Part shown: positions 1 to 64,000 of the stretch, one piece after another
Position numbering within the stretch: position 1 is the stretch's first letter
How the letters are laid out: each line of letters starts with the position of its first letter
Assembly: GCA_963701385.1 (NCBI GenBank)
Contig: CAVOZW010000017.1
Span: forward strand, 1,481 to 65,480
Direction: 5' to 3'
DNA length: 64,000 bases
Source: an uncultured delta proteobacterium
GTDB lineage: Bacteria > Desulfobacterota > Desulfobacteria > Desulfobacterales > B30-G6
The notes under the pieces: model-generated
The model's input: only the letters and a program-made list of their open reading frames with translations
What the model was told of the DNA's origin: nothing
Databases searched by the model: none
Position numbers and translations under genes: made by a program

Positions 1-816
1 CTCCACAATTTTAAGCGCCTTATTCAGCTCTAACACCATTTCAGCCCCGGTTTGGAATCGATCGTCAGGATTCCTTGACAGGCTTTTCATGATCATATCC
101 GAAAGCGATTGAGGTATGAAGGGGTCGATCTGTACCGGCGGGTCGGGTGTATCCTGTATGATTGCGCTCAAAATGGCGGTTATGTTGCCGCCATTAAATG
201 GCCGCCGCCCGACAGCGAGCTCATAAAGAATCACACCCAAGGAATACAGATCTGAGCGGCCGTCGATCGGTGAGCCCATCGCCTGTTCTGGTGACATGTA
301 TACGGGTGTTCCCAGTAGTTCACCAGCCTGGGTTTGCTGCATCGCTGAGGGATCTTCAATACGAGCAATACCGAAATCGGTAAGTTTAACCCGTCCCTCA
401 TCGGTCAGGATTATATTTGAAGGTTTGATGTCCCGATGAACAATTTTCTTTTTATGCGCATAGTCCAGTGTCTCAGCTACCTGTACACCGATATCGATTA
501 TTTTATCAATTTCAAGTCGGCTACCGCGCATCACTTCATCAAACGGCTTTCCCTCGAGGTATTCCATCGCAATGTATATGGTGTTATGGTCCTGACCAAC
601 ATCATACACCGTAACGATATTGGGATGAGAAAGTCTGCCGATAGCCTTAGCCTCTTTTACAAATCTTAGGACAAAATCCTCACTTACCATCCGGTCTGGA
701 CGAAGGACCTTCAAGGCGACTGGCCTTTCGATCTGGGGATCGTGGGCTAGATATACCACTCCCATATTACCTTTCCCCAGCTCTTTTTGGATCCTGTATC
801 TTCCGTATTCTGTCAT
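1..816 (-). CDS. Hanks-type Ser/Thr protein kinase, catalytic domain; the 3' end runs off the window
   Basis: Reverse translation from the ATG at 816-814 reads MTEYGRYRIQKELGKGNMGVVYLAHDPQIERPVALKVL...HRDIKPSNIIL...DFGIA...GTPVYMSPEQ. These are the G-loop, catalytic Lys, HRD, DFG and APE-like motifs. There is no stop inside the window, so the ORF track omits it. Its ATG overlaps the PP2C stop codon (ATGA). Confidence 0.9.
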   Translation of the reverse strand, partial: MTEYGRYRIQKELGKGNMGVVYLAHDPQIERPVALKVLRPDRMVSEDFVLRFVKEAKAIGRLSHPNIVTVYDVGQDHNTIYIAMEYLEGKPFDEVMRGSRLEIDKIIDIGVQVAETLDYAHKKKIVHRDIKPSNIILTDEGRVKLTDFGIARIEDPSAMQQTQAGELLGTPVYMSPEQAMGSPIDGRSDLYSLGVILYELAVGRRPFNGGNITAILSAIIQDTPDPPVQIDPFIPQSLSDMIMKSLSRNPDDRFQTGAEMVLELNKALKIVE

Positions 817-1544
817 TCACACACCATCGAAAGAACCACGGTAATATTATCGTTTCCACCCGCGGATAATGCCTTGCCGATGAGGTCTTCCACTTTTTGG
901 TGTAGTCCGGCGCCGGTTGTCAGAACATCTGCAATCGCATTACTGTCAACCATATCCGTTAAACCATCAGAACAAATTAGGTATTGATCGTCCTGGCGAA
1001 TATTTCCCCGGATGATGTCGAGTTGTAGGTCCGCTTCGACCCCCACTGCCCTGAGAATGATATTCCGCATGGAATGAACTTCCGCTTGCGGTACTGATAT
1101 GAGTCCCTGATCCAGCTGTTCCTGAACCAATGAATGGTCTTTGGTGAGTTGTTTAAGTCGGTTGTTTCGGAACTGATACGTCCTGCTGTCGCCCATGTGG
1201 CCAATGACAAACCGGTTTTTTGAAAAGACAAGCAGTTCTGCGGTACATCCCATTCCTTGTAAATGGGGATTTTCATCAACATAATTTAAAATGCTTTGGT
1301 TTGCATGCCAAAAAGTCCGTTGAACCGCATCAATTTGATCTGCTTCAGACGTATGGCTGCCGGATGATAAATTTTCGCTGGCTGCTTGAGCAAAAAATCG
1401 GCTGGCGCGCTCTCCACCCGCCATACCGCCCATGCCATCGGCGACCAGACAAAAGCCTCGGTCCTGATCAAATAAGAATATATCTTCGTTGTTTTGACGC
1501 ACCAAACCAACATCTGTTTTTCCGAAAAAGCGTATCATATTCAT
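813..1544 (-). CDS. PP2C-family Ser/Thr protein phosphatase
   Basis: 243 aa. N-terminus FGKTDVGLVRQNNEDIF, then ADGMGG and a C-terminal GGNDNITVV, all typical PPM/PP2C motifs. Translationally coupled to the downstream kinase. Confidence 0.9.
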   Translation of the reverse strand: MNMIRFFGKTDVGLVRQNNEDIFLFDQDRGFCLVADGMGGMAGGERASRFFAQAASENLSSGSHTSEADQIDAVQRTFWHANQSILNYVDENPHLQGMGCTAELLVFSKNRFVIGHMGDSRTYQFRNNRLKQLTKDHSLVQEQLDQGLISVPQAEVHSMRNIILRAVGVEADLQLDIIRGNIRQDDQYLICSDGLTDMVDSNAIADVLTTGAGLHQKVEDLIGKALSAGGNDNITVVLSMVCE

Positions 1545-1752
1545 TACACCGACATGTAAAATTGATGGAGGGCATTTAATATTTATTAATATATCAATTT
1601 GTTGTCAAGCAACTTCTTTGTTCACTCGTTACGGCCTTATCCTCCGGCCCATGGTCGATTTCGAGAGGCTTTCGGATTCAATCCGCTGACCGATTCTGCT
1701 GTCTATCCATAATCTTCTTGACACTCCATCACCTCGTACCGTAACAAAAAGT

Positions 1753-2646
1753 ATGCCCTCCGTACCCAACATAATCGTTCAGTTAGTGCACATAGCTGGC
1801 CCACTGAAGGGGGAAATCCAGGAAATTTCAGATCCGGAAATCGTAATCGGCAGACGCTCATCATGCCAGGTCCAATTCCCAAAAGACCTCGCCATTATAT
1901 CCCGCAGACACGCAACCATCATAAGGGAAGGAAACCGCTTTCGCCTAATCGACGAAAGTGCCAACGGTACTTTTTTAAATGGAAAAGGAGTTAGCGAAGC
2001 TCAACTTAAAGACGGCGACGTCATCATGTTTGCCAAGGACGGGCCTAAACTGAGTTTTCTTACTAAGATGGATCAGACTGTTGCATCCAATAAACCTGTT
2101 AGGGAAATAGATCACCGACCTTCAACATCTGGCGGTGTCTTCTCGCCGCCGGCCTCTCCGATGATATCAGATTCTCATTCACCAGAATCCGCCGAACCCA
2201 CCCCGCGAAAAACAAAAGCGCCACTTGTCATTCAATATGGGCCGACGCTACAATCATATAATGAATTGCCGATTACCATGGGCAGCGATGCCGACTGCGA
2301 TTTTGTAATGCACCACCCCTCGGTGTTGCAGAGACATGCACAGATCTTTTTCAGTGAAGATAACTATTGGATTAAAGACTTGACCGGCAAGCAGTCCGTA
2401 TCAATCCACGACGCACCCATTGATAAACAAGCAATGCTGAGACCTGAAGATGTATTGACATTGGGCAACCAGGGTCCGACTTTTCGTTTTCTGGGCGGCG
2501 GGCGTCTTGCTGAAATCGAACAAACTGATTCTACACCGGCCGCCGATCAGACCGAAGGGAGCCGCGAGCAAGCGGACTTGGGGAAATCCAACACCAAGAG
2601 CAAAAAAAGGTCGGCTTCACTATTCAGAAAATTCTTTTCCAGTTGA
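1753..2646 (+). CDS. Protein with two FHA domains
   Basis: 297 aa. FHA1: IVIGRRSSCQVQF...ISRRHATIIREGNRFRLIDESANGTFLNG. FHA2: ITMGSDADCDFVM...LQRHAQIFFSEDNYWIKDLTGKQSVSI. A Pro/Ser-rich linker and a basic C-terminal tail. Divergent from the PP2C/kinase pair. Confidence 0.85.
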   Translation: MPSVPNIIVQLVHIAGPLKGEIQEISDPEIVIGRRSSCQVQFPKDLAIISRRHATIIREGNRFRLIDESANGTFLNGKGVSEAQLKDGDVIMFAKDGPKLSFLTKMDQTVASNKPVREIDHRPSTSGGVFSPPASPMISDSHSPESAEPTPRKTKAPLVIQYGPTLQSYNELPITMGSDADCDFVMHHPSVLQRHAQIFFSEDNYWIKDLTGKQSVSIHDAPIDKQAMLRPEDVLTLGNQGPTFRFLGGGRLAEIEQTDSTPAADQTEGSREQADLGKSNTKSKKRSASLFRKFFSS

Positions 2647-2819
2647 TACCTCAGGCACACGGTCATACGGTCTTCCGCCGTTGACATACCGATACGCATA
2701 TGTGATCTCAAAAATGGTAACTGCTATTGCGGCCGGCATAAGACCACAGGTATAAAACGAAATCGTTTGAGGAGACGGTTTTAAGCCGGCGCTTAACCCT
2801 CAACCTATAAAGAAGCCCG

Positions 2820-4385
2820 ATGAAGCAATACAATCCAATCAGTTTTAAAATACTGGCGATGGCACCATTTCACCATCCAGCAAAAAATAACGGGCCAAAA
2901 TGTGCTATCGCAGTAAATGCCATGGCATTGGACAGCGTCATGGCCGAACTCAAGCCTAATTTCAAGCTGCCTTTGCCACAAACCCTTTGTCCCAAAGGTG
3001 GGATCGAAATCACTTGCTCGTGGCTGCAGGACTTTCATCCGGACTCTTTGGCACGAAATACGCCTTTGCTGAGGCATCTACTGGAGGCCAGAGGCTTCCT
3101 GGAAAAGGCCCGGGCATCAAACAAACCCCAAAGGGAGATAAAAGACCGCCTGAATCAATGGCCAGATCTGCCGGAACTCACCCAAGGCCTCAATATATTA
3201 AAATCAGACCCTGCATCCCAACCGCTGGATCGTTTATTGGAGTTGGTCGACCTTCCCCGGGAAATATCGACATCCACGATAAAAAATACAAGGTTCAATG
3301 GGAATGTAGAAACCATCATCCAAAAAACATTTGAGGCCATATTTCAGCACCAGCCTTTCAAATCGGCAGAGGCGGCATGGCTCGGATTAAATCTGTTACT
3401 GCAAAAAAAAACCGGCCATAAACAAGTGACAGTTTACCTAGCCTCAGCGTCCCGTGACACGCTCCAGGAGACCCTGAATCGACTCCTGCCGGAAATGATT
3501 GACAAGCCACCAACCCTTATCGTTGTTGATTTGCCATTCAGCAACTCGGCGCGCGATCTCGAGCTGATTAAGGCCGTTGCCACATTTTCAGAAACACTTC
3601 TGGCACCGTCGCTGTTATGGATCGGTCCTGAATTTTTCCATCTTAAAACCTGGAATGATCTAAACAAACGACCGTATTTGCCCCATTTTCTTGAGACGAC
3701 CCCCTATGCCAAATGGCGGTCGTTAAAACAGACCGATATGGCTAATTGGCTTATCGTCACCTGCAATTGTTTTGTTCTGCGCTACCCCTACGGGCCGCAT
3801 AACAAACCCAGTTTGTTAGATTTTGAAGAAACCGGCCTGCCCTGGTTGGCACCGGTGTGGGCAATTGCCGACCTGATTGTTCAAAGCCATCTGAAGACAG
3901 GCTGGCCGACGCGATTTACGGATTGGCAGCGGTTCCGTGTGGATGGCCTGGCAATGCAATCCGGTTCCACGGGCCGGTACCCCACAGAAACGATTTTCAG
4001 CATGGATCGCGCCGATCAATTGATACGATCGGGCATCACGCCCCTGATCGGCATTGCGAACAGAGACTTTGTGTGCACACCCATGGAAACCAGTCTGGGT
4101 GGCAGATCGATAGGCGATCAAATCTATCTTTCAATAATAATTGATTATATTATCAAATTGCATGAAAGTGGACAAATCGACTCTAAAGATGACATGCTTG
4201 AAAATGATATTCGGAAATCACTGATTCAATTTCTGGGAGCCAGCCTTGAGCCTACCGCCGATGCCTTGTATGTTTCCACCGGACCGGTCGATTCCAACGG
4301 TCGGTTTCCGTTGGCTATAAGGATCTTACCTGAGGGAACCATTCCGCCACTGAGACATCCCATCGAACTGACTTTCAGCTGGTAG
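2820..4385 (+). CDS. Single-chain TssB-TssC (VipA-VipB)-like sheath paralog
   Basis: 521 aa. The N-terminal ~100 aa is colinear with the window's TssB: FKILAMAPF vs LKILVMGDY, and LQDFHPDSLARNTPLLRHLLEARGFL vs MKDFQPEQVVKNTPELNKLLELREAL. The rest is colinear with TssC: FKSAEAAWLGLNLLL vs FQKLESSWSSLKYMV, APSLLWIGPEFF vs CPFIAAADPQFF, and YAKWRSLKQTDMANWLIVTCNCFVLRYPYG vs YVKWQSFRDSDDARNVALALPRFLLRLPYD. Confidence 0.6.
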   Translation: MKQYNPISFKILAMAPFHHPAKNNGPKCAIAVNAMALDSVMAELKPNFKLPLPQTLCPKGGIEITCSWLQDFHPDSLARNTPLLRHLLEARGFLEKARASNKPQREIKDRLNQWPDLPELTQGLNILKSDPASQPLDRLLELVDLPREISTSTIKNTRFNGNVETIIQKTFEAIFQHQPFKSAEAAWLGLNLLLQKKTGHKQVTVYLASASRDTLQETLNRLLPEMIDKPPTLIVVDLPFSNSARDLELIKAVATFSETLLAPSLLWIGPEFFHLKTWNDLNKRPYLPHFLETTPYAKWRSLKQTDMANWLIVTCNCFVLRYPYGPHNKPSLLDFEETGLPWLAPVWAIADLIVQSHLKTGWPTRFTDWQRFRVDGLAMQSGSTGRYPTETIFSMDRADQLIRSGITPLIGIANRDFVCTPMETSLGGRSIGDQIYLSIIIDYIIKLHESGQIDSKDDMLENDIRKSLIQFLGASLEPTADALYVSTGPVDSNGRFPLAIRILPEGTIPPLRHPIELTFSW

Positions 4386-4657
4386 GGCAGCTTCCAACGG
4401 GTCGCGGCCCCAGAGGAATATCAACCGATTTTCATTTATGCGAGAAGCCGGAAATCGTCTGGCCGCGAAGGGGTCGACGACCTAAATTGACACGGTATTA
4501 CCTAAGTTGAGCGATTGTTGAGGTTGCTGTAGCTACAAGGAAGATGCGATCCCGCCATAGTGAACTATGCGGGATGGCATTTGGCGCTGTAGATGCGGTA
4601 AGATCGGCAATCCCAACGGGTTTCAAATTTTAAGAATTGAAACGCTCATCTTAGGTA

Positions 4658-5458
4658 TTATTTAAGTTGAACCATATACATATCTGCCCCCGCTCCCTCG
4701 GTGTAGGGACCGAAAATAATTGTATCTGGAAAACCGGCCACTTGTGCATAATAAGCGGTTTCCGGATTGATCTCATTTTGAACGGCCCAGGCGGTAAATT
4801 CCTTTTTACCATGAGTGATCTTCATGCCCCTGAGAGGATGCTCCAGAACGGATTTCTCAGGGAGCTTTCCAGTGGTGCCCACAGCTTGAAAGCTGATGTC
4901 AGCACCACAAACACCAAAAATCACGCCCGGCCATCTTTCATGTTGTGGTCTTACTTCAAACCACTGACCCACTTGTTGGTTGCCATGTATATCAATATGA
5001 TAATAGATATCTTTTGGCTTGGTAACCGCATGGATCTTGGCCACTAATTTGGCGCCCAGAGACGTATCTAACGCCTTTAGAATATCGATGCTTTCAAGGG
5101 GTGTCGGCAGCTTATCCGATTTGATGGTATTTTCACCGCTTTGCAGGATTATGATGGGGAAGACTGGTCCCCTTTTGGCATGCACCGCAATTGTGAGCAG
5201 CGAAAGACCATATCGAATCGAGGGCTTCGAAAAATCTTCGGCCTTGCCCAGTATCAACCAGAGGGCCGGTTTTTTGTCAATCAGAGCCTCAAGTCCACTG
5301 ATCCATGCCATTGATTTCAAGTCATCCAGCCAAATGTTTCCCGTGGTTTCCAAACCGTAAGTTTCCAGACCGGCAATCAATTTGGCGACTGTTTTTCCGG
5401 AAATACCCAGTGAGGTAAGCCATATAGGTTGCATGGTTACTCCTTTCAGTTGGAACAC
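4658..5458 (-). CDS. Hypothetical protein (alternating beta/alpha N-terminal half, beta-rich C-terminal half)
   Basis: 266-aa ORF with plausible coding composition. The internal Met at 5434 (MQPIWLTS) is an alternative start. I recognise no family. Convergent with the fused sheath gene. Confidence 0.5.
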   Translation of the reverse strand: MFQLKGVTMQPIWLTSLGISGKTVAKLIAGLETYGLETTGNIWLDDLKSMAWISGLEALIDKKPALWLILGKAEDFSKPSIRYGLSLLTIAVHAKRGPVFPIIILQSGENTIKSDKLPTPLESIDILKALDTSLGAKLVAKIHAVTKPKDIYYHIDIHGNQQVGQWFEVRPQHERWPGVIFGVCGADISFQAVGTTGKLPEKSVLEHPLRGMKITHGKKEFTAWAVQNEINPETAYYAQVAGFPDTIIFGPYTEGAGADMYMVQLK

Positions 5459-6021
5459 TCTTAGACGGATTGCGGCCTAGCCCCCGGCTCTATTCTCGAA
5501 GCCACAGCAAAGACGCGATCCCGGCAAGCAAAACCGCCATGGTTGACGATAGTAATCGTTTAAAGGGGGCCCAAAGGAAATAATAGCACGCTGGGTAGAT
5601 AAATATCGTTTTGAGGAAATCGGGTCAACACAAATTGAGTGAATTATATTGACACCTTAGAACAGATATGTTTTAATTTATCTACTTTAACTGAATTTTC
5701 CGGTGAAAAAGCAGAAATATCATCCTATCGTGGGCCAAAACACGTTCCTGTGAACAATGGGGCAAACGGGTAATACCGTGATCCTTCAATAATATTTAAT
5801 TTAATCTTCGGACATGCCGGGTCCCCCGTTCCAACTGCAGCCCGGAATCTGTTATAGCATAACTTAGAAGCGCGCATACATCCACGGGTTAGCCCAAGGC
5901 TCTCTATGATGGCGGTCATTTCGAAACGCCATCCCTTGAATCACAGTAATGGATTAGCTTCTATAATGAGCATCGGAATTGCCAACTGACGCGTCCATTC
6001 ATTCCTATTAAGAGGTGTATC

Positions 6022-7290
6022 GTGCACTTTCTAAAATCATCCGTCCTATTGGTTTTATCGACGCTACTGATTTTTTCATGCAGCACTCCGAAAAAAGTGT
6101 CCCAAAAGCCCCCGCTTAAATTCCATGGATTGACCATCGCCAAAGGTATTGAGAAAAGGGGTTCGGTAGCAATGCCGGTTGATCCGACAACCCAATTCAG
6201 TCCCCAGGATGAGGTGGTAATTGCCCATATAAAATTAGACAATCTTTCCGGCAAGCACAATTTCCGATGGGATTGGCATGCCCCCGGCGGCGAATTATAT
6301 TATTCGACAGCTGATTTTGCATACAACATACCGGATAAACAGTATTCGAAGGAAACCACCGCTTGGCATAGTCTTAATTTAAAAGGGGATAAGGCTTCGA
6401 GTTTATTCGGTAATTGGGAGGTAAAGGTATATATCAATACCGACCTTGTTGACAGCAAACGCTTTGTTCTCACAGCCGTAAAGGATTCGATTGAACTGAC
6501 CGATGTGGTTGTTCAGAATCCGTTTCCCAGTGATTGGGGACTTGTTATTGGAATTGAAGAGTATGCGCACCTCCCAAGCGTTGACTATGCAACCAAGGAT
6601 GCCTTGATCATAAGAGATTATTTTATAAAAGTGCTGCGGATTCCCGAAGAAAACATCATTGCCCTCTTCGGCAGCGATGCCACAAAAGCGCAGATGGAAG
6701 GCTACCTTGAACAGTACATACCCAGCAATGTCAAATCGAATTCCACCCTGTATGTGTATTTCGTGGGACACGGTGCCCCCGGGATGAAGGACGGTGATCC
6801 CTATTTGGTACCATTTGACGGCGATACGCGGTTTATCGAGCAAACCGGATACAAGCTTCAGAAGCTGTATAACGATTTAGGAAAAATGAATATCAAACAG
6901 TCGTATGTTTTCCTCGATTCGTGTTTCAGTGGCACCGCCAACCGGGCAGCCGAAATGCTGGTAAAGGGAACCCGGCCGACATTGATGCAGGTAAAGGAAG
7001 TTGAGATCAAAACCGGCTCGGTCATTTCCCTTAGCGCAACCTCAGTCGGCCAGACCAGTAACGCCTATGCGGAGACCGAGCACGGATTATTTACCTATTA
7101 CCTGCTAAAAGGGCTCAAAGGTGCAGCGGATGCCGATGAAGACAGTTGGGTCAGCATCAAGGAGATGTATGAATACGTTTCCCAACATGTACCCAGGGTA
7201 GCTCGTCGAATGGGTACTGAGCAGACACCTTCAATTTTGCCGCCTGTAAATCAATTGAAGGATGTGGCCATTGGTCGCGTGCTTAATTAA
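6022..7290 (+). CDS. Caspase-like (peptidase C14) lipoprotein
   Basis: GTG start preceded by AAGAGGTG. Lipobox LLIFSCS. Caspase His/Cys dyad context YVYFVGHGAP and YVFLDSCFSG. Confidence 0.8.
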   Translation: MHFLKSSVLLVLSTLLIFSCSTPKKVSQKPPLKFHGLTIAKGIEKRGSVAMPVDPTTQFSPQDEVVIAHIKLDNLSGKHNFRWDWHAPGGELYYSTADFAYNIPDKQYSKETTAWHSLNLKGDKASSLFGNWEVKVYINTDLVDSKRFVLTAVKDSIELTDVVVQNPFPSDWGLVIGIEEYAHLPSVDYATKDALIIRDYFIKVLRIPEENIIALFGSDATKAQMEGYLEQYIPSNVKSNSTLYVYFVGHGAPGMKDGDPYLVPFDGDTRFIEQTGYKLQKLYNDLGKMNIKQSYVFLDSCFSGTANRAAEMLVKGTRPTLMQVKEVEIKTGSVISLSATSVGQTSNAYAETEHGLFTYYLLKGLKGAADADEDSWVSIKEMYEYVSQHVPRVARRMGTEQTPSILPPVNQLKDVAIGRVLN

Positions 7291-7314
7291 TCTGCAATAT
7301 CTTGTGGTAACCTC

Positions 7315-8220
7315 ATGCGGAATTGCACGTATAAAAAACACCTAACCATCTGTTTTCGAATGGTCATTTGCGCACTGATTACGGCATACATAGCGGTGCC
7401 ACTCCAGTTACCTCAGTTATACGCCAATCAGAATCCGTCCCATCAGGACATCACCTGGGTAACAGTTGAAGGCTCAGCACCCATCGTCGGCAACAACCTC
7501 GAACAAGCCAGAGATAGAGCTATAATCGAGGCAGAGAAAAACGCACTAGATTCAGCGGTGGTTTCGGATATCTCTCTTGATGCCTTGTTGGTTAACCTTA
7601 AGCTGTCCGGCAGCATGGTCGGAGCGATTCCGTATGGAGAAATTGTCGAAACCGTTATTCTGGAAGAAGGACCAACACCTTCTGAAAACAACTCCCCAAA
7701 CGCCGCTGGCACCCATTACAATCTTAAAGCCAAAATCGGGGTGGCGGTAGAAGTTACCGGGTCAGACCCAGCCTTCAATATTGAGGCCACTCTGAATAAA
7801 ACCGCGTTCATAGACGGTGAGGAGATGACCATAACACTCAAAACCACTGCCGATTGCTTCTATGCCATATTTATTATGTTCGAAGACCAGAAGGTCCTCA
7901 AACTGATCCCCAATCGTTACAAAACAGACAATTACTTGGCTGCCGACACCGCGTACACCCTACCGAATGATGAGGATCGTGCCAGAGGAATTTTATTAAA
8001 GGTCGTTGCGCCGGAAGGAAAGAAAAGCGCATCAGAATCGGTCTATGTGGTGGCATTGAAACAACCCATAGATTTTAATTCAGATAAAATACAAGAGGCC
8101 GTATTGGGATTGTATGACGGTCAAACCGCCTTCATCAAGGACCTGATCAGACAGATTGTTCATATTCCCTTGCGGGAAAGAGCTGAAAAATTGATACAAT
8201 ACCAGATTCGTAAACCTTAG
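7315..8220 (+). CDS. Exported protein with an LPP20/FlgO-like N-terminal domain and a DUF4384-like C-terminal domain
   Basis: 301 aa. N-terminal hydrophobic segment, then VTVEGSAPIVGNNLEQARDRAIIEAEKNALDSAV. C-terminal TADCFYAIFIMFEDQKVLKLIPNRY resembles DUF4384, a domain often found next to caspase-like genes. Confidence 0.55.
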   Translation: MRNCTYKKHLTICFRMVICALITAYIAVPLQLPQLYANQNPSHQDITWVTVEGSAPIVGNNLEQARDRAIIEAEKNALDSAVVSDISLDALLVNLKLSGSMVGAIPYGEIVETVILEEGPTPSENNSPNAAGTHYNLKAKIGVAVEVTGSDPAFNIEATLNKTAFIDGEEMTITLKTTADCFYAIFIMFEDQKVLKLIPNRYKTDNYLAADTAYTLPNDEDRARGILLKVVAPEGKKSASESVYVVALKQPIDFNSDKIQEAVLGLYDGQTAFIKDLIRQIVHIPLRERAEKLIQYQIRKP

Positions 8221-8462
8221 TCGGAAAAGAATAAATTACTTTGCGTTGCAACGATGCTACCACGTTATACCGTATCAATAGACGGATACCAAACACTAGT
8301 ACAACGCACCATATGTAGAGCGGAATTGTACGCAATCATGAGAATGGAATAAAAACCGATCCCGGATTACCGTGGTCGAAATATACGGCACATCCATGAT
8401 TTAGGAGTTGACTGTCGGCGAAAGAGCCCACTATCTACTATGGCCCCCTAAGGAGACATGCG

Positions 8463-8798
8463 ATGGACCTTTTGAAAAAACTGCTTATTTATTCTGTTTG
8501 TATCGTTTTTTTGAGTATTCAATGCGCCGGCCAGGTTATGGCCGGCTATTATGCCCAGAATAATTCAGGCGCCGGAATTACCGAAAAGGCACCGCAAGTC
8601 TTGTCAACCCCTCCCCAGGAGATCCCCTTTGCTGAAGGTAAAAAAGAAACAGGTGACAAAACCTTGCTTTACGTTGCCGGCGGCGGTGTCGCCCTGATTG
8701 CCATCGTTGCCGTTGCTCTTGGCGGTGGTGGCGGTGGCGGTGGCGGAGATGATCCAGTTCCAAATTCAGATCCTGGTTCAGTCGATTTTTCGTGGTAA
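8463..8798 (+). CDS. Small exported/membrane protein with a poly-Gly tract
   Basis: 111 aa. Signal-like N-terminus, TM-like LLYVAGGGVALIAIVAVAL followed by G9. Lies 40 nt upstream of the ELWxxDGT gene. Confidence 0.45.
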   Translation: MDLLKKLLIYSVCIVFLSIQCAGQVMAGYYAQNNSGAGITEKAPQVLSTPPQEIPFAEGKKETGDKTLLYVAGGGVALIAIVAVALGGGGGGGGGDDPVPNSDPGSVDFSW

Positions 8799-8838
8799 TC
8801 ACTTTGAAATTTAATTTCTTAGTATTGAGGAAACTAAA

Positions 8839-11800
8839 ATGCATTCTTTACCAAAAGCAGGCATCATACTGAAATGGGTCTTACAATCTATTATTTTTAG
8901 TATCTTATTTTTCATCTTAGCTTGCAGCAATGATTCTAGTAGCACTTCAAAACATAGAATTGATGTAGGTGGCTCCGTAGCCTTTAGTGTGATCTGGAAT
9001 AGGTCTGATGAGGATACCAGCCTTATTGGCCATAGATCTTTAGATGATTGTTTAGATATAGAGACCGTAGAAGCAACTATCTACGATCAAGGCAACACGT
9101 CATTAAGTCACGGCAGGGAACCATGTTCAGATCATTATATGTCTCTCGAAAATGTAGAGCCCGGAACCAATTTGGAATTAGTTGTATTCGCTCTAGACGC
9201 GAATGACGATTGTTTGTACCGGGGAAATGAGACCATTAGTGTAACCTCGGGCCAGCGAACCACCGTGCAAGATCCAATTGTGGCCGAATCCTTTGTTCCT
9301 GTGGCAACAGCATCTTCAGAAGGGACAACGGTTACCATTACTTGGAACCCTGTTGAAGGCGCTTCTTCTTATAATCTATATTGGGCAACCAGCACCGGCG
9401 TATCAAAGATCAACGGCAATAAGATTGAAGGAATTACGAATACCTATTTCGAGCATCAGGATCTTGCCTCCAACCAGTCCTATTTTTATGTTGTTGCAGC
9501 AATGGACCAGTATCAAAATGAAAGTGTTTGCTCAGATGAGGTCCAGGCATTAACTGGAATTGAGGTTGTGAAAATTTTTTCGTCTGGTAAGAATAAAGGA
9601 AGTAATCCTCGCAACCTGTTAAACGCAAATGGCCTGCTATTTTTTTCGGCGGAAAATACACATTCCTGGAATATCTCAGAATATAAAGGCGTAGAGCTTT
9701 GGGCGAGTGACGGGACAGATGCTGGAACATACCTTGTTGAAGATATCAATATTGGAATAAAAAGCAGCTATCCGGATAATTTTACAATTGTCAATGGAAC
9801 ACTTTATTTTACCGCTTTTCGTTCGGGTGAAGGGGAAGAGTTGTGGAGAAGCAATGGTACTGAAATAAGCACTACACTCGTTAAGGATATAAATCCCGGC
9901 GACTCTTCTAGCGATCCTTCATCCTTGACCGATTTAAATGGTAGGCTCTATTTTACTGCTTGGGTCGACGACAAAGGAAGAGAGCTCTTTAGAAGCGACG
10001 GCACTGCTTCAAACACAGAAATGGTCTCGGAAATCAACCCCGGTGGCGGTAGCAGTTCACCATCAAATCTGACCATTTTTGATGGTGATCTGTTTTTTTC
10101 GGCCTATGATGGAGAGAACTATGGGCTCTGGAAATTAACTGGCGATTATTACTGGTCCACTCCTTCTCAGGTCGATATTCCTGGTGGCAGTAATCCTGGA
10201 GATTTGACTGAATGTAACGGAATGCTCTTTTTTGAAGCTCGGGATCCTGACCATGGTTATGAGCTCTGGGTATACGGCGGTAGTGATGGACCAAAACAAG
10301 GCACCTTTATGGTACGCGACATCTACCCGGGCACCAACATTTCAAGTTATCCTGAAGATTTTATATGTTCAAACGGGGTTCTTTTTTTCGAAGCCAATAA
10401 TGATAGCAATGGAAAAGCATTGTGGAGAAGCGATGGTACAGAATCAGGGACATATATGGTAAAAGATATAAATTCACAAACAGGATATTATGATACCATA
10501 AGCTACATGATGGCTATCGATGGGATACTATACTTTAGCGGTGATGGAGACGATTACGGCAGAGAACTATGGCGTAGCAATGGAACCGACTGGGGTACTT
10601 ATATGATATTGGATATAAATCAAAATGGTTCAGGTGGCAGCTACCCATACGAACTGCAAAATGTAAATGGAACATTGTTCTTCAGGGCAGATGACGGCAC
10701 CGGCCGGGAGCTTTGGAAAAGCGATGGTACTCAGGGAAACGCTGAAAAAGTTAAAGACATTTATCCAGACGGTTCATACGTTAATCACGACATCGGCGAT
10801 TTTGAGACAATGGATGACACACTTTTTTTTAGAGCGGATGATGGCCGGAATGGAACGGAACTCTGGAAGAGCAATGGGACAGCATCCACCACAGAAATGG
10901 TTAAGAATATAAACACATCAGCCGACAATGATTACGCTATCTCTTCTGATATAATTGAAGTAAACAACACGCTTTTCTTCTCAGCCAAAGATATGGATTA
11001 TGGCAACGAACTCTGGACAAGTGATGGCACAAATTCCGGAACAACTGTAATTGATATAACCCCCGGAAATGATGGCACCAATATTACTCAACTGACCAAA
11101 TCGAACAACATGTTGTTTTTCAGAGCAGATACAGAACTAACTGGCTCGGAAGTTTGGGTTAGTGATGGTACAGAATCAGGCACTATTAATCTTGAAATAT
11201 GCCCCGGCACTTGCTCAAGCTCACCTTGGTACCTTTTGGATTACAACGATAGGTTATACTTTCAGGCACAAGGCACGGATTCAGACAGTGAACTATATAT
11301 TAGCGATGGAACGATTGCAGGAACAAAGATATTTATGGATTTAGATCAAACAGGGTCGAGTTATCCTAGATTATTAACAAAATTTGATGAATTCTTTTAT
11401 TTTTTTACACGAGACGCTTCCTCTAACTACAAGATCTGGCAGAGTGATGGTACTGAGATAGGGACCTTCTTTATTACGAGCTTTTCTTCAGATAATACCT
11501 ACATCTATCCCCACCTTCTGTCATATGCTGGTGATCAATTGTTCATGATTATTGAGGATGATTACTATGCCGAGCTTTGGACAAGCGATGGTACCGAAGC
11601 CGGAACTGAACGGGTCACCGGCGTTGGCCCTGGTGAATATTTTTCTTACGGCAATCCAATTGATTTTGATGGGGTGTTTATCTTCACTAAAAAAGAAGAT
11701 TACTATTATGAAACCAATCGCACGACGCTTATCAGAAGCGATGGTACCGAGGCTGGTACATACGATCTTAAAGATATAACCACCACGAATACGATTGGTC

Positions 11801-12201
11801 CTTCCGCTGATTTTTTCAATAGTTATTTCAAGGACTATACCGTACTTTTTAAGAACAAACTTTATTTTGCCGGCTATGACGAATCAACTGGCACTGAGCT
11901 ATGGACCAGTGACGGCACCCCAGAGGGAACAAATATACTCAAGGACATAAACCCGTCAGGACATAGTTTTCCATGCCATTTTACAGTTGTTGAGGATGTG
12001 TTGTTTTTTACCGCAGACGATGGGGCCAATGGGCTTGAATTATGGTCAACCGATGGAACAGAAGCGGGCACCCTGCTTTACAGGGACATGAATCCCCTCG
12101 GGCACAGTTACCCTAAAAGCCTGACCAATATTGACGGCGTGTTGTATTTCGAAGCGTATGACAGCCTAAATGGTTATGTTCTAAGGAGATTGACATATTA
12201 A
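8839..12201 (+). CDS. ELWxxDGT-repeat protein with an N-terminal signal/TM segment and an FN3-like domain
   Basis: 1120 aa. FN3-like TVTITWNPVEGASSYNLYWATS. About 17 copies of the motif (ELWASDGTDAGT, ELWRSNGTEIST, ALWRSDGTESGT ... ELWSTDGTEAGT). Confidence 0.85.
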   Translation: MHSLPKAGIILKWVLQSIIFSILFFILACSNDSSSTSKHRIDVGGSVAFSVIWNRSDEDTSLIGHRSLDDCLDIETVEATIYDQGNTSLSHGREPCSDHYMSLENVEPGTNLELVVFALDANDDCLYRGNETISVTSGQRTTVQDPIVAESFVPVATASSEGTTVTITWNPVEGASSYNLYWATSTGVSKINGNKIEGITNTYFEHQDLASNQSYFYVVAAMDQYQNESVCSDEVQALTGIEVVKIFSSGKNKGSNPRNLLNANGLLFFSAENTHSWNISEYKGVELWASDGTDAGTYLVEDINIGIKSSYPDNFTIVNGTLYFTAFRSGEGEELWRSNGTEISTTLVKDINPGDSSSDPSSLTDLNGRLYFTAWVDDKGRELFRSDGTASNTEMVSEINPGGGSSSPSNLTIFDGDLFFSAYDGENYGLWKLTGDYYWSTPSQVDIPGGSNPGDLTECNGMLFFEARDPDHGYELWVYGGSDGPKQGTFMVRDIYPGTNISSYPEDFICSNGVLFFEANNDSNGKALWRSDGTESGTYMVKDINSQTGYYDTISYMMAIDGILYFSGDGDDYGRELWRSNGTDWGTYMILDINQNGSGGSYPYELQNVNGTLFFRADDGTGRELWKSDGTQGNAEKVKDIYPDGSYVNHDIGDFETMDDTLFFRADDGRNGTELWKSNGTASTTEMVKNINTSADNDYAISSDIIEVNNTLFFSAKDMDYGNELWTSDGTNSGTTVIDITPGNDGTNITQLTKSNNMLFFRADTELTGSEVWVSDGTESGTINLEICPGTCSSSPWYLLDYNDRLYFQAQGTDSDSELYISDGTIAGTKIFMDLDQTGSSYPRLLTKFDEFFYFFTRDASSNYKIWQSDGTEIGTFFITSFSSDNTYIYPHLLSYAGDQLFMIIEDDYYAELWTSDGTEAGTERVTGVGPGEYFSYGNPIDFDGVFIFTKKEDYYYETNRTTLIRSDGTEAGTYDLKDITTTNTIGPSADFFNSYFKDYTVLFKNKLYFAGYDESTGTELWTSDGTPEGTNILKDINPSGHSFPCHFTVVEDVLFFTADDGANGLELWSTDGTEAGTLLYRDMNPLGHSYPKSLTNIDGVLYFEAYDSLNGYVLRRLTY
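9694..12075 (+). repeat. Coding tandem array of ~17 ELWxxDGT repeat units (about 45-60 aa each)
   Basis: The motif E-L-W-x-S-D-G-T-x-x-G-T recurs through the ORF translation. Confidence 0.8.
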
Positions 12202-12232
12202 TCACATTGAGTATGTTTCTCGATGGTTTGTT

Positions 12233-14128
12233 TCAGGGCACCAGGACCACGCGAAAGCCGACGGCCTCGGCGGCAAAACCGGGTGGGAAACCCACCCGCG
12301 TGGCCGAGCGGCAGTCGTGTGCCTCGCTGAAAAAGTGGCCCCCGCGCATGACGCGCTCGCTGCCCGAAGGCGGGCCGGTTGGATCTTTGGCTGGACCGTC
12401 TGAATAGGTACCATACCAATCCTGGCACCACTCGGTCACGTTACCGTGCATGTCAAACAGCCCCCATTCGTTGGGCTCGAGCGTTGCCACCTTAATCGGG
12501 CCCTTTCTATCCTGCTTGAAGTGGGCTTTGCATTGGTCAAAATGTGGCCCGAGAGATCCAAAATTGCTCTGATCGGTTGACAGGCAATTTCCGTAGGCAA
12601 AAACGGTTTTGGAACCGGCGCGGCAGGCATACTCCCACTGCGCTTCACTGGGCAGCTTATAGACACGACCATCCATCTTTTCGAGCCATTTTATAAATGC
12701 CTGGGCATCATTCCAGGTGACACAGGCCACTGGATGCGCATCGGTCAGTGTTCTCTCATCAGACGGATTGGGATCCTGCCAATTGCCGCCAGGCTGCTTT
12801 TTCCAGCGACCGCGCTTTGTGCCGATCCAGCAGGCCTTGGAACGGTCTGCCTCGGTTTGATAGGCAGTGGCTTGCACAAATTTTTTGAACTGGCCGATGG
12901 TGACCTCGCTGGTCTGCAGAAAATATGGCTTTGAAATGCTAACCTGGTGTAAATTTTCATCATCACCTTTATAGCTTTGGTCTTGGGGTGTCCCCATACT
13001 GAATGTGCCGGGCATGATCCTAACAAAACGCATACCCAAGAAATTGGTATAGGTACCCGCATCCTTTTTCAAAACAACTTTCAGTCTTTTTTCCTGCCCG
13101 GCCTCTAAGGTGATCCATTGTTTACTGTCCTTAAAATCTTTGGCAGACACCTCGATATGATATTGCCCCGGTTTCAAAGCAATACCCTGGCTGAACTTCG
13201 GTTTGATGTTGAGTATCCTTATACGAGCTTCTTTGGGTTGGGCGTCGATATATAGACTTGCTTCCTTTGGCTTTGGCATTGCCTTTAATTTCATCATGAT
13301 GAAATCGCCGGCAGCCAATTCAGCTTTTCTACTTTTGGCATACTGGGGATGCTGGCTGCCTTTGGTGCCCCGCTCGACCCACTGGGAAAGAAAGTGGCCC
13401 AGTTCCGACCCGGTGATATAATCGTCATAAATAACATTGGCATCACCCAGAAACCCCTGAATGGTATATTTCTTGAAAATGCTTCGATCGGGCACTGGTT
13501 CGTCCGCACGTCCGGCAATGATATACTGTCTTATGGGATTGGTACTGCGGTTGCCGATGGGTTTAATCGAAGGAACGGCCAAATCAAATTCCTGGCCGGA
13601 AAACGAGCAATCGAACAGCATCAACACTTGCCGGGACCGTATTTGCAGAGAAAAGGCCTCAATCGCCCGGGTGCTGACAGCTTTATTCTCAAATCCCTCG
13701 GGGTCGATGCGCATCAGGGGGCTATCGATGGGTATGATCCAACCCTGGGTGCTTCCATCCGGCATGATCCGCGTCTCACCGTGCCCGGCGAAATAGAACA
13801 AAAGGCTCCGCTCTTCATCCTGCCCGGTGACATATACAAGGTCATTCAAAGCACCTTTCAATTCCAGAGATGTGGGATCTGTCAGCAGCGTTACCGAAAT
13901 GCCATTGTGTGTCAGCAACTGTGAAATCTCTCTGGCATCCTGGATTGCATTCGGTAAAATCGGCCAGCTGACGTAATTGCTCACACCCACGACCAAGGCG
14001 TGGTAGTCTCTGGCCAGATATTTGGATCTGACCGGTTCCGCATCAATTGCTTTTTCCTGGGCCAGCACATCTTGAACCCCGGTGGACATAAGCAAGATGA
14101 AAAAACAAATCCTTAAAAACTGATGCAT
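12233..14128 (-). CDS. Secreted caspase-like (C14) domain fused to an FGE-sulfatase (SUMF1-type) domain
   Basis: 631 aa with a signal peptide. Caspase dyad context LLFYFAGHGETR and VLMLFDCSFSG. C-terminal FGE-sulfatase motifs: MPGTFSMGTP, HPVACVTWNDAQAFIKWL, YKLPSEAQWEYACRAG, GLFDMHGNVTEWCQDWY, RVMRGGHF, GFRVV. Confidence 0.85.
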   Translation of the reverse strand: MHQFLRICFFILLMSTGVQDVLAQEKAIDAEPVRSKYLARDYHALVVGVSNYVSWPILPNAIQDAREISQLLTHNGISVTLLTDPTSLELKGALNDLVYVTGQDEERSLLFYFAGHGETRIMPDGSTQGWIIPIDSPLMRIDPEGFENKAVSTRAIEAFSLQIRSRQVLMLFDCSFSGQEFDLAVPSIKPIGNRSTNPIRQYIIAGRADEPVPDRSIFKKYTIQGFLGDANVIYDDYITGSELGHFLSQWVERGTKGSQHPQYAKSRKAELAAGDFIMMKLKAMPKPKEASLYIDAQPKEARIRILNIKPKFSQGIALKPGQYHIEVSAKDFKDSKQWITLEAGQEKRLKVVLKKDAGTYTNFLGMRFVRIMPGTFSMGTPQDQSYKGDDENLHQVSISKPYFLQTSEVTIGQFKKFVQATAYQTEADRSKACWIGTKRGRWKKQPGGNWQDPNPSDERTLTDAHPVACVTWNDAQAFIKWLEKMDGRVYKLPSEAQWEYACRAGSKTVFAYGNCLSTDQSNFGSLGPHFDQCKAHFKQDRKGPIKVATLEPNEWGLFDMHGNVTEWCQDWYGTYSDGPAKDPTGPPSGSERVMRGGHFFSEAHDCRSATRVGFPPGFAAEAVGFRVVLVP

Positions 14129-14172
14129 CCCGATTAGATCCTTATGGCATGTTGTTCATACGGTCATTGCGT

Positions 14173-15636
14173 CTACTGGGTTGCGCCAAGCGGGTTCTCG
14201 AAATTAAATCCGAAAAGGCCCGGATTTTCACCGATCACTGCCGCTGAAAAAATATAGAAAACATAATCGTAGGTTTCTTTTGGGATTCTGTTTCTATACC
14301 TTGTCAGCATCTGCCAAAAATTGCGTTCTCTGGGATTTTGCGGCATACTTTGAATCAAATCGATGACCCGGCGTTCTCCCCAGTTATAGGAGGCCATGAC
14401 CAATAGTCCCGAGGCTTGCGCTTCGGTTGTATAAATATCGCTGAGATATCGGGCCGCGGCCAGCGTCGATCTGCCGAAATGATGCCGCTCGTCCCTGGGA
14501 TCGGGTTTACGCTCCTCCACCAGGGGTCCGGGCCTCAATCCGTAGTTAGCAGCGGTGGTGGGGATAAATTGCCACATACCCTTGGCTATACCCCAGCGTG
14601 TTTTGGGACCGCAGGCATTGATGTCAAACCCGCTTTCCTGAAGCGCCAGATAAAGAAACTGAGGCGGCAGGCCGTACTCTTGCATGGTATAAATGATTTT
14701 TGGAATATAGTGATTGTCCCTTGCCCTTTGAATCGCATTGTTCAATCGTTGGGTTGCTTTCCACTTCTCAATGTAAACCATGACCTCTTCAACAAACTCT
14801 TTGGGTGTATTAATTTCACACTCACCAAAAGACCTGGCCATCCTCAGGATCAGTTGTTCCGCTTCACTGATCCCCTTGCCATACACCTTGAGAGTGTCTA
14901 AAAATTGGTTGTAGCTGTCCTCCAGCTGCATCTGCCTGGCTCTGAATTGTATGATCTGCTCCCGTGATTTGCTGCTGTCCGTCATGGCGACCGATTTCAT
15001 AACCTTGGCGAGTTCTATTTCGAGTGATCGCATGTTGTAAAAAATATCGGCCGCTAATTTACGCTGTTTGTTTGCCTTCAAGGTGTTCATAACGGCGTAT
15101 CCGCCGGTTATCAGCAGAAGACTTACCACCAGAGCGATAATCCAGGTATACTTTCGCTTTTGCTTTTTGTGGATCTCGGCAAAAGCCTGCCGAACCATCA
15201 TGGTGTGCGCGCCCACGGTGTCGTCTTTGGTATCGCCGAAATAGTGCTTTTTGTAATGGGTGAGCGTACGGGAGTCGGTAGTGGTGGTTTCCTTCTGCGG
15301 TATTTCCGGCACCGTCATTTCCAGGACGGGGCCGGTGGGTCCCAGTTGTACCTGGTGCTGACCGGTTAGCGGGGTGCGGTCGATTCGGTTCCCATCGACA
15401 AAGGTGCCGTTGCCGCTGTTATTATCCTCGATCCACCAGTTTTCATGCTCGATGAAGACCCTGGCATGAACCCGGCTGACCATGAGATTTTTTATCTGTA
15501 TATCACAGTTTTTCTCACGCCCGATGCTGAAATTTTTGCTGAAAGAACCCTTCTGATAATCAGATTCGCCACCTTCGAACTTGACCTGGATCTCAGGAGG
15601 AGATGGAGACGAATTGTTCATGGAAGGGATACTCAT
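14173..15636 (-). CDS. FHA domain - TM helix - lytic transglycosylase (SLT) domain fusion protein
   Basis: 487 aa. FHA: FSIGREKNCDIQI...VSRVHARVFIEHENWWIEDNNSGNGTFVDG. TM: YTWIIALVVSLLLITGGYAVM. SLT: FLYLALQESGFDINACGPKTRWGIAKGMWQFIPTTAANYGL, containing the catalytic Glu-Ser motif. Confidence 0.8.
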   Translation of the reverse strand: MSIPSMNNSSPSPPEIQVKFEGGESDYQKGSFSKNFSIGREKNCDIQIKNLMVSRVHARVFIEHENWWIEDNNSGNGTFVDGNRIDRTPLTGQHQVQLGPTGPVLEMTVPEIPQKETTTTDSRTLTHYKKHYFGDTKDDTVGAHTMMVRQAFAEIHKKQKRKYTWIIALVVSLLLITGGYAVMNTLKANKQRKLAADIFYNMRSLEIELAKVMKSVAMTDSSKSREQIIQFRARQMQLEDSYNQFLDTLKVYGKGISEAEQLILRMARSFGECEINTPKEFVEEVMVYIEKWKATQRLNNAIQRARDNHYIPKIIYTMQEYGLPPQFLYLALQESGFDINACGPKTRWGIAKGMWQFIPTTAANYGLRPGPLVEERKPDPRDERHHFGRSTLAAARYLSDIYTTEAQASGLLVMASYNWGERRVIDLIQSMPQNPRERNFWQMLTRYRNRIPKETYDYVFYIFSAAVIGENPGLFGFNFENPLGATQ

Positions 15637-15795
15637 AGTGCTACCATTAACACCCTGTTATATTTATTTAATATATCTTTTTATGACATATGAATGCCAG
15701 CTTATCAATTATCATTTGTGGGATTTGGGCAACAGCCCGTCAAGATGTGACCCCTAATATGCTTTTTTTCGGAAATTTTCATGGCTTTATTGAAT

Positions 15796-17223
15796 TTACG
15801 GAGCAAGACAAAACAGCTTGCGGGTACAGGCAAAGCACACATTGCCATCAGTTGTAATCACCGGATTGCTCGTTATGGGTTCGTTGTCCGGTACCACGAT
15901 TTCCCAAACCGGTTCGGGTCCTTCATCGATAAGCCACAACCGGCCCTGTTGCTTAACCAGTATCTTGTTGTTGACTGTTGCTGTCACCAAGGGATCCTGG
16001 CCACCGTTGAATCCCAAGTTCCATTCTAGTTCCTCGGACTTAGCAGGCAATGGAAACTCCCACAGTAGCGCCCTGTTTTGGACACACAGAATGCGGTCCA
16101 GGGTGGCCACCAGAATCCGTCCGTCTAGCAATGTCACGGGAGGTTGCACCGGTTTCCCGGTTGGTAGATCAATCTCGACCAGTTTAATACCCGTGGGTGA
16201 AAACCTTAACAGGTGCATGCCGGTCACCCGTTGCTGGAGTCCCCAAATCGTATCTTCGAAATCCACCGAGACCATGCCTGCCATCAACTGGGTTTCGATC
16301 TTCCCGACCTCCTGTCCGTCCATATTGATCAGTTGCACCTGATCTTCCCGGCATAATACAACAGTGCCATCAGAAAGCACCGGCGAACGGGCGCCGTATG
16401 CATCGTATTCCTTCATCCATTTGATGCTGTCCATCTCACCACCCAAACGCTTACGCAACATCACAATGTCCTTGGCGTTTGGATTGCCTGGATGTGCGTA
16501 GTTTTGGAACACCATCACGACATCATCATCTTTTTGGAAAAAAGCCAACGGCGACGAATCTGACCGCCATCCGTCTATGTGCACGACCATGATACGTTCG
16601 TCATCGTCATTCTCTTCATCGTCTTCGTCATCGTCATCAGTACCATACGGTACGTCGTCGTAATCCTCGTCCTCCTCCCCTTCAACGTACTGGGCGAGAT
16701 CCGGACCCCGCAAGCCGAGGCAGGTATCGGCCGCATGGATGTAGTTGCCTTGACCCAGTAAGGCAAACAGACTCGGTGTACTCGGCGTCGTGGCCTCTAT
16801 CAGCTCTTTGTCCAACTGTACAATCCAGTGCTGCATCTGGCCCACGGCGATCATGGCGTCTCCGTCACTGAGCAGCCATTCGGCGACATCCGGTGGGCTA
16901 CCGGCGTCCAAAAGTGAAAGTTCAATCGGCTTGCCAAGGCGCGGGGAAAACTGGGTCAAATTAATGCCGACCACACTGTTCAATTGAGCATTGGCAAAAG
17001 CTTGGCCATAGGAGGGTTGGGGTCGCATATTCATTTTCCTGTCCCTTTCATAACGGCCATCGAGACCGCTTTTTGTTGTCTTATTTTTCGCTCCAGCCCG
17101 CAGCACGGAAGCCTCCTCCGCTGAAACGCACCCCACACAAATGGCGATCACCAGTACGGCGCCCAGAAGCGTTAATATTTTTTTACGGTGTAATTGTTGC
17201 CAGGGCATTTGGTTTGCATCCAT
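15796..17223 (-). CDS. Exported protein with PQQ/beta-propeller-like repeats and a poly-acidic insert; candidate immunity protein
   Basis: 475 aa. Signal/TM segment KKILTLLGAVLVIAICVGCVSA. Acidic run EGEEDEDYDDVPYGTDDDDEDDEENDDDE. Its 5' end overlaps the stop of the upstream zincin gene; Met at 17208 is an alternative start. Confidence 0.45.
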   Translation of the reverse strand: MDANQMPWQQLHRKKILTLLGAVLVIAICVGCVSAEEASVLRAGAKNKTTKSGLDGRYERDRKMNMRPQPSYGQAFANAQLNSVVGINLTQFSPRLGKPIELSLLDAGSPPDVAEWLLSDGDAMIAVGQMQHWIVQLDKELIEATTPSTPSLFALLGQGNYIHAADTCLGLRGPDLAQYVEGEEDEDYDDVPYGTDDDDEDDEENDDDERIMVVHIDGWRSDSSPLAFFQKDDDVVMVFQNYAHPGNPNAKDIVMLRKRLGGEMDSIKWMKEYDAYGARSPVLSDGTVVLCREDQVQLINMDGQEVGKIETQLMAGMVSVDFEDTIWGLQQRVTGMHLLRFSPTGIKLVEIDLPTGKPVQPPVTLLDGRILVATLDRILCVQNRALLWEFPLPAKSEELEWNLGFNGGQDPLVTATVNNKILVKQQGRLWLIDEGPEPVWEIVVPDNEPITSNPVITTDGNVCFACTRKLFCLAP

Positions 17224-19946
17224 GTCTTGAGAAACTCGAGATCAGACTTCCGGAATCTTGTGTCCCACTTATTGCTTCCCCCAACCCTACGCATGGCGGA
17301 CAAACCCAAACAATAACGGAACACCGATACCTGGTTCGCGGTGTGAATCAGCTCCAATTTTTTGCCTACCCGTCCGGCCAGGCCATTGATGTGGCTTTTT
17401 GTAAACTTGCGAATGTCCATCTTGTTGTTGGCGGCAGTCACAGACTTGAGCCGCACCTCGAATTCAAAATGGCAATCTGCAGGCGCTGCTGGGGACGCAT
17501 CATAAACCGGCATGAAATAAATCAGACACTTTCGGAAATCCCCAGTGGTGGATTCCAAGGTGAACATCTTTGAGTGCAATTCCCGACTATTGAACTTCTC
17601 CACCGCATTTTGAAACCGCCTCATCTGGGCACGCTGGTTGTTCCACCCGGTGATGTTGTTGCCGTCCGCATTGACGACATATTTATAGTGGGTTTTTAGC
17701 CGCACCACCAACACCGAATCGTAAAGGCAAGTGCCGTTTTTGACATTGTACTGCATCTCATCGATTCCGACTTTATACAACAGCAGATCCATGGTGCCGG
17801 TCTTGCTGTGTTGAAAAGTGTTATCAGTGATTGCGGGATTGAAGAAGTTTCTGTATTTGTTGGCAAGGAAATATTTCAGATTCCTGGTGGCACTGATTTT
17901 GTATTCAACATCGTACTCCCTTTTGCCGACCAGGGTCTGCACATTATTCGTTTTATTTACCCAACTGGCAAACTGCCAAAAATGTCGCAGCCGCAAACCT
18001 TTGTTGGTGAGCATAAGACTAACCTTGGTGGGCAATGAATAGGGTAAGGCCCGACGGGCTTGGTCAAAACGGGGGAGCACCGGTGACGTCCAATCGGAGT
18101 TGATGAGACTACCGGTGGCCGGGTCGGCGGTCGGCTCCAGGTATTCGTCCGGCAAGCCTACGGCATGGCCGATCTCGTGGGCCATGGTATACCAAGGGAA
18201 ACCGAGACCGTCAGCGGCATCAACGCCGGGCCCACCGCTCTGCTGGTAGTTACCCTTGGAAAAATTGGCTATGGTGGGCCCCATGGAATCACGGTCCGCC
18301 GGATTGGGATTGTACACCCTCACGTTGCAATGAAAAGGTGCCGTATCCCGAGCACTCAAATAAAACCGCACACGGATGGCCCGCTTTGGATTGGGTACCG
18401 GGGTGCCATGGGGCCGCATGATGTACTCCTTATGGTTTCCGGGCCTCCCCGGGTCGCAAGGGTGTTTGCCTTCATGCCGAATGCCGGTGTTCGTATTCCC
18501 AATCTTTTTGAAATTAGTAATAGCCGCGGCCATAACCCCATCGGCCCAATATTTGGCACACCAATGAACCAAAAGGTGGGATATCCGTTCGCTGCCTTTG
18601 CCCCAGCAATCATGGAAGTAATGCAAATCATAATTGCCGATCCCGGGCACAAACGGGTCTTTTATTCCGAGTTCACAAGGATGGTCATTGAACACCGCAG
18701 CGCGAATCCCGATGATGTGGCCCTTGGAGGTGTCTCCTTTGATGGTTCGTTCGTTGGTAAGATCGAAGAAGTCGTTTTTAACGCGTACAGCACGGGTGCA
18801 CTGCTCTGCCTTTTGACCGTCAACATAGAAATATTCGTCGCCCAAAAAATAGTTCTTATCCACCACTGGGGTGTTTTTGGTCAAATAAGGCTCGTTGGTC
18901 TCCGGATTACGGATGCCCATCAAGCGGTCAAAAATGGTAAATCGGGTGCCATTAGTCCAAGCCACGGGCAAGCGGTCACTTCCCACCAATACGAAGTCGT
19001 CGAGGAAGAATGTGAGGGGTTTGGCCTTTTCGGTCTGGAGATTGCCGTCTTTGATGAATTCTTTGTATTTCTTGACATCCGGCCCCAATTGGGTACGCTG
19101 GTTCTCGCTTTTCCAGATCTCCGGCAATGGGTAACGCTTAAGAAAATCGGGATACCCAAGTTTCTTGAAGTTAGCTTCTGTAATATGAGCGACCTTTTTC
19201 TCATCGGTCTTCAAAAACCGGTCTTTGCCGCACTTGGCAACCAGATAGATGTCCTCTTTGTCGTATTTTTTTCTGGTAACGCAAATGGCCACAATACCCT
19301 CATCGTTGAGGGGCGTAGCCGCACCAAGAAAATCGTCCTTGGAAAAGGTGTCTTTGTCCCAGGCTTTAACAAGAATGCCTCTAGGCAATCCCTCCACGCT
19401 TTTGGTGTGGCCGTTGTAGTATTCGTACTTCAGGTAGATCCAGTCCCATTTGTGGTTAACTACGATCTCCCAGGGTTTATCTGGGGTGCCGAGTTTGTTT
19501 TTGGCGAATTTTTTGATTTTCCCTTTTTTAAACTCACCGCTTCGGTCGTCGTGGAATTTTTCGTAGTCCTGGCTCTTCCACACCTCAGGAAAGCGAAACA
19601 CGCGTCGGTTGTCCCAAGGTTTAAGGTCCTTTTCCGCAACCAACGCAACGTTTTCGATGTCGAGGTACTCCTTTTTGGAAAAATCGACCTCAAAACAAAG
19701 CTCTTTGCCGTAATAGTCCCGTTCCTTGTAAGTTGCAACGCCCTTGTCATCGGTCTTGGCGCTTTCGATGAGGTCATCGTCATCCATAATTTTAACGGCA
19801 ACATCTTTGGGAAAAGGTTTGTTCTTTTCCTCAATGGGATCGAAATACATGAGCTTGATCACCACCTTGACGATGATCTTCTTGCGCAAGGCAATGACCT
19901 TTTCGATGGCGTCGATCTTTTGCAACAGAAAAATATCTTCCATCAC
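17172..19946 (-). CDS. Large putative zinc metallopeptidase (HExxH zincin), candidate T6SS cargo
   Basis: 924 aa. Motif FPWYTMAHEIGHAVGLPDEYLE (HExxH followed by G..DEY). The N-terminus carries a small beta-sandwich-like module also seen elsewhere in the island. 4-nt overlap with the upstream 236-aa gene. Confidence 0.6.
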   Translation of the reverse strand: MMEDIFLLQKIDAIEKVIALRKKIIVKVVIKLMYFDPIEEKNKPFPKDVAVKIMDDDDLIESAKTDDKGVATYKERDYYGKELCFEVDFSKKEYLDIENVALVAEKDLKPWDNRRVFRFPEVWKSQDYEKFHDDRSGEFKKGKIKKFAKNKLGTPDKPWEIVVNHKWDWIYLKYEYYNGHTKSVEGLPRGILVKAWDKDTFSKDDFLGAATPLNDEGIVAICVTRKKYDKEDIYLVAKCGKDRFLKTDEKKVAHITEANFKKLGYPDFLKRYPLPEIWKSENQRTQLGPDVKKYKEFIKDGNLQTEKAKPLTFFLDDFVLVGSDRLPVAWTNGTRFTIFDRLMGIRNPETNEPYLTKNTPVVDKNYFLGDEYFYVDGQKAEQCTRAVRVKNDFFDLTNERTIKGDTSKGHIIGIRAAVFNDHPCELGIKDPFVPGIGNYDLHYFHDCWGKGSERISHLLVHWCAKYWADGVMAAAITNFKKIGNTNTGIRHEGKHPCDPGRPGNHKEYIMRPHGTPVPNPKRAIRVRFYLSARDTAPFHCNVRVYNPNPADRDSMGPTIANFSKGNYQQSGGPGVDAADGLGFPWYTMAHEIGHAVGLPDEYLEPTADPATGSLINSDWTSPVLPRFDQARRALPYSLPTKVSLMLTNKGLRLRHFWQFASWVNKTNNVQTLVGKREYDVEYKISATRNLKYFLANKYRNFFNPAITDNTFQHSKTGTMDLLLYKVGIDEMQYNVKNGTCLYDSVLVVRLKTHYKYVVNADGNNITGWNNQRAQMRRFQNAVEKFNSRELHSKMFTLESTTGDFRKCLIYFMPVYDASPAAPADCHFEFEVRLKSVTAANNKMDIRKFTKSHINGLAGRVGKKLELIHTANQVSVFRYCLGLSAMRRVGGSNKWDTRFRKSDLEFLKTWMQTKCPGNNYTVKKY

Positions 19947-20653
19947 GACCTCGCTACCGGCTCGATTTGGCCCCAGCCCATATTCTCAAAGGCAAAGTAT
20001 TTTTCGCCATCCTTACCCGGATCCACCTCCAACCAGTAACTGAGGTTGGGAATCAAGTTCTTGAAAATTAGGTCCACACAATCATCTCCTTTTTCAATGT
20101 CGTCGGATGTAGTTTGGACCTGTTCATACTCACAGTCATCGACATTGCGGCCCCCAAATAGGGTGAATTTATCGTCCACGCTCTCCGCCTGGTTGGGATC
20201 AATGGGCAGGCGCACGTAAAGGCTGTATCGGACCACGGTTTCTTCGGTCGAAACAGGGATAGGACCCTCTGCTTCCGGTTCAAACGAGGGTACGGTCGTT
20301 TCGGCGACCATAACCTGCGTCCCCGACCAGGTGGGCATTGTCGACGGCACCTTGACAATCCGCAGGCGGCCTAGGATAACTAAATCCGCTAAGCGGTCGA
20401 CAACTGCCTGGTCGTTTGTTCGACGCAGGTAACTGCCTGTTGCTCCTTCTTGAACTACCTGCCTAAGCATTATAATATTGAAATAGTCCTTGAGAAAACC
20501 GCTCAGAAAGGCCCTGACACTTGAGCGCCCTGAAAACCGAATAAAATCAATTCCCGCCCTCGAATCGTGACCTGCAATCATCTCGTAAGACATGCAACCC
20601 TTACGAATAATTTTTTGCGCACTTGTATTCATTGTTTCTTCTGCAAAATCCAA
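19943..20653 (-). CDS. Hypothetical protein; its C-terminal domain is paralogous to ORF 26288-26803
   Basis: 236 aa. The C-terminal half is YSLYVRLPIDPNQAESVDDKFTLF...VDLIFKNLIPNLSYWLEVDPGKDG. It aligns to YYILIEMDDIDPAINDDEATLE...LRLEFSGVIPGKQYSLEYDLNKDNDG of the 171-aa ORF. Confidence 0.5.
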   Translation of the reverse strand: MDFAEETMNTSAQKIIRKGCMSYEMIAGHDSRAGIDFIRFSGRSSVRAFLSGFLKDYFNIIMLRQVVQEGATGSYLRRTNDQAVVDRLADLVILGRLRIVKVPSTMPTWSGTQVMVAETTVPSFEPEAEGPIPVSTEETVVRYSLYVRLPIDPNQAESVDDKFTLFGGRNVDDCEYEQVQTTSDDIEKGDDCVDLIFKNLIPNLSYWLEVDPGKDGEKYFAFENMGWGQIEPVARS

Positions 20654-20869
20654 TGAATTGTTTTCCTAAATATGCCGGTCTTTTCGCATTCCCCCAAGAA
20701 CTAATCTATTCCATAGAGACAGTAAACATTATGTATTTAGCCAATCCAAATAGCGTAAACTAACCGTTTTTTCACCTGAGTGAATCTTTTTCTATTTCTA
20801 AGCCGCATTTAGATTTGAAACCTGATATACGAGTCAAGAATTAGTCAGTAGCAGACTTGACCCCTATAG

Positions 20870-22762
20870 TTATTTAAATTCTCGTATATCCTGGCGGGTG
20901 AGTTTAACGCCTTCAACTGGATTTCTATCGCCAGTTCGCCACATTTTTTCCGGCAGGGTAATACCTAAATTGTCAGCGGCAGCTTTTGAAATCAGGCCGG
21001 TTTCATCGTCAATCACATCTTTCAGGCGCCACACCCAGAATGTGCCTTTGTATGTTTTAATTCTATCCTCACCGGATAAATCGGGATCGCCGCTTTCGGT
21101 TAAAACCTTTCCAAAATTAACCAAATATTTTACTTCATCCCTTCCTGCTTTATTTGTGACGCGATGGAATATTTGCCCGTTGCTATCAACCAGGGGAGAC
21201 CCATTGAAAAATTTGAATTTTGTTTTCCCGCTAACGATAACCTGGTCGATAATTGATATTAGGTTATCCAGCGAAGATCCAGCACGATTTATCGCTGCTT
21301 CATCGTCAATAATACTATTTAACTTATTTATTTTTGGTTTTCTCTTTTTCTTTAGTTGAATGATTTTTTTGTTGTTCGCTTTAATACTGTTTATGTTGTC
21401 CTGAATTTTGCGTTTTTTGGAGCGATCTCCTTTGTCTCTATTGATTTCATCGCGGCGTGTTTGCGTGTCATTTTCAAGCAAATCGATTTTGGTGTTAATT
21501 TCATTAATCTCATTCTCGAGCTGACTACGAGAAAGATAGAGATCCCGTTTGTTAATAATCTTGTTATAATTGGAATAATCATCAAACAAAAATGCGCCTG
21601 GCCCCGGCCCATTTGCTTGTATTTTGTATAGCCCTTTTTCGCAAGGATCGTCTGAACCATTGTTAAAAATATATTTTTGTTGGCAATTAATTTTATCACC
21701 TAGCTTGAATACCATCCATACGTGGCCTTTGCTTGCGCAGGTGTATATTGTTCCATCTTCCTCATTTAGCGCAAGCTCATAAAAATCTTTTGCCTTCCAA
21801 CGATGTTGGTCAGGATCGTTAGCAAGGTCAAAGGTGTCTTGAAAATCATTTATTTCATTGAAGACGCCGCCACTATAGCTGAGCAATGTAAAAAAGTTAC
21901 CGTATCCATTTGGCTTTTTGTATTCGCCATCAACTACAAAACCATCCGCGTTACGTTTTTCTCGCAGTTCGCCTGTTGGCGCTGCAAGCATTGAGCGGCT
22001 TGTGCCGGAGGCGGCAGTGTAATATTGGTTATAGTTCAACCAGTATGCGAAAAAAATCCCGGTAAGTGTTGAGCATACGGATGCGCCGTAATCACCTTCG
22101 TTACCAGTTGCGGAGACCATCAGTTTTTTGTTTTTTCCCTTTACTTTTAAGTGCCAGCCATCGGGATCGTCACTGCGAAAAGCGCCATCTTTATATCGTT
22201 CTATTCCTCTCCCATAAACAAGATTATGTTGCCATTCCATGAACTTTTCGAATTTTGTGTACTTTTTTACTCTTCTGAAAATAAATTTCAATTTTTGGTC
22301 TTCAGTGGTGGAGCCGTTTAATTCATGAGAAAGTGCTATCTCAATCTGGCTCAGATGCACATCTCCGCTCATGTTAGGTAATTCGATTGGTATTGTTATT
22401 TGCGGAAGTTTTAAAATTTTCCTCTGTAGTTTTCGGTACTCGTATTTACACTCAATTTTCAGGCAAGCGATAACGGAACCATCATCCGTGAAATTGCCAA
22501 ACTGATCAAACGAATACGTGATACCTTTGTGAATCAGTTTAGAATTGTCCTCATCAAGTTCATATTTTCGTTGTACTGGCCGACCAATCGCCTTGGCCTT
22601 TAGCTGGATTTCGTTTTCGACACTCGGGCTATCCTGTTTGATCTTTAGAGTGACGTCTCTAGTTGTGATTTTTACTGTTATCACGTCGCCTGAGTAACAG
22701 TGTGGATCCGTTCCGCTGACACGGTTTGGTAGTTTCCATACAACTTTATTGGCCATCTTCAC
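20870..22762 (-). CDS. Hypothetical large protein, candidate T6SS cargo (possible Cys/His hydrolase core plus Lys-rich coiled coil)
   Basis: 630 aa from AT-rich DNA. Candidate nucleophile context GDYGASVCSTLTGIFFAYW and a downstream CASKGHVWMVF. Lys/Asn-rich helical stretch ENEINEINTKIDLLEND...KKKRKPKINKL. Confidence 0.4.
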   Translation of the reverse strand: MKMANKVVWKLPNRVSGTDPHCYSGDVITVKITTRDVTLKIKQDSPSVENEIQLKAKAIGRPVQRKYELDEDNSKLIHKGITYSFDQFGNFTDDGSVIACLKIECKYEYRKLQRKILKLPQITIPIELPNMSGDVHLSQIEIALSHELNGSTTEDQKLKFIFRRVKKYTKFEKFMEWQHNLVYGRGIERYKDGAFRSDDPDGWHLKVKGKNKKLMVSATGNEGDYGASVCSTLTGIFFAYWLNYNQYYTAASGTSRSMLAAPTGELREKRNADGFVVDGEYKKPNGYGNFFTLLSYSGGVFNEINDFQDTFDLANDPDQHRWKAKDFYELALNEEDGTIYTCASKGHVWMVFKLGDKINCQQKYIFNNGSDDPCEKGLYKIQANGPGPGAFLFDDYSNYNKIINKRDLYLSRSQLENEINEINTKIDLLENDTQTRRDEINRDKGDRSKKRKIQDNINSIKANNKKIIQLKKKRKPKINKLNSIIDDEAAINRAGSSLDNLISIIDQVIVSGKTKFKFFNGSPLVDSNGQIFHRVTNKAGRDEVKYLVNFGKVLTESGDPDLSGEDRIKTYKGTFWVWRLKDVIDDETGLISKAAADNLGITLPEKMWRTGDRNPVEGVKLTRQDIREFK

Positions 22763-24200
22763 CCTCCTGCGATCGGTTAAGGGTGATTATTTCGGGGTCA
22801 TATACTGATGATGTCGAGGCAATATCAAATTTGCCGAGTCTGGTTTCGATGGTATACATTTCTGACGGTAGCATGTCTTTAATGATTGTACCATTATCAT
22901 TTGTTTTCCCATTCGCGACAGTGGCACCTTCGCTATCAATGATGGAATAGTCGAGTTCTGCTAGCGGTTTATCAAGTTCATCGACAAGCACGGCGGAAAC
23001 ACATTGAAAAATCGCGAAGTGGGTCCGGCTTCCGGTTAAATAAAGTGGAATATCGATGGGAATTTCACCGCTAAAGGCTTCTTCGTTCTCTTTTAAAACG
23101 ATCTCGGTTGTTTCCTCATCACTGGTCGCATCTGTGTCATCGACTTGATCCTCATCAAAGTCATCGGCCTTATCAGCGTTATCATATATGTCAGCCTCAT
23201 CTAATTCTTCACTGGCTGCTGATAATTTTGAAGTTTGCGTGTGAGGCGTCGTCGATGCCGCAGTCTGTACTTCTACTGTCGTCGCGCTTTCCATGTTTAG
23301 GCTCGGCAGTTCATTTTCTACGACCGGGATCACTTCGAGTAATTGCTCAAATTCCACGTACACCTTACCTGGCGGAATATCATCCAGTTTAATCAGGCCT
23401 TCTGCATCGGTTTTGCCCTTGATTTCCTGGTCGTCTGCCAAATACAGGATGTATGGTTCGTCTGCCAGTGGTTTGTTTAGTCCATTTGTTAACAATATTT
23501 CAATATTGTCCTGAAACTTCAGTAGCCCAGATTCCTGCTTATCACCAAATATCTTACCATGGAAATCAATCAGAAAGAAGTATTCAGGGGGATTATAATT
23601 TTCTCCATACTTCTCTTTTTCTTCCTGAGTAGGTATCTCATCTATATCTTCATGATATTCGTATTCCCACTCTGCCTCTATCTTTTTATTCTGCACCCGG
23701 CATGGAAATTTGGTAATGAAATCGTGGGCACCTTCCTGATCGTATTCATAGATAAGAACCATAACCTCTGTTTCATCCGGAAGATTTTCAACATCAGCAC
23801 TAAGCTTTACAATATCGCCCCGCCTTGCTTCCTTCTGCCCCCACTTTTGATGAGTCACCTCAACCGACGGGATGATCCTGACCGGCGCCGATGTCAATTC
23901 CAGACCGTGATCGGGCAGCTTCGCCGTAAAAGAAAGTTCTTCTTTAGCTTTCTGAGTAATGACAACGAAACCAGCAAAATGATCTCCAAAAACGATCCCT
24001 TTGACTTTTTCAATTATTTTGCCTTTTTTGTCTTCGACCTTTATTTCGATTTTGGAACCGTTGCCCACAAAATGGGTCATCACATCAAATGCGATCTTCT
24101 CATTTACAAATGCCATGCCGCTTTGCCAACTGGCGTGCGTGATTTTCGAATCGAGCGTGATCGTCTGGACTTCGTCCGTTTTTTTTTGATATTCCTTCAT
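22746..24200 (-). CDS. Multi-module protein paralogous to the PAAR C-terminal extension
   Basis: 484 aa. It shares WGQKEARRGDIVKLSADVE with the PAAR protein (WSQDEARVGDVVKLTAEVE). It also shares IEAEWEYEYHED...PEYFF and LKFQDNIEILL...PYILYLADDQEIKGKTDAEG...PPGKVYVEF with ORF 27344-27751. Contains an acidic linker. Confidence 0.5.
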   Translation of the reverse strand: MKEYQKKTDEVQTITLDSKITHASWQSGMAFVNEKIAFDVMTHFVGNGSKIEIKVEDKKGKIIEKVKGIVFGDHFAGFVVITQKAKEELSFTAKLPDHGLELTSAPVRIIPSVEVTHQKWGQKEARRGDIVKLSADVENLPDETEVMVLIYEYDQEGAHDFITKFPCRVQNKKIEAEWEYEYHEDIDEIPTQEEKEKYGENYNPPEYFFLIDFHGKIFGDKQESGLLKFQDNIEILLTNGLNKPLADEPYILYLADDQEIKGKTDAEGLIKLDDIPPGKVYVEFEQLLEVIPVVENELPSLNMESATTVEVQTAASTTPHTQTSKLSAASEELDEADIYDNADKADDFDEDQVDDTDATSDEETTEIVLKENEEAFSGEIPIDIPLYLTGSRTHFAIFQCVSAVLVDELDKPLAELDYSIIDSEGATVANGKTNDNGTIIKDMLPSEMYTIETRLGKFDIASTSSVYDPEIITLNRSQEGEDGQ

Positions 24201-24253
24201 ACTATTCGAATCATTTTCATCGGCACGAATATTTCGTTGCCAGGACGAGGTCG

Positions 24254-26248
24254 CTAAACATCCAGTTTCTTAGCCTGGTAGCCACTATAGGCTGATGTAA
24301 AAAAATTGTGCACATAGGCTTCGAAGTTCTTATCGCCCACGATCTCGTTGATCATGGCATCATCTCCCGGGTTTTGCTTTTTCAATTCGATCATCAAGGG
24401 GTGTTCTTTGACTTTTTTTAATTCGATAAAAAAATCATAATAGTCCGATACCCATTTGTTCTTGGATGGGTCATTTTTCTTAAACTCTGTTTTCATCGCA
24501 GCGAGGTAACGTTTCTCTTCGATGGATTTATAATCGAATATCCCCTCGCACAGTGCGCCGATGAGCGAAACGGCTATACCCACTCCCACGAGAATAGCAC
24601 CGAGCGGTGCAAATGGTGTTAACATCAAAACCGAACCTCCCAAAACAAGCCCTTTTCCCGCGTATGCAACTACAGAATAGGCGTACTTTTTGCCATCACC
24701 GGTATCAGCTGCAGCATACATATCGTAGATCGAGATTCCCCAATCTGCTGCTGCCCCAGCAACTCCAGCCGCCTTAGAAACGACAGCTCCTTTTGGGATT
24801 CGATTATTTATTACAGGGATATCCATGATATCCGTTGTTACACCATAAATTGCAGTAGCCTTATCGATGGTGTCACGATTGTTCTTGCTCTCCTTTTGCA
24901 ATGCTGCAAGAAGTGATATGGCCGACACACCAGCTTTAATGCCGCCTTTGATATTGTCCGGTACAGGATTTGTTTGTTTCTCGAAAAAGCCATCCACATT
25001 TACTGGTGTCCCGTGAATGAGAGAACGATCTAACTCCTGTTGCAGCTCACCGTAGTCGGTAATAATCCCTTTCGCTTCGAGAAAATAGCAGACGCCTTTG
25101 AAATCTGTGCTGAGTGATCTAAGCTTTGAAGCTAATTGATAATTTCTGGCTTCAGCCACGATTTTTAACATATTCTGTATGTTACCAATCCACTTGGCCT
25201 TTTCTTCTGCTTTCTTTATGGCACTTTTGGCCTTGCCTTTAGCCGAGTCTTCGACCAGCTTTTTAAACTGCTCTTTGTACAAAGAACGGGAGGTATATGT
25301 TCCCGTTTGAAAAAAGGAAATTAGCGCATCATCGTAGATCTTGATGATTTCATCAGTGGGTATGAAAGTGGAACTCGAATTTCGTTTTTCCCAATCCGTT
25401 ATCTTGTATTGATAATTGTGGATTTGAGATCGAAAGATCGCATCGAGGATGGCGACCGGCATCTGAATCCTTTTTTTGTATCTTCGGGTTTCGCCTTCTA
25501 TAAAATTAGTCAATACCCTTCTCGTTTCCTCTACACAAGCTACATTGATAATCGTGCTTTCAATGTTGTCGGAGTAAAATATTTTATCCCCCGTAGATAT
25601 CCTTCCTTTTACTCGTCGTTCTTTTTTGTGCGCCCTTAATGATAGTGATATCTGGATATGGCGTCCACGCCCCTTCACCACATTATGGGCCTGATCAAGA
25701 AGGCACGCACAAGCCATGGCTTTACCGATACAATTGTGATACGCCTTAGTCGTTTTCGTCAATATTTTAGTGTAGTGCTTCAGTCTCTCAATATAGATAT
25801 CGATTGGACAACACAGAAAAATCGCCTTATTATCTTTGTTGATGAAGCCACGAAATGCAAGGTTGTGCTTATTCAGATAATCAACGTTTACCGATTTGGC
25901 AGTCACATATTTGAAAGGCCAGACAAACAAGCATATTTCTTGATCTGAAGAAAAGGTAACAGGTTGATATCTATATTTATAGTGTTTTTTCATTATCCAG
26001 GGATGCATGAGCTGAGAGACCATGAATTTCTTGTTTTTAAATTGCAGGTCTGAATCGCACGTATACATGATCCCCTTGTTGTCTGTCCTGGCAACTCCTC
26101 CGAAAATTTTGCCCATGTTGACAAAATCATTTTTAGTATATGCATAGACAACCCACTGGTTCGTTATCGGGACTGGAAGACGTTTCCCCTTACGAACGAA
26201 AGACTCACCTGCATAGAACAATTTCGGTTTTATCGCTTGGCCTGCCAT
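24254..26248 (-). CDS. Hypothetical large protein with C-terminal glycine-zipper/TM segments, candidate membrane-targeting cargo
   Basis: 664 aa. C-terminal AAGVAGAAADWGISIY and VVAYAGKGLVLGGSVLMLTPFAPLGAILVGVGIAVSLIGALC. I recognise no catalytic motif. Confidence 0.4.
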   Translation of the reverse strand: MAGQAIKPKLFYAGESFVRKGKRLPVPITNQWVVYAYTKNDFVNMGKIFGGVARTDNKGIMYTCDSDLQFKNKKFMVSQLMHPWIMKKHYKYRYQPVTFSSDQEICLFVWPFKYVTAKSVNVDYLNKHNLAFRGFINKDNKAIFLCCPIDIYIERLKHYTKILTKTTKAYHNCIGKAMACACLLDQAHNVVKGRGRHIQISLSLRAHKKERRVKGRISTGDKIFYSDNIESTIINVACVEETRRVLTNFIEGETRRYKKRIQMPVAILDAIFRSQIHNYQYKITDWEKRNSSSTFIPTDEIIKIYDDALISFFQTGTYTSRSLYKEQFKKLVEDSAKGKAKSAIKKAEEKAKWIGNIQNMLKIVAEARNYQLASKLRSLSTDFKGVCYFLEAKGIITDYGELQQELDRSLIHGTPVNVDGFFEKQTNPVPDNIKGGIKAGVSAISLLAALQKESKNNRDTIDKATAIYGVTTDIMDIPVINNRIPKGAVVSKAAGVAGAAADWGISIYDMYAAADTGDGKKYAYSVVAYAGKGLVLGGSVLMLTPFAPLGAILVGVGIAVSLIGALCEGIFDYKSIEEKRYLAAMKTEFKKNDPSKNKWVSDYYDFFIELKKVKEHPLMIELKKQNPGDDAMINEIVGDKNFEAYVHNFFTSAYSGYQAKKLDV

Positions 26249-26287
26249 GCTATTACAATATCATCCAAATTCTATTATCAGAACGTT

Positions 26288-26803
26288 TTACTCCTCATAA
26301 CCGTCTGCCTGTTCGGACTGCAATATCGCCTCGTCATCCGCATCGATATCCGGCTCCTGGTACAATTCATCTATTTCAGATGAAACAAATCCAGACTCGC
26401 TATAAGGCAATGCACCGTCAACAGATATATCTTGGTGCTTTGTGATTGGCCTCTTTTTATCCAGGTCCTCTTCTTCGATCAGCAATTCATGGAAAACGAT
26501 GAATCTGCCGAGGTCGTTTCCATCATTATCCTTATTCAAGTCATACTCTAAGCTATATTGTTTCCCTGGAATGACCCCGGAAAATTCCAAACGCAGATAT
26601 TTGTCATCGACTTTTTCGCTTTTTTCAGCCACCTTAATGGTCTTTTTGTACTTTTCATCAGATGACTCCAGAGTGGCTTCATCGTCATTAATGGCCGGAT
26701 CAATGTCATCCATCTCAATCAGGATATAGTAGGTTCCGCCCAAATAAAATTGATTTCGCTTACCACTTCTGGCTTTGCGCTTTTTGGTTTTATAGTTTTC
26801 CAT
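26288..26803 (-). CDS. Small acidic protein, paralog of the C-terminal domain of ORF 19943-20653
   Basis: 171 aa. See the alignment given for 19943-20653. Lies immediately upstream (39 nt) of the 664-aa gene. Confidence 0.5.
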   Translation of the reverse strand: MENYKTKKRKARSGKRNQFYLGGTYYILIEMDDIDPAINDDEATLESSDEKYKKTIKVAEKSEKVDDKYLRLEFSGVIPGKQYSLEYDLNKDNDGNDLGRFIVFHELLIEEEDLDKKRPITKHQDISVDGALPYSESGFVSSEIDELYQEPDIDADDEAILQSEQADGYEE

Positions 26804-26850
26804 TTTTCTAGTTAGCCAGTTTAAACATCATGTAATGTAGCTCACCCGCT

Positions 26851-27324
26851 TTATTGAGATGGTACATCAAAACTCATCAGTATCTTATCAACTTTTCCTC
26901 TTAGCATTTTCCACGTTTTTTTTGAAAATGTGGCATTGAGTATATAACCTGTGTTATTTCTCGTCAGGTAAATGGCTCGCTGGTAAACTTCCCTGTTATC
27001 AACCGGACACCACTTATAGACAATATCAACTCCTTGAATTCCACTTAAAAATGTGATCTTTCCCCGTTTCAGTTCCTGGTAGCCTTGCATTTCACCTTCC
27101 ACAGCCCTGATATTTTTAGCAGCATACTTTTCAAAATTCTGTTCGTCGATATTATTTTCGATCGTTACATAAATATTGTGGCGGATACCATCCTCTTCAG
27201 GACCTTCATAGCGGTATACCGACTGATCCTTCCAATCCGTTGGCAATCTTAAATTGAATCGGTTATTTAATATAATAAAAGCAGAGTTCTGATTGTTTTG
27301 GTCTGTTTTCTTCTTCTTGAACAT
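26851..27324 (-). CDS. DUF1795 (DcrB/Eag-family) T6SS effector chaperone-like protein
   Basis: 157 aa. The pattern FNLRLPTDWKDQSVYRYE...NIYVTIE...QGYQELKRGKITFLSGIQGVDIVYKW...YQRAIYL...YILNATFS...KILMSFDV matches the DUF1795 layout as I remember it. Lies directly downstream of the PAAR gene. Confidence 0.6.
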   Translation of the reverse strand: MFKKKKTDQNNQNSAFIILNNRFNLRLPTDWKDQSVYRYEGPEEDGIRHNIYVTIENNIDEQNFEKYAAKNIRAVEGEMQGYQELKRGKITFLSGIQGVDIVYKWCPVDNREVYQRAIYLTRNNTGYILNATFSKKTWKMLRGKVDKILMSFDVPSQ

Positions 27325-27343
27325 GCAGCACCGACTTGTTTTA

Positions 27344-27751
27344 TTAATCAGGTTGGTTGGCTATATTCGGAAACTTCACATCACAATTTCCGGGAGGAAC
27401 TTCTTCCTCTTTTCTATATCCATTTCCATCAAGCTTGCCTTTTCTAATTTCGCCGTTGGCTAGATACAGAATATATTCCTCATTTGGAATTGGATTATCC
27501 TCGTTGTCCAATAGCTCGATTTCAAGATAATCTTTGAACTCCAGAATATCCGACCTGGTCCTCTGGTTCTTAACTTTTACAAAGAAATAGTATTCCGGTG
27601 CCGAGTAGCCCTTTTTCTTGTCGGATTCTGAGTCCTCGTCCTCATCTTCGTGATATTCGTATTCCCATTCTGCTTCGACTTTGCCTCCGTCTACCTCTGG
27701 CTTCGATCTCCTCGATAAAATCGTCCGAACCAGTGATATCTCTGTTCCCAT
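27344..27751 (-). pseudogene. C-terminal extension module of the PAAR protein, detached by an in-frame TGA
   Basis: 135-aa ORF in the same frame as the PAAR ORF, separated only by TGA-AAT. Contains VEAEWEYEYHED...PEYYFF and LEFKDYLEIELL...EYILYLANGEIRKGKLDGNG...PPGNCDVKF modules homologous to ORF 22746-24200. Its first ~30 codons match the paralog better in another frame. Confidence 0.45.
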
Positions 27752-27754
27752 ATT

Positions 27755-28435
27755 TCAATCCTGGCGGTTGTTGCCATCCTCGAAACCTTCCACTTCTGCG
27801 GTCAGTTTAACCACATCGCCGACCCTGGCCTCGTCTTGCGACCACTTGGCGTTATAAACCGCGAAAAGCTTGACCGTGTAATCACCTTCGTCCGGCAGCC
27901 CGCTTCGTTTGATGCGGCCGTCGCCGGTCAGGATTCCTTTGGAAGTATTCCCACCCGGGTCGGTCAATTCGTACTCGACTTCGGTGATCGGGTTGCCGGC
28001 CGAATCCACGAACTGGCAGTCGATCCAGTGGGGTCCTTCTTTTTCGGGGCCTGGCTCGCCCACCAAAGCGGAGTAGGCGCTGGCCTTGGCAGCCGCTGCA
28101 GCACCGCCGCCCCCGCCACCACCGCCGCCCCCGCCAGTCTCGCCAATCAGGACCGTCATGCAGCCCAGGACGATGGCGTCGGGCGGGCCGGTGCAGACGG
28201 CCATGTCGCCCATACGGGCTGCCGGCATACCACCGATGAGAACCCCGGCGCTCCCCAGGGATATGGGCCCACCCACATGGGGCACCGGTGCGGGTGCCGG
28301 CGTCACCATGGGGCACACATGCATATCGCCGAGTCGCGCCGCCGGCATGCCACCAATGAGCACGGTGGGGCATCCGGCCACGATAGTGCCGCCATGGGCG
28401 GTCATGTCGCCGATTCTGGCCGCGGGTTTACCCAA
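27755..28435 (-). CDS. PAAR-domain protein (T6SS spike tip) with a poly-Gly linker and beta-sandwich-like extension
   Basis: TTG start with GGAGG 5 nt upstream. Three PAAR motifs (PAARIGD, PAARLGD, PAARMGD), then a G11A5 linker. The C-terminal module ends WSQDEARVGDVVKLTAEVEGFEDGNN. Confidence 0.9.
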   Translation of the reverse strand: MGKPAARIGDMTAHGGTIVAGCPTVLIGGMPAARLGDMHVCPMVTPAPAPVPHVGGPISLGSAGVLIGGMPAARMGDMAVCTGPPDAIVLGCMTVLIGETGGGGGGGGGGGAAAAAKASAYSALVGEPGPEKEGPHWIDCQFVDSAGNPITEVEYELTDPGGNTSKGILTGDGRIKRSGLPDEGDYTVKLFAVYNAKWSQDEARVGDVVKLTAEVEGFEDGNNRQD

Positions 28436-28554
28436 TGATTCCTCCCTGAAAAATTATTATTTTTTGAATTCTGAATGAATGTATTCTATGCATTGTAGAA
28501 AATAGCCATCTCGCCAACTCAAAACGAAAAACTTACAATTCACAATTGCCCTGC

Positions 28555-30771
28555 CTAGTTGATCATCACAATCGCTCCGGATATGGTCGTCTTGGCACCA
28601 CCCTTGAGCTCCGCCATGGTACTGCCCTCGACCTTGGCCGACAGGCCGCCCTTGGCTTCCATATTCATGCCGCCCTCGATCTTGGCGTCCATGTCGGCCT
28701 TGATCTCAACATTCATGGCCTTGAGCGAGATTTCGTTGGCCTCCAATGCGATTTTGCCGCTGGACGCCGTAATGTTGATATCCCCGCCCGACTCAATGGT
28801 GATGGTGGAGCCCGCATCCAGCTTGACGATGTTGCCGCCGGCATCCTCGATGGTCACGTTGTCGTTGTCGTCGTCCAGGGTGATGTGGTGGCCGCTGCTG
28901 CTGGCCAAACTAATTTTCTTTTGATCGTCGTCCAGGATGGCGCTGTGACCCTCTGTTGTGGTCAATTCTATTTTCTTGTTCTCGTCGTCAAACAGGAATT
29001 TGTGGCCGTCCGTGGTCTGGGTGGTGATCTTTTTGTTCTCGTCGTCAATCTCCAGCGTGTGCCCGTTGGTCGAGCTCAGCACGATCTTCTTGTTCTCGTC
29101 GTCGAACAGCAGCTTGTGGGCGTTGGTGGTCTCGATGGCGATCAGCTTGTTTTTATCGTCCATGGACACTTTGTGCTGGTCGCGGGTTTCGATGGTCAGG
29201 ATCTGCTCTTTTTCATCCATGGTCAGCTTGTGGCCGTAGGCGTTCAACAACACCACCCGGGTTTCCTTGGATTTGTCTTCCATCAGCAGTTCGTTAAACG
29301 ACCCGCCTCCCGGGGTGGTCTGCGAACGCAGGGCGCTCTTGGTCTTTTGGTCCGGCAGCTTGTAGGGCGGCGTGTTGGTGCCGTGATAAACCCGGCCGGT
29401 GATCAGGGGTTTGTCCGGGTCCCCTTCCAGAAAGTCCACCACCACCTCCTGGTCGACGCGTGGGATGTGCATGGCGCCCCATCCGGCCCCGGCCCAGATC
29501 TGACTGACGCGGATCCAGCAGGAGCTTTTTTCGTTTTTCTTCCCCACACGGTCCCAGTGGAATTGCACTTTCACACGACCGTGTTCATCCGTGTAGATCT
29601 CTTCGCCGGCAGGCCCCACTACGATGGCTGTCTGGATGCCCTGAACAATGGGCTTGGGGGTTTTGCGCAGGGGCCGGTAAACCACGTCGGAAGGGATGCC
29701 GCTGAACTTGTTGCTGTAGCTGAATCCCTCTGTACCGGCCTGCTCTTCCAGCACCTGGGGCTGGGATCCGAAATGGCTGATGTCGGTTAACAAATACTCC
29801 TTTTCAAAACTGCTCAGATCGTGCCCTTCCAGCTTGAAGGTAAATCCGGGAACCAGGCGCGGGCAGTTGCTCTGTCCTTCAACGCTTTCCAAAAAGACAC
29901 GGCCCTCGTCCAGACGGATGTTGGCCAGGGCATCTCCGCGAGCATCTTCGATGTAGTCGCCCGGATAGTCGTACTGCTCGATCTCGGTATGGGTATTGGC
30001 TTCCTTGTGCCGCAGCAGCTTGGCCGAGGGTTTCAGAAAATTGAAATCTTTGAGGGACACCTTTCCCGTGGATATTTGGCGCGAGTGCGCCACAGTCTGG
30101 ATGGTTTCCTTGGTGACCACCATACCGGCCCCCGTCCGGACCGCGATTTCCACCTGATTGTCGTCATTTTTCTCACCCTGGATAGGCCGGTAGATACCGG
30201 CACTGTCGGCAAAGACCAGCAGGTGATTTTCCTCGTCGTGCTCGAAAAAGTAGAAAATGCCTTCCGCCTCTGCCAAACGGGAAATAAAATTCAAATCGGT
30301 TTCGCGGTACTGGACACAATAGTCCATTTTTTCGTAGCTACCCTGCAACCGGAATTCGAATCGGTCCGAAGTGATGCCGGCTTCGGTCAGAACCTCCTCG
30401 ATAATTCCTTTGACGTCCTTTTCCTGGAATATGCGGCAGTCCTGCGCCAGGGAGAGCAGCCAGAGGGTCGGTACCAGTGTGGCTTTGTACAGAAAAAATC
30501 GCCTGGTGCTGCCGGTTTGCCAGAATTTATTGACGATGCCGTGAAAGTGACGCTCCGAATCCGTTTTGAGGCCAAAGATCGATAGCAGACCGATTTCACC
30601 GACGACATCGTCAAAGGTCACTTCCACCTCGTCATCGCGTGTGGCCAGTGTGAGATCGACTTCAAACGGTGTGGAGATGTCCTCTCTGGCTGAAAAAGCC
30701 ACGACCCGGAGTTGCCGCCCGCCGGCCTTGAATAGAAAGCTCTCCTCGTCCGCCGATCTGAAATCAGCCAT
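28555..30771 (-). CDS. vgrG: VgrG (TssI) spike protein
   Basis: gp27/gp5-like sequence: FHGIVNKFWQTGS, YCVQYRETDLNFISRLAEAEGIFYFFEH, VKVQFHWDR, WIRVSQIWAG. C-terminal beta-helix repeats. ATG at 30771 with GGAGGA upstream is preferred over the track's TTG at 30783. Confidence 0.93.
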   Translation of the reverse strand: MADFRSADEESFLFKAGGRQLRVVAFSAREDISTPFEVDLTLATRDDEVEVTFDDVVGEIGLLSIFGLKTDSERHFHGIVNKFWQTGSTRRFFLYKATLVPTLWLLSLAQDCRIFQEKDVKGIIEEVLTEAGITSDRFEFRLQGSYEKMDYCVQYRETDLNFISRLAEAEGIFYFFEHDEENHLLVFADSAGIYRPIQGEKNDDNQVEIAVRTGAGMVVTKETIQTVAHSRQISTGKVSLKDFNFLKPSAKLLRHKEANTHTEIEQYDYPGDYIEDARGDALANIRLDEGRVFLESVEGQSNCPRLVPGFTFKLEGHDLSSFEKEYLLTDISHFGSQPQVLEEQAGTEGFSYSNKFSGIPSDVVYRPLRKTPKPIVQGIQTAIVVGPAGEEIYTDEHGRVKVQFHWDRVGKKNEKSSCWIRVSQIWAGAGWGAMHIPRVDQEVVVDFLEGDPDKPLITGRVYHGTNTPPYKLPDQKTKSALRSQTTPGGGSFNELLMEDKSKETRVVLLNAYGHKLTMDEKEQILTIETRDQHKVSMDDKNKLIAIETTNAHKLLFDDENKKIVLSSTNGHTLEIDDENKKITTQTTDGHKFLFDDENKKIELTTTEGHSAILDDDQKKISLASSSGHHITLDDDNDNVTIEDAGGNIVKLDAGSTITIESGGDINITASSGKIALEANEISLKAMNVEIKADMDAKIEGGMNMEAKGGLSAKVEGSTMAELKGGAKTTISGAIVMIN
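28860..29240 (-). repeat. Coding ~57-nt (19-aa) tandem periodicity of the VgrG C-terminal beta-helix
   Basis: Successive repeat units: HKLLFDDENKKIVLSSTNG, HTLEIDDENKKITTQTTDG, HKFLFDDENKKIELTTTEG, HSAILDDDQKKISLASSSG, HHITLDDDNDNVTIEDAGG. Confidence 0.75.
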
Positions 30772-30772
30772 G

Positions 30773-33403
30773 TTATCCTCCAAAATCTATCGTAAACATG
30801 CCGTCCTCATTCAGATCCAGGTTGATCTGCGACGGCATTTCACCCTCGCTCATGCAACTCAGGATCTCCTGGGACATGCGTGGCATGATGCTGCCGCTCA
30901 TGATGTAATCGATATTCCTGGCACCGGTTTCAACCTCGGTGCAGCGAGCCGCGATCTGTTCCACCACCGCCGGAGAATAGACCAGCTTCATCTTATGGTT
31001 TTCGGCCAGTCTTCTGACCAGCTTTTCCATTTTGAGGGCCACGATCTCCTTGAGGACATCGGTCTTTAACGTCAGGTAGGGAATCAGGTTCATGCGTGCC
31101 AGAAGGGCGGGTTTGAAATGGTTGCTCAATATGGGACGGATGGCTGCGCTGATGCTTTCCAACGGCGGAACTTCATCACCGGAGCACATTTCCGTGATCA
31201 CATCGGTGGCCAGGTTGCTGGTCAGGAAAATGACCGTGTTCTTGAAATCGATCAGCCGGCCCTCGCCATCGGAGAGCATGCCTTTGTCGAAAACCTGGTA
31301 AAACAGGTTCATCACCTCCAGGTGCCCTTTCTCCACTTCGTCGATGAGCACGACCGAATAAGGCCGTTGACGAACGGCTTCCGTGAGGACACCCCCCTCA
31401 CCATAGCCCACATACCCGGGCGGCGATCCGATCAAGCGGCTGACGGTGTGTTTCTCCTGGAACTCGCTCATGTTAATGGTCACCATAAAATTTTCGCCGC
31501 CAAACAGGAGGTCGGCCACCGCCAGGCCGGTTTCGGTCTTGCCCACGCCGCTGGGACCGGCCAGCATGAACACACCCATGGGCTGATTGGGATCCTTAAC
31601 CCCGGCCTTGGCAGCCTTGATCACCCGGGTGAGACTATCCAGGGCCCCATCCTGGCCCTTGATGCGTGCTTTCAAATTCTCCCCCAGATTGATGATGCCC
31701 TTGGCCTCGTCCTTCATTACTTTCCCGAGGGGTATTCCCGTCCAGTCGGAGACCACCTTGGAAACAACGTCCGGATCCACTTCCGTGCGCACCAGCGGTG
31801 AATCACCTTGGATCCGCTGCAGGTCTTCCACCGCCGCGTTCAGTTCCGCTTTCAGGTCCGCCGCCGTCTCCCCCTCCGCCGCAGGCTTTTGCCCTGCTTC
31901 GTAAAGTCGCTGCCGAATCTCAATCACCTTTTGGGCCGCGGCCTGCTCTTCCAGCCAGCGCTCTTTGAGCGAATCAACCTCCTGGTTAAGTTTATCCAGT
32001 TCGGTCTGGGTCTCCTGGGTGCGCTCTTTATCGATCTCCATTCCGTGAAGCGCGTCGCGCTCGAGGGCCTTCTGCTCGCGCTGGAGCGCCTGCATACGGC
32101 GCTCCTTGTCTTCGATCACATCGGGTTTGGCGGTCAACAGCACCTTTACCCGCGCCGCACTGGTATCCAGCAGATCGACGGCCTTGTCCGGTAGCTGACG
32201 CCCGGAGATGTAGCGGCTGGAGAGCTCGGCCGCAGCCACGATGGCATCATCACGCACCACCACGCTATGGGCGGCCTCGTACTTGCTCTTTAGACCCCGC
32301 AGAATCAGCGTGGCAATCTCTTCGGACGGTTCGTCCAGTTTGACCAGCTGGAATCGGCGTGCCAGGGCCGCATCTTTCTCAAAATATTTCTTGTATTCCG
32401 ACCATGTGGTGGCAGCCACGGTGCGCAGCTCGCCGCGCGCCAGGGCCGGCTTTAGCAAGTTGGCCGCGTCAGACATCCCAGCGGCTCCTCCGGCGCCGAT
32501 CAGTGTGTGGGCCTCGTCGATAAAAAGAATGATCGGTTTTTCGGATGCCTTGATCTCGTTGATCACCGACTTCAGACGATTTTCAAACTCGCCCTTCATG
32601 CCGGCCCCGGCCTGGAGCAGCCCCATGTCCAGTCCCAGAATCGACACGTCGTGCAGCAACTCGGGAACGTCTCCCTCAACAACGCGCAAAGCCAGCCCTT
32701 CCACAACCGCCGTCTTGCCCACCCCAGCCTCGCCCACCACGATGGGGTTGTTTTTGCGCCGGCGGGCCAGGATATCCACCATCTGGCGGATTTCACGATC
32801 GCGCCCGAACACGGGGTCGATCTCCCCGGCCGCGGCCTTAGCCGTAAAGTTGTCGCAAAATTGGTTCAGGGCCGTTCCCTCGCCGGCTGTCACAGCTTCG
32901 CGCTGCTCGGTCGCAACGACCGAGGGCTTTTCCGTCGATCCTTTGACCGAATCCCAGAATTGAGACCTTAGCGCATCCCGGCTGATGGCCTCAAGAATGT
33001 CAACATAATCCCCGGTGGCGAACTGGGTAGGCCTGTTCAGGAATGCCAGCAGCAGGGCCCCGGAGCGCACCCGGGTCTCTTTTAAATCGACGGATCCCAC
33101 CAGCCAGCCCTCCTGGAATAACTCCATTAAAACCGGGGAAAAAACCGGTTTGGCAGCATTGCCGGTCTTGAATTCCTCCAGGGAGCGGTCGATGGCCTTC
33201 TGCAGGCGACCGGCATCAATGTCGAAATGGCGCAGGATCAACGGAAGATCTGACCGGGCGTCCTCCAACAGCTTGGAAAGCAGGTGTTCGATGGTCACTT
33301 CGTAATGGGTGCGTGATACGCATAGTCCGGCGGCTGCTTCAAGCGATCGGGTGCAATGGGTGTTCAACCGGCCTAACAGGGACTTGATGTCGACCGAAAT
33401 CAT
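30773..33403 (-). CDS. clpV: ClpV (TssH) AAA+ ATPase
   Basis: 876 aa. Walker A motifs GEAGVGKTAVVEGLA and GPSGVGKTETGLAVA. Walker B motifs ILFIDEAH and VVLIDEVEK. ClpV-type N-domain. Confidence 0.93.
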   Translation of the reverse strand: MISVDIKSLLGRLNTHCTRSLEAAAGLCVSRTHYEVTIEHLLSKLLEDARSDLPLILRHFDIDAGRLQKAIDRSLEEFKTGNAAKPVFSPVLMELFQEGWLVGSVDLKETRVRSGALLLAFLNRPTQFATGDYVDILEAISRDALRSQFWDSVKGSTEKPSVVATEQREAVTAGEGTALNQFCDNFTAKAAAGEIDPVFGRDREIRQMVDILARRRKNNPIVVGEAGVGKTAVVEGLALRVVEGDVPELLHDVSILGLDMGLLQAGAGMKGEFENRLKSVINEIKASEKPIILFIDEAHTLIGAGGAAGMSDAANLLKPALARGELRTVAATTWSEYKKYFEKDAALARRFQLVKLDEPSEEIATLILRGLKSKYEAAHSVVVRDDAIVAAAELSSRYISGRQLPDKAVDLLDTSAARVKVLLTAKPDVIEDKERRMQALQREQKALERDALHGMEIDKERTQETQTELDKLNQEVDSLKERWLEEQAAAQKVIEIRQRLYEAGQKPAAEGETAADLKAELNAAVEDLQRIQGDSPLVRTEVDPDVVSKVVSDWTGIPLGKVMKDEAKGIINLGENLKARIKGQDGALDSLTRVIKAAKAGVKDPNQPMGVFMLAGPSGVGKTETGLAVADLLFGGENFMVTINMSEFQEKHTVSRLIGSPPGYVGYGEGGVLTEAVRQRPYSVVLIDEVEKGHLEVMNLFYQVFDKGMLSDGEGRLIDFKNTVIFLTSNLATDVITEMCSGDEVPPLESISAAIRPILSNHFKPALLARMNLIPYLTLKTDVLKEIVALKMEKLVRRLAENHKMKLVYSPAVVEQIAARCTEVETGARNIDYIMSGSIMPRMSQEILSCMSEGEMPSQINLDLNEDGMFTIDFGG

Positions 33404-33499
33404 GGGATGACCTCCTTACCCGGTTGGTGCGGAATTTCAATTTCTAAGGTTTTGTGGCTTTTAAGCATTTCACTTGGACCCTTGAATGCTGAAATTTTG

Positions 33500-34510
33500 C
33501 TAGTTCAGTCGGGGCGTAAAGACCGTGCGCACTTCCTCCGGATAATCACCCGAAAATACCCAAGTGTTGGTGCCCAGCATGGCGTGCTGCGCATTGCCCA
33601 AGCATACGGTCTTTGCCTGACCCCTTGCCAGGATCAGTTCCAGGTCGTAGGCCAAGGGCTCGGTGAGGTAGAGCCTGGTTAGAAAGGCTAGCCGTTCATA
33701 GGCCTCGTTACCCGAAAAAAAGGTTTGATACACCTTTGCATTCACTGGACCCACCTGGATGCGGAACTTGCCCATGCGGTCGGCCAGCTCATGACCCAGG
33801 TATGCGTTTTTGCCCAGGGTGCCCCCGGATATGCCCAAACAGCAGCGCTGGGTTTCAGGAATCCTGGCCTTGTGTTCAACGCAGGGAATGATTGTCAGCG
33901 GAATATTACCCAAAGCATCCCGCAGCAGTGCCTTCAAACCCACGACCGATCTTGGAAACTGGGAAAAAAGCCCGGTGTAACGTAACAGCCGGTACGGTTC
34001 GGGGATCTCTTCACGAAACCCCTTTTCACCCAGCCCCAGCAGACAGAACAAACGCTCCAAGTCTGGTGCATGCTGCATTTCCAGGACCTGCAGATATTGC
34101 CGATATTTTGCCCAGCACCTGAACAGCAGCTCGTACAGGCGGTGGTTGACGATGTCGATGAAATCCCTGGAGACCGATTCATCATTGGCCTCTTCAGCGA
34201 TGAGCTCTTCTGTGTAAAAAGTTGGCAAGGGTGATGCCGTACCGTATAGCCCGAGGATGTTGGCTGTGATCAGGAACTGAACGGCCTCGGCGTCATTGCG
34301 TTCCTCAACTTTTTCCACGTCCGAAGCCGGAAAGGCCATGGAAAGATTGGGCCTGACACGGATGTTGTTCAACTCCCGGCGTCCTGCAGGACCCTTCTTT
34401 GCGGTGCCTGCCTGCAGATGACCCAACAGTCGGATAACCTGATAAAAGGAGAAGGCATGCCCCTCTTTTAGCAGTTGGCGTTTCAGATCGGTTTTGAATG
34501 CCGTTGTCAT
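33500..34510 (-). CDS. tssG: TssG baseplate protein
   Basis: Motif FSFYQVIRLL near the N-terminus. ATG at 34510 overlaps the tssF stop (ATGA), so it is preferred over the track start at 34543. Confidence 0.85.
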   Translation of the reverse strand: MTTAFKTDLKRQLLKEGHAFSFYQVIRLLGHLQAGTAKKGPAGRRELNNIRVRPNLSMAFPASDVEKVEERNDAEAVQFLITANILGLYGTASPLPTFYTEELIAEEANDESVSRDFIDIVNHRLYELLFRCWAKYRQYLQVLEMQHAPDLERLFCLLGLGEKGFREEIPEPYRLLRYTGLFSQFPRSVVGLKALLRDALGNIPLTIIPCVEHKARIPETQRCCLGISGGTLGKNAYLGHELADRMGKFRIQVGPVNAKVYQTFFSGNEAYERLAFLTRLYLTEPLAYDLELILARGQAKTVCLGNAQHAMLGTNTWVFSGDYPEEVRTVFTPRLN

Positions 34511-36243
34511 ATGAGCACACGGTCCCCTACCCGAGCCGGCCACTGAAAGATATCGCCTTTGAGCTTCTCCTTGATCGAAAACCGGGTAAACGTGTTCATC
34601 GAAGCGTAGGAGCCTAAAAAATAGTCGAGGACACCGCCAAACAAGTAGAGATCACCCACACTGGAAAAGTGATCGTGCCGCGCCCCCACCTGTACTTCCA
34701 TCCCGCGCATCATGGCACCGGAAACCAGGCGGTTGGATGGGCTGGAAATGACCTTTTCGATGCCGTTGATGCGCTTCTGATTGGCCAGGAACGCCGGTCG
34801 ATCCCGATTCGCCTCGAAATTATAGAGATCCAATATGGCCCTTAAATTTTCGGCAGTCGCCAAGGAAGTGTAGTTCAGGGAGAGATGAGATAACAGACGC
34901 CACAAAAGGTTGGTTCCCAGGGGCGGCAGGATGTTGCTGGTCGGCGGCCGCAGGTTTTTGAATTCCACATATTCGGGCGTACTGCCGGTGGGTATGCAAA
35001 TGTCGCCCACGCGAATACCTTCAGGCAGGTATCCGTTGGTGCACTGGAGCTGGATGGACAGGGTTACCAGCACCGTCGGATTCGTCCCTGGCGGATATAC
35101 CGCCGATAAAAACATATCGAATCCGCTCCTTACCGGGGACGTTTTTACACGTGTGTGAAAGACGGGGTTAGCCTCTGGATCGGGTGTGAATATCTCGAAG
35201 GGAGCATATACGGTCTCGCGTGCGCTACCCTGGGCAAAGCCGATCACCTTCTCCACCGAATAGACCTGAAAGTGGTCGTCATTGGCCCCGGACGGTCGTA
35301 CGCGGTATTCTGTCTGGCGATGGTCAAGCCGGATCGGATCCGCGTCATATGGAAAGATATTAATCACCGGTGCGGCGCCGAGAACAAAATCGCCCTTACG
35401 GATATTCGATGGAACGAAAGGCAGTTGATCAAAAACAAAGGATATTTCGAACCGGTTGCCCTCGCCCCTGTTCTGCCATCTGCCCCACCCTTTCAGATCC
35501 AGAAACAGGTATTTCTCCGGCAGGATGAAATACTCTTGAAGGATCCGGTAGCCCGGGAAGGAATTGCCCGGATAGGGCAGCAGGCATTCATCGTCGGAAT
35601 ACCCCACTGACTTCAGGTTGTCCGGGGTCAGCATGGCGGCTTCGCCTCCCCCATCCAGCGGTTGGATGACAATCTCCCGCAGGTATTGTCGCAGTAGCAT
35701 AAAGAGGTCTGGGGCCGGGGTGGTTTCGCCGCTTAAATACAGACGCAGGGAATCCGGGTTCCAGTCCTTCAGACTGGTGTTGTGCAGCTCCAGGGTCAGC
35801 GAGATGGCCGGCGGTTGTCCAGCAGTCTCGATATAGGCGGCCTCCAAAATCTCCAGGGGATAAATGGTTACGGGATAGCAGGTCTGAAACAGACAGGGGG
35901 TTCCTTCCACCGGCACCGAAGCCACCTGCACACCTGCCGGAATGGTCATGGTCTGTTGCAGGGTCGGCTTGGGGGTAAAGGCAACGATGGAGGCTGCCGG
36001 AATGGGTCTCAAGTAGTGGGGCCAAATCAGCTGAACCAGCTCATGGATGAGCTCTGGAAACTCGTCGTCCAGTTTCTCCCGCAACAGGGCCGTCAGAAAG
36101 GCCACACCCTCCAACAGGCGTTCCACGTCCGGGTCCGCCGACCGGCCGCTCAGCATAGGCGCTACGGCGGGATGGGCCTTGGAGAACTCCGCCCCGAGTT
36201 CTCTGAGATTGGCAATTTCATCCTGGAAATATCGATTGAACAA
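34507..36243 (-). CDS. tssF: TssF baseplate protein
   Basis: 578 aa, TTG start. N-terminus FNRYFQDEIANLRELGAEFSKAHPAVAPML...DPDVERLLEGVAFLTALLREKLDDEFPE is typical of TssF/ImpG. Confidence 0.9.
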   Translation of the reverse strand: MFNRYFQDEIANLRELGAEFSKAHPAVAPMLSGRSADPDVERLLEGVAFLTALLREKLDDEFPELIHELVQLIWPHYLRPIPAASIVAFTPKPTLQQTMTIPAGVQVASVPVEGTPCLFQTCYPVTIYPLEILEAAYIETAGQPPAISLTLELHNTSLKDWNPDSLRLYLSGETTPAPDLFMLLRQYLREIVIQPLDGGGEAAMLTPDNLKSVGYSDDECLLPYPGNSFPGYRILQEYFILPEKYLFLDLKGWGRWQNRGEGNRFEISFVFDQLPFVPSNIRKGDFVLGAAPVINIFPYDADPIRLDHRQTEYRVRPSGANDDHFQVYSVEKVIGFAQGSARETVYAPFEIFTPDPEANPVFHTRVKTSPVRSGFDMFLSAVYPPGTNPTVLVTLSIQLQCTNGYLPEGIRVGDICIPTGSTPEYVEFKNLRPPTSNILPPLGTNLLWRLLSHLSLNYTSLATAENLRAILDLYNFEANRDRPAFLANQKRINGIEKVISSPSNRLVSGAMMRGMEVQVGARHDHFSSVGDLYLFGGVLDYFLGSYASMNTFTRFSIKEKLKGDIFQWPARVGDRVLI

Positions 36244-36261
36244 GGCCCTTCCCTTTCATCT

Positions 36262-36440
36262 GAATCCTTGAGCCCTCGAATTTTTGGGAGGGCTAAAAAA
36301 ATTCAAATCGTTTCTATCATTCTTACAAGTGACAATCCTTGTGTTATGCTATCACGCATTCGGCTCAGGGCTAAAGCCCTGTTCAACATTAACCATCTGC
36401 TGGTGGTTTCACTTGAACCCTGGCATCCTTGAATCCTCAA
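36262..36440 (-). promoter_or_regulatory. Structured tssE-tssF spacer with four GGA motifs (CUCAAGGAUUC, ACACAAGGAUUGU, UUGAGGAUUCAAGGAUG) and two AGCCCU-type hairpins
   Basis: Read on the minus strand from plus-strand gaatccttgag (36262-36272), acaatccttgtgt (36332-36344) and catccttgaatcctcaa (36424-36440). Hairpins are cagggctttagccctg and agccctc-N10-gagggct. Confidence 0.3.
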
Positions 36441-36485
36441 TTTTCCCACCGACACAAGTGGTGTTATCAGCTCGGAAGATGAATT

Positions 36486-36893
36486 TTAGCGTTTTACCCT
36501 GACCTTCCCATCCGCACCCAGTTCACTCTCAAACACGACCGGTTCATCCCCGATATAGAGCCGACCCAGAATCTTGAATGTCAACGAAAGCCGGTCCTCC
36601 TCCTGGGGGATAAACTTCACCCGGGGGCTTTTAAGCCGGGGCTCGTATTTTTCGATGGCCTTGCAGATGGACCGTTCGAAATCGCGCATGGAAAAAGGAA
36701 AGGTGTTGCGAAAATCGGTGAAATCCGGAATACCGTAATCCGCTGCAATGGGTACATCTCCCTGCCGCGTGTTGAGGATCAACTGCAGATGCCTGAGCAC
36801 CGATACGATGACCTTTTTGGGATCCTCGGTTGCGTTTCGCCCGGGATTTTTTCCCTGAGCTCGTATGCGCTCCAGAAGTCGTTCTTCTCTCAT
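36486..36893 (-). CDS. tssE: TssE (gp25-like baseplate wedge protein)
   Basis: 135 aa. LLERI...SVLRHLQLILNTRQGDVPIAADYGIPDF is typical of GPW/gp25 TssE. Confidence 0.88.
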   Translation of the reverse strand: MREERLLERIRAQGKNPGRNATEDPKKVIVSVLRHLQLILNTRQGDVPIAADYGIPDFTDFRNTFPFSMRDFERSICKAIEKYEPRLKSPRVKFIPQEEDRLSLTFKILGRLYIGDEPVVFESELGADGKVRVKR

Positions 36894-36957
36894 TTTTTAA
36901 CCCAACGATATAACAGCAATTTTAGACATAATTATAGTAATTGCTTAACTACTAAGC

Positions 36958-37464
36958 TCAAGGTTGTTCCCAATCATCCTCTGCAGTCGTGCTAAGTTCC
37001 ATTGAATCCCATTCGATCTTTCGATACGAAAAATACACATCTTCCATCTGCTCAAGATGTGCTTGGGTTGCATCCTGAAAGTTGGGTACCCAAGAATGGA
37101 TTTTTGTTATATTTGCTTGCGTGAGTTTAACGGCAAAGAAAGGCTCCGGGTCAGATCCCTGGATTCTTTGAAATAGAAATTCGACCTCTTCTAATTCATC
37201 GCTTGCGCAGAGGGCTTGATATAGCAGGGGAGAACTTTTATCAAACTGCTTGGTGATCATAATCTGACCATGTTGCCTTTTTCCAGTGGCTTGCCCGGTG
37301 GCTACGTCTGTCGGTAACACAATCGTATGATCCCAAGCCCATACCAGAATCCAGTCTTCTCGACCTGCTACCGCGTTTTTTCTAATACTCTCTTTTGAGC
37401 CTGCTCCCTCGGAAAGAAGTCCTTTCGATTTACTTTGGATTTTCATCCAACCATTGCTCGACAT
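36958..37464 (-). CDS. hcp: Hcp (TssD) tube protein
   Basis: 168 aa. DWILVWAWDHTIVLPTD...TGKRQHGQIMITKQFDKSSPLLYQAL...VYFSYRKIEW matches the Hcp family pattern. Confidence 0.88.
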   Translation of the reverse strand: MSSNGWMKIQSKSKGLLSEGAGSKESIRKNAVAGREDWILVWAWDHTIVLPTDVATGQATGKRQHGQIMITKQFDKSSPLLYQALCASDELEEVEFLFQRIQGSDPEPFFAVKLTQANITKIHSWVPNFQDATQAHLEQMEDVYFSYRKIEWDSMELSTTAEDDWEQP

Positions 37465-37672
37465 AACAACCTCCCTTCAACCTAATTTTATAGATTTGTT
37501 TGACCTTCGATGATCATAACAATCAAATAACTTTAAAAAAAATGCAATCTTCTCAACTGAGCCTCGGCATTCACCTCCTTGTTAAAGATCGAGTTCAACG
37601 CGCTAGATCGGTATGGTTCTTCTGTATAATACGTCTTATAATTGCCATATAGACTGTCCCAATGAGTTGTAA

Positions 37673-39160
37673 TTAGTCCTTATCCAGCTTGCCCACCAGG
37701 GACAGGGTAAAATAGGCGCCCATGTATTTGAAATGGGGCACCACCTTCATGCTCACCTTGTACCACCCGGGATCACCCGCCACATCCTCCACCGTGATCT
37801 GTGCTTTGCGCAAAGGTCTGCGGCTGCGGGAATCAGCACTAGGATTCTCCTGGTCGGAAATGTACTGGCTGATCCAGCTATTCAGTTCTTTGTCCAAATC
37901 GGCGCGCGACTTCCAGGAGCCGATGTTCTCGCGCTGAATCACTTTTAGATAGTGGGCCAGGCGGTTGGCCACGAACATGTAGGGCAGTTGCGTCCCCAGC
38001 TTGTGATTGGTTTCGGCCTCTTTGCCCTCAGGCGTGTTGCCGAAAAATTTTGGTTTTTGGGTCGAGTTGGCTGAAAAAAAGCAGGCGTTATCACTGCCTT
38101 TGCGCATGGCCAGGGCCATGAAGCCCTGTTCGGCCAGCTCGAACTCCCGCCGGTCGGAGATGAGTACTTCCGTGGGAATCTTGGTCTGAACCGCGCCCAT
38201 GGATTCGAACTGGTGTACATTCAGATCCTCCACGGCGCCGCCGCCCAGGGGTCCGATGATGTTGGTGCACCAGCGGTACTTGGCGAAACTGTCGGTCAGT
38301 CGGCTGGCAAAGGTAAAGGCCGCGTTGCCCCACAAGTAATTTTCATGGCCTGATGAAACGTTTTCTTTGTAATTGAAGGCCTTGACCGGATTGTTTTCCG
38401 GGTCATAGGGCAGTCTCAGCAGAAAGCGGGGCAGGGCCAGGGCCACGTTGCGGGCGTCGTCGGAGTCCCTGAAGGACTGCCACTTGACATACTGGGGCCC
38501 TTCAAAGATAGACTCCAAGTCCTTCAGTTTGGGCAGCTCGTTGAAGTCGTCGATTCCGAAAAACTGCGGATCCGCAGCGGCGATAAAAGGACAGTGCGAC
38601 ATGGAAGCCACGCTGGCGATGTTCTGCAGCAGCTTGATGTCCTGGGGACCCGGACCGAAATCGTAATTGGCCACCATGTTCCCATAGGGCTGTCCGCCGA
38701 ACTGACCGAATTCGGCCGTGTAGACCGTGCGGTACAGGCCGGACTTGGTTACCTCGGGTGCATCCTCGAAATCGTCCAGCAGATCCTGCTTGCTGATATT
38801 CAAGAGCTCCAGTTTAATGTTTTCCCGGAAGTCGGTCTTGTCCACCATGTATTTCAGCGAGGACCAGGATGATTCCAGCTTCTGAAAATCTTCGTTGTGC
38901 AGAATGGCGTCTAATTGCAGACTCATTTTATTGTCGATCTCGGCGATCATGTCGTCAATGAGGGCATTGGACACTTTGTCGACCTTGCGGCCGGGCTCGA
39001 CAATCTGGGCGATAAACGCCGCCAAACCTTTTTTGGTTAAAGCGTAGCCCTCGTCTGCCGGCTGAAGCTTGGTGGCGGTGACGATATCATCCAGCAGAGA
39101 AGGCGTTTCGGACACCTCTTCTCCTGTGGTGGCCCCTTCTTTTTCGAGTTTTTCAGACAT
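37673..39160 (-). CDS. tssC: TssC (VipB) large sheath subunit
   Basis: 495 aa with conserved blocks FQKLESSWSSLKYMV, CPFIAAADPQFFG, YVKWQSFRDSDDARNVALALPRFLLRLPYD. Confidence 0.93.
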   Translation of the reverse strand: MSEKLEKEGATTGEEVSETPSLLDDIVTATKLQPADEGYALTKKGLAAFIAQIVEPGRKVDKVSNALIDDMIAEIDNKMSLQLDAILHNEDFQKLESSWSSLKYMVDKTDFRENIKLELLNISKQDLLDDFEDAPEVTKSGLYRTVYTAEFGQFGGQPYGNMVANYDFGPGPQDIKLLQNIASVASMSHCPFIAAADPQFFGIDDFNELPKLKDLESIFEGPQYVKWQSFRDSDDARNVALALPRFLLRLPYDPENNPVKAFNYKENVSSGHENYLWGNAAFTFASRLTDSFAKYRWCTNIIGPLGGGAVEDLNVHQFESMGAVQTKIPTEVLISDRREFELAEQGFMALAMRKGSDNACFFSANSTQKPKFFGNTPEGKEAETNHKLGTQLPYMFVANRLAHYLKVIQRENIGSWKSRADLDKELNSWISQYISDQENPSADSRSRRPLRKAQITVEDVAGDPGWYKVSMKVVPHFKYMGAYFTLSLVGKLDKD

Positions 39161-39174
39161 GCCTTCCCCCTTTC

Positions 39175-39660
39175 TTATTCTTCAATTTTCAATTCTTTTA
39201 ATATTTTTTCCCGGGAGGCGTCGTCCCCGATCAGTGCCTGAATCTTTTTACGGAACTCGGGCCGGTTGCCCATGGGTCCCTTAAGCGCATTCAGGGCCTC
39301 CCGCAGCTCCAGCAGCTTATTGAGCTCTGGGGTATTTTTGACGACCTGTTCGGGCTGGAAGTCTTTCATGGATTCTATTTTGAGGGACAGGGCCATTTCC
39401 GCATCGGGCTCTTCGGAGAGCTTATTCTCCACGGTCAAATCCAGATTGAGTGTCTGGGCTTTCATCACCTCGTTGAAGTTGTCCTTGTCGATGTTGATCG
39501 GCTCCCGTTCCTCGACCATGCGGTCATCTTCTCTAAGCGTGTAGTCTCCCATCACCAGTATTTTCAGGGGCAGCTCGACTTCCTCCTGGGCACCGCCGGT
39601 GGCGGGGCGATAAACAATATTGACCCTTTCCTTTGGCGCCACTGATCCTTCTTTTGCCAT
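39175..39660 (-). CDS. tssB: TssB (VipA) small sheath subunit
   Basis: 161 aa. PKERVNIVYRP...ELPLKILVMGDYT...DFQPEQVVKNTPELNKLLELREAL. Confidence 0.93.
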   Translation of the reverse strand: MAKEGSVAPKERVNIVYRPATGGAQEEVELPLKILVMGDYTLREDDRMVEEREPINIDKDNFNEVMKAQTLNLDLTVENKLSEEPDAEMALSLKIESMKDFQPEQVVKNTPELNKLLELREALNALKGPMGNRPEFRKKIQALIGDDASREKILKELKIEE

Positions 39661-39782
39661 GGTTTCCTCCTTTTGGAATGGTGTTATATATTAGGTTTTA
39701 GGTTTTAAGTCGTTCTCCAAACGAATAATCAACGATAAACAATTAGCGGTTATTGGTACTTCACCTATTTAAAATTCAAGAT

Positions 39783-39817
39783 AATCCTTCCCTTGGATCC
39801 TGGAATCCTTGAACTTC
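39783..39817 (-). promoter_or_regulatory. Cluster of three AGGAU motifs (UUCAAGGAUUCCAGGAUCCAAGGGAAGGAUUAU) immediately 3' of the tssA stop, in the tssA-tssB spacer
   Basis: Plus-strand aatcctt (39783-39789), gatcctg (39796-39802) and aatccttg (39804-39811), read on the minus (mRNA) strand. Confidence 0.3.
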
Positions 39818-41473
39818 CTATTTTAGGCCCAAGGCCTCCACCGGATTCAACCGATTGATCCGGTTTAATACGGCCTCAGCTTTTTCTTGGTCGTCCTGCT
39901 TTTTTTGGGCCTTGTATCCCTGCCAGACGATTTTTAGGGCCTTGAGGGCCAGTTCCGGGTCCCAAGTCTCGAGCTGAAATCGGTCGATGCCTTCGACCAC
40001 CAGCTCCAGTTGCGGCAGTGCCATGGGGGCCCGTTTGGCCGCCACCAGGATCTGGCACAAGGACATGCGCCACAGCATGATTTCCTTGTGGGAAGCGGCG
40101 TTCTTCATTTCCTTCTGCAGCAACCCAACGGCTTGTACGATTTTTTTCTTGCCGGCTAGATCTTGGGCCTCCTGCAGCGTCTCCCGCATGTGGTCCTCCT
40201 CCTTCTCCGAGCCAGCGAACCCAGCCGTGGGTATCGGCGCTTCCATGGCCATGCCTTCGCCAAGCGCGATGTCCTTCAGCCAGGCAATCGTGTCCATGTC
40301 TGCGAAGGGCATGCCCGTGGCAAACGTAAGTTTGGTAATACCCGGGAAGCGGTGCGCGAAATAGGCGGTTTCTTGGCAGACTGTATCGTGGGCCGCCTGG
40401 TAATCGGAACCCAGACCGGCAAGGGCCTCGGCCACCATGCGATTCAGATCTAACCAGAAAAATTCTTGTGAGACTTTTGGCTCGGCGCCCATGAGCAGAT
40501 CCATCCAGGCGTTCTGTGACCGGATGTCATTTAGGGCCTGCACGATGGGTAGGGACGGAGGTGGGTGTAGTGTTCTCCCATTCGTAGCCGACGGCAGCCT
40601 CTCAACGTTCAACCATGCTTGTTGACGCCGGATACGAAAAGCCCGGGCATCGCTCCAATCGCCTTTGTTTAGCAAATCCGCGGCCTTGCTCAGGTAATTT
40701 TGGCCGCTGGAAATGAGTTGCTTTGGATCCACCTCTGTTTCGGCCGGTTTGACCGGTGGGACCATAGGAGAAGCCGACGCCGGTGTCGCTGGTGACGGTC
40801 GACCCGCAGGGAGGTCAGGTTTCTCTTTTGTCCCTGCTTCAACAGCGGGCGACGGTTCTTCCGACTCGGCTGGTTCAGTGGCCTCAGACACTGGGCTGGG
40901 TGCCGCCGGTTCCGCCGGCAATCGTTCAATGTAGTGTTTCAGCTTGACTAGCATGGGCGGCTCAGGCATGTGCTCGCTAAGCAGATTGTCCAGCCCATCC
41001 AGGTTGGAGACCATGGTCTCCGCGGTTTCCGCCGCGACCGAGGGGACATTCTGGTCTTCCAAGGCGCTCATGGTCTTCTCGAGCCACCATTCAAAGGCAC
41101 TCAGGCGGCCACGCATGCGTTTTTTGTCCGGGAACAGCTGGTCCCAGAAATTGGCCGCCAAGTCGTGCATCACCGTCAGCCCCACGGCCAATCCCTCTCC
41201 TTTGTCGGCGCGCACCTGACTGACCGCAAAATAACTGGCCACCAGCAGATCCTTGGACTTTTCGGCCAGAATTTGGGCGGACAGATCGCCTACCTTCTTC
41301 CAATTGACACCCCCGGAAGCCGTGGGCGAGGCAAGCTTGTCAATCTCGGCCTGAAGCGCTTCAAATTCAGGTTCATAGCGCGCATCCCACCCGGTGGGCG
41401 CTTCGGCACTGATGGGATCTTTGCCCAGCTTGAAATAATCCATGATGGTTTCCTTTAGGTTACTCTGAGCCAC
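39818..41473 (-). CDS. tssA: TssA (ImpA_N domain protein)
   Basis: 551 aa. N-terminus LGKDPISAEAPTGWDARYEPEFEALQAEIDKL (ImpA_N), then a Pro/Ala-rich linker and a C-terminal helical domain. Confidence 0.85.
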   Translation of the reverse strand: MAQSNLKETIMDYFKLGKDPISAEAPTGWDARYEPEFEALQAEIDKLASPTASGGVNWKKVGDLSAQILAEKSKDLLVASYFAVSQVRADKGEGLAVGLTVMHDLAANFWDQLFPDKKRMRGRLSAFEWWLEKTMSALEDQNVPSVAAETAETMVSNLDGLDNLLSEHMPEPPMLVKLKHYIERLPAEPAAPSPVSEATEPAESEEPSPAVEAGTKEKPDLPAGRPSPATPASASPMVPPVKPAETEVDPKQLISSGQNYLSKAADLLNKGDWSDARAFRIRRQQAWLNVERLPSATNGRTLHPPPSLPIVQALNDIRSQNAWMDLLMGAEPKVSQEFFWLDLNRMVAEALAGLGSDYQAAHDTVCQETAYFAHRFPGITKLTFATGMPFADMDTIAWLKDIALGEGMAMEAPIPTAGFAGSEKEEDHMRETLQEAQDLAGKKKIVQAVGLLQKEMKNAASHKEIMLWRMSLCQILVAAKRAPMALPQLELVVEGIDRFQLETWDPELALKALKIVWQGYKAQKKQDDQEKAEAVLNRINRLNPVEALGLK

Positions 41474-41475
41474 AA

Positions 41476-42222
41476 TCAGGGTTCTTCAACATCCGCCAAC
41501 GACCATAGACGTGTGAAATCCCCCGCATTGAGCGAACGCTTATACAGGGCCAACGCGAGCCGCTCCGGAATGCCACCCATGAACAGGGCGTTGGGCGTTT
41601 CAATCCCTTGGTCCGCAAGCAAGGCACCCCAAACCTGGACTGCGCTGGTGGGATCCGCTGCGCTGCATCCATCCAGGGCTAGCCATAACTCCCCGTTGTC
41701 GGTTAATTGAAGAGCCTTTTGCCTGGCAGTCTGTTTCTCCTGCAGTCCTGTTTCCTGTGCTGGTTTAGGGCCCCGCTCATTAGGAGCCGGATTTGGAAGA
41801 TTACCCACCTCAACTTCCAATTGGTTTAGATGATCGAAGCGTCGTGACGAAATATGCTCCATCTGATTCCAGACCGAGCTAAGCGCTTGAAACAGAGACG
41901 CCCACCCGTTTTCCCAGCCTTTGATGACACCGCTTCCCATGACCAGGAGTGGGTAAGGCCTGCCGATGCCGTCACTGCTGTCTTTCAGGAGACCGCAAAG
42001 CAACTCCCCTTTCCTGGTCCCCCTGGACCAGAATCGCCAGGATGATTGACCGAATGCCTTTTTGTTGCTGCCGGTAAAGTCCCGGTACCCCCTTTCCACC
42101 CATTCGCTGAAGGCCTTCATCAAAGGGGTTGCCACCCGAAATGCAAAATAGTCCTTAGCCGCAGGGTGCTTACCGCAGGCCGCCCATTTCCAATCGATTT
42201 TCGGTTTTAGGAGTCCCAGCAT
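41476..42222 (-). CDS. tagF: TagF-like (DUF2094) T6SS-associated protein
   Basis: 248 aa. The N-terminal WAACGKHPAAKDYFAF resembles the TagF G(K)xPxxxDF signature. Located between tssM and tssA. Confidence 0.6.
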   Translation of the reverse strand: MLGLLKPKIDWKWAACGKHPAAKDYFAFRVATPLMKAFSEWVERGYRDFTGSNKKAFGQSSWRFWSRGTRKGELLCGLLKDSSDGIGRPYPLLVMGSGVIKGWENGWASLFQALSSVWNQMEHISSRRFDHLNQLEVEVGNLPNPAPNERGPKPAQETGLQEKQTARQKALQLTDNGELWLALDGCSAADPTSAVQVWGALLADQGIETPNALFMGGIPERLALALYKRSLNAGDFTRLWSLADVEEP

Positions 42223-45200
42223 CTCACTATTATCTGTGGTACCTTACCCGGGGCCGACCGCAGTAGTTTTAAAACCGGTTCATGCCCTTGCAGCTTGTAC
42301 CTCACCGTTATGTAATTAACCCCAATTCTTTTTAAGGCCTGCGCTTCCTTAGGAAATTCTTTGGGGAAGAACACCCGCTTGCCCCTCTCAAAATCTTTTA
42401 GAAATTCCGGGAATGCATCGAATCCTTGATATTTTTTGGTGAGAAGAATATCGCCGACCTCGATTTTAAACGTCACGTCACCACACGATTGGGGCGAATA
42501 TTGAAATGTTTTACTGACGGGGTAATTCTGATTAACCAACTGGACCTTGCTATCGGCACACTGCAATTCCACTAATGTTAAATGGGGTTTGACTTCGGCG
42601 TCCCGATTGGCGCCAGTCGGTTCGGCATTGATGGTCACTTTGTAATTATTTTTAACATATTTGGCTGATTTGGCACCTTTGGTCAAATATACAAGAAAGT
42701 CTTTTTCGAAATCGACCTGCCGGCCGTGCACCTTTTTAGCGTAGTAGCCTTTCTCTACACTGCGATTGATAAACGGTTTTGCCGGGCCATTGATAAACTT
42801 GAGCGCCAGGCCTCCCTCTCCCATCAATGTCTGATTCATGTTGCTGCTATCGGACATATCCTGAAGTTCCACCAGCGTATCCTGTTCCCAGATCTCCTGT
42901 AGGCGGCAGGCTGTTTCCTCGAGTACGTAGCGGTAGAAATAGTCTTTGGGGCCGGCTATCAGGTGCCAGATGGTTTTAGACTCCTTATCAGTGGTTTTGA
43001 GTATCGAACTCAGATTGTCCAGTGAATTGTCAGCCACGTAGTAGGGAATTTTGCTGGTGGCGGCATCATCGCTGAAAATGTCTGCAGCAGCCTGATAGGC
43101 CACCGCCCGCGATGAGTAGGCCGGCTTCAATTCTTCGATGGCTGTTTGATATGCAGCAATAATTTTTCCCGCCAGCAGTCTTTTTTCAATGCTAAGAGTG
43201 CCCGCTGCCTTGTCGCCTAAAGCTTTTTCGGCCTTTTCAATCCTTTTGCCCACCGATTTGACCGCTTTTTTCAGAATGCCGCTTTTCTTAGACTCGCTTT
43301 CGGCAACTATTCTGGCTTGTTGACGAATCGCTTTGAAATCGTCCACCAGAGCTGTCCAAGCCGGTCTATCCTGACCCTCCAAAATCGGTTCCAGCTCCCG
43401 CGACATGCGGCTGAGCAGTCCGAAATAAGGTCCTTCGTCCGTGGCCATGCGTATGCCGGCTTCCTGAAACTGCTCCGGCAAGCTCATCTTGTCGGGTGCG
43501 TTCAGAAAAGCCGCCGCAAAGGTGTGCCAATATCGAAAATAACTGTCGGAGTACCAGGTTTGAAATGCGGCTTTCTGGTTAGCGATCAGCAGGGGATCAA
43601 ACAAAGCCGCCTCGATTTCACCCAAAAAGGCATCGATTCCAACTTTGCCCTGGACATTAAAGGCAGGGGGTACGAAGAGATCGTGGGCACCCCCCAGTTC
43701 CGCGCCCCAGAATTCGGCCATGGTCGTGGCCGTATAGCCAGGATCAGCATTTATCCAATCGGCCAGCCAGTTGAGCTTGACCCCCTTTAAAGTCAAGACA
43801 TACTTTAACCAGTTCTGCAGATCGGCCATCTCCTGATTGAGGCCGCTGGTATCCTGCTGCCACAGCAGATAGTAAAGGTTCAGCTTAGAAATTTGCTCAA
43901 CCATCTCGGGTAAAAGGCTTTGATCCCTATCATCGTCCGCCAGGTTGAACGTCGGCTGAGAATGGACCTTCAGCGATGTCAGCGATTCGCCCGCCATCCT
44001 GGCCTTGAGCAGGTTGATTCGCTTCACCAGGTAGGCCACGTGGCTGCCGATTACGGCCTGGGGGGTGGCCGCGGAAAACTGGGTCAGCGAATCGGTCATC
44101 TTTTTCTCTAGGGGGGTCAGAAAGCCGCTTCGAAACTGGGTGCAATATTTCTGTTTCAACGCACCCTCAATATCACGGCTCTGATGGAGACCGAACCGGG
44201 GAATCCACCACCGACTGTTCTGCGTTTCCACCCTCGATACAGCCTGTTGGAACCGGTCCATGATGACGATATCGCTCAGGAGGTCTCCCTGCAGAACCGG
44301 AGCCTGCGACAGTTCATTGGAAACATCTCTCAGCGTCTTCAGGTTTTTTACAAACGAAAAACTCAACAGCCCGCAAAGGGCGATGATGATCGCTACCCAG
44401 GAGGTCAAGCCCAAATTGCGGGTCAAATGTTTCCATTCGATGGCCCGCTGGGTCAGCGAAAAGAGACCCCTGTCCCCGGGCAATATACGTGCAAAAAAAT
44501 CATGTAGAAATAGCCCTTTACTGCTGGCCGTAAGAACTTCTTTCTCATCGATCAAGCCCAGGTCTTTTAGAAAATGCGAATAGGGCGTGCCCTCCTGGCG
44601 GCCACTGCTGAAAAAGATACCTCTGAAATTGGGTGTTTCCTGGTAGGGATTTTCCTGGAAGGTGCCTTTTATAAACGCACCGAGGCCGTCTTTTATCTTT
44701 TCAAATTCCTCGGGAAATATCAGCAGACTCGGGTCAATTCCTTGGGGATCCGGTTTTTCGAACAGGAGCAGCCGAATCTCACGCAACCTGTCGCCAATGG
44801 TACTGACGGTCTTTTTAACAACTGCATCGGTATCGTTGGATCCGTCAGTATTGACGACACCCATGGCCTGCGCATGCATTTTCTCGGTCAGACGATCACA
44901 AAACTGGATGGTCCCTTGAATGAGATCACATTTGGTCACCAGAACATATACGGGAAATGTCGCTCCCAGGACGCGGGACAATTCATCGATGCGACGACGA
45001 ATGCTTTTGCCCGCAGCATCGAGATCCTCGTCGGAAGCGCTCAGGAGCTTGTCGGCGGCGACGGTGACAACCAGACCGTTCAGGGGTTCCTTTTTCCTGA
45101 ATTTTGTCAAAAGGGTTAAAAATTGTTGCCATTCATCTTTATCGCGCCCTTCATCCACCGGAATGGCATACCGACCTGCCGTATCAATGATTATCGCCTG

Positions 45201-45455
45201 CTCGAAAAACCACCAGTCGCAGTTGCGAGTGCCTGATATGCCGGAGGTGCGACTGATTTCAGCAAATGGAGATGACAGATTGGCACTTTTTATGGCGGTT
45301 GTTTTTCCAGATCCGCTTTCACCGACGATCATATACCAGGGCAGTACATATAAGGGATTGCCGCGTTTCTTGAGGCTGGAATGTCGCAGGGCCGCCATGG
45401 CCTCCTTCCAGCGATCCTGCAGTTCCTGTGACTTCTGTTTTATCTTTCTTGTCAA
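42207..45455 (-). CDS. tssM: TssM (IcmF) membrane-complex protein, lacking the N-terminal TM hairpin in this frame
   Basis: 1082 aa. LYVLPWYMIVGESGSGKTTAIKSA (Walker A), a third TM segment LTSWVAIIIALCGLLSFSFV, and a long periplasmic domain. The frame opens only 3 codons upstream of a TTG at 45455, after a TGA at 45462-45464. Confidence 0.9.
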   Translation of the reverse strand: MTRKIKQKSQELQDRWKEAMAALRHSSLKKRGNPLYVLPWYMIVGESGSGKTTAIKSANLSSPFAEISRTSGISGTRNCDWWFFEQAIIIDTAGRYAIPVDEGRDKDEWQQFLTLLTKFRKKEPLNGLVVTVAADKLLSASDEDLDAAGKSIRRRIDELSRVLGATFPVYVLVTKCDLIQGTIQFCDRLTEKMHAQAMGVVNTDGSNDTDAVVKKTVSTIGDRLREIRLLLFEKPDPQGIDPSLLIFPEEFEKIKDGLGAFIKGTFQENPYQETPNFRGIFFSSGRQEGTPYSHFLKDLGLIDEKEVLTASSKGLFLHDFFARILPGDRGLFSLTQRAIEWKHLTRNLGLTSWVAIIIALCGLLSFSFVKNLKTLRDVSNELSQAPVLQGDLLSDIVIMDRFQQAVSRVETQNSRWWIPRFGLHQSRDIEGALKQKYCTQFRSGFLTPLEKKMTDSLTQFSAATPQAVIGSHVAYLVKRINLLKARMAGESLTSLKVHSQPTFNLADDDRDQSLLPEMVEQISKLNLYYLLWQQDTSGLNQEMADLQNWLKYVLTLKGVKLNWLADWINADPGYTATTMAEFWGAELGGAHDLFVPPAFNVQGKVGIDAFLGEIEAALFDPLLIANQKAAFQTWYSDSYFRYWHTFAAAFLNAPDKMSLPEQFQEAGIRMATDEGPYFGLLSRMSRELEPILEGQDRPAWTALVDDFKAIRQQARIVAESESKKSGILKKAVKSVGKRIEKAEKALGDKAAGTLSIEKRLLAGKIIAAYQTAIEELKPAYSSRAVAYQAAADIFSDDAATSKIPYYVADNSLDNLSSILKTTDKESKTIWHLIAGPKDYFYRYVLEETACRLQEIWEQDTLVELQDMSDSSNMNQTLMGEGGLALKFINGPAKPFINRSVEKGYYAKKVHGRQVDFEKDFLVYLTKGAKSAKYVKNNYKVTINAEPTGANRDAEVKPHLTLVELQCADSKVQLVNQNYPVSKTFQYSPQSCGDVTFKIEVGDILLTKKYQGFDAFPEFLKDFERGKRVFFPKEFPKEAQALKRIGVNYITVRYKLQGHEPVLKLLRSAPGKVPQIIVRCWDS

Positions 45456-45702
45456 GTGATCTCAGATAGGATTCGTCCTGTTCGATGACCTGATGCACAA
45501 AATTTTGCTCGCGTCGACGCAGCAACAATTTTCGGACAAGGACAATCACCAGGCAGATGCCCAGAATTCCCGTAAGAATAAAACAGCCTGTCCACCAGGG
45601 CCAATGCATAAGCAATACCCCCCCGAAGACCAAGGCAATGATGAGCGCCACACTGGTAATAATCAAAAACCACTTCAGCAATTTTAAAATGAGCTGCTTC
45701 AT
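45319..45702 (-). CDS. TssM N-terminal fragment (two TM helices) encoded in a different reading frame
   Basis: 127-aa ORF. It encodes WFLIITSVALIIALVFGGVLL and WWTGCFILTGILGICLVIVLV followed by RKLLLRRREQNFVHQVIEQDESYLRS. It then runs out of frame over the tssM 5' end (137-nt overlap). Starts directly after the tssL stop. Confidence 0.6.
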   Translation of the reverse strand: MKQLILKLLKWFLIITSVALIIALVFGGVLLMHWPWWTGCFILTGILGICLVIVLVRKLLLRRREQNFVHQVIEQDESYLRSLDKKDKTEVTGTAGSLEGGHGGPATFQPQETRQSLICTALVYDRR

Positions 45703-46380
45703 CTAGGGTACCGTGCTGAGCAGGGTTTGACTGATATTGTTCAACACAAACTGATATATGAAAAACATCCCCCCCAAAAGAATCAGGGGAGATAGTATGC
45801 CCACCAGGGAGGCCAACGAAAACCGATGACCTTGCTTCCCTGAAGGTTGCCGTTCCTGATCACTGGGGTAGGCCTCCGGAAACAACCGGCCATGATCGAG
45901 GGTTGGCACGCCCATCGATCCGCCAGATAGCACTTTTAAATTGGAAGTCTTGAGTTGTTCCAGTAGATAGTCATCGCCTTCGTTGCAATACTGTCCGGCA
46001 AATCCCATGGCGAGGCAGATATAATAAACTTCGCGAACATCTCTTTGGTGAGGTCCAATGCTGTTCAGCTTTTTGAAAAAGAGCTCTCCAGCATCCGCTG
46101 TCTGGTAGTAGCGGCGCTGAAGCTGCTCCCGCATCCAGTCTGTTTTACCCTCCCATTGAGAGCTCAACAACCGTTCGTCTATCCAAGCAAACACCGCGAA
46201 TCTTGCCAGGTCATAATCTTCCCTTGAAAAATTCCCTTGGTTACAAATCGCTTCACTTTCGGTAATCAGGCGCTGGATATCGCCTTTAACCTGATCAAAA
46301 GTGGGCTGCCGAGAAGTGTTTGATTTTGTCACGTAGGCCACAAATGCTATGAGCTTGATAAAACAGTCCGATAATCGCAT
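45703..46380 (-). CDS. tssL: TssL (DotU-family) membrane-complex protein
   Basis: 225 aa. FAVFAWIDERLL, GELFFKKL, EVYYICLAMGFAGQY, and a C-terminal TM helix. Confidence 0.88.
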   Translation of the reverse strand: MRLSDCFIKLIAFVAYVTKSNTSRQPTFDQVKGDIQRLITESEAICNQGNFSREDYDLARFAVFAWIDERLLSSQWEGKTDWMREQLQRRYYQTADAGELFFKKLNSIGPHQRDVREVYYICLAMGFAGQYCNEGDDYLLEQLKTSNLKVLSGGSMGVPTLDHGRLFPEAYPSDQERQPSGKQGHRFSLASLVGILSPLILLGGMFFIYQFVLNNISQTLLSTVP

Positions 46381-46382
46381 GT

Positions 46383-47765
46383 TCAGCTCCCAACCGCCAT
46401 CAGTTCGACCTTTAAATCACCCGGTGCCGTATCCCAGTAAAGCGCCAAGTTGTTTCCTTTTTGAACCTGCGACCACTGATCATGGTGATGGTCTATCTGA
46501 AAATAGAGTGAATTGGCGCGTCTCGGTAATTCTTGAGGCGGTATCTCGAGATGTTCCATTTGAATACCTGGGAGAGACCGGGCAATCAGCAACGGTAGTG
46601 TTTCGCGAGTTCCCAGTTTTGAGATCGAGAGAATTGTTTGAATGAGTGCCTCGATGTCAGCTTCGGTTGAAAACACCAAATAAAATCGGTTTCTTCCCTC
46701 GAAGATGGCCGGGGGCAACTCGGTTGAAAAATAAGTACCATCGTAGAGTAATTGCATGGCATATTCTGGTCCCGCAGTAATCTCATCCAAAAGCCCGGTT
46801 ATGAGCCGTTGAATCCCCGCAAAACACTGCCATAAGCGTTGATGATCATATCTCTCAATCAAAGACGTCCCATCTTCAAGCTCTCCCAGCATGGTGATTT
46901 TTTCTGAAAATGATGAAAGATCTCCGACCAGCTGTTTCAAAACACCATACACCATCCAAGGATGCACCTGCTGGGTCTCAATAAAGTGAAACAGCAAGGG
47001 TGTATAACGGTTCAAAGACCGCAGCGCCAATAAAAAAACCATATCTCTGGAACCAAATTCGGCCGTATGTATGCCCCTATCTCGCTTATAAGACTCCAGT
47101 TGCCGACCTCTCGAGGCGATTTGATCCCGCACCTCCGTTAGGACATTGAGAAGGACATTTGATCCGGTTATGACAGGGCATGGTGGGATGTACTGATCCG
47201 ACAAGACAATGGCATCACCCGATCGTTCTAACCTGGCAACGGGTATCAAAACATATTCTCCCAGCCTGTCTTTCTCTGTCTCCCAAAATATCTTTAATAA
47301 GTAGTGCAGTCGTTTGACCTGTGCATTGGGGCCGTCATGATACAGGTCTTTGATCTCTTCAGCGTCTGTTGTGGCTACATAGCGCGTGGTCACATCTGAT
47401 ACATTTTCCAGGCTGGGTAGAACCGTTGCGTTTTCACCATTTTCATTCCACTTTTTCAGACCAATGTAGACCTGAAACGGTTTGCCACCATCCAGCCAGT
47501 CGTCTTTAAAGGATCGAGCAGCAACCAGGGCATTGCCGGGAAAAACCACATGGGTCATGTCCGGGAATACCATCTCGGCACCGATCAGATTAAAAATGCC
47601 CCTTCCCAGGGAAGCCTGCTGGATGTCCAAGGCTGCGATGCCCCAAAAATGCGGTGCCATAAACTCAAAAAGGGGCCTCGGCAATGTCTGTTGATAGCGA
47701 TCATTCAACTGAAGATGCTGTGGCTGCAAAAAAAGGCCTTGATGCCAAAATAGTGGTTTTTCCAT
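46383..47765 (-). CDS. tssK: TssK baseplate protein
   Basis: 460 aa. The N-terminus PLFWHQGLFLQPQHLQ is typical of TssK/ImpJ. Confidence 0.88.
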   Translation of the reverse strand: MEKPLFWHQGLFLQPQHLQLNDRYQQTLPRPLFEFMAPHFWGIAALDIQQASLGRGIFNLIGAEMVFPDMTHVVFPGNALVAARSFKDDWLDGGKPFQVYIGLKKWNENGENATVLPSLENVSDVTTRYVATTDAEEIKDLYHDGPNAQVKRLHYLLKIFWETEKDRLGEYVLIPVARLERSGDAIVLSDQYIPPCPVITGSNVLLNVLTEVRDQIASRGRQLESYKRDRGIHTAEFGSRDMVFLLALRSLNRYTPLLFHFIETQQVHPWMVYGVLKQLVGDLSSFSEKITMLGELEDGTSLIERYDHQRLWQCFAGIQRLITGLLDEITAGPEYAMQLLYDGTYFSTELPPAIFEGRNRFYLVFSTEADIEALIQTILSISKLGTRETLPLLIARSLPGIQMEHLEIPPQELPRRANSLYFQIDHHHDQWSQVQKGNNLALYWDTAPGDLKVELMAVGS

Positions 47766-47770
47766 TTGGA

Positions 47771-48307
47771 CTAGTTTCCTTCAACCATCTGTAATTGTTT
47801 TGAACCCAGGTGTATGACAAGGTTCAACGGTGCCGCTTTGTTTGTTAAAGTACGTTTGAAAATCCCTTTTTTCTCGATGACGGTTGGAATATCGAACATA
47901 CGCACGACACGCTCTTTTTTCAGTTGGTAATACCCTGCAACAACGGCGACATATTTGGCGCCTTCGGCACGATCCAGGATAAAGGTCTGATTCTGACCCG
48001 GATAAGCGATTAGCTTTTTTGTATTGGCCACGCTTCCATCAAAGAGATTACATTCCAGCAGTTTGCGGAGTCCATCCTGATCCGCCGTCATTTGGTTGAA
48101 CGAATTCTGATTGTTCAACTGATAAACACAAATTAACAGGGTGTGCGGCATGCCGTCGACGAGATTCAATTGGCCATCATTTCTGAGTTCTAGGGTGATC
48201 TCCTGCGGCCCTTGAACCCATTCAGGTGGTGGTGGTTTCTTAGCGGCACAAGAAAATATAAATAAAAAGCCCACCGAAACAACAACTGCTTTTGTGATTG
48301 CTTTCAA
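47771..48307 (-). CDS. tssJ: TssJ outer-membrane lipoprotein
   Basis: 178 aa. Lipobox FIFSCAA, then LLICVYQLNNQNSFNQ, typical of SciN/TssJ. Confidence 0.8.
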   Translation of the reverse strand: MKAITKAVVVSVGFLFIFSCAAKKPPPPEWVQGPQEITLELRNDGQLNLVDGMPHTLLICVYQLNNQNSFNQMTADQDGLRKLLECNLFDGSVANTKKLIAYPGQNQTFILDRAEGAKYVAVVAGYYQLKKERVVRMFDIPTVIEKKGIFKRTLTNKAAPLNLVIHLGSKQLQMVEGN

Positions 48308-49056
48308 CGTGATTCCTCCTGAATTTCTGAAAATTCACGACAGTTCTTTTCAAACTCTCTTAACAGCTTGTCCTTAAATCTCTCGGATTGCAACCAATTT
48401 TTAACCACTTGATATTTATCATTAAATTGTTCAAAGCAATCGGCTTTTTTAAACACGCCGATTTTCAGACCACCGGTCTCTTCTGACATCATTTTTCCCG
48501 GATCCAGTTCCTCCAATATTTGTAATACAATCGATTTGGCTGCCGTTGAAAATGCCCGGTGTGACGTTAAAAAGGCTTGGTTGATCTTGCTGATATAGCT
48601 CTCAAGGGAATCCGATTGAGTGGTTCCTTCGATCTGTGATCCGATAATTTGCCGAATGGTTTCCTCCCCTTTGGTATAGCCATAGAGCCTCGTATTGATG
48701 CTTTCTATCAAGGAATTAAGACTGTTAAATACTAGATTGAACGATTCTATTAGTCGATCCGAAAATTCCTGAGGCGTTAGGTCATTGGCGGAAATAGATC
48801 TACCTAAAAGTAGAGATATCAAACTTGGAAGCGCGTCGCCATTTTGGGGCTCATGTGTCACCGTATCTATGGACACAGGTTGATTCAAGGATACCAATCT
48901 TTCCAAGCATGCAATCCTCTCTTTCATGCTTAAAGATGTCAGTACGTTGTCGAGATAGGACTCGACCAGCGTTTCGGCGCTCGAAGGCGCCGAAGAACAT
49001 ATGCCTTCAATATCTTCCATTATTTGTTGCATATTGATTTCTGCGGTTCTTGCCAT
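48304..49056 (-). CDS. Hypothetical T6SS-associated protein (possibly TagH C-terminal-domain-like, without an FHA domain)
   Basis: 250 aa, 4-nt overlap with tssJ. The C-terminal ILEELDPGKMM...FKKADCFEQFNDKYQVVKNWLQSERFKDKLLREFEKNCREF resembles my recollection of the non-FHA C-terminal region of TagH/ImpI. This is unverified. Confidence 0.3.
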   Translation of the reverse strand: MARTAEINMQQIMEDIEGICSSAPSSAETLVESYLDNVLTSLSMKERIACLERLVSLNQPVSIDTVTHEPQNGDALPSLISLLLGRSISANDLTPQEFSDRLIESFNLVFNSLNSLIESINTRLYGYTKGEETIRQIIGSQIEGTTQSDSLESYISKINQAFLTSHRAFSTAAKSIVLQILEELDPGKMMSEETGGLKIGVFKKADCFEQFNDKYQVVKNWLQSERFKDKLLREFEKNCREFSEIQEESR

Positions 49057-49057
49057 A

Positions 49058-51259
49058 TCAATCCTTTTTGGAAGGTTTTTGGATAATCGTCTTTTCTAAT
49101 TCATCATCCGCTTTGTCGTTGCCCACCAATTTCGTTGTGTCTTTGAATTGATCGGCGCTCTGCTTTTTATTATTTGTTTTAACGAACTTTGACATGATCT
49201 GTCGGTCAAAGGGGGAGCTTTTTGCGGATGCATCCGTTTTTGATATAATTATTGTTTTTGGAAGGCCTTCATCCAAAGCATCGGCATTCGAGGAATTCAT
49301 ATTCGATCCAGTTATTGGTACGATGATGGTTTCCTGTGACTCGATACTTTCATCGTTTAATCTATTTTCAAATCCGCCCCGTGCTGAGCTGCCATTGGCG
49401 CTTGAGGCAGGCGAGGGCTTATTGTTGTATTTGCGTTCATCAAAATGCGCTGAGCTTTGAAACCTGTCAGCTGAGATAATGACGGTTTCATAAATATCTG
49501 CTTCTTCTTGATCATCGATCGTATGAATCTGGGGTGCGTCTTGTGTGGGAATGGGTTCTGGGCGGGACTCATTTGATTCAACTTTAGCTGCAAAAGCTTC
49601 GCGCCATTTCTTCAGGATATGCATCAAAATGTTTTGGGGATCCTTGTCCATGGAGGCCGTTTTGGGCGATGAGGATGGCGGGGATGGTCTGTTCTGAAAC
49701 AGCTTTTCTTTTACATCCGATCGTAATTTTTCAAGTGAAATATAAAATGCGTGTATCGATCCATTTGAATCTAGTGTTATGTTTCCTTTTAACAATGACA
49801 TTCCCAGTTCAAGGGATTGATCCCAAAAAGGTGCCAAGGTTTGATTCACACTTCTCTTTTCTGGATTCCAAAAAATATTTTCTGGCGTTAAATTTAGAAA
49901 ACCGGTTCGGATCAGATCAAGATTACCGGAATTTATGTGTTCGCCTGATAGATCTTCAAGCATCTGGCCGATTCCACGGGATACCGTATCCGCATCCTGG
50001 GATTGATTGACCAACAGGGCATAAAACCAAATTGTTCCAATATCGTAAAGAGGCCTGGATTTAAGCTGGTTGCGAATTTCCAGCGTGCCGGTAGTACACG
50101 GCCCAACACCCAGAAAACTCACTTTAAAATTCCACATAAGCGGGTGGAAAGCGTCTGGGTCAACGACTTTGATCCAAACTCTGCTGAGCGATAATTCCAG
50201 ATCAGGATATTCATCGGGCATAAAATTCGGAAAACAGCTTTGGAAAAGATTTGAAAGAAAGGATAACTTCAAATAAAGAATTTCAAGAAACAACGCGTCG
50301 TCTTTATCCATAAATAAAATTGGCCGGCTGCCAAAACGTTTGATAACAGACGAAAAATATGGCGTTTTTCCCGGATCCGGGTCAGCAGCATACCGATCTC
50401 TCAAGTCCATAGCAGATGCACCGGATATCAACATCAGGGAATCACGCGCGTTCAATGTTACCGCAGGAAACATGAGCATAAAAAAGGGGTAAAAAGAAAA
50501 GGGAATTATTCTAGAGCCAACCAAGTCCTTCGAACGATAACAAGCGCTTCGTTCATTACAGTCGGAACATGGGATGTTCACTTTAACCTTATCTTTAGTG
50601 TCGAAAATATGCCCATACCCAGCCAGCAACTGGCTCAAATCCTTTATTTGTTCTCGTTGGCCACCCTCCTTTGATGGTACATAAAATGACATATTCTCAT
50701 TTTGATGGCAGCAGGTTGGGCAGTATAAATATCGTTTTAGGGATGTTGCGTAGCGCTGCAAGTCGCCTTTTTGTAATAGATCATCATCAATGCATAACTG
50801 TAACTGCTGTAAGCAGGTTGGGCACGGCGGATGAAAAAAGCGATTTTGTAATTTGCAGTAAAAAAGCGATGCCATCGGCAGAAGCCTGCCGCTATCGCTG
50901 ATATGTTCTTTATGCAATATAAGCTTGGTTGGTTGATCCATCATGGCATAAAAATCAAAGACCGATTGCCATGCATCCACCACCGCCTCATTCTGCAATG
51001 ATTGAAAACCATCGTGACTGGCCTGGATCAGATCCTTTTGCACCATCAGGCACACCGATTGAATCTTACTTTTTGCAGGGGTGAGAATGTTAGCCCCAAT
51101 CAAGCGAAACATGGGATCGTCGTCATTCAACACCAAAAAGGGTGACATCGAATCTTCTTGACTACCGATTTTCAATGCAGAATCATTTAATTCCAAATAA
51201 AAAGGTCGGCTGTCATCTAACAGCGGAAGTAGAGATGCTGTGATGTATGTCTTTGGCAC
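49058..51259 (-). CDS. Hypothetical protein, first gene of the T6SS operon; CxxC pairs and a disordered C-terminus with [EK]T[IV]II repeats
   Basis: 733 aa, GTG start with GGGAGGGAA upstream. Cys pairs HPPCPTC...YCPTCC and PCSDC...AC. C-terminal motifs ETVIIS, ETIIVP, KTIIIS, KTIIQK. I recognise no family. Confidence 0.5.
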   Translation of the reverse strand: MPKTYITASLLPLLDDSRPFYLELNDSALKIGSQEDSMSPFLVLNDDDPMFRLIGANILTPAKSKIQSVCLMVQKDLIQASHDGFQSLQNEAVVDAWQSVFDFYAMMDQPTKLILHKEHISDSGRLLPMASLFYCKLQNRFFHPPCPTCLQQLQLCIDDDLLQKGDLQRYATSLKRYLYCPTCCHQNENMSFYVPSKEGGQREQIKDLSQLLAGYGHIFDTKDKVKVNIPCSDCNERSACYRSKDLVGSRIIPFSFYPFFMLMFPAVTLNARDSLMLISGASAMDLRDRYAADPDPGKTPYFSSVIKRFGSRPILFMDKDDALFLEILYLKLSFLSNLFQSCFPNFMPDEYPDLELSLSRVWIKVVDPDAFHPLMWNFKVSFLGVGPCTTGTLEIRNQLKSRPLYDIGTIWFYALLVNQSQDADTVSRGIGQMLEDLSGEHINSGNLDLIRTGFLNLTPENIFWNPEKRSVNQTLAPFWDQSLELGMSLLKGNITLDSNGSIHAFYISLEKLRSDVKEKLFQNRPSPPSSSPKTASMDKDPQNILMHILKKWREAFAAKVESNESRPEPIPTQDAPQIHTIDDQEEADIYETVIISADRFQSSAHFDERKYNNKPSPASSANGSSARGGFENRLNDESIESQETIIVPITGSNMNSSNADALDEGLPKTIIISKTDASAKSSPFDRQIMSKFVKTNNKKQSADQFKDTTKLVGNDKADDELEKTIIQKPSKKD

Positions 51260-51601
51260 CCATTCCCTCCCTTCTGGGCGTTACTCAATGACTGTTCAAT
51301 CTATCTTTTACAGTAAAAGGGAGCTTAATGTTTAATGTTGGAAAACTTGATAGCCATTTTCACAGTATCCATTATATACCTCTCGGTGTATTTTTAAATC
51401 AATGATTGTTCTAATTTCGAACGTGTGAAATGCAACAGATGAGAAAGGATGAGGGAAGGATCTGATCCACATTTATAGCAACGGGTGCAGTTCAAATAGA
51501 TACAGCATGAATCAGGTCCTTCTATTCTCCAATAAATTTGAACCATTAGATATAATTTACAAACAAATACACAGAATTGTCAAGCAAGATGTAGTATATA
51601 G

Positions 51602-51796
51602 TTGAGCATCCGGGGTGTTTTTTTGTATCAGTATCAGAGCGGACATTGGTATTTTATCGCTTTCAGCGCGCAAACTCATGTAAAAGGCAGCCTTAAGATA
51701 AATATAGATTCCAATATGATAACATCTAATTATCGCATAGAACCATTGCGACGACAAATCATACCTGCATTTGGTGATCGTAGGTTAACGGCTTGA
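51602..51796 (+). pseudogene. Possible 5' remnant of a tyrosine recombinase/integrase gene
   Basis: The 64-aa ORF RGVFLYQYQSGHWYFIAFS...NYRIEPLRRQIIPAFGDRRLTA resembles an integrase N-terminal arm-binding/SAM-like region and is then truncated by a stop. The surrounding DNA is AT-rich and non-coding. Confidence 0.3.
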
Positions 51797-52082
51797 ATAA
51801 TTGTAAACAATTAAGGAGCCATACCCATCTTCATCGATGCGGCGGCCACAACGGTTCCTAACGTACTCAAACAGTTGCCCAGCTTCAAACCGAACATCCG
51901 CTGGTCTCTATTTATCATAACTTGGACTTTATGGATAACCACATTTTATGAAGTAGGCATCATATGCATATAAATTAGCTTGTTTGGATATTTTAGGGCA
52001 TTTTCAAAATCGACTCTAATATACCGAAGTTACCGAGAATCCATGAATAATGCCTATGAGCAAGGTAAGCCCACAAAAATTT

Positions 52083-52403
52083 TCATTCTTTTCCACCGTT
52101 AGCATCATTCCCTTGCCTCTTCCATTCCGGGAAAAGTCTGTGCCCTTCAAACACAGTCAAAACTACGATTCGATCTGGAAAAACCTGGTAAACAATACGA
52201 TAATTGCCTTCTATCAGTTCACGTATGTCTTCACGTGAAAATTCTGGCACCATGCGGCCCGATTCTGGCACAGGGAGGATATTCCGAGCTCGATCCCTCA
52301 AACGAGCAATCCATTGCTTGGCAGCAGTTGGGTTATCAGCAGCAATGAATCGGCGAATGACCATCAATTCTTTTTTAGCTGTGTCAGTCCAAAAAAGCTT
52401 CAT
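52083..52403 (-). CDS. parE: ParE/RelE-family toxin
   Basis: 106 aa. LFWTDTAKKELMVIRRFIAADNPTAAKQWIARLRDRARNILPVPESGRMVPEF...YRIVYQVFPDRIVVLTVFEGHRLF. 4-nt overlap with the upstream antitoxin. Confidence 0.8.
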   Translation of the reverse strand: MKLFWTDTAKKELMVIRRFIAADNPTAAKQWIARLRDRARNILPVPESGRMVPEFSREDIRELIEGNYRIVYQVFPDRIVVLTVFEGHRLFPEWKRQGNDANGGKE

Positions 52404-52663
52404 CGATCTATGCCCAGTTCCTCATCTGCCACAATCCGTCCTTCTTGCACATCTGCCATTCCCGATTTTACGGCATCGACAAAGCGAGCTCGCTCCGTAA
52501 GAAAGTCGAAATCAGCTGGTGCAATCAGAACGGCTGCGGCCCTGCCATTTTGGGTAATTACAATAGGGCGATGTGACTTTTGAACCTCATTAAGCATCTT
52601 GGACGCCCGGTTTTTAAAATCTGACAACGAGATGATAGATTGGGAAATGTTGATAGGTTTCAT
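52400..52663 (-). CDS. Phd/YefM-family antitoxin
   Basis: MKPINISQSIISLSDFKNRASKMLNEVQKSHRPIVITQNGRAAAVLIAPADFDFL. ATG at 52663 with GGAG upstream is preferred over the track's GTG at 52675. Confidence 0.8.
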   Translation of the reverse strand: MKPINISQSIISLSDFKNRASKMLNEVQKSHRPIVITQNGRAAAVLIAPADFDFLTERARFVDAVKSGMADVQEGRIVADEELGIDR

Positions 52664-53183
52664 GCGCAACTCCACATTTAATTTAAGTTAATATTGATAT
52701 CTAATATAGGCTATATTTCGACCAAAATCAAGCGTCATATTAAGGCGATGTTGTGAGCTATGTATTATGAAAATAATCCGCTAATAAATTTGTTGGTGCT
52801 ATTATAATTTCAATTTTGTACCCATTTTGTACCCTTTTGAGCTAGGTGCATGCACACGCATGGCGTGCATGTTGTCGGAATCATTAACTTTTTGATGCTG
52901 GGTTTGCAGCCGAAAAAATGAGCTGAAAAACTGGTGACGGTTGAAAAGTGCTGTGTTCTCAATTGGTTATAGTGGTTTGGATTTGGGAGTTTCAGAGAAT
53001 GGAGTTCAAGGGGTCGGAGCCCGACTGAAGCGGGTAAAGCAACCCTCCAATAAGGAGGCTTGTGCGCCTCTGGCGCATTCCAATCCCCCGCCACACTAAG
53101 GGCGGGTAAATCTCATCCCGACCAATAAAATCAATGATTAATGGGGGTTAGTGACGATATCCGACGTTTTGTTGCAAAATCAA

Positions 53184-54656
53184 TTACACTGCATGCATAC
53201 AATTAATCAATTCTCTGACTGTAACGGTCGCTAGACCGGAATTGATATCGGACATGGCGTAGGGAATGACCAACTCGTTGTTATGAATTATCGCACCACA
53301 GGAATAAACAACGTTGGGAACATATCCCTCGCGCTCTTTCTCACACGGGGCAAGCAACGGCTCCTCTAAACGAGCGATAATTTTTGTTGGATTTTCAAGA
53401 TCAAGCAGTATGGCGCCGATGCAATATTGACGCATCGGCCCGACGCCATGAGTGAGCACAATCCATCCATCATCAGTTTCGAGGGGTGAACCACAGTTGC
53501 CGATCTGGATAAATTCCCATGGAGATTCAGGTTCCTGGATGATTTTAGATTCTTGCCAGAAATGGATATTGTCTGAGAACATTATATGATTATTTTCACC
53601 GTCCTGACGCGAAAGCATAGCATATTGATCGCCAACTTTTCGTGGAAAAAGGGCCATACCCTTGTTTTGTGCGGCTTTACCGTTGAGCGTTAAAATGTTG
53701 AACTTGATGAAATCCTTTGTTTCAATCAACTGCGGTAAAATCTTGCCGTTATAAGCGGTATAGGTCGCATAATAAGTAACCTCTTGACTGTTATCAAAAA
53801 ATTGAACGAACCGGGCATCTTCAATGCCTCTGCTTTCGTTTTTCGAAACGGGAAAGATCACCCGTTCGGATATGCGATGATCGGTGTGGAAACTCACCTC
53901 ATAATTTGAATCTGCAAGCCAGCACATGACCTCGAAGGTTCTGTTTTGGTCCACTTCAGAAAACAGCGGCTTTACGCGAAGTATACCAATTTTTTCTAAT
54001 AACTCATTATAAGTAAAATCTTCCGACAACTGCTTAAGAATATGTGCGGTTATCTCATTACCAGCCCCCATCTCATTCAGCTTGAGCTGGAAAGGATTGC
54101 GCTTGTAAACCGGATCTAATTGCAGATCCGGCGTTTCCACAAAATCACTGATCGGGTCGAAAAGGAACGTATTGTGCCGATCAAGAACGCCGCTGCGAAA
54201 GACAATTGACGAAACATGGCCTTCACCCGTTGCCCGCAGGCTCATGATAAAGCGCAAGCTGCCTTTTTTCAGATTACTCTGATCAGGATGGGGAACAATG
54301 GAAGGGTTAAAAAGGGCGGCCGATTCAATAGAGAATTCCTTTGTAAAGTAAGCTCCGATGAGGGCCCTTTTAACATCGCTAAGCATTGTATCCCGTGGCA
54401 GATACTCCTTCACAACATTAAAGTGTCGCTCAAAAATGTGTTCGATATCTTCGTGCCGTCCGGAAAAATCTACCATTACTTGCGCAATTAATTTTTCGGC
54501 TGCCGTGTTTGACAAGTTCATTACCCGCTGAATTATTTTAGGGATACGATACCTCTCATCGGGAAGGTGAAGCCGGGTGATCACCCGTGATGTGTCCCCA
54601 ACGATCTTAGTTGCTTTTCTTTTAACTTTGAGCTTTTGACGCTTTTTAGAGGGCAT
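53184..54656 (-). CDS. GH130-like glycosidase/phosphorylase with an N-terminal extension
   Basis: 490 aa. DDGWIVLTHGVGPMRQYCIGAILLDLENPTKIIARLEEPLLAP...EGYVPNVVYSCGAII...VIPYAMSD. Confidence 0.7.
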   Translation of the reverse strand: MPSKKRQKLKVKRKATKIVGDTSRVITRLHLPDERYRIPKIIQRVMNLSNTAAEKLIAQVMVDFSGRHEDIEHIFERHFNVVKEYLPRDTMLSDVKRALIGAYFTKEFSIESAALFNPSIVPHPDQSNLKKGSLRFIMSLRATGEGHVSSIVFRSGVLDRHNTFLFDPISDFVETPDLQLDPVYKRNPFQLKLNEMGAGNEITAHILKQLSEDFTYNELLEKIGILRVKPLFSEVDQNRTFEVMCWLADSNYEVSFHTDHRISERVIFPVSKNESRGIEDARFVQFFDNSQEVTYYATYTAYNGKILPQLIETKDFIKFNILTLNGKAAQNKGMALFPRKVGDQYAMLSRQDGENNHIMFSDNIHFWQESKIIQEPESPWEFIQIGNCGSPLETDDGWIVLTHGVGPMRQYCIGAILLDLENPTKIIARLEEPLLAPCEKEREGYVPNVVYSCGAIIHNNELVIPYAMSDINSGLATVTVRELINCMHAV

Positions 54657-54786
54657 ATCGTTGTTTCCTTCGTGTCGATTGATATTTGATACACTTCATC
54701 ATAAGTCTGTTAATCATGATCGATCTTCAGTTTCAGCCTATTCTCCAAGTTGATTTTCCGGTCTGCGATAATTCGACAATGACCAT

Positions 54787-55728
54787 CTACAGCGGAGGCC
54801 GGGAAGCCGAGAGGCAGAGCGCTACCAATTCATCAATGACGGCGATACCGACGCACATAACCGTATCCGCGCCGCCCCAGTATATTTTTACCGTACCGTC
54901 GTCCTCCGGAACAGCGCCGCAGGTAAAAACAACATTGGGCACATAACCATTTACTTCCCAAGGATCCTCAGGCTGCAATATCCATTGATCGGAAACGCCG
55001 ATGATTTTCGCCGGGTCCTTATGGTCGTGCAGGGCCGCACCGAGTCGATACACCGTTCCGGACATGGTTTTGAAAACGCCATGGTAAATATGAAGCCAAC
55101 CTTTGTCGGTTTTGAAGGGCGGTGCGCCGGGACCGATTTTCATTTCATCCCAGTGATAGGCCACCGGCTTCATAATCACTCGGGAATCGCCCCAGTGCAC
55201 CAGGTCTGGAGAATAGGAAATCCAGATCGACCAGGGCGAAATCTCGGAATGTGGCCGGTCCAAACGCACATACCGATCGCCGAACTTTTCAGGGAAAATG
55301 ACCACGTTGCGGAGGTCGGCCTGGGTGATCAGCGCTATGCGCTCCACTTTTTCAAAATCCCGGGTACGCGCCAAGGCAATCCGCACACCGTGGCGCGAAT
55401 AGGCGCTATAGGTCAACAGGTACTCTCCCTCTAAAGGGCAAATTCTGAGGTCCTCGACCCCAAACGCCTCATATTCGGCAAAAACAGTGTCCGTTGAAGG
55501 GATAAGAAAGGGTTCGGGATGAACCGTAAACGAAAAACCATCCTCGCTGTCGGCCCTGCCGATGATGGAACGTCCGTTTAGCAGATGCGACCTGAACAAC
55601 ATAATGTAACGATCGTTGTGTTTGACGATGCCTGCATTGTGAACGGTCGCCACAGGGTACGGCACATCCTTTCTTGTCAGTATAGGATTTTTTTTAAAAC
55701 GCCTTATGATTGGATGATACGTTTTCAT
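54787..55728 (-). CDS. GH130-family glycosidase/mannoside phosphorylase-like protein
   Basis: 313 aa. DKGWLHIYHGV...YRLGAALHDHKDPAKIIGVSDQWILQPEDPWEVNGYVPNVVFTCGAV...VKIYWGGADTVMCVG. Confidence 0.75.
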   Translation of the reverse strand: MKTYHPIIRRFKKNPILTRKDVPYPVATVHNAGIVKHNDRYIMLFRSHLLNGRSIIGRADSEDGFSFTVHPEPFLIPSTDTVFAEYEAFGVEDLRICPLEGEYLLTYSAYSRHGVRIALARTRDFEKVERIALITQADLRNVVIFPEKFGDRYVRLDRPHSEISPWSIWISYSPDLVHWGDSRVIMKPVAYHWDEMKIGPGAPPFKTDKGWLHIYHGVFKTMSGTVYRLGAALHDHKDPAKIIGVSDQWILQPEDPWEVNGYVPNVVFTCGAVPEDDGTVKIYWGGADTVMCVGIAVIDELVALCLSASRPPL

Positions 55729-56744
55729 AGTGGTCTGGCCTGTAAAATCATTTCATAGACTTGTATGTATTCATCGACCATGCGGTCGATAGTAAAATGT
55801 CGTTCAACATGGCGACGACAGCATGCACGGTCAATCTCATTTATACGCGCAACAGTCTCAACGGCCTCGTCCACGTTGTTGACCAGGAAACCACTTTTGC
55901 CGTTTTCGATAACTTCAGGCATGCTGCCCCTATCAAAAGCGATCACGGGCGTACCGCAGGCCATGGATTCGATAACGGACAGACCGAAAGGCTCATCAAA
56001 CTGTATTGGGTGCAATAGCGCACAGGCTTTGCCGAGAAGTCGGTTGCGCTCAACCGGTCCGGCACTGCCGGTATAAATCACCTTGTCGTTGATTATGTGA
56101 GGGGCGACATATTGGTCATAGTAAGCCTGGTCCTGGATAATACCCGCCAATATCAGTTTTTTATTGCATGCCCTGGCGATTTCAATGGCTTGTCGAGCGC
56201 CCTTGTCATTGTGAATGCGTCCGAAAAAAAGTAGATAGTCATCCGGGGCAGGCTGAAAATCAAACTGTCTGATATCAATGCCGTGATGGATGGTTTTGAC
56301 ATAATCAAGATCCGGCGATCGGTCGGCATCGCTGATGGAAACATAGAATACTTTTTGGTTGTATTTTTTATAAACGGGTAGAATCCCGGGTGATGAAAAA
56401 CCGTGAATAGTGGTCACCACCGGGGTGTTGGTCAGGCCGGTATAGGTCAGTGGCAGAAAATCAAAATTGTTATGTATAATATCAAAATCTTCAGCATGCT
56501 CAAAGAGTTCTGAAATGTGCAGGCACTCCCATACTTTTGGTATCAGTGAGCGATCTTCTTCATAGCCCTGTGGGCAAATCGCATGCAGTGTGCCGCTGGT
56601 CTTGGAATCCGCGGTTGCAAATAAGGTAACATCATAACCGTGGGCTACCAGCCCTTCGGTTAGAAGGGAGGTCACGCTCTCCCAAGGGCCATAATGCCGC
56701 GGCGGTGTGCGCCAGGCAATGGGTGAGAGCATGGCAATGTGCAT
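55725..56744 (-). CDS. GT4-family glycosyltransferase
   Basis: 339 aa. EPFGLSVIESMACGTPVIAFDRGSMPEVIENGKSGFLV (E-x7-E region). 4-nt overlap with the downstream GH130 gene. Confidence 0.8.
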   Translation of the reverse strand: MHIAMLSPIAWRTPPRHYGPWESVTSLLTEGLVAHGYDVTLFATADSKTSGTLHAICPQGYEEDRSLIPKVWECLHISELFEHAEDFDIIHNNFDFLPLTYTGLTNTPVVTTIHGFSSPGILPVYKKYNQKVFYVSISDADRSPDLDYVKTIHHGIDIRQFDFQPAPDDYLLFFGRIHNDKGARQAIEIARACNKKLILAGIIQDQAYYDQYVAPHIINDKVIYTGSAGPVERNRLLGKACALLHPIQFDEPFGLSVIESMACGTPVIAFDRGSMPEVIENGKSGFLVNNVDEAVETVARINEIDRACCRRHVERHFTIDRMVDEYIQVYEMILQARPL

Positions 56745-56758
56745 GATGGGTCCTTTTG

Positions 56759-59083
56759 TTAATCGGTTTTCTGTGACGACGGCTGGTTTAAAATCTCGTC
56801 TGCATATAGCTTCTGCAATGTCATCAGCGATAGCAACCAGGCAAGGGACGATTCGGCACCTTGATTCTGATTGATGCCGTCCGCCATCAACCCATCTCTA
56901 CAGCCGCCGGTCTTGGGATCATAGAGCGGCATATTCAGATCGTTGTGGCCGAGATACCAGTTAAAACACATGACCGCATTATCAATCCATATTTTGTCTC
57001 GGGTAACATTAAAGGCTTCAATACAGGCTTCGATCATGGAATTCGCCTCGATGGGCTGCTGATCGAAGCGGGCCTTGAGGCCGCCTTGTTTATACCATCC
57101 CATATTGCCGACCGGTACAAAGTGGTTGTCTTCGGTCTGGATGGTGAGCAGCCACTTGAGGGATCTGAGTCCCATATCGATCATATCCCTACGTTGTATC
57201 CATTGGCCGGATAGGAGTAGGGCATGAGGCAGTTTACCGTTAGCATAGTTTAGAGCGCCCTCAAGCCAAGGCCAATCTTCCGTTGCATTGTTCATAAACT
57301 GATTGAAAAGCCTGTCGGCAAGAACTTCCCGAATCCTGCGCACATCACTATCGCCGGAAAATTTATGCAGATAGGCATGTATGCCCACCAGACAAAAAGC
57401 TATGGCACGCGGCGACTGAAATTTCTCGACAGCTCTCAATGCTTTGTTGAAAAGGGTTGTACTCATTGCAAGATACCCGGGATCATCAAGAAAAGCCACT
57501 GCTTTACCAAGGCACCATAGCGCTCTGCCATGTGAATCTTCGGACCCGATCTCCTCCATCCACTGCCGTGAATAGGTCATGAAATTGCGAAAACGCCCTT
57601 TTTTTTCATTATAGGCATACAGAAGGAATCCGAGATAATGACCGCTGAGAAAATCAAGTCCCAAGCCGTTTGTTGGCAGGTATTTTTCGCCCATGGCAGC
57701 TACCAGCAGCGCCCTGGCATTATCATCGGTACAGTAGCCGTGGGTGCGATCGGGGATAGTATAATTGGCATGTTGCAAGATGCCGGTATCATCGGTAAAG
57801 GCTTTTAGGTGATCGAGCTTGATCTCCGGGAGCTCGAAATTCGTGATGGCCTTGATGTTTTCAACATAGGAATGCCGGGGCCGGGGGTTCCGGATGCGGT
57901 TTTGCCGCACTTCACTGAAAACCTGCAGGTATTTTCGGGATACTTCCTTCCAGACCGCCTCACGGCTGAATGTATAGGCTTTTTTACGCATGGCGTGCCG
58001 TTCGACATCGTTGTCCAGAAGTCCGATAATTTGTTCCGCCATGGCATCTGAATTGCCGAAAGGTACAAGACGGCCCCGGCCTTCGGCAAGCATCTCGGTG
58101 GCATACCAATACGGGGTTGAAATGACTGCCTTGCCTGTGCCCATGGCATAGGCAAGGGTACCGGAGGTAATCTGGGCTTCTTCAAGATAAGGGGTTACGT
58201 AAATATCGGCTATGCCGAGAAACTCACATAACTCTTTCAGTTCAACAAAACGATTTTGAAAAATGACATGCTTACCGATATCAAGTTTGCGTACGAGCTG
58301 CTGCAGCATGATACGGTATGCCTCCCCGTGTAATTTTAGAATATTCGGGTGTGTTGCGCCCAGGATAATATAGACCACATCGGGGTGTTTTTTGATGACC
58401 GCCGGAAGCGCCTGCAATACATTTTCAATACCTTTGTTTGGGGAAAGCAAGCCGAACGTTAGCAGTGCCTTTTTGCCTTCCACGCCAAACTTGTCTTTGT
58501 AAAAGCTTGAATCAATAAAAGGCGTATCCGGAATCCCGTGATGGATAAAGACAATTTTCTCCTCGGCCACGGCATATATATCTTTGAGGAAGTCAACGGC
58601 CTTACGGCTCATTACCACCAGTTTATCGGACAGATCGGATAGCTTGCCCATCACGGCACGATATTCCGGTGCGGGGTCCTTCAAAACCGTGTGTAACGTG
58701 GTCACTACCGGCATGCGCAAATCACCCAATAGCCTCAGCAAATGGCTGCCGGCCGGACCGCCGAAAAGACCGTACTCATGCTGCACGCAGACAATATCTG
58801 TTTGACTGATATTGAGAAATTGAGCAGCGACACCATAATCATTCAAATTGTTCTGGTTGATCTCGAAGCGCACTTTTTCCGGATATGCATACCCCTCAGG
58901 TTTATCATTCATGGCAGCCGCCCAGCAGTAAATATCGGGGGCTTCCGCTGATAAGCTCTCAACCAGATCTGTGGTGAAGGTTGCGATACCGCACTGGCGG
59001 GGCAGATAGTTACCGAGCACGGCAACCGAGTCAATTCCCTCATAATATTTAATGACAGATGTCATATCCGCTACCTTATTCAT
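56759..59083 (-). CDS. GT4 glycosyltransferase fused to a C-terminal alpha/alpha-toroid (glycoside hydrolase-like) domain
   Basis: 774 aa. N-terminal GT-B features (IATFTTDL, VVTTLHTV, TPYLEEAQITSGTLAYAMGTGKAVISTPYWYATEML). The ~370-aa C-terminal domain is rich in W/Y helical repeats. Confidence 0.65.
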   Translation of the reverse strand: MNKVADMTSVIKYYEGIDSVAVLGNYLPRQCGIATFTTDLVESLSAEAPDIYCWAAAMNDKPEGYAYPEKVRFEINQNNLNDYGVAAQFLNISQTDIVCVQHEYGLFGGPAGSHLLRLLGDLRMPVVTTLHTVLKDPAPEYRAVMGKLSDLSDKLVVMSRKAVDFLKDIYAVAEEKIVFIHHGIPDTPFIDSSFYKDKFGVEGKKALLTFGLLSPNKGIENVLQALPAVIKKHPDVVYIILGATHPNILKLHGEAYRIMLQQLVRKLDIGKHVIFQNRFVELKELCEFLGIADIYVTPYLEEAQITSGTLAYAMGTGKAVISTPYWYATEMLAEGRGRLVPFGNSDAMAEQIIGLLDNDVERHAMRKKAYTFSREAVWKEVSRKYLQVFSEVRQNRIRNPRPRHSYVENIKAITNFELPEIKLDHLKAFTDDTGILQHANYTIPDRTHGYCTDDNARALLVAAMGEKYLPTNGLGLDFLSGHYLGFLLYAYNEKKGRFRNFMTYSRQWMEEIGSEDSHGRALWCLGKAVAFLDDPGYLAMSTTLFNKALRAVEKFQSPRAIAFCLVGIHAYLHKFSGDSDVRRIREVLADRLFNQFMNNATEDWPWLEGALNYANGKLPHALLLSGQWIQRRDMIDMGLRSLKWLLTIQTEDNHFVPVGNMGWYKQGGLKARFDQQPIEANSMIEACIEAFNVTRDKIWIDNAVMCFNWYLGHNDLNMPLYDPKTGGCRDGLMADGINQNQGAESSLAWLLSLMTLQKLYADEILNQPSSQKTD

Positions 59084-59256
59084 TTTTGGTTTATGTGATC
59101 ATACAGGGTGTAACGGAAACGATCAATAAAGATTTTTTTAACGTTTTAAAGATGTTTCTGACACCGCCCTATAGATTACGAGGGAAAATAATTCATTGAC
59201 AAATATCATTTTTATGATATTTTATTATCATAAAAAACAGAGTGGAGGAATTTGAT

Positions 59257-59520
59257 ATGCCAATTATAAAACCGATTTCAGATCTTAGAAACAGAACAAA
59301 TCAAATCTCGGAGCTTTGCCACCGCCAAAATCAACCCGTATATATCACAAAAAAAGGTAAAGGGGATTTGGTGGTAATGAGTCAGGCCCATTATGAGGGT
59401 ATTCTTGGTTTGCTTGAACTCTATCAAAAGCTCGGGGATGCCGAAGCGTTGGATGCTGCAGGTGAAAAGGGAATTACACACCGTGAAATGATGCGACGCT
59501 TGAGAGATAGCATTTCATGA
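59257..59520 (+). CDS. Phd/YefM-type antitoxin
   Basis: MPIIKPISDLRNRTNQISELCHRQNQPVYITKKGKGDLVVMSQAHYEGI. ATG at 59257 with GGAGGAA upstream. 4-nt overlap with the toxin gene. Confidence 0.75.
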   Translation: MPIIKPISDLRNRTNQISELCHRQNQPVYITKKGKGDLVVMSQAHYEGILGLLELYQKLGDAEALDAAGEKGITHREMMRRLRDSIS

Positions 59521-59822
59521 GCAAACAGTACCAAATTCGGTACTTACGCACGGCAGAAACAGATCTGATCGGTATTTTTGAATATATTCAGAAAGATAAC
59601 CCTTCAACTGCCATCAACCAACTCGAAAGATTTGATAAGTCCATTTCTCAATTATCAAAAAATCCGTATCTGGGTGCAATACCTAAAGACGATAGGCTAA
59701 AAAGATTCGGGTATCGGATACTCATCATCGACAAATATCTTGTTTTTTACGTCGTGAAAACAAATACGGTTCAAATTAGACGCGTAATTCATGGCGCTCG
59801 ACAATATAGCTTTCTCCTCTAA
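59517..59822 (+). CDS. parE: ParE/RelE-family toxin
   Basis: 101 aa. YQIRYLRTAETDLIGIFEYIQKDNPSTAINQLERFDKSISQLSKNPYLGAIPKD...YRILIIDKYLVFYVV...VQIRRVIHGARQY. Confidence 0.75.
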   Translation: MSKQYQIRYLRTAETDLIGIFEYIQKDNPSTAINQLERFDKSISQLSKNPYLGAIPKDDRLKRFGYRILIIDKYLVFYVVKTNTVQIRRVIHGARQYSFLL

Positions 59823-59887
59823 CTTATCAGAGAAGCGCCATGGTAGATCATAATCGATGTTGGGTCACCGATCACTATCACGGGAAG

Positions 59888-60235
59888 CTAATCTTTGAGT
59901 ATCCAGAGCGTCTTGAGAAATCCGGAAACAAAAAAGTCATTCATTGCGATTAAAAGGGCATCCGCGCCAGGCCGGACAGGGAGGTGAATATTGGCAATGG
60001 CTTGTTCCCAAGAAATGGGTTCGAATTTATCCTCCACTCGCTTTAAAGGCTCGGTGATGCGATCCTTGGGATACTGGTGATAAATTACGTTCAGGCCCTT
60101 GCGGCAGGCATAGCCCTGGCTTCTAGGGTTTGATTTGTCCGGTTTCACTTTAACCATGCGGTCGTCTTCCACCAGAATTTCAAGACCACAGTTTTGTGCG
60201 CATAGGACACATCCTGTTTTATGCCATTTCCCCAT
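59888..60235 (-). pseudogene. Truncated molybdopterin (bis-MGD) oxidoreductase, N-terminal 4Fe-4S domain only
   Basis: MGKWHKTGCVLCAQNCGLEILVEDDRMVKVKPDKSNPRSQGYACRKGL...EPISWEQAI is the CxxCxxxC...C Mo/W bis-MGD 4Fe-4S motif. It jumps to VRPGADALLIAMN and stops at ~115 aa, whereas such enzymes normally exceed 600 aa. It abuts the TA pair. Confidence 0.6.
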
Positions 60236-60396
60236 TTTTTGACTCCTTATACATCCTGTGAAGGGAAACGCCGTGAATTCCATTTCTGTCGAAAGAACCT
60301 CAAACAGCTTTTTATTGAAGAACCTCGCAGCAAGCTACGAGGTTCTTCAATACACTCCGATATAATTTAAACGCTCCCAATTCCAAGGTCAGTTTT

Positions 60397-60756
60397 TTAG
60401 GAGAAACGAGGCGAGGTTTGAGTCGAATGGGCAGCTTTCAGTGACCCAGCCGTGAATTGTTGAACAACTTGCGAGACCGATCCTGTTGCACCGGTTACGA
60501 CAATTATTCCGGCTTTTTTTAAAACCTGCAGGGCGTTCGGGCCGCAGCTGCCGGTCAATACGACCGAGGCCCCCTTTGTAGCGATGAGTTGTGCCGATTG
60601 AATCCCAGCACCACCGGCATGTTCAGTGTTTGCATTGGCTAGCACCTCAAATTCCAGGGTGGCCGGGCTGACAATCAGAAAATAGGGGCATCTTCCAAAG
60701 TGCGGCTCCACGGCATCGTCCAGAGTCTGTCCGGTCGATGAAACTGCGATTTTCAT
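60397..60756 (-). CDS. NifB/NifX-family (dinitrogenase FeMo-cofactor-binding domain) protein
   Basis: 119 aa. MKIAVSSTG...VEPHFGRCPYFLIV...GGAGIQSAQLIATKGASVVLTGSCGPNALQVLKKAGIIVV. Confidence 0.75.
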   Translation of the reverse strand: MKIAVSSTGQTLDDAVEPHFGRCPYFLIVSPATLEFEVLANANTEHAGGAGIQSAQLIATKGASVVLTGSCGPNALQVLKKAGIIVVTGATGSVSQVVQQFTAGSLKAAHSTQTSPRFS

Positions 60757-60850
60757 ATTTTCCCTCCTTTTGTATTCTGTGGTTTGTCAAAGATTCTCTT
60801 CATTCCCTAAGAAATGATGCAGTTCATTATAAAACCCACTCCGTCTGACG

Positions 60851-61354
60851 CTACTCCACAACCCAGACCGTGCATTTTCGCGCATGGTTGACAATCTTAC
60901 TTGAGATACTGCCAAAAAGAAACTCCTCACTCCGTGAAAGGCCCTGTCTTCCGACCACGATGGTGCTGTATCCGGTTTCATCATGCTCCAAGAGGATACA
61001 CTTGGCCATTGAAGGACAATAGCGGACAGTTGAACGTATTGATACATTTTCCGGGGCAAATCCATTCTTGATTAAAAGTTGTCGATAATCTTTCAGCATA
61101 ACATCGATTTTTTTCTCGTATTGAGTGAACCATTTTTCTTTCTCGGTAGATGTAGGAAAGTAATCTTCCTCTGGTTCAGGAATTACGTGCAGAATACGAA
61201 CCTTGAAGCCCACTAATCCTCCCAAAAGCTGTCCAACGTAGGAAACAGCCCGGCGTGCATTATTCGATTCATCCACGGCAATTAAAATATTTTTGTTAAA
61301 TACTTTTTCCTCATTTTCAACTTTTGTCCCGCTTTTGCCCATGTGTCGCTCCAT
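60851..61354 (-). CDS. Universal stress protein (UspA family)
   Basis: 167 aa. ILIAVDESNNARRAVSYV...STIVVGRQGLSRSEEFLFGSISSKIVNHARKCTVWVV. Confidence 0.78.
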   Translation of the reverse strand: MERHMGKSGTKVENEEKVFNKNILIAVDESNNARRAVSYVGQLLGGLVGFKVRILHVIPEPEEDYFPTSTEKEKWFTQYEKKIDVMLKDYRQLLIKNGFAPENVSIRSTVRYCPSMAKCILLEHDETGYSTIVVGRQGLSRSEEFLFGSISSKIVNHARKCTVWVVE

Positions 61355-61400
61355 ATTTTTTTTGGGTTAGTGAAAAAATTTCGCCGGAACACAATGACAG

Positions 61401-62384
61401 TCAACTACCCGACACTCGTTTAAATTCTTCGAGGTCGTGCAGTAATTGAGCTGTGTTTTCATAAAACCAGTTGGCTCCTTTTGAAAAATGCATTAACACC
61501 TGATTGAACGATTCTGGAATATAGGGATAGATTTTTTTTAAATTAGCTACCCGATTGTGGAATACAATGTTTAAATCTTCATCTCTCAGTACGTCGAGAT
61601 AGGGGCTACTCTTATTTTTCAAATCAAACAACAGCACATCCCCTTTACCAGCAAGAAACATTAGAATGTTTCCCAACCCAAAAAGATCATAGCCGTAAAT
61701 ATTTTCCCGATGCCTATAGTTAAAATCGAAATCAATCCAACGATACCGACCTTCTTCACGGTCGATAAATATATGATCCCGTCTGATGTCACCGTGTTTT
61801 TCGCCATTTTTGTGCAGGAAATCGATTGCTCGGATACACTCCATATAATGATCAAGAATCTTAGGAAACAGTTCCTTAAAATAATGATAGTGATCCAAAT
61901 TCAAACTTTCTATAAATTCAGAAAGCGGTCGACCATGGATTAGATCAATAACGCGCACAATGTTTCCTTTTTCATCGGCAACGGCAAATCCCTGCATGAA
62001 ATTTTTATGGCCGGAAACCAGGTCTAAAATTCGTGCCTCTTTTTTCGGGCTTCGAAAGCATTCGAATTCAATGCCACCTATATGTGCCTTAAAACTTTCA
62101 TAAAATACGAGTTTAATAATTTTATAAGCTCCATTTTGCAAATCGATGGCACGCTTGACCCAGAATTTAACGTCATCATCAATCCCGAACCGCCCTTCTT
62201 TGGCATTGTGGCGAACAAGATAGGGTCTGCCCATTAGAACAACTACATCCCCATATTCCACACGAAAGAAATCCGTGGTGTCCGTATGAATTTGGAAACG
62301 ATGAGACTCCCTGGAAGGCACAAGCCATCGAGAAGCCATTTGGCGTATGTTCTCTTGAGATATCACAGTTGCCATTTTGTCCAC
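61401..62384 (-). CDS. Protein kinase-like fold protein (atypical kinase)
   Basis: 327 aa. FLHKNGEKHGDIRRDHIFIDREEGRYRWIDFDF resembles the catalytic-loop and DFG-like region of atypical/RIO-like kinases. Confidence 0.5.
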   Translation of the reverse strand: MDKMATVISQENIRQMASRWLVPSRESHRFQIHTDTTDFFRVEYGDVVVLMGRPYLVRHNAKEGRFGIDDDVKFWVKRAIDLQNGAYKIIKLVFYESFKAHIGGIEFECFRSPKKEARILDLVSGHKNFMQGFAVADEKGNIVRVIDLIHGRPLSEFIESLNLDHYHYFKELFPKILDHYMECIRAIDFLHKNGEKHGDIRRDHIFIDREEGRYRWIDFDFNYRHRENIYGYDLFGLGNILMFLAGKGDVLLFDLKNKSSPYLDVLRDEDLNIVFHNRVANLKKIYPYIPESFNQVLMHFSKGANWFYENTAQLLHDLEEFKRVSGS

Positions 62385-62495
62385 ACCTCATCATCTCCCA
62401 AAGCAAAAATGTCGTATTCGCGTTGGATTGTTGCTTGTGACACTTTCCATAAACGCAGGGTGTCGTGCACCCACAAACCGTTTGATATTTAGGAC

Positions 62496-63311
62496 TTAAA
62501 ACCCAAATGTAAACCGTGAACTAGCCTTGTGAACGACCTGGCCGAAGTCCCTCATCCAGCGGTATTCTTCTTCTGACAAGGGGCCTTTTTCCCGGAGATC
62601 GCTTATATTCTCCTGCAGTTGCCGGCGGTTTTTAGGACCGGTTAGGACCAGATCGACATGGGGATTGGACAGACAGAAACGGTAGCAGTCGGATGCGCTC
62701 ATTACAGGGCCGCCCCAGCCCTTAGGTCGCTTGAGCAGGCCACGCCAACGTGTGGCTGTATAGGCGACGACAGCAGGTTGGCGTTTGGCAAGGTGGGGGA
62801 AAATGTCTATCTCGGCACCTGGATGAGCGGCATTGTAACGAATCATCAGCATGTCTAAGGGAGACGCTTGGGCAAGCATGCCTGCCCGCTTCCGGTCGTG
62901 AATGCTCACACCAATGGCCCGCACCAGGCCCGAGGCGCGAAGGGATACCAGCGCGTCAATCGTGGATGGTGTCCAGGCACTCGTACGGCCAAGCCAAAAA
63001 AGCTGAAAAATGTCGAGATATTCCGTGTCGAGCTGCTTGAGCAACCGTTCACAGGCGCGCCTGATAGCGCCTCCAAAATATCCGGTGGTTGGTCCGCACG
63101 CCAGAACAATGGATTCCCTGTCACGCTTTAAGGCTGCTTTGAGTGACTTGGTGACCCGTCGTGCGGTGGGTGTCCAAAAGACATAGTTTACACCCTGATC
63201 CAGGGCCCATGCCAGATCCTGGCCCTCAATACCGAAGTTGGTAGCTAAACCGAGCCGAAACACCCGACGCCCGAGGGCGGGAACATCCCGATACAAAAAG
63301 TCGTCACTCAT
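62496..63311 (-). CDS. Aldo/keto reductase family oxidoreductase
   Basis: 271 aa. LGLATNFG, YLDIFQLFW, IDALVSLRASGLVRAIGVSIHD, MIRYNAAHPGAE, which is an AKR-like layout. Confidence 0.6.
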   Translation of the reverse strand: MSDDFLYRDVPALGRRVFRLGLATNFGIEGQDLAWALDQGVNYVFWTPTARRVTKSLKAALKRDRESIVLACGPTTGYFGGAIRRACERLLKQLDTEYLDIFQLFWLGRTSAWTPSTIDALVSLRASGLVRAIGVSIHDRKRAGMLAQASPLDMLMIRYNAAHPGAEIDIFPHLAKRQPAVVAYTATRWRGLLKRPKGWGGPVMSASDCYRFCLSNPHVDLVLTGPKNRRQLQENISDLREKGPLSEEEYRWMRDFGQVVHKASSRFTFGF

Positions 63312-63367
63312 AGGTGCTTATCCTTTTTGTTCTGTGTATTGTCTTGATAAAAACCTTAAAGGACGTG

Positions 63368-63991
63368 CTAGAATGTCTGTCTTTCCAAGACATCCCAACA
63401 AGTACCCGTGCAGACACCATCATTGGATATGAATGAGGCTTCCTTGGTTAGGGTTCCGTTGCCCTGCAGGACGAATTTTCCTTTTTCTATATACCCCCCT
63501 GGACCTTCTATCCCACCATTGAACGCAAATTCATTGCCGCAAACAGTCCCCTCAAATGAAGCTTCCACGTCGTCCGTGTATTGTGCGCTGTGACCCTCTT
63601 GGGTGATCCAGAGCGTGATGGGCTGATCGGTTTCATTTTCACTGCATTCCTCACCACCTGCGTATTCACACGAGTATGTGCCAACCCATGTTCCGGCAAA
63701 ATTTTCGGGATCCTCGTCACAGGTGGTGACATCAACGGAGTAATTCTTGATGCTTAATGTCAAATCGATGGGCGACGATATTTCTATGCACATGGCAAAG
63801 GTGCCGAAATTAATCAGATCCACTGTTGAGGGTTCTGCAGAAACGCTTGCCGTGTCGAATGTCTCGGGTTTTTCTGTACCTGTCACGGTATAAGGGCCGT
63901 ACAACCATCCATCTTCACAGATTGTGTTCAGATCTGCCGAAGTGCCAAAACGCAGGGATACTTGCCATTGGTAAATAGGCGCCTTTTGCAT
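63368..63991 (-). CDS. Hypothetical Cys-rich protein (may extend upstream beyond the window)
   Basis: 207-aa ORF. There is no stop between the Met at 63991 and the window edge. I recognise no family. Confidence 0.35.
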   Translation of the reverse strand: MQKAPIYQWQVSLRFGTSADLNTICEDGWLYGPYTVTGTEKPETFDTASVSAEPSTVDLINFGTFAMCIEISSPIDLTLSIKNYSVDVTTCDEDPENFAGTWVGTYSCEYAGGEECSENETDQPITLWITQEGHSAQYTDDVEASFEGTVCGNEFAFNGGIEGPGGYIEKGKFVLQGNGTLTKEASFISNDGVCTGTCWDVLERQTF

Positions 63992-64000
63992 GGCGCTTGT

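What the first reader, a model, noticed from the sequence alone, without database searches (positions are those of the whole stretch)
2820..4385. Single-polypeptide TssB-TssC sheath paralog, remote from the T6SS core and beside the FHA/PP2C/kinase module
The 521-aa ORF aligns by eye, in order, first to the window's TssB and then to its TssC.

TssB-like part:
- FKILAMAPF / LKILVMGDY
- LDSVMAELKPNFKL / FNEVMKAQTLNLDL
- LQDFHPDSLARNTPLLRHLLEARGFL / MKDFQPEQVVKNTPELNKLLELREAL

TssC-like part:
- FKSAEAAWLGLNLLL / FQKLESSWSSLKYMV
- LIVVDLPFSNSARDLELIKAVATFSETLLAPSLLWIGPEFF / NMVANYDFGPGPQDIKLLQNIASVASMSHCPFIAAADPQFF
- YAKWRSLKQTDMANWLIVTCNCFVLRYPYG / YVKWQSFRDSDDARNVALALPRFLLRLPYD
- TETIFSMDRADQLIRSGITPL / TEVLISDRREFELAEQGFMAL

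It is about 135 aa shorter than TssB+TssC (161+495 aa). The losses fall around the TssB C-terminus/TssC N-terminus junction and in the C-terminal half.

Canonical sheaths are built from two separate polypeptides, and a canonical tssB/tssC pair is present at 37.7-39.7 kb. This is therefore an extra, divergent, fused copy. It lies downstream of a double-FHA gene and divergent from a PP2C/Hanks-kinase pair. I am not aware of a described function for such a natural fusion. It could be a sheath cap, nucleator or poison subunit, a phospho-regulated assembly factor, or a relic of a second system.
Basis: partly seen in the sequence, partly recalled or inferred. Interest (0 to 1): 0.8.

Follow-up and report, generated by a model that had tools for sequence, protein, structure and literature searches.

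The report
Single-chain T6SS sheath paralog, phospho-module-linked
This gene encodes both proteins of the type VI secretion "spring" (TssB and TssC) fused into one chain that lacks one of its two connecting arms, belongs to a conserved but undescribed family always encoded beside a phospho-threonine signalling module, and so probably regulates the spring rather than building it.

Summary
ORF 2820-4385 (521 aa) is a genuine TssB-TssC fusion by Pfam, profile-profile alignment, PDB sequence search, and AlphaFold plus Foldseek.

It is not an artefact. More than 100 full-length relatives of 517-528 aa exist, all in Desulfobacterota-type MAGs. In 45 of 46 informative loci a double-FHA gene lies directly upstream on the same strand. 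A PP2C, a Hanks kinase and an uncharacterised 258-aa protein are usually nearby.

The fusion is a stripped protomer:
- **Lost:** the TssB N-terminal donor strand, which is one of the two "handshake" arms, and most of the TssC N-terminus.
- **Kept:** the sheath core, the C-terminal hairpin and terminal strand, and a conserved linker motif ([VIL]DxIL.MVA.P).

Through a second, longer fused family (590-645 aa), that motif aligns with the LLDEII-type ClpV-binding helix of canonical TssC. The window's ClpV has the matching open-groove type.

The gene lies at the distal end of a complete T6SS locus, so it is not truly remote from it.

My best reading is inferred, not shown: a phospho-controlled, ClpV-addressable sheath-end subunit that cannot form bulk sheath. 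I found no description in the literature. I rate it a new variant of a known kind.

The parts
2820..4385 (+). Short fused TssB-TssC sheath paralog, 521 aa (whole gene including stop)
2829..3155 (+). TssB-like module (aa 4-112). It corresponds to TssB 27-141. It starts at strand beta2, so the N-terminal donor strand beta1 is absent.
   Evidence: hhalign; MAFFT; frame limit; role of beta1 from PMC5807055
3156..3287 (+). Linker of about 45 aa (aa 113-156). It replaces TssB 142-161 plus TssC 1-68. AlphaFold confidence is low over aa 123-160.
3225..3263 (+). Conserved linker motif, aa 136-148: LDRLLELVDLPRE (family consensus [VIL]DxIL.MVA[LM]P.E). It is a candidate vestige of the TssC N-terminal ClpV-binding helix.
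   Evidence: Column counts; alignment; transitive hhalign; LLDEII motif from PMC4239648. A direct motif HMM against canonical TssC was negative.
3288..4307 (+). TssC-like core (aa 157-496). It corresponds to TssC 69-455, with two internal deletions of about 20 aa.
   Evidence: hhalign; Pfam; Foldseek; MAFFT
4308..4382 (+). C-terminal strands (aa 497-521), including the terminal strand 515-520. Invariant W521 follows it as the last residue. These are homologous to the acceptor-hairpin strand and C-terminal donor strand of TssC.
   Evidence: Secondary structure; invariant W521; hhalign
1753..2646 (+). Double-FHA protein (297 aa), the conserved upstream operon partner. FHA1 has canonical pThr-binding residues and FHA2 is degenerate. 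It carries a basic amphipathic C-terminal tail.
813..1544 (-). PP2C phosphatase (Stp1/PppA-like), divergent from the FHA gene
1..816 (-). Hanks-type Ser/Thr kinase. Only the N-terminal part is present because the gene runs off the window start.
4658..5434 (-). Conserved 258-aa protein with no Pfam family, convergent downstream partner of both the short and long fused families
37673..39160 (-). Canonical TssC (495 aa), with an N-terminal 22-LLDDIV-27 motif
39175..39660 (-). Canonical TssB (161 aa), with the N-terminal arm present
30773..33403 (-). ClpV. Its N-domain is of the V. cholerae open-groove type (Ile6 and Val87 at the groove top).
   Evidence: PMC4239648

Best explanation
**Shown.**
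- The gene encodes a sheath protomer in one chain: TssB-like, then a linker, then TssC-like.
- It belongs to a conserved Desulfobacterota family.
- It is almost always co-transcribed with a double-FHA protein inside the T6SS threonine-phosphorylation module (kinase, PP2C, FHA), at the distal end of a complete canonical T6SS locus.
- Compared with TssB+TssC it keeps the folded core, the C-terminal hairpin, the terminal strand and a short conserved helix motif in the linker.
- It physically lacks the TssB N-terminal donor strand and TssC residues 1-68.

**Inferred.**
- Every canonical subunit must donate two arms to the mesh, and the N-terminal linker is what relays contraction. A one-armed protomer therefore cannot build or propagate a contractile sheath.
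- It could still dock by its C-terminal strand, or accept strands from canonical subunits.
- I therefore propose that it is a specialised sheath-end subunit placed at the initiation site.
- The FHA protein probably sits at the inner membrane through its amphipathic tail. It would read a phospho-threonine mark written by the kinase and erased by the PP2C, and hold or release the fused protomer.
- There the protomer would prime canonical sheath polymerisation, or act as a non-relaying lock on it.
- ClpV could extract it through the retained LLDEII-like helix, which sits in an exposed flexible linker.
For: **Identity**
- Pfam, hhalign, PDB search, AlphaFold and Foldseek.

**Family and selection**
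- 249 homologues, of which more than 100 are full length.
- 105 of the best 150 cluster representatives in an exhaustive search are 450-560 aa.
- Invariant core motifs are shared with TssC.

**Synteny**
- FHA gene upstream in 45 of 46 informative loci. Intergenic gaps are mostly -4 to 100 bp, and five are 4-bp overlaps.
- The 258-aa partner lies downstream within the 10-kb flank in 31 of 58 loci, the PP2C upstream in 27, and a kinase anywhere within the fetched locus in 31.
- Core T6SS genes lie within 10 kb in 11 loci.

**Missing N-arm**
-. All family members start about 8 residues before beta2.

**Role of the arms (literature)**
- Donor strands TssB beta1 and TssC beta13 form the handshake (PMC5807055).
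- Each subunit sends two linkers towards the baseplate-proximal ring, and TssE accepts those of ring 1 (PMC5813253).
- Lengthening the VipA N-terminal linker by 2 aa abolishes contraction (PMC5797969).

**C-arm kept**
-.

**ClpV link**
- The linker motif is nearly invariant.
- It aligns to the long-family motif, which hhalign places on the TssC N-terminal helix.
- The ClpV-binding motif LLDEIM/LLDEII comes from PMC4239648.
- The window TssC has LLDDIV.
- The window ClpV-N is closest to V. cholerae ClpV-N and has aliphatic Ile6 and Val87 at the groove top.

**Location at the base**
- Fha foci mark the site where sheaths start and bind TssL/TssE (PMC13389060).
- TagH partners include ClpV and p-TssL (PMC13584744).
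- 33 of 45 FHA orthologues end in a MinD-like basic amphipathic tail.
Against: - No experiment or complex prediction links the protein to the canonical sheath, TssE, the FHA protein or ClpV.
- The ClpV-helix homology is only transitive. A direct motif HMM did not retrieve canonical TssC N-termini, and the direct hhalign of the short family with TssC starts after the motif.
- No invariant threonine was found in the linker. Position 133 is S or T in 33 of 45 sequences but T in only 15, and FHA domains need pThr.
- The conserved canonical segment SGLY...GQFGG is deleted, which could destroy lateral contacts needed for co-assembly.
- Base versus distal end cannot be decided from sequence.
- A related long fused gene sits in a locus with no T6SS gene in view (L084). 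There it lies 4.8 kb from a contig end.
Confidence: 0.4

Rival explanations
1. Distal cap, chain terminator or poison subunit. The one-armed protomer adds to the growing distal end through its C-terminal strand and stops or destabilises further polymerisation. This would set sheath length or keep the system off until the kinase signal removes it.
For: It has the same structural features as the best explanation: the C-arm is kept and the N-arm lost. New subunits donate their arms towards the baseplate-proximal ring, so they add distally (PMC5813253). The composition of the distal end of V. cholerae sheaths is unresolved and may include sheath-like density.
Against: Its obligate operon partner is an FHA protein. 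Fha proteins act at the initiation site, not the distal end. The locus already has a TssA with ImpA_N+VasJ domains, and TssA family members prime and coordinate polymerisation from the distal end of growing sheaths (PMC5813253), plus TagF, the known repressor (PMC13584744). The acceptor hairpin appears intact, so nothing obvious blocks further addition.
Confidence: 0.2
2. Sheath-independent scaffold or ClpV adaptor/decoy. The sheath fold has been recycled as a soluble platform in the kinase/PP2C/FHA/caspase signalling module. It could present the LLDEII-like helix to recruit or titrate ClpV without ever entering the sheath lattice.
For: - It is only 21% identical to the genome's own TssC and scores far below the NCBIfam equivalog cutoffs.
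- It has lost a conserved lattice-facing segment.
- Both fused families travel with the 258-aa protein, FHA proteins and caspase-like proteins.
- One long-family locus shows no T6SS genes nearby.
- TagH/Fha1 is linked to ClpV in Pseudomonas.
Against: The C-terminal hairpin and terminal strand are strictly retained, with an invariant last residue W521. Those elements exist to make inter-subunit strand exchange. The module lies in or next to canonical T6SS loci whenever enough flank is available to see it.
Confidence: 0.2
3. Subunit of a second, non-canonical sheath-like polymer built from fused paralogs (short plus long forms). This would be analogous to the multi-paralog sheaths of extracellular contractile injection systems.
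For: Tandem pairs of a shorter and a longer fused gene lie directly after tssM or stand alone (L081, L085/86). Long fused genes sit next to tssK-L-M where no separate tssB/tssC is visible within the fetched flank (L079, L080).
Against: The window contains no long fused gene: only three sheath-related ORFs score with the family HMM at maximum sensitivity. No second Hcp, TssE, TssF or TssG accompanies the gene. A lattice of one-armed subunits lacks half of its links.
Confidence: 0.08
4. Decaying relic of a duplicated tssBC pair, or an assembly or frameshift artefact.
For: It is strongly divergent from the canonical genes and shorter than their sum.
Against: More than 100 independent full-length relatives have the same length, 29 invariant residues and conserved synteny across many MAGs and studies. 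The AlphaFold model is confident.
Confidence: 0.02

Closest known systems
Canonical T6SS sheath TssB/TssC (VipA/VipB, HsiB/HsiC, IglA/IglB)
   Same: Same fold and same domain order. It shares conserved core motifs (KDFHPD, W-GL, NRFLLR-PYG, PTE). It has the C-terminal hairpin and terminal strand, and an LLDEII-like helix upstream of the TssC core.
   Different: - One polypeptide instead of two.
- The TssB N-terminal donor strand is absent.
- TssB 142-161 and TssC 1-68 are replaced by a 45-aa linker.
- Two internal deletions.
- No Pfam VipB_2 hit.
- Far below the NCBIfam equivalog cutoffs.
- Encoded with FHA/PP2C/kinase rather than with tssA/hcp/tssE.
Long fused TssB-TssC family (590-645 aa; uncharacterised; annotated 'contractile sheath large subunit', e.g. 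MBI1926566.1 from Candidatus Poribacteria)
   Same: It is also a natural single-chain TssB-TssC. It aligns full length with the short family (hhalign E 1e-90). It has the same linker motif ALDxLLxMVD, and it associates with FHA-SLT, PP2C, kinase and the 258-aa protein.
   Different: It keeps nearly all of TssB (22-158) and TssC (15-485), and some members hit VipB_2. It has an extra N-terminal segment of 20-45 aa. It is often found beside tssK-L-M or in tandem with a shorter fused gene. It is absent from this window.
Engineered VipA N-terminal-linker mutants (VipA-N2/N3 non-contractile sheaths)
   Same: Altering the N-terminal connection of the small subunit uncouples assembly from contraction (PMC5797969).
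   Different: Those mutants lengthen the linker by 2-7 residues and still donate the strand. Here the whole arm is missing, and the change is natural and conserved.
TagH/Fha1-PpkA-PppA threonine phosphorylation pathway of T6SS
   Same: A Hanks kinase, a PP2C and an FHA protein are encoded together in a T6SS locus. A TagR-type FGE-sulfatase domain protein is also present at 12233-14128.
   Different: The FHA protein has two FHA domains and a short basic tail instead of the long TagH C-terminal region (TIGR03354 69.5 bits against a cutoff of 120). A sheath-like gene has not been listed among TPP or accessory components (review PMC13584744).
Specialised sheath paralogs of extracellular contractile injection systems (Afp2/3/4, Pvc2/3/4)
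   Same: These are extra single-chain sheath paralogs, some of which occupy only the baseplate-proximal layers. This point is from my own knowledge and was not tested here. The Foldseek hits to these sheaths are generic.
   Different: They belong to a different lineage of sheath proteins, have no TssB/TssC-specific outer domain, and have no link to phospho-signalling or ClpV.

Membership tests
T6SS contractile sheath (TssB/TssC superfamily) | VipA/TssB domain (PF05591) above the Pfam gathering score | tested here: met
   41.9 bits against a cutoff of 24, aa 9-113; hhalign prob 98.3
T6SS contractile sheath (TssB/TssC superfamily) | VipB/TssC N-domain (PF05943) above the Pfam gathering score | tested here: met
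   114.6 bits against a cutoff of 27, aa 163-419; hhalign prob 99.9
T6SS contractile sheath (TssB/TssC superfamily) | Sheath protomer fold | tested here: met
   AlphaFold pLDDT 83 and pTM 0.85. The top nine Foldseek PDB hits are TssC/VipB/IglB, E 1e-17 to 2e-11, target-normalised TM 0.59-0.72.
T6SS contractile sheath (TssB/TssC superfamily) | C-terminal gp25-like domain (PF18945 VipB_2) | tested here: inconclusive
   No Pfam hit at E<=1. However, hhalign extends to TssC 455 and, via the long family, to the C-terminus. Predicted strands at 483-487, 497-502 and 515-520.
T6SS contractile sheath (functional TssB/TssC equivalog) | Score above the NCBIfam equivalog cutoffs TIGR03355 and TIGR03358 | tested here: not met
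   87.8 against 271.5 bits, and 34.9 against 97.25 bits
T6SS contractile sheath (functional TssB/TssC equivalog) | N-terminal donor strand of TssB (handshake arm beta1) | tested here: not met
   The alignment starts at TssB residue 27. Only about 8 residues precede beta2, and the reading frame opens at 2811. The same holds across the family.
T6SS contractile sheath (functional TssB/TssC equivalog) | C-terminal donor strand of TssC | tested here: met
   Terminal strand 515-520, followed by invariant W521 as the last residue. It aligns to the canonical terminal strand via the long family.
T6SS contractile sheath (functional TssB/TssC equivalog) | TssC N-terminal region with ClpV-binding helix (LLDEII motif class) | tested here: inconclusive
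   TssC 1-68 is largely deleted. A conserved [VIL]DxIL motif remains and maps onto the TssC helix only transitively. A direct motif HMM was negative.
T6SS contractile sheath (functional TssB/TssC equivalog) | Two adjacent genes within the tssA-tssB-tssC-hcp-tssE block | tested here: not met
   It is a single gene flanked by FHA, PP2C, kinase and the 258-aa gene. The canonical pair is 33 kb away.
T6SS contractile sheath (functional TssB/TssC equivalog) | Polymerises around Hcp into a contractile tube | not testable with these tools
   This needs purification with EM, or live imaging.
T6SS accessory (Tag) genes of the threonine phosphorylation pathway | Conserved linkage to Hanks kinase, PP2C and FHA genes inside a T6SS locus | tested here: met
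   In the window. FHA is upstream in 45 of 46 informative loci. Across the 58 loci, PP2C is present in 27, a kinase in 31, and core genes lie within 10 kb in 11.
T6SS accessory (Tag) genes of the threonine phosphorylation pathway | Phosphorylation-dependent interaction or activity | not testable with these tools
   No invariant Thr in the linker. This needs phosphoproteomics or binding assays.

The most novel reading that the evidence does not exclude
Natural single-chain TssB-TssC proteins form a previously unrecognised class of T6SS component. The short form would be a one-armed "sheath plug or primer". A membrane-tethered double-FHA reader would insert it at the baseplate when the kinase fires, and ClpV would pull it out through its exposed LLDEII-like helix. 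That would give phospho-signalling a direct structural handle on sheath nucleation or contraction. A further possibility is that long and short fused paralogs together build a sheath of their own in some phyla, such as Poribacteria.
Probability: 0.3. Interest if true: 0.85.

Novelty: new variant of a known kind. Interest (0 to 1): 0.62.

Why it matters
How the threonine-phosphorylation pathway physically switches on T6SS assembly is still unclear, and every known sheath is built from two chains that each donate an arm to the lattice. A conserved natural sheath subunit that is fused, one-armed, genetically tied to an FHA reader, and still carries a ClpV-handle-like motif would be a concrete, testable link between signalling and the contractile polymer.

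It could also work as a natural tool, like the engineered linker mutants, for dissecting initiation, propagation of contraction and recycling. It further shows that sheath genes can be duplicated and repurposed as accessory factors. The second, longer fused family raises the question of whether functional single-chain T6SS sheaths exist.

Tried and rejected
1. The genome scan with the single protein found nothing. It succeeded only with the family alignment.
2. Loci L059-L078 from that scan are ordinary separate tssB+tssC pairs in Ignavibacteria, Bacteroidota and Acidobacteriota. They are not fusions. I used them only as a canonical reference set.
3. A 22-column HMM of the linker motif did not retrieve canonical TssC N-termini (best non-family E 3.3). 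The ClpV-helix homology therefore rests on the transitive profile alignments only.
4. A search for an invariant phospho-acceptor Thr in the linker found none. Position 133 is S or T in 33 of 45 sequences.
5. The 258-aa neighbour has no Pfam or NCBIfam hit for the window protein, and none of its 38 aligned homologues hits Pfam. Foldseek gives only weak, generic flavodoxin/CheY/TIR-like and beta-barrel matches, so I assigned no function.
6. The promoter and terminator scan of 1400-5700 was at background level.
7. I tried to extend locus L085 beyond ClpV to see whether canonical tssBC is present.
8. Six literature searches, plus a term search inside a 2026 review of T6SS accessory factors, returned only engineered GFP fusions and no natural TssB-TssC fusion.
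9. I rejected the "relic of a second system" reading. No second hcp, tssE, tssF or tssG is nearby, and the family is under clear constraint.
Full report
**1. The observation**

ORF 2820-4385(+) encodes 521 aa. The stop-to-stop frame opens at 2811, so the N-terminus cannot be extended.

- **Pfam:** T6SS_VipA over aa 9-113 (41.9 bits) and the VipB N-domain over aa 163-419 (114.6 bits). There is no VipB_2 hit.
- **NCBIfam:** the TssC and TssB equivalogs match far below their cutoffs, 87.8 against 271.5 and 34.9 against 97.25.
- **BLASTP against the window's own proteins:** 21% identity to TssC (E 2e-16) and 28% to TssB (E 6e-6).
- **PDB profile search with 45 family members:** TssC1 (3e-39), VipB (3e-31), M. 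xanthus TssC (9e-29) and IglB (6.5e-15), plus TssB/VipA/IglA chains (5e-12 to 2e-7).
- **AlphaFold model:** pLDDT 83.2 and pTM 0.85. The only long low-confidence stretch is aa 123-160.
- **Foldseek:** the nine best PDB matches are T6SS large sheath subunits. Sheaths of extracellular injection systems and phages follow.

The fusion is therefore real and far beyond chance.

**2. Anatomy relative to TssB+TssC**

Profile-profile alignment maps aa 4-112 onto TssB 27-141 of 161. It maps aa 157-496 onto TssC 69-455 of 495. A MAFFT alignment with concatenated canonical pairs shows the same picture.

Missing parts:
- **TssB 1-26.** This contains the N-terminal strand (ERVNIVY in the window's TssB).
- **TssB 142-161 and TssC 1-68.** A linker of about 45 aa replaces them.
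- **Two internal segments of about 20 aa** (TssC ~135-155 and ~360-382).

Retained parts:
- The two TssB strands of the middle domain and the outer-domain helices.
- The TssC core motifs.
- Three C-terminal strands (483-487, 497-502, 515-520), followed by an invariant tryptophan, W521, as the last residue.

In solved sheaths the lattice is held by a "handshake". Two strands of TssC accept the C-terminal strand of a neighbouring TssC and the N-terminal strand of a neighbouring TssB (PMC5807055). Each subunit sends both linkers towards the ring nearer the baseplate, and TssE accepts those of the first ring (PMC5813253). Lengthening the VipA N-terminal linker by two residues abolishes contraction (PMC5797969).

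The fused protein is therefore a one-armed protomer. It can in principle accept strands and donate its C-terminal strand. It cannot make or relay the N-terminal connection.

**3. A conserved family with conserved neighbours**

The word-indexed search returned 249 homologues. More than 100 are full length (517-528 aa), carry both Pfam domains, and are 35-69% identical. In an exhaustive HMM search of 1.84 billion cluster representatives, 105 of the best 150 are 450-560 aa.

A scan of one genome per species gave 57 loci. Nearly all are labelled Desulfobacterota lineages or carry unresolved labels (Deltaproteobacteria, Proteobacteria, bacterium). One bin is labelled Bacteriovoracaceae and one Syntrophorhabdus.

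I searched those 57 loci, plus L001 fetched (58 in all), with the window's proteins:
- A double-FHA gene lies directly upstream on the same strand in 45 of 46 informative loci. Gaps are mostly -4 to 100 bp, including five 4-bp overlaps.
- A homologue of the 258-aa protein encoded at 4658-5434(-) lies downstream within the 10-kb flank in 31 of 58 loci.
- A PP2C lies upstream in 27 loci, and a Hanks kinase lies anywhere within the fetched locus in 31.
- VgrG, ClpV, TssG, TssF or PAAR lie within 10 kb in 11 loci.

In L001 (39% identity) the order is kinase, PP2C | FHA, fused gene | 258-aa gene, PAAR-like ... VgrG, ClpV.

The window has a complete canonical T6SS at 27.7-48.3 kb. It comprises TssJ, K, L, M, TagF, TssA, B, C, Hcp, TssE, F, G, ClpV, VgrG and PAAR. 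Low-GC cargo genes and further regulatory genes follow. The fused gene marks the distal end of the same locus rather than a remote site.

**4. The surrounding module is a T6SS threonine-phosphorylation module**

- The PP2C matches the Stp1 family above cutoff.
- The kinase is Hanks-type.
- The first FHA domain of the double-FHA protein keeps the GR...SRxH...NGT phospho-threonine-binding residues. The second lacks them.
- 33 of 45 FHA orthologues end in a basic amphipathic tail (K-S/G-x-F-K-K-F-F). It resembles a MinD-type membrane-targeting helix, which is my inference.
- Further along lies a bitopic FHA-transmembrane-lytic transglycosylase protein at 14173-15636.
- There is also a secreted caspase + FGE-sulfatase protein at 12233-14128. 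The FGE-sulfatase family (COG1262) is that of TagR, the periplasmic activator of PpkA (PMC13584744).

In studied systems Fha foci mark the site where sheaths start and bind TssL and TssE (PMC13389060). Reported TagH partners include ClpV and phospho-TssL.

**5. A second, longer fused family and the linker motif**

Below the short family, the exhaustive search lists proteins of 590-645 aa (24 of the best 150). They have stronger VipA (73-90 bits) and VipB (186-273 bits) scores, and some hit VipB_2. One comes from Candidatus Poribacteria.

Alignments of this long family:
- To canonical TssB, over residues 22-158.
- To canonical TssC, over residues 15-485 (E 3.5e-88).
- To the short family, over its full length (E 1.3e-90).

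Their contexts:
- Fused gene followed by TssK-TssL-TssM (L080).
- TssJ-K-L-M followed by a 491-aa and then a 623-aa fused gene (L085).
- A tandem 542-aa and 612-aa pair (L081).
- DcrB, fused gene, FHA-SLT, PP2C, kinase (L087).
- Fused gene, FHA-SLT ... homologue of the 258-aa protein (L082).
- A locus with the 258-aa protein and caspase and WD40 proteins but no T6SS gene in view (L084).

The window itself has no long form.

Both families share a nearly invariant linker motif. In the short family it is [VIL]136-D137-x-[IL]139-L140-x-M-V143-A-[LM]-P146. In the long family it is ALDxLLxMVD. hhalign places the long-family motif on the N-terminal helix of canonical TssC (window TssC 22-LLDDIV-27), and places the short-family motif on the long-family motif.

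In V. cholerae this helix (19-LLDEIM-24) is the ClpV-binding site. TssC proteins with the LLDEII motif co-occur with ClpV proteins that have aliphatic residues at the top of the N-domain groove (PMC4239648). The window's ClpV N-domain is closest to V. cholerae ClpV-N (E 2.6e-27, against 1.6e-13 for P. aeruginosa ClpV1-N). It has Ile and Val at the positions of V. cholerae Leu6 and Ala86.

There is a caveat. A direct HMM of the motif did not find canonical TssC, so the homology is transitive only.

**6. Interpretation**

*Shown:*
- A conserved, single-chain, one-armed sheath protomer.
- Operonic with a double-FHA protein.
- Located in the phospho-regulatory arm of a canonical T6SS locus.

*Inferred:*
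- It cannot be bulk contractile sheath.
- It most likely docks at a sheath end. I favour the initiation site because of its FHA partner, where it would act as a primer or a non-relaying lock.
- It would be controlled by the kinase/phosphatase pair and removable by ClpV.

*Rivals:*
- A distal cap or poison subunit.
- A sheath-independent scaffold or ClpV adaptor.
- A subunit of a second polymer built with long fused paralogs.
- A relic or artefact, which the family data exclude.

**7. Novelty**

Sources annotate members as hypothetical, as "ImpC", or as "contractile sheath large subunit/domain-containing protein". Six full-text searches, plus a term search inside a 2026 review of T6SS accessory factors, turned up only engineered fusions. 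I rate this a new variant of a known kind, of moderate to high interest. The function remains untested.

Noticed in passing
window 14173-15636 (-): A bitopic protein with a cytoplasmic FHA domain (canonical pThr-binding residues), one transmembrane segment (about aa 163-185) and a periplasmic SLT lytic transglycosylase. Homologues follow long fused sheath genes and precede PP2C plus kinase in L082/83/87/88. It may be a phospho-controlled cell-wall remodelling enzyme for T6SS insertion.
   Followed up: partly
window 12233-14128 (-): A secreted protein combining a caspase (Peptidase_C14) domain with an FGE-sulfatase domain. The latter is COG1262, the family of the PpkA activator TagR. Further caspase-like lipoprotein and DUF4384 genes lie at 6022-8220. 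Caspase-like genes recur near fused sheath genes in other loci (L002, L004, L024, L033, L046, L049, L084).
   Followed up: partly
window 4658-5434 (-): A 258-aa protein family with no Pfam or NCBIfam match. It is 42-55% identical across most listed relatives (one at 77%), higher than the 35-49% typical of the fused gene's relatives. The AlphaFold model is confident (pLDDT 92.5): a flavodoxin/CheY/TIR-like domain plus a beta domain. It neighbours both short and long fused sheath genes. Function unknown.
   Followed up: partly
window 1753-2646 (+): In the double-FHA protein, only the first FHA domain keeps the phospho-threonine-binding residues. Most orthologues (33 of 45) end in a basic amphipathic K-x-x-F-K-K-F-F tail that resembles a MinD-type membrane-targeting helix.
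   Followed up: partly
L079-L088 (not in the window): A second family of natural TssB-TssC fusions, 590-645 aa, includes a Candidatus Poribacteria protein. Members lie beside tssK-L-M, in tandem with a shorter fused gene, or before FHA-SLT/PP2C/kinase. Whether any genome uses such a protein as its only sheath is open.
   Followed up: partly
window 8839-12201 (+): A 1120-aa protein with an N-terminal signal-like segment. It carries about 15 repeats, spaced roughly 48 aa apart, of an ELW-x-SDGT motif (propeller-like repeat). It has only weak Pfam hits.
   Followed up: no
window 20000-28000 versus 28000-36000: G+C is about 42% across the unannotated genes downstream of PAAR (probable cargo or immunity genes, including a DcrB-like gene at 26851-27324). 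It is 55-58% in the adjacent T6SS core genes. This suggests an exchanged cargo island.
   Followed up: no
window 48304-51259 (-): Two genes (250 aa and 733 aa) with no Pfam match lie directly upstream of tssJ, at the head of the T6SS gene block.
   Followed up: no

Follow-up and report, generated by a model that had tools for sequence, protein, structure and literature searches.

In the stretch of DNA that was analysed (64,000 nt, hereafter the window), the gene at 14173..15636 of the minus strand (487 aa, ATG start) encodes a protein in which an FHA domain, a single transmembrane (TM) helix and an SLT domain follow one another. This FHA-TM-SLT protein is somewhat likely to be a T6SS-associated accessory protein that joins a Thr-phosphorylation pathway to the cleavage of peptidoglycan in the periplasm, with the mechanism and the direction of signalling as the parts that we infer. 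Since genes of this kind recur beside T6SS genes and kinase/phosphatase genes in several phyla, a link between phospho-signalling and the opening of the wall is probable. FHA-SLT fusions were not found described in the freely searchable full-text literature. The coupling of phosphorylation in the cytoplasm to cleavage of the wall is likewise undescribed in that literature, which agrees with what had been supposed from the letters of the sequence.

First of all, the two end domains that had been recognized in the open reading frame are both matched by Pfam above the gathering cut-offs: FHA (PF00498) at residues 37–99 with 62.2 bits (cut-off 20.7), and SLT (PF01464) at residues 315–431 with 49.0 bits (cut-off 21.3). 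The database protein P0001 is 100% identical to the gene product. The predicted cytoplasmic FHA domain (residues 16–108; 15313..15591, minus strand, as are all parts of this gene) is a beta-sandwich in the AlphaFold model (mean pLDDT 82.9 for the whole protein) and reaches a target-normalised Foldseek TM-score of 0.87 against FHA-1 of Rv1747 (6ccd). It is followed by a conserved cytoplasmic juxtamembrane motif (residues 124–163; 15148..15267), which reads HYxxHYFGD...GEH-T145-MMVR...KKQKRKY, and in which Thr145 (15202-15204) may serve as phospho-acceptor or as ligand of the FHA domain. The single TM helix (residues 164–186; 15079..15147), which had also been predicted, is the only strong hydrophobic segment, with a mean Kyte-Doolittle value of 2.23 over 19 residues and a next best value elsewhere of 1.27, and the hydropathy scan found no N-terminal signal peptide. 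The region behind it (residues 187–320; 14677..15078), assigned from the model helices and from conservation, is a predicted periplasmic helical hairpin and helical region that no Pfam model matched. In the model, a continuous helix (143–219) traverses the membrane and is followed by helices 222–248 and 258–320, so the coiled coil proposed for this place stands as a helical region and takes the form of a hairpin (143–219 and 222–248). This region contains the GECE motif (G271-E-C-E274; 14815-14826). Foldseek with the full-length model gave only FHA matches among the 50 matches listed, and none for the periplasmic region or GECE. Finally, the predicted periplasmic SLT domain (GH23, family-1-type lytic transglycosylase; residues 321–475; 14212..14676) contains the motifs LALQESGF and GMWQFIPTTA that had been pointed out, together with the predicted catalytic pair E334-S335 (14632-14637).

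The topology is N-in/C-out as judged from sequence, with the FHA domain predicted in the cytoplasm and the SLT domain in the periplasm. Hydropathy, the charges flanking the helix and the model all place the two domains on opposite sides of the membrane, just as the sequence-only reading had it: in the 15 residues on each side of the TM helix, K+R averages 6.05 on the N side vs 2.46 on the C side, and is higher on the N side in 79 of 80 homologues. The residues expected of a working reader and a working enzyme are conserved. The pThr-contacting residues of the FHA domain (Gly-Arg, Ser-x-x-His and Asn, that is G39, R40, S54, H57 and N76) are kept, together with R55, in 78/78 homologues, which are those of the 80 examined that span the region. 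In the SLT domain, E334, S335, G353, Y417, N418 and G420 are kept in 80/80 and Q356 in 79/80, so that the catalytic Glu of the E-S motif, G-x-x-Q and Y-N-x-G are all present. Moreover, the GECE motif is invariant at G271, E272 and C273 (80/80) and kept at E274 in 79/80. T145 is kept in 79/80 homologues and is invariant in an alignment of 120 sequences, and the residue at +3 is aliphatic (V/I/L/M) in all 80; T145-x-x-(V/I/L/M) may be a phosphosite or a ligand of the FHA domain. Lytic transglycosylase activity, phosphorylation and an FHA ligand are what we infer for this protein.

FHA-SLT proteins are a conserved, distinct family without a name. The family comprises about 609 clusters at 50% identity (E<=1e-30) and was found in 436 species genomes, with hosts in Desulfobacterota, Acidobacteriota, KSB1, Ignavibacteria and Caldithrix; identity across phyla is high (47–60%), and all of the best 120 matches to the protein contain both FHA and SLT. 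Fused relatives also exist and, as Rosetta-stone evidence, speak for the proposed tie between phospho-signalling and the wall enzyme. Two FHA domains are fused to the TM-periplasmic-SLT module in P0121 and P0176, and in the rare relatives P0237 and P0262 a Hanks kinase domain takes the place of FHA on the same module. The kinase-SLT fusions lie next to ECF sigma/GroESL or glycosyltransferase genes, on short contigs that showed no T6SS genes. Therefore, the periplasmic module is not intrinsically specific to T6SS.

The kinase fusions bear on the direction in which the signal would run. It is conceivable, though rather unlikely, that the protein is a sensor working from outside to inside: the SLT module would bind, and perhaps nick, peptidoglycan and report the state of the wall, such as damage or gaps that arise from growth or from the attack of a neighbour, and the clustering of ectodomains would place the FHA domain to capture a phosphorylated kinase or T6SS components. 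In that case, the state of the wall would set where and when the T6SS fires, instead of phosphorylation setting the site of the cut. In P0237 and P0262, a Hanks receptor kinase has the same ectodomain as its extracytoplasmic part, a position which in PknB-type kinases is held by ligand-sensing domains such as PASTA. In addition, sensor genes of the TagQRST type are absent among the families detected in the window, and an FHA domain, which reads and scaffolds, is compatible with either direction of signalling. However, the active site argues for a working enzyme and not for a sensor that only binds: its catalytic Glu-Ser and further motifs are invariant across the FHA forms (80/80) and persist in the kinase-SLT fusions; and a single-pass reader protein has no evident means of generating a signal alone.

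The reading in which phosphorylation acts on the wall is consistent with the content of the window, where a T6SS, TagF, a kinase, a PP2C phosphatase and a double-FHA protein are encoded together. The complete T6SS gene cluster (26851..48307, minus strand), assigned by Pfam and, for TssE, by NCBIfam, contains a DcrB-like adaptor, PAAR, VgrG, ClpV, TssG, TssF, TssE, Hcp, TssC, TssB, TssA, TagF, TssM, TssL, TssK and TssJ. At the left end of the window lies the N-terminal part of a Hanks-type Ser/Thr kinase (1..816, minus; GKGNMGVVY, HRDIKPSN, DFGIA), which extends past that end and whose ATG at 816 shares 4 nt with the stop codon of a PP2C Ser/Thr phosphatase (813..1544, minus). The latter matches PP2C_2 and PP2C in Pfam and belongs to the Stp1 family (NCBIfam Stp1_PP2C_phos, 234.3 bits, cut-off 230). 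They are followed by the double-FHA protein (1753..2646, plus; 297 aa, two FHA domains), a divergent fused TssB/TssC-like protein (2820..4385, plus; 521 aa, Pfam VipB and T6SS_VipA) and the cl8 protein (4658..5458, minus; 266 aa), for which no Pfam or NCBIfam family matched. Since the TssB/TssC-like protein scores 87.8 bits against an NCBIfam cut-off of 271.5, it is a paralogue and not a sheath protein. FHA domains in the window occur solely in the FHA-TM-SLT and double-FHA proteins, and canonical TagH is absent from it. The sequence-only reading had named neither the strand of the FHA-TM-SLT gene nor the kinase, the PP2C, the double-FHA protein and the TssB/TssC-like paralogue.

The FHA-TM-SLT gene lies between these two groups. 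Caspase and repeat-protein genes fill the roughly 9 kb between it and the kinase module, and about 11 kb of open reading frames without family assignment (15796-26803) separate it from the PAAR/adaptor genes. It had been proposed that T6SS/cargo genes end about 160 nt upstream: the common direction with the T6SS cluster and the gap (159 nt to the upstream reading frame) hold, but the nearest reading frames have no family assignment. A scan of 12000-17500 found no terminator-like site on the minus strand and no convincing promoter in this gap. A shared transcript with the upstream reading frames, and with it the proposed place at the tail of the T6SS transcription unit, is possible.

The co-occurrence with T6SS and PpkA-like kinases that had been put forward was counted in 33 homologous loci with full 10-kb flanks, with T6SS defined strictly by VgrG, ClpV or TssFGJKLM within 10 kb. 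T6SS structural genes lie within 10 kb in 16/33 of these loci, a Hanks kinase or PP2C likewise in 16/33, and one or the other in 24/33; the Hanks kinases are recurrent neighbours of the family. The binomial P for the linkage is about 6e-19 against a null of 2%, a value which overstates the significance because the loci share phylogeny and are not independent. A looser T6SS count of 19/33 is inflated, since the iterated PAAR HMM had drifted onto cargo-like proteins and the TssC labels covered the TssB/C-like paralogue; the drifted matches are the 484-aa reading frame of the window and those in L048 and L080. All parts of the sequence-only reading that could be tested by computation passed, and its interpretation is partly supported.

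The linkage to T6SS is kept in at least four different gene orders. In Desulfobulbales the order is ClpV-VgrG-DUF2169-PAAR-like-[FHA-SLT]-cl8-cl9...PP2C-trypsin-kinase, with cl8 directly downstream of FHA-SLT. This order was confirmed in Desulfocapsa sulfexigens DSM 10523 from called genes and precomputed Pfam, where the FHA-SLT gene stands inside the T6SS operon, 10 nt after the PAAR-like gene and 8 nt before cl8. The order is TssJ-K-L-M-TagF-[FHA-SLT] in L012 and TssF-G-ClpV-VgrG-DUF4280-[FHA-SLT] in L004, L009 and L051. In the Acidobacteriaceae, [FHA-SLT]-PP2C stands beside divergent TssM-L-K in L053 and L065, and L073 has the divergent TssM-L-K with PP2C not detected. Moreover, clustering places homologues of the double-FHA protein beside the FHA-SLT gene in 15 loci and an HMM does so in 22, the TssB/TssC-like paralogue also occurs in L081 and other loci, and cl8 (cluster 8) is present in 10 loci, lying 0–171 nt downstream of FHA-SLT in the nine besides the window. 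A T6SS-associated gene (TAG) is an accessory gene encoded within T6SS loci (PMC13584744), and by its recurrent location in or beside such loci FHA-SLT qualifies as one.

A role exclusive to T6SS is not supported by all loci: in 8 of the 33, the 10-kb flanks contain neither a T6SS gene nor a kinase gene, and the genes found there are of unrelated, housekeeping-like kinds. Among the 105 neighbour proteins of these 8 loci, Pfam (families matching >=2 proteins, that is, at least two) found no recurring T6SS or kinase family. On the family tree, linked copies are intermixed with unlinked ones. The unlinked loci favour general envelope homeostasis, in which a lytic transglycosylase controlled by Ser/Thr kinases would serve growth, division or envelope stress by a logic like that of the actinobacterial FHA proteins which tie Hanks kinases to cell-wall synthesis, and its proximity to T6SS would be a secondary effect of a kinase module that regulates T6SS as well. 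The identity across phyla has a housekeeping-like look, the surroundings of the kinase-fused forms have no tie to T6SS, and the best NCBIfam match of the FHA domain is actinobacterial FhaB/FipA (54 bits vs 28 bits for TagH). Against this stand the T6SS structural genes in nearly half of the loci and in several gene orders, the position between PAAR-like and cl8 genes in a T6SS operon with gaps of 8–10 nt, and the place directly after TagF in L012; in addition, genes for division or cell-wall synthesis are not among the recurrent neighbours of FHA-SLT. The neighbourhood analysis thus lowered a purely housekeeping role to a minor and improbable alternative, which is kept because of the unlinked loci.

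Many loci place FHA-SLT right after PAAR-like, DUF4280 or DcrB-like adaptor genes, and the known classes of T6SS effectors include glycoside hydrolases that act on peptidoglycan, so it was also considered whether the SLT domain is a peptidoglycan-degrading toxin sent via the neighbouring VgrG/PAAR spike into rivals. This reading is very improbable and was rejected. Against it stand the internal TM helix, the N-terminal FHA domain whose pThr pocket is invariant, and the strong conservation of the protein across phyla, whereas the reading frames at 15796-26803 have almost no homologues among the 80 loci. The cl8 and cl9 proteins start without signal peptides, and are therefore unlike periplasmic immunity proteins. 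The gene also occupies positions that are not those of cargo, after TagF and beside PP2C/TssM, and Pfam and NCBIfam found no PAAR, MIX, Rhs or other effector delivery domain in the protein.

As an accessory protein of T6SS, the FHA-TM-SLT protein resembles several known systems in part. Its overall plan is like that of YscD/PrgH of type III secretion, components of a secretion machine with a cytoplasmic FHA fold, one TM helix and a periplasmic domain; it scores 39.5 bits against Pfam Yop-YscD_cpl (cut-off 33.2), and 4d9v is among the Foldseek matches. However, the FHA-like domains of type III secretion are not known to have the residues that bind pThr, and the periplasmic parts of these proteins build rings and are not known to be enzymes, whereas the FHA-TM-SLT protein has the invariant pThr pocket and a predicted SLT enzyme as its ectodomain. 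In sequence, the SLT domain is closest to the MltD type: MltD is its best NCBIfam match (NF008050, residues 306–468), though at 50.1 bits, far under the cut-off of 508, and over the SLT region only, and the closest solved sequence is the LysM-domain protein 8rhe (E 2e-11). The FHA domain, TM helix and periplasmic helical region are absent from MltD, and neither LysM repeats (Pfam) nor a lipoprotein signal (hydropathy scan) was found in the FHA-TM-SLT protein.

Local cleavage of peptidoglycan by MltE or TagX is needed for T6SS assembly (PMC13584744; PMC9251886), and a 2026 review of T6SS accessory factors names these two alone as wall remodelers. MltE is recruited by the Sci-1 T6SS of enteroaggregative E. 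coli (Santin & Cascales 2017, via PMC13584744, PMC9251886). It is likewise a family-1 (SLT/GH23) lytic transglycosylase, whose local cutting enables the assembly of TssJLM and which is controlled by contact with TssM. But MltE is a housekeeping lipoprotein of the outer membrane, encoded outside the T6SS locus and without a cytoplasmic domain, whereas the FHA-TM-SLT protein is a predicted bitopic inner-membrane protein without signal peptide or lipobox, has a cytoplasmic FHA domain and is encoded in or beside T6SS loci. TagX of Acinetobacter and Burkholderia is similar in being encoded in the T6SS locus, in its inner-membrane anchor and periplasmic C-terminal catalytic domain, and in its proposed role of opening the wall for T6SS assembly or firing. 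It differs in its enzyme, a VanY-type L,D-endopeptidase acting on peptide cross-links, which has another fold and another chemistry than SLT, and in having no FHA or other signalling domain; Acinetobacter is without the PpkA/PppA/Fha pathway (PMC9251886). The enzyme domain of the FHA-TM-SLT protein is SLT, without a VanY-type match, and no peptidase family was assigned to the protein by Pfam or NCBIfam.

TagH/Fha1 (of P. aeruginosa H1, A. tumefaciens and S. marcescens) resembles the other end of the protein. It has an N-terminal FHA domain, is proposed to trigger assembly when it reads pThr, and shares its T6SS loci with genes for a Hanks kinase (PpkA), PP2C (PppA) and TagF; the FHA protein Fha is a target of TagF (PMC13584744; PMC9251886). 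It is, however, soluble and cytoplasmic and has a characteristic C-terminal region, and the FHA-TM-SLT protein adds a helix across the membrane and an enzyme domain in the periplasm. The match to TIGR03354 (TagH) covers the FHA region only, with 28.4 bits against a cut-off of 120.25, so the protein falls outside that family.

From these parts, a sequence of events can be proposed. The kinase encoded in the locus would make a phosphothreonine mark, for which the candidates are the invariant Thr145-x-x-(V/I/L/M) of the FHA-TM-SLT protein itself, the kinase, or a component of the T6SS membrane complex or baseplate. The FHA domain would read this mark, and the reading would recruit or cluster the protein where the TssJLM membrane complex forms, so that the SLT domain could then cut peptidoglycan locally, while the PP2C phosphatase would reset the system. 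The protein would in this way merge the role of TagH/Fha1, a pThr-dependent trigger of assembly, with the role of MltE or TagX as remodeler of the wall. In its most specific form, which is put forward tentatively and may well be wrong, this is a transmembrane phospho-switch, in which the kinase and PP2C would steer the clustering or the activity of the periplasmic transglycosylase via FHA and T145, and in which this enzyme would license the T6SS membrane complex at a chosen site and replace TagH.

The candidate key residues are E334, the FHA pocket, T145 and the GECE motif, and the cultured hosts are Desulfocapsa sulfexigens DSM 10523 and Desulfopila sp. IMCC35008. Many proteins now labelled 'MltD' or 'FHA domain-containing protein' belong to this one distinct unnamed family, which is part of a wider uncharacterised conserved module together with the double-FHA protein, the TssB/C-like paralogue, cl8, cl9, PP2C, a trypsin-like protease and the kinase. 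How T6SS passes through peptidoglycan is an open question in most species, with only MltE (recruited) and TagX (an endopeptidase) known, and so is the way in which the FHA protein of the threonine phosphorylation pathway starts assembly. The occurrence of the FHA-SLT fusion in T6SS loci of several understudied phyla suggests that in these systems both steps are one. If this is true, the protein would rank as the first lytic transglycosylase that is dedicated to a T6SS and encoded in its locus, and as a direct physical link from a threonine phosphorylation pathway to peptidoglycan remodelling, and TagH would be replaced by it in a large group of environmental T6SSs in Desulfobacterota, Acidobacteriota and others.

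The FHA-SLT gene is an open reading frame on the minus strand, which starts with ATG, spans exactly 14173–15636 and encodes 487 amino acids. The sequence-only reading described the product as an FHA domain, one transmembrane (TM) helix and an SLT domain, leaving out the strand, and this was found to be right by Pfam, hydropathy and AlphaFold2: the FHA domain (residues 37–99, 62.2 bits) and the SLT domain (residues 315–431, 49.0 bits) both exceed their Pfam cut-offs (20.7 and 21.3), the single strong hydrophobic segment covers residues 164–186, and no signal peptide was found. No full-length NCBIfam family was found for the protein, and its best matches there are at the domain level, namely FhaB/FipA (54 bits), MltD (50 bits, cut-off 508) and TagH (28 bits, cut-off 120). 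In the AlphaFold2 model, built on 120 homologues with a mean pLDDT of 82.9, the FHA beta-sandwich (residues 16–108) and a disordered linker (113–123) are followed by one continuous helix (143–219) that starts next to the membrane in the cytoplasm, crosses it and extends into the periplasm, a return helix (222–248), a helical region (258–320) and a lysozyme-like helical domain (325–475). The FHA fold is supported by Foldseek (target-normalised TM-score of 0.87 to FHA-1 of Rv1747), and the solved structure nearest to the SLT domain by sequence is the LysM-domain protein 8rhe. Among 80 homologues, the 15-residue flanks of the TM helix contain on average 6.05 Lys and Arg on the N-terminal side versus 2.46 on the C-terminal side, with the same bias in 79 of them; by the positive-inside rule, which the family follows clearly, the FHA domain is predicted to be cytoplasmic and the SLT domain periplasmic, on opposite sides of the membrane as had been supposed. 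That is to say, the protein is predicted to be bitopic, with a cytoplasmic phosphothreonine (pThr) reader and a periplasmic lytic-transglycosylase active site that both appear intact.

The 120 best database matches all contain FHA and SLT, with 52–86% identity over the full length, and an exhaustive profile search (E ≤ 1e-30) gave about 609 clusters at 50% identity. The family is encoded in 436 species-representative genomes from Desulfobacterota, Acidobacteriota (Bryobacterales and Terriglobia), KSB1, Ignavibacteria and Caldithrix, and the protein is no one-off fusion. The pThr-binding residues G39, R40, S54, H57 and N76 are kept in all 78 homologues covering them; among the 80 genomic homologues, the SLT motif residues E334, S335, G353, Y417, N418 and G420 and the periplasmic residues G271, E272 and C273 are invariant, while Q356 and E274 are each kept in 79. 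Moreover, the juxtamembrane Thr145 is kept in 79 of the 80, and the residue at its +3 position is aliphatic in every one. Since pT-x-x-(I/L/V) is a classic FHA ligand, Thr145 is proposed as a candidate phosphosite.

The genomic neighbourhood was studied in 80 loci with two flanks of up to 10 kb each, in which ORFs were called, neighbours were clustered, and labels were given by iterated HMM and Pfam searches. The recurrent neighbours are VgrG, ClpV, TssK, TssL, TssM and TagF, DUF2169 and pentapeptide proteins, a TIGR02270 HEAT protein and, directly upstream of FHA-SLT, PAAR-like proteins (PF13665 or DUF4280); on the opposite side recur two conserved families without a name (cl8 and cl9), a TssB/TssC-like paralogue, a double-FHA protein, a PP2C phosphatase, a trypsin-like protease and a Hanks kinase. 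In a strict count of the 33 loci that extend 9 kb or more to each side of FHA-SLT, not scoring the TssB/TssC-like paralogue as core T6SS, a T6SS structural gene lies within 10 kb in 16 loci, a kinase or PP2C gene in 16, one or both of these in 24, and any gene of the module in 26 (binomial P about 6e-19 against a generous random expectation of 2%, a significance that is overstated, the loci not being fully independent). FHA-SLT is thus recurrently encoded with T6SS genes and the kinase/PP2C/double-FHA module, as the proposed co-occurrence requires. The linkage holds across differing gene orders: FHA-SLT follows a PAAR-like gene in Desulfobulbales, comes straight after TagF in locus L012 and after DUF4280 in L004, L009 and L051, and lies beside divergent TssM-L-K genes in Acidobacteriaceae. 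An independent check on called genes and precomputed Pfam labels of the cultured Desulfocapsa sulfexigens DSM 10523 gave the order TssG, ClpV, VgrG, DUF2169/pentapeptide, pentapeptide protein, DUF3540, PAAR-like, FHA-SLT, cl8 and cl9, with gaps of 10 and 8 nt flanking FHA-SLT; beyond cl9, the opposite strand carries VipB-like and double-FHA genes, after which come PP2C, trypsin and kinase genes.

Neither T6SS nor kinase genes are near in 8 of the 33 loci, mostly from Acidobacteriota, and a Pfam scan of their 105 neighbour proteins found no recurring T6SS or kinase family; linked and unlinked copies are interleaved in the family tree. A general envelope role for the protein, which these unlinked loci favour and the recurrent T6SS linkage speaks against, is considered improbable. 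Since the VgrG gene of the window itself ends about 13 kb from the FHA-SLT gene, with the T6SS just past 10 kb, some "unlinked" loci may be false negatives. In addition, the genome CP070707.1 ("bacterium bin522") carries two paralogous FHA-SLT genes (L048 and L071), one adjoining VgrG, DcrB-like adaptor, PP2C and kinase genes, and the other having only a kinase gene, 85 nt upstream; the pair would make a useful natural comparison of T6SS-linked and unlinked copies.

In the window, a complete T6SS (26851–48307), with TssJ, K, L, M, TagF, TssA, TssB, TssC, Hcp, TssE, TssF, TssG, ClpV, VgrG, PAAR and a DcrB-like adaptor, lies upstream of the FHA-SLT gene on the same strand. Between the DcrB-like adaptor/PAAR genes and FHA-SLT, 159 nt from the latter, are seven co-directional ORFs of 475, 924, 236, 630, 484, 664 and 171 aa (15796–26803, minus strand), none with a family match above a curated cut-off. 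They are almost without homologues elsewhere, some being matched only in L048 and L080, there too between T6SS spike genes and FHA-SLT, and they probably encode cargo of the T6SS and immunity proteins. A long acidic run of D and E marks the 475-aa ORF, and a weak M6-metalloprotease-like match was found in the 924-aa ORF. That FHA-SLT, the next gene in the row, is itself a cargo effector is judged very unlikely, the family keeping its FHA and SLT residues in widely differing lineages. Directly upstream of tssJ (48304–51259, minus strand), two proteins of 250 and 733 aa without a family match have homologues at the same position in L012 (20–2643, plus strand; 37% and 28% identity), and are candidate extra accessory genes of this T6SS type. 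TssL (45703–46380, minus strand) is just 225 aa with a DotU domain; no peptidoglycan-binding extension was detected on it, nor any OmpA-like or TagL-type protein among the ORFs scanned, and it is speculated that the FHA-SLT ectodomain might double as wall anchor.

Downstream, 44 nt from FHA-SLT, lies the gene of a secreted caspase-PEGA-FGE-sulfatase protein (12233–14128, minus strand); as it also follows FHA-SLT in the four nearest related loci (L001, L002, L006 and L016), the two may be co-transcribed in this lineage. Together with genes for an ELWxxDGT-repeat protein of 1120 aa (8839–12201), a DUF4384 protein (7315–8220) and a caspase (6022–7290), all on the plus strand, it forms a block (6022–14128) that parts FHA-SLT from the other genes of the module to which it usually belongs. 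These genes, unmentioned in the sequence-only reading, are those of cl8 (266 aa; 4658–5458, minus strand), a divergent fused TssB/TssC-like protein (521 aa; 2820–4385, plus strand), the double-FHA protein (1753–2646, plus strand), the PP2C phosphatase (813–1544, minus strand) and a Hanks Ser/Thr kinase (1–816, minus strand), which has a 4-nt overlap with the PP2C stop codon and continues past the edge of the window. By an FHA-profile census, the FHA domains of the window are solely those of FHA-SLT and the double-FHA protein; therefore, its T6SS has TagF, kinase and phosphatase, and canonical TagH is absent. The 521-aa protein joins a TssB-like N-terminal part to a TssC-like sheath domain (87.8 bits against an equivalog cut-off of 271.5), and is distinct from the real TssB/TssC (37673–39660). 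About 11 loci, such as L081 (13093–14661) and L023 (13038–14603), both minus strand, keep it within the kinase/PP2C/double-FHA module. Possibly it is a paralogue of the sheath that serves in regulation or as a decoy; we know no description of it. In Desulfobulbales T6SS loci, cl8 (about 265 aa) and cl9 (about 255 aa; L023 12270–13037 and L081 12280–13047, plus strand) directly follow FHA-SLT with gaps of 0–171 nt, and neither has a Pfam or NCBIfam match or a signal peptide; in the window, cl8 is shifted by about 9 kb, and no cl9 gene was found between 4173 and 25636, the part searched.

The architecture varies among relatives. Two (P0121 and P0176) have two FHA domains, and in two others (P0237, L084 3636–5876; P0262, L083 10001–11986) a Hanks kinase domain replaces FHA on the same TM-periplasmic-SLT module, with the catalytic motifs kept and the T145 motif not clearly kept; the latter two resemble receptor kinases whose ectodomain is a lytic transglycosylase. 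Two independent connections thus tie the module to Ser/Thr signalling. On their short contigs, the kinase fusions stand outside T6SS contexts, adjoining ECF sigma/GroESL or GH130/glycosyltransferase genes, and therefore the phospho-signalling link is broader than T6SS, the FHA form being the one embedded in T6SS loci. Given the unlinked loci and these fusions, the role does not appear to be exclusive to T6SS. A GH130/GH130/unassigned-ORF cluster just past the T6SS (53184–59083, minus strand) resembles the GH130 and glycosyltransferase cluster of L083 (118–6891, minus strand), about 3 kb from the kinase-SLT gene, perhaps by chance or perhaps because the neighbourhood is shared.

The kinase fusions also lend some support to the main rival, in which the direction is reversed and the ectodomain senses or marks the state of the wall, setting where signalling and assembly happen; the invariant catalytic residues speak against a binding-only sensor, and we regard this reading as possible but rather doubtful. 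On the whole we lean, with limited confidence, towards recruitment by a kinase mark: the FHA domain would read a pThr that the kinase had placed on Thr145, on the kinase or in a T6SS component, the protein would be recruited or clustered at the nascent TssJLM complex, where SLT would open the peptidoglycan, and PP2C would reset the system. TagF, which antagonises Fha (PMC9251886), may act likewise on FHA-SLT. This wall-opening interpretation is consistent with all the computational tests applied (domains, topology and co-occurrence), the mechanism itself being unproven.

As read here, the protein is, like MltE, an SLT enzyme that makes way in the wall for the T6SS membrane complex; it is also, like TagX, a locus-encoded, inner-membrane-anchored periplasmic hydrolase, and it resembles TagH/Fha1 on the cytoplasmic side. 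However, it lacks the lipoprotein features of the MltD/MltE type, differs from TagX in fold and scores below the TagH cut-off, and it is a member of none of them. A 2026 review of T6SS accessory factors names as wall remodelers only TagX and MltE, the latter not locus-encoded, and mentions no FHA-fused enzyme (PMC13584744); in the searchable literature no paper with both "FHA domain" and "SLT domain" was found, other searches being likewise negative, which agrees with the earlier view that the coupling is undescribed. What is new here, although its mechanism is unproven, is a proposed wall remodeler that is associated with T6SS and carries, in fusion, the pThr reader known from the threonine phosphorylation pathway.

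Follow-up and report, generated by a model that had tools for sequence, protein, structure and literature searches.

Two small genes in a 64,000-nucleotide stretch of DNA from an uncultured delta proteobacterium (this whole stretch is called the window below) each lie next to a gene for a large protein. An earlier note on this DNA had claimed that the two small products share a sequence pattern, and that they may represent an adaptor-like family of the T6SS or, alternatively, a shared immunity or regulatory domain. The question is whether the resemblance reflects homology and, if so, what the common part does for the large proteins. The genes concerned are the following.

26288-26803, minus strand: p171, open reading frame of 171 aa
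19943-20653, minus strand: p236, longest open reading frame of 236 aa
24254-26248, minus strand: p664, candidate cargo effector with C-terminal glycine-zipper hydrophobic segments, partner of p171-type proteins
17172-19946, minus strand: p924, candidate zinc-metallopeptidase cargo effector with an AHEIGH motif, translationally coupled to p236
15796-17223, minus strand: p475, exported lipoprotein-like beta-propeller with a signal/lipobox-like N-terminus
26851-27324, minus strand: p157, DcrB/DUF1795 (Eag-type) chaperone (Pfam PF08786, E 1.4e-12)
27344-28435, minus strand: PAAR protein (PAAR_motif, E 7.7e-25) with a C-terminal extension of module-X and prealbumin-like modules
28555-30783, minus strand: open reading frame of the VgrG spike protein, at the head of the cargo island
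22746-24200, minus strand: p484, with the same module-X and prealbumin-like modules as the PAAR extension

Both small open reading frames are present as claimed and contain the quoted peptide strings. The gene coordinates place each of them directly upstream of a large protein, p236 before p924 and p171 before p664. The stop of p236 and the start of the 924-aa HExxH protein share 4 nt (19943-19946), and 39 nt separate the end of p171 from the 664-aa protein. Gene callers start p236 at M21 (ATG at 20593), which gives a protein of 216 aa. The N-terminus of p236 is an alpha/beta domain of ~80 aa, recurring in six other family members; it is followed by a linker and, at the extreme C-terminus (nt 19946-20248), by a beta-sandwich domain modelled by AF2 with pLDDT 93-96. 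In p171, which was aligned with five homologues, the same domain occupies residues ~24-109 (nt 26468-26761, pLDDT 74-87) between a basic disordered segment (residues 1-21) and an acidic disordered C-terminal tail. No signal peptide or transmembrane segment was found in either protein.

The direct similarity of p171 and p236 is marginal. BLASTP aligns them over 75 aa with 29% identity (E 0.001 in a single comparison), and phmmer against all ORFs of the genome gives no link between them at E<=1. Alignment of the two small families by hhalign has probability 61% and E 7.9e-5. Nevertheless, the two proteins have a homologous domain of ~85 aa. An HMM constructed only from members less than 30% identical to p171 recovers p171 at E 1.9e-9 among all 62,843 six-frame ORFs of the genome, and p236 is its sole other match there; the reciprocal test, with p171 and p236 swapped, gives E 4.8e-8. 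One natural intermediate, P0019, combines a p236-type N-terminus with a p171-type domain, and the domain sequences of P0102 and P0104 are intermediate between the two types. The order of strands is the same in both AF2 models. The joint profile, the intermediates, the cross-validated HMM tests and the common strand order make the homology solid, and the resemblance noticed in the earlier note is confirmed. The two proteins are not recent paralogues; their identity within the domain is 23%, and p171 lies in an island of 42% GC, the p236 cassette in DNA of roughly 50% GC.

One could still suppose that p171 and p236 resemble each other by chance or as generic beta-sandwiches, without a common function, given that the pairwise signal is weak and that the profile also gathers TQ/cadherin repeat adhesins via summed weak matches. 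However, nothing else in the genome accompanies the cross-validated profile matches, intermediate sequences and common architectures exist, and the gene context is consistent across phyla. This explanation is hardly credible, and chance resemblance of p171 and p236 is effectively refuted by the cross-validated matches.

The shared beta-sandwich of ~85 residues is a previously unannotated domain of a sizeable family. Among 1.84e9 proteins, the joint profile matches 323 clusters at E<=1e-3 and 77 at E<=1e-10. At least five of the matches listed are repeat-adhesin false positives, and thus the true family is somewhat smaller than 323 clusters. In Pfam, p171 and p236 have no match at E<=0.1, nor do the domain segments at E<=10; no NCBIfam model matches the two proteins or the domain. 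The AF2 fold is a confident sandwich of 6-7 strands. Foldseek searches of PDB and BFVD yield only generic Ig, FN3 and C2 neighbours at E>=0.03, apart from a single unnamed BFVD entry (E 5.5e-3); C2 domains rank among the best neighbours, though weakly (E 0.035-0.1). The best-conserved residues form acidic loops (D18, D26-D27, D47-D48, D53 and D74 in profile numbering), two of these Asp being absent from p171-type members. Judging by the strand topology, the acidic loops are expected to come together at a single tip of the sandwich.

The domain occurs alone, in tandem arrays of 2-5 copies, or as the very last part of PAAR, Hcp and VgrG-like proteins. Stand-alone proteins of 104-160 aa account for 50 of the 149 representatives. 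Fusions were found to Hcp (P0039, P0064 and ORFs of loci L018 and L062), to Phage_GPD/VgrG-like proteins (P0074, P0067, P0088) and to PAAR (P0112, L068, L072, L075, L078), with L068 and L075 adjoining VgrG. The domain also shares chains with LysM, PG_binding_1 and OmpA modules. It is nearly always terminal (a median of 6 residues follows the last copy, and no more than 30 do so in 113/149 representatives), and thus it abuts the next gene. The C-terminal extensions found beyond it are coiled-coil repeats. The lineages bearing the domain are Fibrobacterota-like bacteria, Zixibacteria, Myxococcota and other lineages known from MAGs.

The gene after the domain is usually large and cargo-like, encoding 377-1061 aa, and in about half of the loci the two are coupled by overlaps of 1-13 nt or gaps of a few nt. 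The downstream families are unrelated: they include p664, the HExxH proteins p924 and L013_810, Lipase_3 and MBL-fold proteins, and LysM-headed proteins, the latter with at least four unrelated bodies and followed by a MORN_2 immunity-like gene. The homologues are therefore tied to large downstream genes, as the earlier note had anticipated. Its description of a small conserved gene plus a variable large gene holds across the domain family as a whole. However, within a close subfamily the partner is constant: p171-type genes always precede p664-type genes, and p236-type genes go with an HExxH protein. Similarly, small gene first and large gene second is the usual order, but it is reversed in Zixibacteria, where the domain gene comes after a large orphan and adjoins ClpV. 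In the HExxH cargoes encoded after p236-type helpers, the N-terminal ~30 residues are alike, whereas the remainder is not (L004 against L013, 0/2000 shuffles; p924, p 0.026). Cargo leaders track the helper subtype.

The expected association of the homologues with T6SS was also observed, in the carrier fusions, in the VgrG-PAAR islands and at the level of genomes. The domain gene lies directly upstream of cargo in such islands in the window and in L001-L007, L031, L064, L068 and L075. Among 201 genomes of one phylum, TssC is present in 34/35 domain-positive and 53/166 domain-negative genomes (Fisher p 1e-13, uncorrected for phylogeny and confounded by shared ancestry). In the window's own phylum only 2/401 genomes have the domain, both within VgrG-PAAR islands. 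At many domain loci no CIS gene is present within 8-10 kb. Homologues of p664 directly follow the small gene in five T6SS islands (L001, L005, L006, L007, L031) and in L027, an eCIS-like tail cluster. The two genes of this pair move together between T6SS islands and the eCIS-like tail cluster.

In the window, ClpV and the T6SS core lie upstream of the VgrG gene on the same strand, and the VgrG orthologue in L001 contains Phage_GPD and Phage_base_V. The PAAR gene is split by an in-frame TGA (27755-27757) into ORFs of 226 aa and 135 aa; L001 has an intact 362-aa orthologue, relative to which the window copy has three 1-nt insertions. CarboxypepD_reg, SpaA and transthyretin-like models match both p484 and the PAAR extension. 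Phmmer searches with p484 and the 135-aa ORF (p135), compared with family members P0052, P0120, P0028, P0122, P0138, P0088 and P0075, place the module-X and prealbumin-like modules in one chain with the shared domain in other bacteria. The p157 gene adjoins the p171-p664 pair in the window; in L005 and L006 it lies downstream of the p664 homologue. Searches of Pfam and PDB gave no match for p664, and p924 has weak M6/snapalysin motif matches. In L004, a p924 orthologue (75% identity) follows a p236 orthologue, and a p475 orthologue with a weak PQQ_2 match follows the zincin; in L014 an orphan p475 copy adjoins a zincin remnant. It is likely that p475 is the immunity protein for p924.

On balance, this genome context leads us to favour a role of the shared domain as a modular effector-loading (tether or adaptor) domain of contractile injection systems, chiefly T6SS. 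The domain would form the C-terminal end of a carrier-side polypeptide, which would be either a secreted carrier (PAAR, Hcp or VgrG-like hub) or a small stand-alone protein, in contact with the spike through a variable N-terminal part. The product of the next, often translationally coupled gene would be the cargo effector held by the domain, probably via its N-terminal leader. In the window, p171 would load p664, a glycine-zipper protein with hydrophobic helices that the adjacent Eag/DUF1795 chaperone would shield; p236 would load the zincin p924, with the exported p475 providing immunity; and both p664 and p924 would be loaded onto the VgrG-PAAR spike.

This gene arrangement fits several published precedents. 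The TTR domains are loading platforms on PAAR and VgrG, and the RIX proteins are secreted adaptors or tethers (Kanarek et al. 2023, PMC10435454). As in these systems, a small beta-sandwich resides at the C-terminus of a carrier or is encoded alone by the first of three genes in an operon, the cargo effector and immunity genes follow directly, the module is free or fused to PAAR or VgrG, and the cargo N-terminus is the proposed contact. The architecture characteristic of TTR adaptors, a sandwich at the C-terminal end of PAAR or VgrG followed by a cargo gene, is found here as well. Unlike TTR, neither p171 nor p236 matches the CarboxypepD_reg, SpaA or TTR models in sequence. No N-terminal match to the delivery-domain models of Pfam and NCBIfam was found, a result that bears on RIX only if these libraries include a RIX model. 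The Asp-rich loops, the occurrence on Hcp and in an eCIS-like cluster, and the distribution over Fibrobacterota-like, Zixibacteria, Myxococcota and other MAG lineages, not Vibrionaceae, distinguish the shared domain from both TTR and RIX. Domains of vgrG loci with stand-alone and fused forms include DUF2345, FIX-like, LysM and PG_binding_1 (Wang et al. 2023, PMC10673891). The shared domain has both forms, stand-alone gene and carrier C-terminal fusion, which is the operational definition in that study, and it shares polypeptides or cassettes with LysM and PG_binding_1. However, it is outside the six families reported there and matches no conserved-domain model; as that screen needed known CDD domains, it could not be found in it.

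The small gene upstream of cargo in VgrG/PAAR islands also resembles DUF4123 (Tap-1/Tec), DUF2169 and DUF1795 (Eag), and, as with the classical adaptors, one family serves many effector families. However, p171 and p236 have no sequence similarity to these three families and the fold class differs; the DUF1795 gene beside p171 is a separate component. In PMC8728615, classical T6SS adaptors are described as not secreted, whereas the shared domain is often part of secreted carriers. The same paper (Dar et al. 2021) presents the MIX co-effector as a binary effector module, in which, as proposed here, a non-toxic partner encoded with the effector is loaded and secreted jointly with it. Unlike in the MIX co-effector, no MIX domain was detected in p171 and p236 with the models of Pfam and NCBIfam.

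Several observations stand against an adaptor. The conserved acidic surface argues for a common ligand (metal, carrier or target envelope) rather than variable cargo. The tandem arrays and the LysM, PG_binding_1 and OmpA modules would be explained at least equally well by an Ig-like module for binding or decoration. The reversed gene order in Zixibacteria and the many loci with no CIS gene nearby also count against it, and shared ancestry confounds the co-occurrence with T6SS. Ig-like decoration domains occur on phage tail and tube proteins, and the C2 domain is an eight-strand sandwich with Ca2+-binding loops. The shared domain is likewise a small beta-sandwich appended to tube, spike and hub proteins, with tandem copies and a presumably acidic tip, but the structural matches are only generic (E>=0.03), and strict pairing with a downstream cargo gene is not known from decoration domains. 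It is possible, though we doubt it, that the domain is a co-delivered accessory (co-effector) module that operates in or on the target. It would then be a sandwich of Ig/C2 type, probably binding Ca2+, which would either anchor the spike or the effector to the envelope or membrane of the target or keep it stable outside the cytoplasm. The three conserved Asp-rich loops, expected at one tip, the weak best structural neighbours, including C2 (SHIP2, PLC-delta1, CAR4) and FN3/Ig domains (E 0.03-0.2), the arrays, the chains shared with cell-wall-binding modules, and fusion to secreted carriers, with which the domain would be delivered, are all consistent with this. However, it does not explain the tight one-to-one coupling of stand-alone subtype and cargo family or leader, nor the almost invariable position of the domain immediately before the cargo gene; in addition, p171-type members lack two conserved Asp and the Foldseek matches are insignificant.

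Non-secreted, cytoplasmic, cargo-specific chaperones or stabilisers of the Eag or Tap type, with the carrier fusions being secondary, would account for small genes translationally coupled to the cargo and upstream of it, for the missing signal peptide, for the charged disordered tails of p171 and for co-occurrence with a true Eag chaperone. This is unlikely, as a domain fused to the C-terminus of PAAR, Hcp or a VgrG-like protein leaves the cell with its carrier in those cases, and p664 already has an Eag chaperone. Still less probable is the cognate immunity or regulatory domain suggested in the earlier note, even though the domain gene is small, adjoins the toxin gene and is co-conserved with it. 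The domain is fused to secreted carriers, and one domain family precedes many unrelated toxins. The p171 and p236 genes are upstream and their products cytoplasmic, while the downstream slot is held by the exported p475 in the p924 cassette or by a MORN_2 protein in the LysM-cargo cassettes; neither DNA-binding features nor Pfam matches were found.

Returning to effector loading, one may speculate that the domain is a portable dock common to different contractile injection systems, the T6SS spike or a phage-tail-like eCIS. One and the same pair of small protein and toxin (p171-type with p664-type) would then be loaded onto a T6SS spike in some bacteria and into an eCIS in others. The conserved acidic, possibly Ca2+-binding tip of the domain might bind something that the spikes or tubes of the two machines have in common, and the subtype surfaces might read the N-terminal leader of the cargo.

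T6SS effectors are hard to find, as most have no shared signals, and each new loading or marker domain (MIX, FIX, RIX, TTR and DUF4123, among others) has opened whole effector repertoires. The shared domain would expose effectors in the poorly studied Fibrobacterota-like bacteria, Zixibacteria, Myxococcota and the window's own phylum. Already it points to candidate effectors from eight or more unrelated families, mostly orphans; these include the glycine-zipper protein of 664 aa, two HExxH families, a class-3 lipase and several proteins headed by LysM. The eCIS-like occurrence hints at cargo modules moving between injection systems, which matters for the evolution of these systems and for engineered cargo loading. 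If true, the portable dock would amount to a general and transferable address system by which toxins are loaded onto injection machines.

All genes considered here are on the minus strand of the window, within one long type VI secretion (T6SS) unit, which further upstream contains TssG, F, E, Hcp, TssC, B, A, M and K. No convincing minus-strand terminator was found between the genes of the unit. Proteins are named by their length in amino acids; p664 and p924 are the candidate cargo effectors.

Genes of the T6SS unit in the window
30773-33403, minus strand, ClpV
28555-30783, minus strand, VgrG
27344-28435, minus strand, PAAR protein with C-terminal beta-sandwich extensions
26851-27324, minus strand, DcrB/DUF1795 Eag-type chaperone (Pfam E 1.4e-12)
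26288-26803, minus strand, p171
24254-26248, minus strand, p664
between p664 and p236, minus strand, p484, then p630
19943-20653, minus strand, p236
17172-19946, minus strand, p924, HExxH protein
15796-17223, minus strand, p475, exported lipoprotein-like beta-propeller

The earlier note had described p171 and p236 as paralogous small genes immediately upstream of large ones. Both ORFs and the quoted peptides are present in the window, and the small genes do directly precede the large ones: p236 and p924 share 4 nt, the stop codon of the one overlapping the start of the other, and a gap of 39 nt separates p171 from p664. The pattern marked there as common to the two proteins is precisely the region aligned by hhalign when family profiles are compared (probability 61%, E 7.9e-5). 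It corresponds to an unannotated beta-sandwich domain of about 85 aa.

BLASTP of p171 against p236 yields 29% identity over 75 aa (E 0.001, a single comparison). A phmmer search of p236 against all ORFs of the genome did not find p171, and thus the pairwise link is not convincing by itself. Close homologues of each protein number only a handful. As a control for circularity, an HMM was built only from members less than 30% identical to p171 and run against the complete six-frame ORF set of the genome (62,843 ORFs). Its matches were p236 (E 2.4e-33) and p171 (E 1.9e-9), with no others at E<=10; the reciprocal HMM matched p236 at 4.8e-8. The similarity thus held in profile tests, and the held-out and reciprocal searches show that p171 and p236 are homologous in this domain. 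There also exist intermediates: P0019 combines an N-terminal domain of the p236 type with a C-terminal domain of the p171 type, and the domain sequences of P0102 and P0104 lie between the two types. The distance between p171 and p236 (23% identity in the domain), together with their differing DNA composition, points to separately acquired modules rather than recent duplicates. They are the sole copies of the domain in the genome.

The GC content of the p171-p664-p484-p630 block (window 20001-28000) is 42%; the block is flanked by the T6SS core with 55-58% and by the p236-p924 zincin cassette with about 50%. Such a contrast would fit two cargo modules that were gained horizontally and independently. 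An in-frame TGA breaks the PAAR gene at 27755-27757 (window 27650-27830, minus strand). Relative to a 91%-identical 362-aa orthologue in locus L001, it has three single-base insertions within approximately 100 nt, which shift and later restore the frame, scramble some 25 residues and create the TGA. It is either a real pseudogene or a result of assembly indel errors in the MAG.

A search of 1.84 billion representative proteins with the joint profile (alignment A3) produced 323 clusters with E<=1e-3, of which 77 had E<=1e-10. At least five of the listed matches are adhesin false positives, and thus the true family is somewhat smaller than 323 clusters. These five giant proteins (1922-4136 aa) are Gram-positive-type adhesins with TQ-ester or cadherin repeats and were ruled out as members, since their scores are sums of weak similarity. 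A scan of public collections with the narrower alignment A6 gave nine genome and five metagenome loci; the same scan did not find the domain in viral contigs. A word-indexed protein search with alignment A5 gave 8 proteins only.

Neither p171 and p236 nor the domain alone matched Pfam-A or NCBIfam, permissive thresholds included, and a sequence search of PDB with the domain profile produced nothing meaningful. AlphaFold2 models p171 as a seven-strand sandwich (residues 24-109, pLDDT 74-87) with disordered tails, basic at the N-terminus and acidic at the C-terminus. The C-terminal domain of p236 is modelled with the same strand order (pLDDT 93-96, alignment of 32 sequences), and the N-terminal 100 or so residues of p236 form a separate alpha/beta domain. 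Foldseek comparison of both models with PDB, and of the p236 model with BFVD, retrieved generic Ig/FN3/C2 sandwiches at E>=0.03, the exception being one unnamed BFVD entry at E 5.5e-3; no superfamily could be assigned from either database. The family consensus is roughly L-x-V-R-L-x-I-D-P-x-D-x(4)-D-D-x-F-T-L-x-S-x-D-x(n)-Y-x-Q-x-K-T-V-K-D-D-x(3)-G-D-x(3)-D-L-x-F-x-G-L-x(5)-Y-x-L-E-V-D-P-G-x-E-G-E-x-Y-x(2)-F-E. The most conserved polar positions are the aspartates of the beta1-beta2, beta3-beta4 and beta5-beta6 loops. In an up-and-down sandwich these loops sit at one end, from which we infer a conserved acidic tip.

Architectures were counted in 149 representative members, giant adhesins excluded. 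Fifty are at most 160 aa long, 63 have 161-300 aa and 36 exceed 300 aa; 13 of the 149 contain tandem arrays of two to five copies. The protein almost always ends with the domain, a median of 6 residues following the last copy and at most 30 in 113/149 members. The modules preceding it are T6SS_HCP (P0039, P0064, ORFs in L018 and L062), Phage_GPD/VgrG-like (P0074, P0067, P0088), PAAR (P0112 and 425-501-aa proteins of L068, L072, L075 and L078), LysM, PG_binding_1, OmpA and CarboxypepD_reg-like modules, the p236-type N-terminal domain (seven proteins), and module X or prealbumin-like modules of the kind present in the PAAR extension, p135 (part of the split PAAR gene) and p484 of the window. The pattern of module X is W..eA..GD.v.L.a.v... 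(window 22746-24200 and 27344-28100). Since in other bacteria these modules are joined to the domain in one polypeptide (P0052, P0120, P0028, P0138, P0088), the cargo island of the window resembles a single-chain carrier taken apart into separate genes. In a further form, from loci of the Chitinivibrionales/Chitinispirillaceae type, the domain is in the middle of the protein and is followed by Q/N/K-rich coiled-coil repeats. At L079:7497-9104, as well as in L074, L076, L077 and L080, the sandwich precedes 134-288 aa of Q/N/K-rich repeats of about 18 residues, for example QTVNDAKSQVDDIKQNAT, repeated about 8 times, and the array ends with SLKSVPKF(N/T)I. A 157-aa gene made of a similar repeat follows a two-domain protein in L015.

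Genes of the p171 type are followed by a p664 homologue in every case with readable flanks: L001-L003 (82% identity), L005 (43%), L006 (55%), L007 (truncated), L031 from another genome of the window's phylum, and L027/L028 (24% over 506 aa, E 1e-30). All these pairs except L027/L028 are behind VgrG and/or PAAR genes. The L027/L028 pair is a divergently oriented cassette amid a phage-tail-like cluster flanked by housekeeping genes; at L027:1-20342 (ENA k141_596810) and in L028, a 113-aa domain protein and a 662-aa p664 homologue are encoded in mid-cluster. The cluster encodes a sheath, a gp25-like sheath initiator, Baseplate_J, a Phage_base_V spike, a PG_binding_1 protein, a 951-aa protein, and two small tube-sized ORFs that had no family match. 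We read it as a system similar to eCIS (phage-tail-like injection clusters) or tailocins. The occurrence of the same small-protein/p664 pair in both T6SS and an eCIS-like cluster is one unusual feature.

In L004 the entire p236-p924-p475 cassette is repeated (75% and 58% identity). L014:7581-9845 is a decayed zincin cassette: a p236-type gene is still present, the zincin is reduced to an N-terminal remnant, and a p475 homologue is kept as well. The remnant, a 132-aa ORF, has only the first 42 or so residues of the p924 family; the p475-like exported protein is intact and may be an orphan immunity gene. In L013 a 133-aa p236-type gene precedes an 810-aa protein. The latter was rejected as a p924 homologue, as the likeness is limited to the HExxH motif (HEIGH) and the first 30 or so residues; in local alignments of the first 60 residues, L004 vs L013 gave 0/2000 shuffles, and p924 vs L013 gave p 0.026. 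An N-terminal motif common to p664 and p924 was looked for and none was found.

Twenty loci of 4-16 kb were considered in genomes of the Chitinivibrionales/Chitinispirillaceae type. Here proteins of about 250-280 aa ending in the domain overlap the start of the downstream gene by 8-13 nt. The downstream proteins begin with a LysM domain and then diverge into four or more unrelated bodies (618-680, 437, 418 and 377 aa); a MORN_2 protein is frequently encoded next. In genomes of this type a Lipase_3 protein is preceded by another domain-containing helper, MBL-fold proteins are preceded by Hcp-domain fusions, and PAAR-domain fusions occur two genes after VgrG. A family of 238-317 aa recurs after cargo genes of the LysM-headed and MBL-fold kinds (L065:5281-6057, L066:100-816, L062:7954-8907, L018:2294-3247); its L065 member (258 aa), the only one scanned, matches MORN_2 repeats. 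The family may supply immunity to several cargo bodies that are unrelated to one another.

In Zixibacteria the T6SS core genes are headed by the domain gene, with an 889-977-aa orphan on one side of it and ClpV on the other. The cargo island of these T6SS-like clusters (L011:2331-20234, L012:140-18418, L017) mirrors the window, with PAAR bearing X/TTR (prealbumin-like) modules, DcrB-like and p484-like proteins, the orphan and, last, the domain gene directly before ClpV, which is split into two ORFs (485 and 337-366 aa).

The link to T6SS suggested in the earlier note is also seen at the genome level. The phylum to which the Chitinivibrionales MAG belongs was sampled with 201 genomes: 35 of them match the domain profile, with up to 7 copies each, and TssC (PF05943) is present in 87. 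TssC is found in 34/35 domain-positive vs 53/166 domain-negative genomes; Fisher's exact p of 1e-13 is overstated because related genomes are not independent, and the direction of the association is clear. The one domain-positive genome in which TssC is missing has a very fragmented assembly, and its domain match is weak. In the window's own phylum the domain is rare: it was found in 2/401 genomes, each time within a VgrG-PAAR island, and not in any of 40 closer relatives. About half of the loci have no injection-system gene within 8-10 kb, and within 10 kb of five orphan loci no T6SS genes were found, only housekeeping ones; this is what one would expect of orphan auxiliary modules.

T6SS effector-recruitment domains (PMC10673891) and TTR loading platforms or RIX "secreted adaptors" (PMC10435454) are known, and MIX co-effectors (PMC8728615) are a related precedent. 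Five features fit the former two: stand-alone and carrier-fused forms; a position nearly always last in the chain, abutting the next gene; frequent translational coupling to that gene; large next genes, enzyme-like or orphan, from many families; and an exported or repeat protein in the immunity slot. Given these features we favour a cargo-loading role, as tether or adaptor, judging from genome context and predicted structure in uncultured MAGs, the basis of all functional statements here. p171 would then serve p664, the Eag chaperone handling the hydrophobic helices of p664, and p236 would serve p924. The cognate immunity domain considered in the earlier note is unlikely, as the domain is cytoplasmic, encoded ahead of the toxin gene, shared by many toxins and found fused to secreted carriers; a regulator was also considered and rejected.

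The concept of such loading domains is already established; for this domain itself no model was found in a 2025 copy of Pfam or in NCBIfam release 20, and no paper in full-text searches of the literature. The main rival to cargo loading is a role after delivery, in which the domain would serve as an Ig/C2-like and possibly Ca2+-dependent binding module. The acidic tip, its most conserved feature, suggests a common ligand and not variable cargo; tandem arrays occur, and the domain travels with cell-wall-binding modules. Loading and binding after delivery are compatible, and a co-secreted tether could do both.
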